Assembly: GCA_038888155.1 (NCBI GenBank)
Contig: JAWAJB010000021.1
Span: 1-15,276, forward strand
Length of the DNA stretch: 15,276 nt
Origin: Desulfurococcaceae archaeon
Lineage (GTDB): Archaea; Thermoproteota; Thermoprotei_A; Sulfolobales; Desulfurococcaceae
Direction: 5' to 3'
A model generated the notes under the pieces. That model saw only the letters and a program-made list of their open reading frames with translations, did no database searches and was not told where the DNA came from. Below are positions 1-15,276 of this stretch, in pieces (position 1 is the first letter of the stretch; each line of letters begins with the position of its first letter). Made by a program: the position numbers and the translations under genes.

Positions 1-267
1 TATAGGACACCTATACCACAACTATACCAAAAGACTCTTGGAAAGTACCCTTTCAGCAACTTGAAGGTAGTTATGTGGCTCGCAAAAGATATAGACACCC
101 TATTGGCATCCTTGAAGAAACTTATACATTCAGAGACTCTAAAAGGTTTCAAGAGGACGGAGATAGCAGGTGTAGAAGACCGTTTGGAAGAAGTTAAGCG
201 TGCACTATCAGGGGTAGGGTTCAGGCCCGCATGTTATACGACAATCTTGAGCAAGGAGCTGGTCTAA
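1..267 (+). CDS. Partial CDS (C-terminal 88 aa, runs off the left edge); possibly the C-terminus of a GNAT-like acetyltransferase
   Basis: Frame 1 is open from base 1 (YRTPIPQLYQK...) to TAA at 265-267, directly abutting the next start. The C-terminal 'ALSGVGFRPACYTTILSKEL' resembles the GF...beta-strand ending of GNAT folds (weak). Confidence 0.55.
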   Translation, partial: YRTPIPQLYQKTLGKYPFSNLKVVMWLAKDIDTLLASLKKLIHSETLKGFKRTEIAGVEDRLEEVKRALSGVGFRPACYTTILSKELV

Positions 268-1719
268 TTGGGCGATGTTGATGTGCTCTTCCTTCATCCG
301 TCCACGTATGTGTCAACATCTGATGGTGAAGTGGTAAGGTACGTAGCCGTGCCCATGGGAACGTTTGCGTTAGCAGACCTGCTAGAAAGGAATGGTTACT
401 CTACGAGGATAGTTCACGTAGGGCTTAAGCGAATGCTTGATCCAAACTATAAAGTCGAGAATCTTATAAAAGCGCTCGAGCCCACACTAGTTGGGATAGA
501 TCTTCATTGGTACTGCCACTCTTATGATGCAATTAAGCTGGCGGATTGTGTAAAGCGATGTACAAATGCCAAAGTCGTGTTAGGTGGGATGACAGCCTCC
601 TTTTTTGCAGATGAGATACTAAGCTCATTTGATTGTGTAGATTACGTAATAGTCGGTGATGCGGAACTTCCTATGATTGAATTGATAAAGGCGTTAATGA
701 AAAGTACGGAAGTGAGCGATGTGCCGAACTTAGTGTACAGAAAAGGTTCTGCAGTAAAGAGGAGTAGAAGAGCATACTTAGCAAGCAGTGAGGACTTGGA
801 TAAGCTGACATGCTCTGACTTAAAACTTTTGGAAGACTGGGACCTTTATGTCAGGCTTATACACGAGAACGATGTTCTCTCGCCGAAGCTGAAGACCCAA
901 GGCTGGTTGATGATCGGACGCGGTTGCTCCGTAAATTGCTCCTACTGCGGCGGTGCAAACTTAGCTCATAGGAAGATATTCGGAAGACAACAGCCGATTT
1001 TTAGGTCACCAGAGAAAGTTGCCGAGGACCTTAGGGCATTCGAGGAACTTGGCATTTCCTGTGCCTACATGGATTTTGACCCATACACTAATAGAAAGTT
1101 CTACTATAAGCTTTTTGAACTCGTGAGGAAAGAGGGGATAGATATAAGCTCCCAGTTCCTCATATGGTCTCTAACCGATAGGAACTTCGTTCAAGATTTA
1201 AAGAAGACATTTAATCCGCTTTACACGACGCTCACGATTTCACCAGAGACTGGCTCAGACTTTGTTAGGCTTAAGAACAAGGGCTTCTATTATGATAACC
1301 AATCTCTCCTAAGATGGCTCGAGATGCTAGAGGAAGAGATGGTTCCTGCCGAGTTGTACTTCGCATCGGGATTAAGCGGCGAGACTGTTGAGGAGTTTAA
1401 TAAGACTATGAAGCTCGGCGAAAGGATACTCCGAACGTACAATAATGTTGTTGCTATATCATGCAATCCGCTCTTTCTAGAACCATGCTCACCTAGATTC
1501 CTTCTACCGAAGAAGTATGGTATAAGATTGAAGTTCAGAAGCTTTAGCGACTTCTATAAGACGTACAAGTGCCTCGCGGAAGGTACTGTGCCTCCGTCGA
1601 GGTTGGGATACGATACCGAGTACCTAAATGAGTTGCAAATAATAGAGTTGAGCAGTAAATTTAACGAGGTGGTTGGCTCTATACTGGAAGGAGAAAATCT
1701 AACTCAGCATTGTGCTTAA
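268..1719 (+). CDS. Cobalamin (B12)-binding domain radical SAM protein
   Basis: N-terminal B12-binding Rossmann features (PMGTFALA, VGIDLHW, VVLGGMTA, VDYVIVGDAE), the radical SAM motif GRGCSVNCSYC (CxxxCxxC), RSPEKVAED and SPETGS. TTG start abuts the upstream stop. Confidence 0.92.
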   Translation: MGDVDVLFLHPSTYVSTSDGEVVRYVAVPMGTFALADLLERNGYSTRIVHVGLKRMLDPNYKVENLIKALEPTLVGIDLHWYCHSYDAIKLADCVKRCTNAKVVLGGMTASFFADEILSSFDCVDYVIVGDAELPMIELIKALMKSTEVSDVPNLVYRKGSAVKRSRRAYLASSEDLDKLTCSDLKLLEDWDLYVRLIHENDVLSPKLKTQGWLMIGRGCSVNCSYCGGANLAHRKIFGRQQPIFRSPEKVAEDLRAFEELGISCAYMDFDPYTNRKFYYKLFELVRKEGIDISSQFLIWSLTDRNFVQDLKKTFNPLYTTLTISPETGSDFVRLKNKGFYYDNQSLLRWLEMLEEEMVPAELYFASGLSGETVEEFNKTMKLGERILRTYNNVVAISCNPLFLEPCSPRFLLPKKYGIRLKFRSFSDFYKTYKCLAEGTVPPSRLGYDTEYLNELQIIELSSKFNEVVGSILEGENLTQHCA

Positions 1720-1728
1720 ACGCCAGCA

Positions 1729-1737
1729 CAAAAAAAT
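1729..1737 (-). terminator. Oligo-T terminator candidate between convergent genes
   Basis: A7 run on the + strand (T7 on the - strand) about 10 nt past the stop of the 1747-3264 gene. Confidence 0.45.
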
Positions 1738-1746
1738 TATGGAATT

Positions 1747-3264
1747 TTAGCCTTTGACAATGGAAGCAGCATGCTCTCCGGCTATCTTCCCGAAAACGGC
1801 ACATCTAGCTAAGCTTCCACCACCAGGATAGTTTTCGAAGAAGAACCCTCCAGTCAACTCACCAATCGCGTAAAGCCTCGGTATGGGCGTGCCCTCTAGG
1901 TCCAGAACACGAGCGTATTTATCCGTTAACGGCCCTCCAAACGTTAACGTTATTCCGCAGACATAATTTATGCCATAGAATGGTGGAGTCTCTATTCTGT
2001 ACGCGTTCTTACTCTTCGGAGGTGTTATGCCCTCTGTGTATCCATCCCTGACGGCATTATTGAAATCCTCGATGGTCTTTTTGAGACCTTCGACATTTAT
2101 ACCAAATATATTCGCCAACTCTTCTATGCTGTTTGCCTCCGTTAGCTTCCCTTTGTACTGCACCAAGAAGTAGTCTCTCCACCATGGGCTAACTCTCTTG
2201 AACCCCTCGGCGTCTAGTATTATGTAAGCCAGCCCATCGGGCTGATCGAGGGCTGCTTTTCCAGCCTCGACATACGTTGCGACACCCTCATCGATAAACC
2301 TTTTACCGTGCTTGTTTACGATTATGCCTTGCGGGAAGAAACCTCCTGGGTTGGCGTATGTCTCCGGTTGAACTGTCGCCCCGTGGTATTGGTCCATGAA
2401 TATCTGTTTCGCCCTAACCTCAGAAACCATTCTATGCCCATCGCCCGTGTTGTTTGGAAGACCTCTGAGAATTGAGTTGTAAGCAACTTTAGGCGATATA
2501 TAGTTCACGACCATCTCTTGGTTTGCTTGGAACCCTCCGCATGCAAGTATCGTCGCCTTCGCCTTAAAGTCTTTGTAACCATCTTTGGTAAGAGCCCTTA
2601 CGCCTAGAACTTCTCCCTTGATGCTGACAAGTAGTGACACGGCTTTGGTTTCTAATATTATCGGAATATTTCTAGCCTTTACTGCGTTGACCATGTATTC
2701 CATCAACTTGGGCCCGCCTCCTTCTACACCTGGAGCGTTCGGTGCCAACCACTTCTCTTTTGGAAGGAATTTTACGCCGGCTACCTTAGGTAACCACTCT
2801 AAGACAGTCTCGTAAGATTTTTCGGCGAGAACCTCTATTAATTCCGGAAATGCTTTATTGTATGTGATTCTCATAACGGCCTTAACGTACTCTGATGGTG
2901 GGAATTCTGGTGTAGAGATGTAGAATGCACCTCCGCTGACGGAGCTGTTACAACTATAAACACTCGGGCCTTTTTCCAATACAACTACATCTTTGACACC
3001 AGCCTCGTAAGCGGCTATAGCCGCGGTAAGACCAGCCATCCCAGCGCCGACGATGACTATCTCATGCTCCTCGAACGGAGGCTCTGGAGGTTTAACGATA
3101 GTAGTCTGCGTAGTCGTCGTAGTTGTTGTAACCGTCTCTGTTACCTTCTCCGCCTTCGGAAAAGCCTGACTTCCTACGATGCCTCCGACCACTAGTCCAG
3201 CTATGCCGGAAGATATTGCTGCTAGTACTTGTCTTCTAGTAACCTTTTTCTCGGAATTTGACAT
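1747..3264 (-). CDS. Tat-signal FAD-dependent oxidoreductase, succinate dehydrogenase/fumarate reductase flavoprotein superfamily, TcuA/CobZ (tricarballylate dehydrogenase)-like subfamily
   Basis: Tat motif VTRRQVL plus hydrophobic helix; Thr-rich linker; IVIVGAGMAG FAD motif; LACGGF, NTGDG, GKRFIDE. ITLTFGG and NYPGGGSL replace the HHTMGG and HGxNRLG motifs of fumarate reductases, as in TcuA/CobZ-like proteins. Confidence 0.85.
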   Translation of the reverse strand: MSNSEKKVTRRQVLAAISSGIAGLVVGGIVGSQAFPKAEKVTETVTTTTTTTQTTIVKPPEPPFEEHEIVIVGAGMAGLTAAIAAYEAGVKDVVVLEKGPSVYSCNSSVSGGAFYISTPEFPPSEYVKAVMRITYNKAFPELIEVLAEKSYETVLEWLPKVAGVKFLPKEKWLAPNAPGVEGGGPKLMEYMVNAVKARNIPIILETKAVSLLVSIKGEVLGVRALTKDGYKDFKAKATILACGGFQANQEMVVNYISPKVAYNSILRGLPNNTGDGHRMVSEVRAKQIFMDQYHGATVQPETYANPGGFFPQGIIVNKHGKRFIDEGVATYVEAGKAALDQPDGLAYIILDAEGFKRVSPWWRDYFLVQYKGKLTEANSIEELANIFGINVEGLKKTIEDFNNAVRDGYTEGITPPKSKNAYRIETPPFYGINYVCGITLTFGGPLTDKYARVLDLEGTPIPRLYAIGELTGGFFFENYPGGGSLARCAVFGKIAGEHAASIVKG

Positions 3265-3285
3265 GCTTATACTTTAGCGTTAAAA

Positions 3286-3300
3286 TATAAAAAGCTTTTG
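3286..3300 (-). promoter_or_regulatory. Archaeal BRE-TATA promoter (probable leaderless transcript) of the TcuA-like gene
   Basis: Minus strand reads CAAAAGCTTTTTATA, with TTTATA 22-27 nt upstream of the ATG at 3264. No Shine-Dalgarno sequence. Confidence 0.6.
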
Positions 3301-3307
3301 GAATGTT

Positions 3308-5113
3308 TTAAAAGTCCATTGCGTTGTATATCTCCGGTGGAAGGTCCGGACAGTCCTTATCAAGATAATGTTTGCTTAGCTTCACTTGAACTTCTAGCAA
3401 TCTCTTGAACTCACTCAGAGAGAGATATGTTGTTGGTTGAAGCTCCTTAAGCCTCTTCTCGGATAGCCCCTCGACCTCTACTGGTATTAGAACTTTCTCA
3501 CCCCAAACTGGGTGGGGCTCGTACTCGACAGCGCCGCGGGATGCTTGGAGTATGAAGAGCTCTGTCTCTTCTATCGTCGGGGATGTCCCACCAACAGGTT
3601 TCATCGTGCCATCTGGAGCTAACTTGAATACTGGCTGAGGTACTTCAAGCTCCTCATCGCCAAGCTTGATCCTTGTCCACTGATACTTTGCGATTATCCT
3701 GCCTGTAGTATTGAACTGATAAACTTCTACCGGGTCTCCTCGCTCCATTCTCTTCTTTAGCATCTCGTAAAACCTAACTACGTGGTTTGTGGATGGAACC
3801 CCCATTGTGAATGGTTTGCAGTACCTCGTAGAGAAGATTACTCCATAGGCATCCCTTGATTGGGCTGGATGTCCTATGGTTCTTCCATCAGCTAGGACTT
3901 TTGCAGCGAAAGCCGGATCTGTGATTTTAACCCATGCGTAGTCAGTGAAGTATCCAGGGGAAATGAAGATTGCTGTGTTCATCGGCCCACTTGACTCAAC
4001 ATCGCCCCTAAAGTAACCAGTATCCTCAAGGAAGAAGACGGATCTAGCATTTTTATTGAACATACCATAATATTGGTAAAGCTCCCCACTAAGCGATGGA
4101 TTACCATTCTCGTCGAATTCTGTGTTCTCATGAAGCGCTCTGGGCGACACAGCAGCTCTCCAGATCGCCACCTGCCTTGGATCAACATCCTCGGTCTTCG
4201 TCCACGATCCCCGCTCTGATCCGATTACTCGATCCTCAAAGATAGCTATTATGTCGTCGTTCTTAATTTCCTGATCCTTAACATAGTCGAGCGGATTTAT
4301 CCCGAACTTTTCAATGTATGTATTGATGTTTGACTTATCCCAGACGTAGAATCCGTGGGTCGATTTTCCCGAGCCTGTGAGCCCCCAGATGCATAAGATT
4401 ATCCTTTTTTCGTTACCATCCTTTCTTTTCACCGTGAACTCCCTGAAAGCTGCATGTTCTCCTGTCCCGCCTTTTTTATAGACATGAATTATCCAGTGGC
4501 TTAGAAACCCTTTTTTTACCTCGCCCTGATAGGATGAGCAGGTAACTATCGTGAAGTCATGATTCGGGAATCTAAGAACCATGAGCATTCGCCCAGTCTC
4601 TGGATTCACCGGGTTTCCAAGATAATGGGGTATGTTTATCAGTTCAACATCCGGGTCCTTTGTCGGATCTCCTGGAAACGCAAGTTGGCTCCACCTGTAT
4701 GCTATGTCCGGAAACTGTGGATCGCAATAAAGCCTACATCTCATCTCAACCCTGCTACCAGGCTTTCCTAGAATTCCGTCCACTTTGATCAGGGGTCCCT
4801 GGGCGAGAATATGTTCGAGAACCCTTCGCATAAGTAACTTATGCTCTCCTCTAAGATCATCGTCTTTCATGATAACGGCTGAGCCAGCCTCGGATCTATG
4901 CCAAATATTTGAGGCCCAACCGAGGGATCCATTCCTGTATTTTGTCGCATAGAGCTTGGCGCGCTCTAGTAGATCTGGCGGATTATCGAGTACTGGCTCT
5001 ATCCCACATCTCCGCTTAAGCTCTAAGATCTTCCTAAATGACTCCTTAAAGCCCCCTATCGTCATCTCCTCAATGCTCGGGATTAATGTAGAAGCCTTTG
5101 CTTCCAGCCGCAT
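3308..5113 (-). CDS. pckA: Phosphoenolpyruvate carboxykinase, ATP-type-like (divergent archaeal form)
   Basis: PEPCK motifs in the expected order: YQGEVKKG (cf. YAGEMKKG), GEHA (metal His), WGLTGSGKST P-loop, KNDD (cf. IGDD), ERGSWTK (cf. EGGCYAK), ENT, KNAR (cf. TENTR), FNTTG. Confidence 0.78.
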   Translation of the reverse strand: MRLEAKASTLIPSIEEMTIGGFKESFRKILELKRRCGIEPVLDNPPDLLERAKLYATKYRNGSLGWASNIWHRSEAGSAVIMKDDDLRGEHKLLMRRVLEHILAQGPLIKVDGILGKPGSRVEMRCRLYCDPQFPDIAYRWSQLAFPGDPTKDPDVELINIPHYLGNPVNPETGRMLMVLRFPNHDFTIVTCSSYQGEVKKGFLSHWIIHVYKKGGTGEHAAFREFTVKRKDGNEKRIILCIWGLTGSGKSTHGFYVWDKSNINTYIEKFGINPLDYVKDQEIKNDDIIAIFEDRVIGSERGSWTKTEDVDPRQVAIWRAAVSPRALHENTEFDENGNPSLSGELYQYYGMFNKNARSVFFLEDTGYFRGDVESSGPMNTAIFISPGYFTDYAWVKITDPAFAAKVLADGRTIGHPAQSRDAYGVIFSTRYCKPFTMGVPSTNHVVRFYEMLKKRMERGDPVEVYQFNTTGRIIAKYQWTRIKLGDEELEVPQPVFKLAPDGTMKPVGGTSPTIEETELFILQASRGAVEYEPHPVWGEKVLIPVEVEGLSEKRLKELQPTTYLSLSEFKRLLEVQVKLSKHYLDKDCPDLPPEIYNAMDF

Positions 5114-5214
5114 ATTACTTTACGGGTTCAGAAAAAGGCACAAATATATAAACATGAATTCTAGTAAACCTCGTTATTTCGATGAACGTAGAAGGGCATC
5201 TTTACGTTTTCTTG

Positions 5215-6153
5215 TTATAACGTCCTGTTGAGCTCATAAGCCGCAAACTTGCTCGTCCTCAAAATCTTACTGTCTGCCAGAATGAGCATAGCCTCTGTAT
5301 TGTCTAACTTTTCCACGAGACCGATGGCTTGTTTTGGGTCCATAAGGCACAGGCTGGTTGCAAGAGCATCAGCAACGAGTGCCCTCTCGCATATTACAGT
5401 AGAGCTGATGACTTGCTCGGATGTTAGTAGCCTCTTTGGGTTGATGATATGACTTAAAATTCCTTGTGCTATCCTGCGTTCATAGCTCCCGCTGGTCGCA
5501 ACAGCACCGTCGTAAAGCTTTATGATCGTTATATTCTGTTCTTTATGAAACGGATCCCTTATTCCAATTCTCCAAGGTTCTTTGTCTATCTTCCCACCAA
5601 CAGCCCTGATATCTCCACCTATATTGATCAGCGCGTTCTTAATTCCGTACTTTTTTAAAGTCTCTGCCGCCAAATCCGCCGCATAACCTTTAGCTATAGC
5701 GTTTAGAACGACCTTCATGCCTTTTTTCAAGAACCTTATACATCTCCCTTCTACCTTTACAGACGAATAATCAACGAGCTCAAATATGCTTCTTAGCCCC
5801 TCTTCAAATGACGTCCGATCTTTTAAAAAATTCTTATCAATATATTCTATTAAGGGAGCCACCGTTATATCGAAGACACCATCCGTTAACATGCTTATCT
5901 TCTCTGCTTCTTTGATGATATATATCAGTTCCTCGGAAGCATTCTCTAAATAGCCTTGTCTGTTAAGTCTGCTAACCTCACTCTCTTCGTTAAATACGCT
6001 CATTATACCCTCAACTCTCTTGATTTCGTTGAATACGTTATCAATTACTCCCTCAGAATGCTCTACGTTTTTAGAAACGATCATAATCGTAACGGAGGTT
6101 CCCATTAAAATTTTTGACTTTTTTACAAGAAGGTATTTTTCTTCTGGTGTCAT
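5215..6153 (-). CDS. apbE: FAD:protein FMN transferase (flavin transferase) with no signal peptide
   Basis: ApbE motifs MGT, SEVSRLN, GVFDITVAPL, NAIAKGYAAD, INIGGD, WRIGIRDP, AVATSGSYER, HIINPK, ADALAT. Confidence 0.95.
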   Translation of the reverse strand: MTPEEKYLLVKKSKILMGTSVTIMIVSKNVEHSEGVIDNVFNEIKRVEGIMSVFNEESEVSRLNRQGYLENASEELIYIIKEAEKISMLTDGVFDITVAPLIEYIDKNFLKDRTSFEEGLRSIFELVDYSSVKVEGRCIRFLKKGMKVVLNAIAKGYAADLAAETLKKYGIKNALINIGGDIRAVGGKIDKEPWRIGIRDPFHKEQNITIIKLYDGAVATSGSYERRIAQGILSHIINPKRLLTSEQVISSTVICERALVADALATSLCLMDPKQAIGLVEKLDNTEAMLILADSKILRTSKFAAYELNRTL

Positions 6154-6177
6154 TTAAAAAATAATAAAGGGTTTTCT

Positions 6178-7782
6178 TCACATAGAGACTTCGCGGGCGG
6201 CATTCCTACCGGCTATCCTTCCGAAAGCTATTATGTCGAGTAAGGCGTTTCCGCCGATCCTATTCGTTCCGTGGATGCCGCCAGTAATTTCTCCGGCCGC
6301 ATAAAGACCAGGTATAACCTTGCCTTCTACGTCCAAAACTTGTGCTTTAGTGTTTATATGAAGGCCACCCATCGTGTGGTGGAGCGAAGGTCTTCCCTTT
6401 ATGGCATAGAATGGTGGTGTGTCTATCTTCAGCATTGGGTCGCCTTTCTTCATAGGCAAGTCTCTTCTCTTGAACTCTGGATCATACCCTTCATCAACGT
6501 ACCTGTTCCAATTGTTCACGGTTTCGACCAAGTTATCCGGATTTATTCCCGCTAATGCCGCAAGCTCTTCTATAGTATCGGCCTTAAAGGCTACGCCTCT
6601 CTTTATCTGGTCGGCGATTATAGTCTCAGGATCTCCAAATGCTTTTATGGTCTTTAATTGTTTATCATCTACTATTGCGAAGGCAAAACCTCCAGGTTGT
6701 GCTAAGACAGCATCTCTCCTAACGTCCCTCCTCTCCAGCTCCTCAACGAATCTTTTTCCATTAGTGTTTACCATGATCCCAATGCCAGTTTCTGTTCCGG
6801 CTGCTATCGTAACCAGGCTGCCCGTTTCATAATCACACATGGGCCACAACTGCACATAATCCATGCCCCTTACAGCAGCGCCTACATCCATTGCCGCTAT
6901 CAATACTTCACCGGTAGTTGTTCCCGGAACGTTTGTAGAGGGGAAGCCAGCGAACCTCGGAGCATGTCTCCTTACTAGTAAATCACTTCGACAGAATCCG
7001 CCGGCAGTCAGCACTACTGCTTTCTTAGCTTTGATGTACTTAGCCTTCCCGTCAGCAGTCTCAACTTTTACACCAAGAATCCTGCCACCATTAGCCTCCT
7101 CTCTAATTATGTTAGTAACTTTGTGTTCTAAGAGTACCTGAATACCTCTCTTCTCAACTTCTTTCTTCAGCGCATTATGTAATGCCGCCCCTCCGCCTAT
7201 TACAGAATGCGTTCTCGGGACACTCTGTCCACCAGACATCGTTAGCGTGTCAGCAAAGGGCACACCAATGTCAACTAAGAAATCAATAACCGAGGGTGCA
7301 TTTTCGACTAGAGTCCTTATGAGCTCTGGGTCCCCCATGTAATCTCCGGATTTAAGTAAATCGTTATACTGCAACTCAAGTGAATCTTTTATTCCTTGCT
7401 TTTCTTGTAATTTAAGTTTCGAAGACCATGCATTTATAATCCCGCCAGAAACAGCAGTGTTACAAAGTCCAAGTTGTGGCATCTTTTCAATTATCAGTAC
7501 TTTTGCACCTTCGTCATGGGCCGTTATCGCAGCAGCGAGGCCCGCACCGCCACCACCTACTATTATAACGTCAGCTTCCATGTCCCACTTCGCAGGCAAC
7601 CATGGTTTTACCTCCTCTACCTTCGTCTCAGTCCTAGTGGTAGTTACTGTTCTCTCTACTTCTTTTGTTACCTCCCTCGGAAATGCCTGACTTCCAGCGA
7701 CACCTCCTACGATTAAGCCGATAATGCCAGCAGCAATCGTTCCTACAACAGTTCTTCTAGATACTTTCTTTTCTGCACTCAC
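6178..7782 (-). CDS. Tat-signal flavocytochrome c flavin-subunit-like reductase (Fcc3/UrdA family), no heme domain
   Basis: VSRRTVV Tat motif, DVIIVGGGGAG, GGQSVPRTH, LTAGGF, GKRFVEELERRD (catalytic Arg), HHTMGG, HGTNRIGGNAL. QLWP stands where fumarate reductases have QxHP. No CxxCH. GTG start. Confidence 0.9.
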   Translation of the reverse strand: MSAEKKVSRRTVVGTIAAGIIGLIVGGVAGSQAFPREVTKEVERTVTTTRTETKVEEVKPWLPAKWDMEADVIIVGGGGAGLAAAITAHDEGAKVLIIEKMPQLGLCNTAVSGGIINAWSSKLKLQEKQGIKDSLELQYNDLLKSGDYMGDPELIRTLVENAPSVIDFLVDIGVPFADTLTMSGGQSVPRTHSVIGGGAALHNALKKEVEKRGIQVLLEHKVTNIIREEANGGRILGVKVETADGKAKYIKAKKAVVLTAGGFCRSDLLVRRHAPRFAGFPSTNVPGTTTGEVLIAAMDVGAAVRGMDYVQLWPMCDYETGSLVTIAAGTETGIGIMVNTNGKRFVEELERRDVRRDAVLAQPGGFAFAIVDDKQLKTIKAFGDPETIIADQIKRGVAFKADTIEELAALAGINPDNLVETVNNWNRYVDEGYDPEFKRRDLPMKKGDPMLKIDTPPFYAIKGRPSLHHTMGGLHINTKAQVLDVEGKVIPGLYAAGEITGGIHGTNRIGGNALLDIIAFGRIAGRNAAREVSM

Positions 7783-7908
7783 GAAATTATGTAGTTTGTA
7801 ACAATTATTTATGTATTTCGAAATTTCGTGTTCTCTTCATATTTATGTAACGTTATGCAAACATATATAAAAAAACTAATATAACAAAGTTGTCGGTTTA
7901 CATTTAAA
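7783..7908. promoter_or_regulatory. AT-rich divergent promoter region between the reductase/apbE genes and the cytochrome b-FMN gene
   Basis: 126-bp AT-rich spacer with TATA-like elements about 25-30 nt upstream of both starts. Contains palindromes ATTTCGAAAT and TAACGTTA and repeated TTATG(T/C)A. Confidence 0.6.
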
Positions 7909-9357
7909 ATGAAAGAGGCAGAATATGTGGAAAGATGGTCACCTCTTGATAGGCTTACGCATTTGCTAATATTGCTCGGTGTCGTAATTGGAGTGGTGTC
8001 CGGTATTCCGCAACTCCAACTCGAAATTCTTGGATATAACCTTGGAGATAGCTTCCGTTGGATTACTGATGTGATAGGCGGAGAGGTTATCCGTCGTTTA
8101 CTCCATAGATATGTTGTAACTGTACTAATTGGGGTTGCAATAGTTGTACATACGCTGAGCTTCGGTCTCAGAAGCAAGAAGAGCAATATACTGTTTACTT
8201 ATAAGGACCTAAAGGACCTTGTCTCATACTACAAGTTTAGGTTCCTAAAGGCTCCTGAACCTGAGCTTGGGTTCCACATGCCTGGTGAAAAGCTACTCTA
8301 TTGGATCGCCGCTATATCATTACCTATCCTAGGATTAACTGGTATTATGATGTGGACGAACTACTTACCCATTGAATATGAGGTCTTAAGACTTCTACAT
8401 AGAGCGTTCTTCATCTTGCTTACAGTTTTTGTAGTAATTCATTTCATACTGAACTTAGTCCTGCGCGACCAGTGGCCTGCATTAAAGTCCATGTTCCTGA
8501 CGGGCAAAGTGCTAAGCGAATGGTTGAGAAAACATCATCCAAAAACGTTCGAAGAAGAAAAGGTTGTTTGGATCGGAAGACGAAGAGCAATAAAAACGCT
8601 TCTTACAGTAATTCCGGCCGTAGCTCTAGGTTACGTATTAAACGAATTGTTGAAACCACCGATGTATATAATTAGAAATATTTACGTTGAACCTTCAAAG
8701 GTTAAGTCAGGCGATCCGTTTACAGTATACGCCGAGATAGCAAACATAGGTTACAGGGAAGGAACATTTAACGTCCAACTCTTCATCGACGGTAGCTTAG
8801 TAGACGAAAAGAGCATTGCATTATTAGATGGTGAGACCAAATTACTATCGTTCCAAGCAAAATTAAAGGAGATCGGCACGCATGTCATAACTGTAGATGG
8901 TGTCTCAACCTCAGTCGAGGTAACGGAGGCACCCCCACCCATTGCGCCTGAACTCGCGGAAAGATTCAAGAAGTTGCTACCCGAAGCGTATGACTTTGTA
9001 CCAATTATAAAAGAAGGAAAGATCGCTTACTATGAAATATACAATGCGATGGGGAACCTAATAGCCTACGGATTTTACACCAGAGCTTATGCTCCCACGG
9101 ATAGACTTCAGATAATTGGAATAGTCGGCCTAGATTACAAGATAAAGTCTATAGACATAGATAGGATAGAGCCGGGAACTAAGTTGCATAATGAGATGAT
9201 AATCGAACCTAAATTTGAGGAAAGATTCATAGGACTAACCGTGGATGAGGTTGGTTTGTCTCCTGAAGGAAAAGTGGATGCTATCAGCGGTGCAACGATC
9301 TCGTCAACTGCAGTAGTTGATGCCATTAAGAATGCGCTAAGTAGCATGCTTCGATAA
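7909..9357 (+). CDS. Fusion protein: FdnI-like di-heme cytochrome b, internal RR transmembrane helix, CARDB/Ig-like domain, FMN-binding (flavinylation) domain
   Basis: Four TM helices with H18, H66, H81, H164, H178; FdnI-like GEKLLYW and TGKVLSEWLRKHHP; GRRRAIKTLL plus a hydrophobic helix; beta-rich VKSGDPFTVYAEIANIG...GTHVITV; C-terminal VDAISGATISS (predicted FMN-Thr463). Confidence 0.88.
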   Translation: MKEAEYVERWSPLDRLTHLLILLGVVIGVVSGIPQLQLEILGYNLGDSFRWITDVIGGEVIRRLLHRYVVTVLIGVAIVVHTLSFGLRSKKSNILFTYKDLKDLVSYYKFRFLKAPEPELGFHMPGEKLLYWIAAISLPILGLTGIMMWTNYLPIEYEVLRLLHRAFFILLTVFVVIHFILNLVLRDQWPALKSMFLTGKVLSEWLRKHHPKTFEEEKVVWIGRRRAIKTLLTVIPAVALGYVLNELLKPPMYIIRNIYVEPSKVKSGDPFTVYAEIANIGYREGTFNVQLFIDGSLVDEKSIALLDGETKLLSFQAKLKEIGTHVITVDGVSTSVEVTEAPPPIAPELAERFKKLLPEAYDFVPIIKEGKIAYYEIYNAMGNLIAYGFYTRAYAPTDRLQIIGIVGLDYKIKSIDIDRIEPGTKLHNEMIIEPKFEERFIGLTVDEVGLSPEGKVDAISGATISSTAVVDAIKNALSSMLR

Positions 9358-9406
9358 CGAAAAATCCAACATAACTACATACAAAACAACTTTAAAAATT
9401 AGTCAA

Positions 9407-9413
9407 TTTTTTT
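9407..9413 (+). terminator. Oligo-T terminator candidate for the cytochrome b-FMN gene
   Basis: T7 run about 50 nt after the stop at 9357. Confidence 0.4.
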
Positions 9414-9425
9414 GCGGATTTGAAA

Positions 9426-9449
9426 CTTTTAATTCTTTCTTTGAGATTC
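9426..9449 (-). repeat. Solitary degenerate CRISPR repeat
   Basis: CTTTTAATTCTTTCTTTGAGATTC matches the array repeat CTTTCAATTCTCTTTTTGAGATTC at 21/24 positions, in the same orientation, about 4.1 kb from the array. Confidence 0.8.
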
Positions 9450-9607
9450 AGCTTTGGAATACTACACGGGCGGGTTCTACATGAATCATGAGAATCTTGA
9501 AGAACAACTTAATCTATCTATCGGGAGATTTAAATGCGAACTTCGGAAGGCAGCATAATGGTAAAGAATTTTAAACGTTAAATGCAACACCGACTCATCT
9601 ATCTAGT

Positions 9608-10720
9608 TTACGATTCTTCAATTATCCCTTTGACGAGATATAGGTAAAGTAATGCTATGAAGATCGCTGTAAAAAATATTATAACTAATAATCCTGATAG
9701 TATTAAGGCCGGTTCTATGAGCATCAATCTATTGATGAAAGTTTCCACCGGTATTCCTGTGTCGCCTACTATAACCATATAAGGTAACCTACCGATGTCG
9801 TGAGCCATCTCTCCGAGTATCAAAGCAGCTATCGATAGGGGCGCCAACATATACGCAATCCACGTCCTAGATGGTTTATGGTAGTGAACTATTCCAAACG
9901 TCAGGATTACTATTGATATTAAAACCATTCCCAGGAAAAGGTATGAAACATTTGTTGACGAATATTGAAGAGGTAGAAATGACCTGTTTAAGCTAGCGAA
10001 TAAGTACGGTGAATGAAAGCTCAACGTACTCCAGAACCAGAATCCCGTTAAACCTTGAGGAATTATCATTAAACCTCCGAGAAGGCTGGCGTACCCGCTC
10101 CATCTCTCAACAGTCTTATCCGCTTTTGATGAACATGCTAGACCAGCCGAAGCAGCTAGAAATCCGATAGATAGCGCTCCAAAGAATGTATGAATTAGAA
10201 GCGGAGGATAGACTGGGTTCGTTAAGGCTTCTATAACGTTTCCAGAGATTGGGTTTAAACTTGTTAAGCCGACTGGGTTGTTTATGAAGGCAAATATGTA
10301 TCTAAAACCTGCTGGGATCGTTAATCCTGATAATGCCATGGTCAGTCCTATCGCGAGATGCGTTCTCGGCCTAACCTTATCCCAAGTATACCAATAGGCA
10401 GCTATAGATGTTAATCTAATAATTATTCCTATAATGCTTACTATTAGGGGGATGAATAAGATTATAGTGACTATGTTTACTAGCGTGGGCCAGATTCCTG
10501 CCAGAATGACAGTTATCATCGTTCCATAAACACCCGAAACGACCTCGGTGGCAACGAGAAACTTGAAGACTTTTCTCGCAGGTTTAGTTACCTCAGGATT
10601 CGACAATGACTTCCATTTAAGAATTACGCTATAGAATCCTAGACCTATGTTTACATTCACAAACGTTAAATGAATCAACAAGATTATTCCTAAAACAATC
10701 AAAGGTAAAGTCACATCCAT
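9608..10720 (-). CDS. cydA': CydA' (CydA-homologous second subunit of an archaeal cytochrome bd-type quinol oxidase)
   Basis: Polytopic and CydA-like rather than CydB-like: LIHLTFVNVNIG, VVSGVYGT, YWYTWDK, FINNPVG, LIHTFFG, GEMAHDIGRLPY. TAATG overlap with cydA and a GGTGA RBS. Confidence 0.82.
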   Translation of the reverse strand: MDVTLPLIVLGIILLIHLTFVNVNIGLGFYSVILKWKSLSNPEVTKPARKVFKFLVATEVVSGVYGTMITVILAGIWPTLVNIVTIILFIPLIVSIIGIIIRLTSIAAYWYTWDKVRPRTHLAIGLTMALSGLTIPAGFRYIFAFINNPVGLTSLNPISGNVIEALTNPVYPPLLIHTFFGALSIGFLAASAGLACSSKADKTVERWSGYASLLGGLMIIPQGLTGFWFWSTLSFHSPYLFASLNRSFLPLQYSSTNVSYLFLGMVLISIVILTFGIVHYHKPSRTWIAYMLAPLSIAALILGEMAHDIGRLPYMVIVGDTGIPVETFINRLMLIEPALILSGLLVIIFFTAIFIALLYLYLVKGIIEES

Positions 10721-12210
10721 TATTCATCACCTATTTTTAAGAATCTCGGAGGCTTCTTCAGAACCAAATATATTGTTGTGAAGGTTATGAGGAGCCCTAA
10801 TATTAACCCGCCAATTATGGTTAATGTAACTTCCGGTCCTATAGGATTCGGTGTAACGAGCTCTTCTGGATACAATAAGCCGTATACTGTCCATGGTTTT
10901 CTACCAATCTCTCTTACCGCCCATCCAAGACCTGCTATAGCAGGAGCAACAAAGAACATGATGAGTCCGCCGTAAAGTAGTATTCTTTCTTTCCCACGCC
11001 AGAACTTCTTGAAAGTAAACGAGCTTATGATGATTAACGAGATCAAGAGAGATAGTGCCGCTAGACCAATCTTAACCTCGTAGAGAGTTTTTACTAATGG
11101 GAGTTTCTCGAGAGCCTTTAACGTATCTGCTAGAGCTATTTCCTTAACCGATACACCTCCTATTTTAAGGCTCGGGTTTGGATGATTCTCAGACATTTGG
11201 AGTAGGTAATCGAAGCCTTTGAATACGTAATTTGGATCCCCAAAGATCGTTAATCCCGCTGGCACATATGGTCCAGATTTCTCTAAACCGGATATCATAG
11301 CGAACTTAGTTGGTTGATAGATGTATATCATTAGACCTTGTTCATGACCTTCTATTCCTTGAATAATTAATAATATCGAACCTATCAACGCAACCGTTTT
11401 GAATAGCCTTAGATAGTAATCTCTTTTCTCTTTCTTTCTCAGTCCCTTGTATGCAAGCGCTCCCGCTATCCAGAAAACTCCCACGACTGTCGTGGCGAGA
11501 AGTTGATGTACTATGCTCGTTAAAGCATATGGGCTTGTTAAAGATACCCACGGATCTTTCAGCAACTCACCATAAGAACTAAATAACGTATTTAGTATGG
11601 TTGGGTTAATTATAGATGCTCCAGACGCTGCGAAGTTTACTCTCGTGCTCACCAATACTTCTTTAACGGTTATCAGGAAGTTGATGTTTATTGCTGTTGG
11701 ACCGTATACAGGAGCCCATGGATAAATTATCTTAACTATTTCTCCTGTTCCCCATGGTGCCTGCATCCAAGAATTTACAGAAGTTATCAGCAACCCCGAG
11801 AACAACGCGCCCGCCGTGTAGGTGACCGTTATCATCCAATGGGTCCAAGGATTCTTGAATTTATCCCAGGTGTACAGTAATGCAACCAGCAATGTTGCTT
11901 CGATTGTAAAAGCTACCAACTCTAAAAATAGTGGAGTGAAAAAGAACGATCCGATGGCCAGGATTACACCATTCCATACTTGCACGAGTCCAAATTCTAC
12001 TAGCGTCCCAGTCGCTGCTCCAAATACAAACGCGATTGCTATTACTAGGGATAACTGCTTGGCGAGTCTTATATAGCTAGCATCCTTCTTCCTAATGCCT
12101 AAAAACTCTATTATAGTTAGTGTAATTGAGAATCCTATAACTATGGCGACGGTTATCGAATGGATGTATATTCCTAATGCTGATAAATCGAGTGTCCCTC
12201 GTAAGTTCAT
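10720..12210 (-). CDS. cydA: Cytochrome bd-type quinol oxidase subunit I
   Basis: YIHSITV (H19 equivalent), FGAATGTLVEFG, LELVAFTIEA, VNSWMQAP, VHQLLA (H186 equivalent), GHEQG, QPTKFA, GWAVREIGRKPW. Confidence 0.93.
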   Translation of the reverse strand: MNLRGTLDLSALGIYIHSITVAIVIGFSITLTIIEFLGIRKKDASYIRLAKQLSLVIAIAFVFGAATGTLVEFGLVQVWNGVILAIGSFFFTPLFLELVAFTIEATLLVALLYTWDKFKNPWTHWMITVTYTAGALFSGLLITSVNSWMQAPWGTGEIVKIIYPWAPVYGPTAININFLITVKEVLVSTRVNFAASGASIINPTILNTLFSSYGELLKDPWVSLTSPYALTSIVHQLLATTVVGVFWIAGALAYKGLRKKEKRDYYLRLFKTVALIGSILLIIQGIEGHEQGLMIYIYQPTKFAMISGLEKSGPYVPAGLTIFGDPNYVFKGFDYLLQMSENHPNPSLKIGGVSVKEIALADTLKALEKLPLVKTLYEVKIGLAALSLLISLIIISSFTFKKFWRGKERILLYGGLIMFFVAPAIAGLGWAVREIGRKPWTVYGLLYPEELVTPNPIGPEVTLTIIGGLILGLLITFTTIYLVLKKPPRFLKIGDE

Positions 12211-12270
12211 TTCAAGAACTTTCTAACCTCTTAATCTATAATTAAAGATTTGGTTCATATTTCGAACATT

Positions 12271-12284
12271 AAAAACAAAAAAAA
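12271..12284 (-). terminator. Oligo-T terminator candidate for the peroxiredoxin gene
   Basis: AAAAACAAAAAAAA on the + strand (T-tract on the - strand) about 35 nt past the prx stop. Confidence 0.45.
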
Positions 12285-12319
12285 TAGTTAGAGATTTAAT
12301 TAAGTAGAATTTCGATTTA

Positions 12320-12979
12320 CTATTTCTCGAGTTCTTTGTACACGAACCACCAGGCGTATCCTTTGTACTGCTTCATTCTATCTTCTGCTGTTTTCTCATC
12401 GGTTGCTGGCGGAACTATTACTTTGTCACCGATGAGTTCGTTGTTTGGCCAGTTGGCCGGGATCGCTACTTTAAACTTATCTGCCGTTTGGATACCCTTT
12501 ACGGCTCTCAGTATTTCGTCTATGTTTCTTCCAAGCTCGTGCGGATAGTAGAACATGGCTCTGAGAATTCCTTCAGGGTCAATTATTAAGACCGCCCTAA
12601 CAGTATTCGTCCCCTTATTCGGATGAATCATTCCGAGCATCGCTGAAATATTACCCGTGTCGTCAGCTATAATTGGGAACTCGATGGTCAAATTAAGATT
12701 CTCTTTGATCCATCTGACCCATTCTATGTGACTGAAAACCTGGTCTACGCTGAGGGCGATAAGCTCACAGTTTAATTTTCTGAACTCATCGTATTTTTTC
12801 TGGAATGCATAGAATTCGGTCGTACAGACAGGGGTGAAGTCGGCTGGGTGGGAAAACAGCACAACCCATTTCCCTTTATAATAGTCTGGGAAGTCGATGA
12901 AGCCCTTAGTCGTCATAGCTTTGAAGCTTGGTATCCTATCTCCTATCATAGGGAGTTTTCTTACTCCAACCGCTTCCAT
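12320..12979 (-). CDS. Peroxiredoxin (Prx6/archaeal AhpC-TSA type)
   Basis: [12 protein letters not shown] active-site motif, LSVD...[33 protein letters not shown]. Confidence 0.95.
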
Positions 12980-13036
12980 TTTTATAACCCCCCAGGTTCT
13001 TAATCATTTATTAGGAGGTTCTTTTATTAATATTTT

Positions 13037-13459
13037 ATGGTTCGATTTACGGACTTAGACCTTATAAAGGTTCTAATGAAAGATTCCAGGAAGACTTGCG
13101 TTGAATTAGCGAAGATATTTGGTGTAACAGAAGCGGCTATAAGGAAGAGGATCAGAAAGCTTGAATCTGAAAAGATCATAAAACGATTTACCGTCGAAGT
13201 TGATTTAAAGAAGCTTGGATTCGAAGTCCATGCACTCATCGGTTTGGATGCCTATCCTGAAAAGCTTATCCAGGTACTGGAAAGGTTACAGAGCATGGAA
13301 GAGATCTTAAACCTTTATACTTCATCTGGAGACCACATGATACTTATAGAGTGCTGGTTCAAGAATATGAGTAAGCTTTCAGAATTCGTAAAAAAACTTG
13401 AAAACATAGACGGAATAACTAGGATATGTCCAGCAATTATCTTAGAAAAAATTGAGTGA
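13037..13459 (+). CDS. Lrp/AsnC family transcriptional regulator (LrpA-like)
   Basis: HTH DLDLIKVLMKDSRKTCVELAKIFGVTEAAIRKRIRKLE, plus a RAM domain with SSGDHMIL and GITRICPAIILEKI. Confidence 0.93.
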   Translation: MVRFTDLDLIKVLMKDSRKTCVELAKIFGVTEAAIRKRIRKLESEKIIKRFTVEVDLKKLGFEVHALIGLDAYPEKLIQVLERLQSMEEILNLYTSSGDHMILIECWFKNMSKLSEFVKKLENIDGITRICPAIILEKIE

Positions 13460-13588
13460 ACACCTCGTCGAATAACCTTGGTAAGCTCTTCAGGAACTAC
13501 ACGATTAATGTCTTACTCCGTTGGGTGTTTGCTTCAAATATTCCTATGGTCTGATGGCAGTAGAAATGTTGCTCCATGAGGGTTGTCG

Positions 13589-14442
13589 TGGGGTATTCTC
13601 TTTTTGAGATTCTTTTTCAGGGGTGGCCCGAGCACTCTGGGCCAAAAGGTCTTTCAATTCTCTTTTTGAGATTCCTGGTTTGCAAAAGCCCACACTTGGG
13701 CAGGTGCCCTTGGTCTTTCAATTCTCTTTTTGAGATTCGAGGATAATAGCCGCAGGCAACTCTCCAGAGCACTCGGCAGCTTTCAATTCTCTTTTTGAGA
13801 TTCTTGTTTTGGGACTTTATCGAACATCTTGCGGCGTGCGAACTTTCAATTCTCTTTTTGAGATTCTCAACATCACGCCTTCGACCACGCTTTTCCCAAG
13901 TAACTCCCTTTCAATTCTCTTTTTGAGATTCCACATGAGAATTGGGACAAGCGTGGCTTAGCTTATTTGATGCTTTCAATTCTCTTTTTGAGATTCAAAC
14001 TGATAGAAGTAGCGGTAGGAGTGCCGCAAGATATACTTTCAATTCTCTTTTTGAGATTCGGGCTTATGATACCGGCACGAAAGCCGGGGCCATAATTACT
14101 TTCAATTCTCTTTTTGAGATTCAAAAAACTTTAAATACTACTACTACTAATAGTGCGCTTTCAATTCTCTTTTTGAGATTCGATTGGGATGGAAGAAAAG
14201 ATAAGCATAGAGCTAAAATTAGAGACTTTCAATTCTCTTTTTGAGATTCGCACACCAAAAAGCGAGGGTATTACGCCCTGCCTGACCGCTTCCTTTCAAT
14301 TCTCTTTTTGAGATTCATGATTGTCAACTGACGAAGAACAACTAAACATACGGTCTTTCAATTCTCTTTTTGAGATTCTTCTTTAATTTTTCTGCGAGTG
14401 TATTGCATTACACGCATTCTTTCAATTCTCTTTTTGAGATTC
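13589..14442 (-). CRISPR. CRISPR array: 14 repeats (13 identical plus 1 degenerate trailer) and 13 spacers of 35-44 bp; repeat in predicted transcribed sense GAATCTCAAAAAGAGAATTGAAAG
   Basis: + strand repeat CTTTCAATTCTCTTTTTGAGATTC starts at 13651, 13715, 13780, 13843, 13908, 13973, 14036, 14099, 14158, 14226, 14293, 14355 and 14419. A degenerate copy at 13589-13612 keeps 18 of 24 nt. The degenerate end on the left, the cas genes on the right and the ATTGAAAG handle indicate minus-strand transcription. Confidence 0.98.
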
Positions 14443-14566
14443 CGAGCCTAATTCCCCGGTTTTTCCGGGAATTAGGCCACTTTATTCTCCCAACCTCTCG
14501 CTGGTGCCTCTTTTGCTGGGTACTTTATAAACTCCAGCGAAAGAATATAAGCTTTTCGGTATATAA
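14443..14566 (-). promoter_or_regulatory. CRISPR leader with BRE-TATA-like element, overlapping the 3' end of cas4
   Basis: Minus strand GAAAAGCTTATATT at about 14544-14557, a second TTTATAAA at 14524-14531, and an inverted repeat next to the first repeat. Confidence 0.7.
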
Positions 14567-15174
14567 GGTTGGCACACCTTCCTATAACCGCAGGATGTAC
14601 ACTTAGAAGCCGGCTGTCTGGTCTCCGGAAATACCTCTTCGGCGATAATCCTCTTCACCTCCTCTATCTTCTTCATAGTATACCTTTTCATCTTCTCTGT
14701 TATGCTGAACTCCAACAAATCGTCGGATTTCTCGTAAACTATGTAACCCTTCTTCGAGACCTTCTTCATGCAACTTTCCAAAAGCAACGCGTAGGCTACC
14801 AGCTGGATTAAGTGATTTTCGCTGACCTTCTTAGGTTTTGGAGAGCTCTTGAACTCAACTGGTGAGGCCTCCATACCGCGTACTACTACACAGTCTATTG
14901 TGCCAACCAACCCCAACTTCTCCGAGTAAAGGTTGACATCGAATAGCTTAACATCGACGTTGAGTTTTTTCGCAAGCTTTCTCCTCCTCTCCTCCAATCT
15001 CACGATCCTATCTTCTGATTCAGTACCCTCTTTCATACATTCCGTAATTCTTTCTCTGAACCCTAAGACGTGCATGAAGTATGGTATCTTTGGACAATAG
15101 ACGAACTGCTTCAGATCGCTCACAGAGAGTGGTTCATTTGACAATGACTCGCTCAGTAACACCTTCAAGACCAC
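14482..15174 (-). CDS. cas4: CRISPR-associated exonuclease Cas4 (true start may be TTG at 15144)
   Basis: SVSDLKQFVYCPK, GTIDCV, PVEFKS and QLVAYALLLE RecB-like motifs. C-terminal CTSCGYRKVC completes the four-Cys Fe-S site. Confidence 0.95.
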   Translation of the reverse strand: MVLKVLLSESLSNEPLSVSDLKQFVYCPKIPYFMHVLGFRERITECMKEGTESEDRIVRLEERRRKLAKKLNVDVKLFDVNLYSEKLGLVGTIDCVVVRGMEASPVEFKSSPKPKKVSENHLIQLVAYALLLESCMKKVSKKGYIVYEKSDDLLEFSITEKMKRYTMKKIEEVKRIIAEEVFPETRQPASKCTSCGYRKVCQPYIPKSLYSFAGVYKVPSKRGTSERLGE

Positions 15175-15276
15175 CCTTTCCTAAGACTTCTCTATACATG
15201 CTACAATAGTTGCAGAATATGAACACCTGCACATTTGCATCCGCCCTAGAAATAGCCTTCTTTAACGCTATAACTA
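15134..15276 (-). CDS. cas2: Partial CRISPR-associated Cas2 (C-terminal 46 aa; not in the ORF track)
   Basis: Manual translation gives ...VIALKKAISRADANVQVFIFCNYCSMYREVLGKGGLEGVTERVIVK*, with the C-terminal D-x-x-V...CxxC...LG pattern typical of Cas2. It overlaps the cas4 start. Confidence 0.75.
   Translation of the reverse strand, partial: VIALKKAISRADANVQVFIFCNYCSMYREVLGKGGLEGVTERVIVK

Follow-up and report, generated by a model that had tools for sequence, protein, structure and literature searches.

Flavinylation-based electron transfer outside the cytosol is a principle already described in bacteria (PMC8238504; bioRxiv 10.1101/2024.03.13.584918). In the MsrQ-like (PF01794), PepSY-like and DUF4405 systems outlined in these two sources electrons are believed to move from a dihaem b membrane protein to an extracytosolic FMN domain that is flavinylated by ApbE, with apbE encoded in the same cluster. 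A related principle operates in flavinylated reductases such as Listeria FrdA and Shewanella UrdA, where an Fcc3-type FAD_binding_2 domain lying outside the cytosol is fed through FMN covalently attached to an [S/T]GA[S/T] motif (PMC8238504). The FMN_bind fold is also that of RnfG and NqrC, which are anchored by a single helix and exposed at the outer face, with the FMN phosphoester-linked to the threonine of SGAT in the known subunits. A different precedent is provided by the dual Sec/Tat proteins of actinobacteria, among them the Rieske protein Sco2149 and the dihaem-MoCo protein Sco3746, in which Sec-type helices are followed by an arginine pair directly before the last helix and by an outside C-terminal cofactor domain; in Sco3746 the arginine pair precedes TMD5, and haem b ligands are predicted in the helices (PMC5449189).

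Here we analyse a gene cluster in a 15,276-nucleotide stretch of archaeal DNA (the window), whose contig is ~99% identical to Ca. Terraquivivens (Wolframiiraptoraceae). We propose, with a probability of about 0.6, that the cluster encodes a modular wire carrying electrons between the quinone pool of the membrane and flavoenzymes tethered outside the cell, and as such a new archaeal version, in a hot-spring organism, of the bacterial route for moving electrons outside the cell.

The cytochrome b-FMN_bind fusion and its neighbours

The fusion gene is divergent from those encoding Flavo1, ApbE, a PEPCK_ATP-like protein and Flavo2 (Table 1), and all the gene elements described in the initial annotation lie where it had placed them. 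Whether the PEPCK_ATP-like gene is part of the system is uncertain; it is missing or fragmented at other loci. A peroxiredoxin gene is found near the cluster (Pfam).

Table 1. Features of the cluster, with positions in the window
Feature	Position	Strand	Basis
Fusion protein, 482 aa: FdnI-type cytochrome b, TM5, CARDB, FMN_bind	7909..9357	+	Pfam; AF2; Foldseek
Cytochrome b domain, aa 9-196, four TM helices; His18, His66, His164, His178 proposed as ligands of two haems b	7933..8496	+	phmmer vs 1kqf_C; 17-homologue alignment
R224-R225 in [GST]RR[RK]x[IL]K motif, then TM5 (aa 226-248); proposed internal Tat signal-anchor	8578..8652	+	Alignment; N-termini of stand-alone homologues
CARDB beta-sandwich spacer, aa 253-339	8665..8925	+	Pfam, DSSP, Foldseek 3idu
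RnfG/NqrC-like FMN_bind domain, aa 347-481	8947..9351	+	Pfam, NCBIfam RnfG (sub-cut-off), Foldseek 7zc6_G
SGAT 460-463 within D457-A-I-S-G-A-T463-I-S-S; T463 predicted FMN attachment site	9286..9297	+	Motif scan; alignment
AT-rich divergent intergenic region, Flavo1/fusion; presumed promoters	7783..7908	.	Sequence
Flavo1, flavocytochrome-c-type FAD enzyme, 534 aa, without haem or FMN domain; signal-anchor 7678-7782	6178..7782	-	Pfam, NCBIfam
Strain-exchanged segment, catalytic part of Flavo1 (aa 87-534)	6169..7524	.	blastn, tblastn
ApbE FAD:protein FMN transferase, 312 aa, leaderless	5215..6153	-	Pfam; no hydrophobic segment
PEPCK_ATP-like gene, 601 aa, within gene string	3308..5113	-	Pfam 46 bits; NCBIfam 124.5 bits, below cut-off 369
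Flavo2, second FAD_binding_2 enzyme, 505 aa, TcuA-like but below cut-off; signal-anchor 3157-3264	1747..3264	-	Pfam, NCBIfam
CydA and CydA'-like genes, directly downstream of fusion	9608-12210		Pfam

The initial annotation had described an FdnI-type cytochrome b fused to an SGAT-bearing FMN-binding domain, and this is borne out by matches above the Pfam cut-offs to Ni_hydr_CYTB (PF01292; residues 9-196, 57.3 bits, cut-off 30.1) and FMN_bind (PF04205; residues 406-478, 36.0 bits, cut-off 22), with CARDB between them (residues 255-330, 28.9 bits, cut-off 22.7). In a phmmer alignment with FdnI, the gamma subunit of E. coli formate dehydrogenase-N (PDB 1kqf chain C), H66, H164 and H178 align with the haem ligands His57, His155 and His169, helix 4 having a 14-residue spacing in both proteins; H18 is situated in TM1. 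The three aligned histidines are invariant and H18 nearly invariant among 17 homologues; all four of the histidines expected for two haems b (His18, His57, His155 and His169 in FdnI) are present, and we propose them as the predicted ligands. The sequence G126-E127-K128 is also invariant, and aligns with the 'GQK' stretch that we take to be part of the FdnI quinone site. The score with the NCBIfam formate dehydrogenase gamma model TIGR01583 (67.2) is under the cut-off of 115.85, so that the protein belongs to the FdnI fold family and is not an FdnI orthologue. The stand-alone cytochromes b closest to it (30-36% identity) are encoded third in molybdopterin plus 4Fe-4S operons. Assignment as a DUF4405 flavinylation-associated cytochrome was rejected, since PF14358 gives a weak match below its cut-off (24.5 against 26.7 bits) and the model contains five helices where six are required.

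The AF2 model of the fusion (pLDDT 79, pTM 0.49) was compared with known structures using Foldseek, which returned FdnI (1kqf_C, TMt 0.75), the CARDB structure 3idu (TMt 0.63) and RnfG (7zc6_G, TMt 0.54). At this pTM the model does not show where the FMN domain lies with respect to the outer haem. The CARDB spacer could hold the domain away from the membrane; in some homologues the spacer is replaced by a Thr-rich linker. The loops predicted to lie inside contain 8 and 9 lysine plus arginine residues and those predicted outside 1 and 0, and together with the five helices this places the C-terminal domain outside. That domain scores 71 bits with the NCBIfam RnfG model, below the cut-off of 230. 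Its SGAT, at 460-463 in the form DxxSGAT, is the single copy of [ST]GA[ST] in the fusion, and D457, A458, G461, A462, T463, S465 and S466 are invariant in 17/17 homologues. The combination of PF04205 with Dxx[ST]GA[ST] is that of an ApbE substrate, and covalent FMN is predicted on T463. There is no cysteine in the fusion protein, and no Fer4 match was found in the 11 scanned window ORFs of at least 120 aa, in keeping with the earlier statement that the window holds no Fe-S subunit gene.

The flavoproteins, their linkage and their exchange

Both flavoproteins contain FAD_binding_2 (273 bits in Flavo1 and 150 bits in Flavo2; Pfam). They had been labelled Fcc3/UrdA-like and TcuA-like respectively, and these labels survive in part. 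Flavo1 scores 412 bits with the flavocytochrome c model TIGR01813 (NCBIfam), above the cut-off of 285, and matches UrdA (6t85) with E 9e-87. Flavo2 scores 192 with the same model, below the cut-off, and its best NCBIfam match, TcuA (NF006130), reaches 269.7 bits against an equivalog cut-off of 369, for which reason its identification as a tricarballylate dehydrogenase was rejected. Key residues are missing from both. In Flavo1 W313, R352, H468 and R508 occupy the positions of Fcc3 His365, Arg402, His504 and Arg545, and I326 and G329 those of Glu378 and Arg381 of the proton path. With tryptophan for His365, no equivalents of Glu378 and Arg381 and no haem c domain, Flavo1 was rejected as an Fcc3-type fumarate reductase; with tryptophan and not tyrosine at the His365 position and no FMN_bind in cis, it was likewise rejected as UrdA. 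A paralogue at locus L010 has the tyrosine but lacks the UrdA aspartate, both of which we presume to have a role at those positions in UrdA, and it too has no FMN_bind. Flavo2 lacks equivalents of Arg402, His504 and Arg545, i.e. the whole Arg/His/Arg triad. In view of these missing residues 'fumarate/urocanate reductase' is a label for the fold and not for the function. All three Fcc3 catalytic residues are missing in 10 of the 17 linked flavoproteins, among them Flavo2 and the two encoded at each of L042 (in G166) and L043 (in G255). They are kept in Flavo1, in its Tyr-type paralogue and in the enzyme of locus L069. As noted initially, neither flavoprotein has its own electron-input module, there being no CxxCH, CxxC or [ST]GA[ST] in either. 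Bacterial homologues of Flavo1 (41-47% identity) often have FMN_bind in cis.

How general is this arrangement? The three-domain fusion has 17 full-length homologues among 5.8 billion clusters, and one full-length fusion cluster is found in the best 150 of 1.84 billion representatives; judged by these searches the architecture is real and is confined to one small archaeal family. FMN_bind was found in 6 of 401 sampled Thermoproteota genomes, all six being Wolframiiraptoraceae or the window's own bin, and in each of five clean Wolframiiraptoraceae genomes FMN_bind, ApbE and TatC occur exactly once. Linkage was counted over the 16 loci with a full-length fusion (the window, L010, L011, L042, L043 and L070-L080). 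ApbE adjoins the fusion in all 16, and at least one flavoprotein free of an FMN domain in 15, usually divergently transcribed; at the remaining locus (L079) the contig stops inside ApbE. Linkage at this level is more than chance.

The flavoproteins had been thought interchangeable, and their catalytic parts are indeed swapped between near-identical strains. The window and L010 are 99.8% identical over 1-6168, after which 6169-7524 has no match (blastn); here the catalytic part of Flavo1 is replaced in L010 by the 48%-identical paralogue (tblastn), with the signal-anchor kept. The catalytic part is also rearranged between L072 and L073, and at least eight flavoprotein types (<=50% identity) are linked to the FMN module. 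The related locus L069 encodes ApbE together with a 4Fe-4S protein bearing a Tat signal, an NrfD/DmsC anchor, a protein of RR-TM-CARDB-FMN_bind layout and a flavoprotein, also with a Tat signal, that shares 39% identity with Flavo1. Thus the same FMN module, flavoprotein and ApbE occur there with an NrfC/NrfD-type Fe-S anchor in place of the cytochrome b, and the earlier description of a wire free of Fe-S holds for the fusion lineage but not for this relative. Metatranscriptome contigs from one study, which give neither strand nor level, cover Flavo2, Flavo1 and the fusion at >=99% and barely extend to the flanking radical-SAM gene.

ApbE and a proposed Tat route

The ApbE protein is full-length (PF02424, 245 bits, profile positions 1-266 of 266; Pfam), with the domain beginning at residue 17. 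No signal peptide, lipoprotein anchor or hydrophobic segment was found in it, in contrast to the typical secreted form. In 13 of 14 ApbEs of the clade, all 13 leaderless, an MGT motif starts at most 20 residues from the N-terminus; it starts at residue 28 or later in 54 of the 63 other relatives that have it. The simple picture of flavinylation outside the cell therefore fails.

Twin-arginine motifs are present in all three partners, as SRRTVVG in Flavo1, TRRQVLA in Flavo2 and GRRRAIK in the fusion, where R224 and R225 are invariant. Split forms of the fusion (P0018, P0019, P0032, P0086, P0081, P0098 and P0129) have SRRxFL-type N-terminal signals at the same profile position. In Flavo1 and Flavo2 the S/T-R-R motif is followed by a hydrophobic stretch and a Thr-rich linker, of a kind typical of archaeal surface proteins, and such motifs occur in every linked flavoprotein whose start was read, that of L073 lying on a separate gene piece. 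The flavoproteins had been said to carry Tat signals; the motif before a hydrophobic stretch stands, but Pfam TAT_signal has no match to either at E <= 0.01, and the label thus rests on the motif. Low hydrophobicity of the last helix and positive charges after it are further marks looked for in dual Sec/Tat proteins. TM5 of the fusion is not clearly less hydrophobic than TM1 and TM2 (mean KD 1.53, against 1.42 and 1.55), four K/R residues follow it at 249-270, and an arginine pair before a helix is also expected from the positive-inside rule. Taken together, the leaderless ApbE, the invariant arginine pair before helix 5 and the Tat-type stand-alone homologues suggest flavinylation in the cytoplasm, followed by Tat export of the FMN module. 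The CARDB-FMN module would then be flavinylated and folded in the cytoplasm by a cytoplasmic ApbE and exported through the twin-arginine motif before helix 5, making the fusion a dual Sec/Tat-targeted protein, and both FAD enzymes would likewise be exported folded by Tat.

Proposed electron flow and relation to known systems

In the proposed wire the first four helices of the fusion would make up a dihaem cytochrome b of the FdnI type, in electron exchange with quinone or quinol. The FMN attached to Thr463 by the neighbouring ApbE would, as a tethered carrier, relay one or two electrons between the outer haem and the FAD held by the membrane-anchored FAD_binding_2 enzymes. We infer occupied haem and FMN sites, Tat-dependent export and contact between these parts, with electrons flowing from quinol through haems, FMN and FAD to organic acceptors as substrates. 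Against such a wire count the 10 linked flavoproteins without the triad, the tryptophan of Flavo1, the missing TAT_signal matches, the hydrophobicity of TM5, the positive-inside rule, and the low pTM of the model together with a spacer that could keep the FMN domain off the membrane; so does G357, where a Tat-FMN module and ApbE are present but a full FAD_binding_2 gene was not found at E <= 1e-20 (genome 88% complete). Tentatively, and at a little under an even chance, all the elements may be joined: a leaderless ApbE would flavinylate Thr463 in the cytoplasm and Tat would export the folded CARDB-FMN module through the twin-arginine motif before helix 5 as a universal socket connecting the quinone pool to shuffled Tat-exported flavoenzymes, with neither haem c nor Fe-S, the genes being probably bacterial in origin, acquired and rebuilt by a hot-spring archaeal family.

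The outward direction is only mildly favoured over its reverse. We take the FdnI quinone site to be on the cytoplasmic side, so that outward flow from quinol would oppose the membrane potential, and the FdnI-type architecture is classically used for donor oxidation, such anchors reducing quinone at the cytoplasmic face in a proton-motive redox loop. The tethered enzymes might then be dehydrogenases oxidizing extracellular organics, with electrons passing through FMN and haems to quinone, as from formate dehydrogenase-N via FdnI, and the quinol being used by the neighbouring cytochrome bd-type oxidase. The aligned haem ligands and 'GQK' stretch, the CydA and CydA'-like genes directly downstream, the dehydrogenase TcuA as best family of Flavo2 and the absence of the reductase triad from 10 of the 17 linked flavoproteins all accord with this, yet we consider it unlikely. 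The bd genes are unlinked to the fusion in L042, L043, L072-L076 and L078, the TcuA score is below the family cut-off, and Flavo1, its paralogue and the L069 enzyme retain the reductase residues. L069 moreover uses an NrfCD/DmsBC-type module, which usually oxidizes quinol for a terminal reductase, and in bacteria the closest homologues carry annotations as respiratory reductases that have FMN in cis.

A lower probability still attaches to the fusion being a general electron outlet, for example to ferric iron, soluble flavins, oxygen or peroxide, like the MsrQ-, PepSY- and DUF4405-type systems, with the flavoproteins having another partner or none. PMC8238504 describes a frequent link between iron reduction and the cytochromes associated with flavinylation in bacteria, and G357, the weak DUF4405 match and the nearby peroxiredoxin gene point the same way; however, the flavoprotein beside the fusion in nearly every locus, the lack of input domains in the linked flavoproteins and the presence of the same FMN_bind in cis in their bacterial homologues argue against this reading, and no iron-transport gene was found within the window (Pfam). 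That all parts are cytoplasmic or lie at the inner membrane face, the arginine pairs being topological charges and ApbE acting on a cytoplasmic domain as in the cytoplasmic fumarate reductase of Klebsiella, is very improbable. ApbE is leaderless, and cytosolic ApbEs with cytosolic targets exist (PMC12052999), but the helices and charges put the C-terminal domain outside, both flavoproteins have the N-terminal RR, hydrophobic anchor and Thr-rich linker, the split homologues have canonical Tat signals, and the L069 partner protein matches Pfam TAT_signal with E 1.5e-4 (22.0 bits, just below the 22.7 cut-off).

The proposed wire differs from each of its closest relatives. The fusion goes beyond FdnI in having a fifth helix and an FMN module on the outside, and the cluster contains no FdnG or FdnH partner; relative to RnfG and NqrC, the fusion is accompanied by no other Rnf or Nqr subunit. 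Listeria FrdA and Shewanella UrdA have FMN_bind in cis on the reductase, whereas here it is in trans, on the cytochrome, and Flavo1 has tryptophan at the substrate-side position where Fcc3 has histidine and UrdA tyrosine, with Flavo2 lacking the triad. 'FMN' is absent from the main text on the dual Sec/Tat proteins (PMC5449189), and the cofactor of the fusion would differ from theirs in being covalently attached FMN. Neither PF01292 nor 'cytochrome b' appears in the main text of PMC8238504, nor 'cytochrome b' in the preprint (bioRxiv 10.1101/2024.03.13.584918), though the supplements of both may list such clusters. Compared with the bacterial flavinylation systems, the host is an archaeon of the Thermoproteota with a leaderless ApbE, and its cytochrome is of the FdnI type with four helices (PF01292), to which the FMN domain is covalently joined by way of a fifth helix and a CARDB spacer.

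Gene layout and anatomy of the fusion

The window is one entire contig, C21 of assembly G000, and the gene and domain layout proposed for it in the initial annotation stands. Open reading frames and Pfam confirm the domains, the flavinylation motif and the flavoproteins and ApbE divergent from the fusion. An AT-rich spacer of 126 bases separates the fusion gene from the minus-strand string of Flavo1, ApbE, a PEPCK_ATP-like gene and Flavo2, within which the gaps are 24, 101 and 43 bases. CxxCH, CxxC and [ST]GA[ST] are absent from both Flavo1 and Flavo2 in a motif search, and no Fer4 domain is present among the 11 window ORFs scanned with Pfam. It was thus correct that neither flavoprotein has an electron-input module of its own, and that the window has no gene for an Fe–S subunit.

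Features of the cluster and its flanks in the window
Feature	Coordinates	Strand	Length	Basis
B12-binding radical SAM gene	268-1719
Flavo2	1747-3264	-	505 aa	ORF listing and Pfam
PEPCK_ATP-like gene	3308-5113	-		ORF listing and Pfam
ApbE	5215-6153	-	312 aa	ORF listing and Pfam
Flavo1	6178-7782	-	534 aa	ORF listing and Pfam
Fusion	7909-9357	+, divergent from minus-strand gene string	482 aa
CydA-type gene pair	9608-12210	convergent with fusion gene	496 aa and 370 aa
CRISPR array and Cas4 gene	13595-14450 and 14482-15174

The PEPCK_ATP-like gene is divergent in sequence. In the Geocrenenecus-like loci L011, L071 and L077 only residues 11–37, 33–105 and 249–302 match, as if the gene had decayed there. 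Since it is missing or fragmented in most related loci, we reject a fumarate-forming route that would include PEPCK. The two adjacent CydA-type genes, the shorter of them divergent, make up a bd-type quinol oxidase pair without classical CydB. Their linkage to the fusion is confined to Terraquivivens-like loci. On the other side the cluster is flanked by the radical SAM gene. In the CRISPR array, beside the Cas4 gene, a 24-nt repeat (CTTTCAATTCTCTTTTTGAGATTC) recurs at a spacing of ~64 nt, 14 copies in all.

The fusion matches Ni_hydr_CYTB (residues 9–196), CARDB (255–330) and FMN_bind (406–478), all over the Pfam cut-off. An AlphaFold2 model built with 17 homologues (mean pLDDT 79, pTM 0.49) contains five long helices (12–36, 59–87, 127–150, 157–184 and 226–248), followed by a beta-sandwich (253–339) and an alpha/beta domain (347–481), and its Foldseek matches are E. 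coli FdnI (1kqf_C, TMt 0.75), CARDB 3idu (0.63) and RnfG (7zc6_G, 0.54). H66, H164 and H178 align with His57, His155 and His169 of FdnI (phmmer against the PDB); these three and H18 are invariant or nearly so across the homologue family. The protein contains no cysteine, and its sole flavinylation motif, D457-A-I-S-G-A-T463, is unchanged in 17/17 homologues. The loops contain 8 and 9 lysine and arginine residues inside, and 1 and 0 outside; this pattern and the fifth helix would put the FMN domain outside. A complex prediction for Flavo1 58–534 with the FMN domain (340–482) scored 0.00 with no controls, and speaks neither for nor against binding.

Host, conservation and linkage

The proteins of the contig are ~99% identical to those of a contig of Ca. 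Terraquivivens tengchongensis, and the fusion is 93% identical to its counterpart on a Ca. Geocrenenecus dongiae contig. Both genera belong to the Wolframiiraptoraceae, within the Caldarchaeales (PMC9246946). G000 is filed in another family; it has 2.42 Mb with 6.4% contamination, while its genus-mates have 1.3–1.5 Mb and are without the fusion. It is probably a mixed bin, unreliable as a single genome for claims of absence, and the counts were therefore repeated on the clean relatives G034, G082, G166, G255 and G357. In each of these five, FMN_bind, ApbE and TatC occur exactly once. FMN_bind occurs in 6 of 401 sampled Thermoproteota genomes, all six being Wolframiiraptoraceae or G000. With a single FMN_bind per genome, adjoining apbE, the transferase has one visible target, encoded next door.

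The full-length architecture is rare. There are 17 full-length homologues at 47–99% identity, the named ones coming from Aigarchaeota or Nitrososphaerota MAGs. A profile search of 1.84 billion representatives placed one full-length cluster in the best 150, in a list dominated by multi-CARDB surface proteins where a fusion under ~127 bits (the 150th match) could be hidden. We compared 16 loci that carry the fusion in full (the window, L010, L011, L042, L043 and L070–L080), several of them near-duplicates, which fall into five classes by fusion identity to that of the window: 99–100, 93, 75, 56–60 and 46–47%. ApbE adjoins the fusion in all 16, and at least one FAD_binding_2 gene does so in 15, the exception being L079, whose contig breaks off within ApbE. 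Flavoprotein genes number one to three per locus. The initial annotation had named gene linkage in other genomes as one test of its proposal, and such linkage is found for both partners. The cluster is a real, conserved system.

What does the FMN domain do within it? The nearest stand-alone cytochromes b (30–36% identity) are the third genes of molybdopterin and 4Fe–4S operons, and are predicted to be classical quinone-reactive anchors. A related-locus search with the single protein P0019 found L069, in a Thaumarchaeota MAG, which at 6330–10656 encodes an NrfC/NrfD-type module (a Tat-signal 4Fe–4S protein and an NrfD/DmsC-type anchor). The genes that follow are for a separate RR-TM-CARDB-FMN_bind protein, ApbE and a flavoprotein with a Tat signal and 39% identity to Flavo1. 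Judged by its genes this locus is the unfused, Fe–S-containing counterpart of the system in the window, with the same FMN module, flavoprotein and ApbE and a different quinone module. Bacterial homologues of Flavo1 at 41–47% identity often have FMN_bind in cis. Taken together, these three lines of comparison fit a role for the FMN domain as an adaptor that would link a membrane redox module to FAD enzymes. The sister-genus genome G357 warns that the adaptor may serve other ends. In its locus L044 (contig C13, 8873–13061), ApbE and a Tat-signal FMN_bind protein, the latter with a TGAT motif, are encoded in one string with a membrane Fe–S protein, a cytoplasmic 4Fe–4S protein and a CCG-domain protein. 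Genes for an aldehyde:ferredoxin oxidoreductase and a ferredoxin-like protein run divergently from this string. At E ≤ 1e-20 this genome, 88% complete, yielded no full FAD_binding_2 gene.

Flavoenzymes and direction of electron flow

Flavo1 matches Shewanella Fcc3 (1d4c, E 9e-88) and UrdA (6t85, E 9e-87). It keeps the equivalents of Fcc3 Arg402, His504 and Arg545 as R352, H468 and R508, has Trp313 at the position of His365, and lacks the equivalents of Glu378 and Arg381. Flavo1 is rejected as a fumarate reductase or UrdA, from which it differs in the proton path and at the His365 position. Flavo2 is without the Arg–His–Arg triad, and its TcuA score is under the family cut-off. Across 17 module-linked flavoproteins the triad is kept in seven (the Trp type, a Tyr type and the L069 enzyme) and missing in ten, and at least eight types at ≤50% identity are linked to the module. 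The DNA of L010 is 99.8% identical to that of the window over 1–6168 and without a match over 6169–7524; here the catalytic part of Flavo1 (residues 87–534) is replaced by a 48%-identical paralogue with tyrosine at the His365 position, while the signal-anchor is unchanged. A second rearrangement, between paralogues with a common 5′ end, distinguishes L072 from L073, and L011 retains a fragment of the other flavoprotein paralogue. Thus the idea of interchangeable enzymes is well supported by the L010 swap and the L072/L073 rearrangement, and their description as fumarate/urocanate reductases is not upheld. In L073 the flavoprotein next to the fusion (6284–7829) is read as an ORF of 418 aa, and its signal-anchor lies apart on another piece. 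The gene may be frameshifted or a pseudogene, or the assembly may be at fault.

The quinone site of FdnI lies on the cytoplasmic side. We favour electron flow in the reductive direction at about 60:40. The catalytic arginine of the Flavo1-type enzymes, their bacterial relatives and the NrfCD-type variant speak for reduction; the FdnI architecture, the adjoining bd-type oxidase genes (in this lineage only) and the TcuA-like and triad-less enzymes speak for oxidation.

Of the words sampled from the region, 61% are present in one metatranscriptome run. The contigs of this run at ≥99% identity cover Flavo2 (depth 24–30), Flavo1 (29–58) and the fusion (about 11), with little or no coverage of ApbE, the bd genes and the radical SAM gene. 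Such contigs carry no strand or level information and have no DNA control, and their coverage is only consistent with transcription of the region. Their deepest coverage in the window lies over the CRISPR array region, with many alternative spacer joints. The raw-read hot-spring metatranscriptomes X3 and X4 gave 0 reads in ~3% of each run, which is no test of expression.

Site of flavinylation and relation to known systems

The window ApbE has no hydrophobic segment; its conserved domain begins at residue 17, and no upstream extension of the ORF is possible. The five orthologues encoded next to the fusion or to its split form are leaderless too. In the list of ApbE homologues, the MGT motif lies within 20 residues of the start in 13 of 14 MGT-bearing members of this archaeal clade; in 54 of 63 other relatives it follows a signal or lipobox sequence and lies no earlier than residue 28. 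Several distant homologues (P0316, P0341, P0345, P0330 and P0342) start with twin-arginine-like signals, and ApbE may be Tat-exported in some organisms.

In the fusion, the [GST]RR[RK]x[IL]K motif that immediately precedes helix 5 contains the invariant R224-R225, and stand-alone homologues of the outer module start at the same profile position with textbook twin-arginine signals. Every flavoprotein examined begins with an SRR motif, a hydrophobic stretch, GSQAFP and a Thr-rich linker. The leaderless ApbE, the outside placement of the FMN domain, the invariant arginine pair and the Tat-type split homologues together suggest that FMN can be attached covalently ahead of export, so that Tat would carry a finished domain. 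In the simplest reading the CARDB–FMN module would be flavinylated and folded in the cytoplasm and then exported by Tat. The fusion would then be dual Sec/Tat-targeted, as is Sco3746, a protein with dihaem helices, a C-terminal cofactor domain and an RR motif ahead of TMD5 (PMC5449189). Three points weaken this reading: the positive-inside rule also predicts arginines before a helix, Pfam TAT_signal gave no match at E ≤ 0.01, and Kyte–Doolittle means, a crude measure, do not set TM5 apart by the low hydrophobicity expected of a Sec-release signal.

Titles and abstracts found in literature searches contain no description of Tat export of a flavinylated domain, and neither 'Tat' nor 'twin-arginine' occurs in the main text of PMC8238504. 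If flavinylation does precede export, this would change where the flavin must be supplied and which proteins are counted in genome surveys, since those that ask for a signal peptide on ApbE would overlook systems of this kind. The exchange of catalytic cassettes while the signal-anchor stays constant suggests that this uncultivated, tungsten-dependent family of thermophiles has a plug-in versatility, respiratory or oxidative.

The principle is published for bacteria in PMC8238504 and bioRxiv 10.1101/2024.03.13.584918: extracytosolic enzymes are fed by ApbE, a membrane protein with two haems and an FMN-binding protein, and fumarate-reductase-like enzymes have an FMN_bind domain either in cis or encoded within their cluster. 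The former counts only 63 archaeal genomes with components of flavinylation-based transfer. Within the accessible parts of these two sources and related literature we found no characterised archaeal system, and the FdnI-type module is not among the membrane modules that the two name, though their supplementary tables may list such clusters. The cluster offers a compact, testable archaeal case of flavinylation-based extracellular electron transfer. It differs from the bacterial systems in its archaeal host, in an FdnI-type cytochrome that is fused to the FMN module, in a leaderless ApbE with Tat motifs on all the exported parts, and in the exchange of its flavoprotein cassettes.
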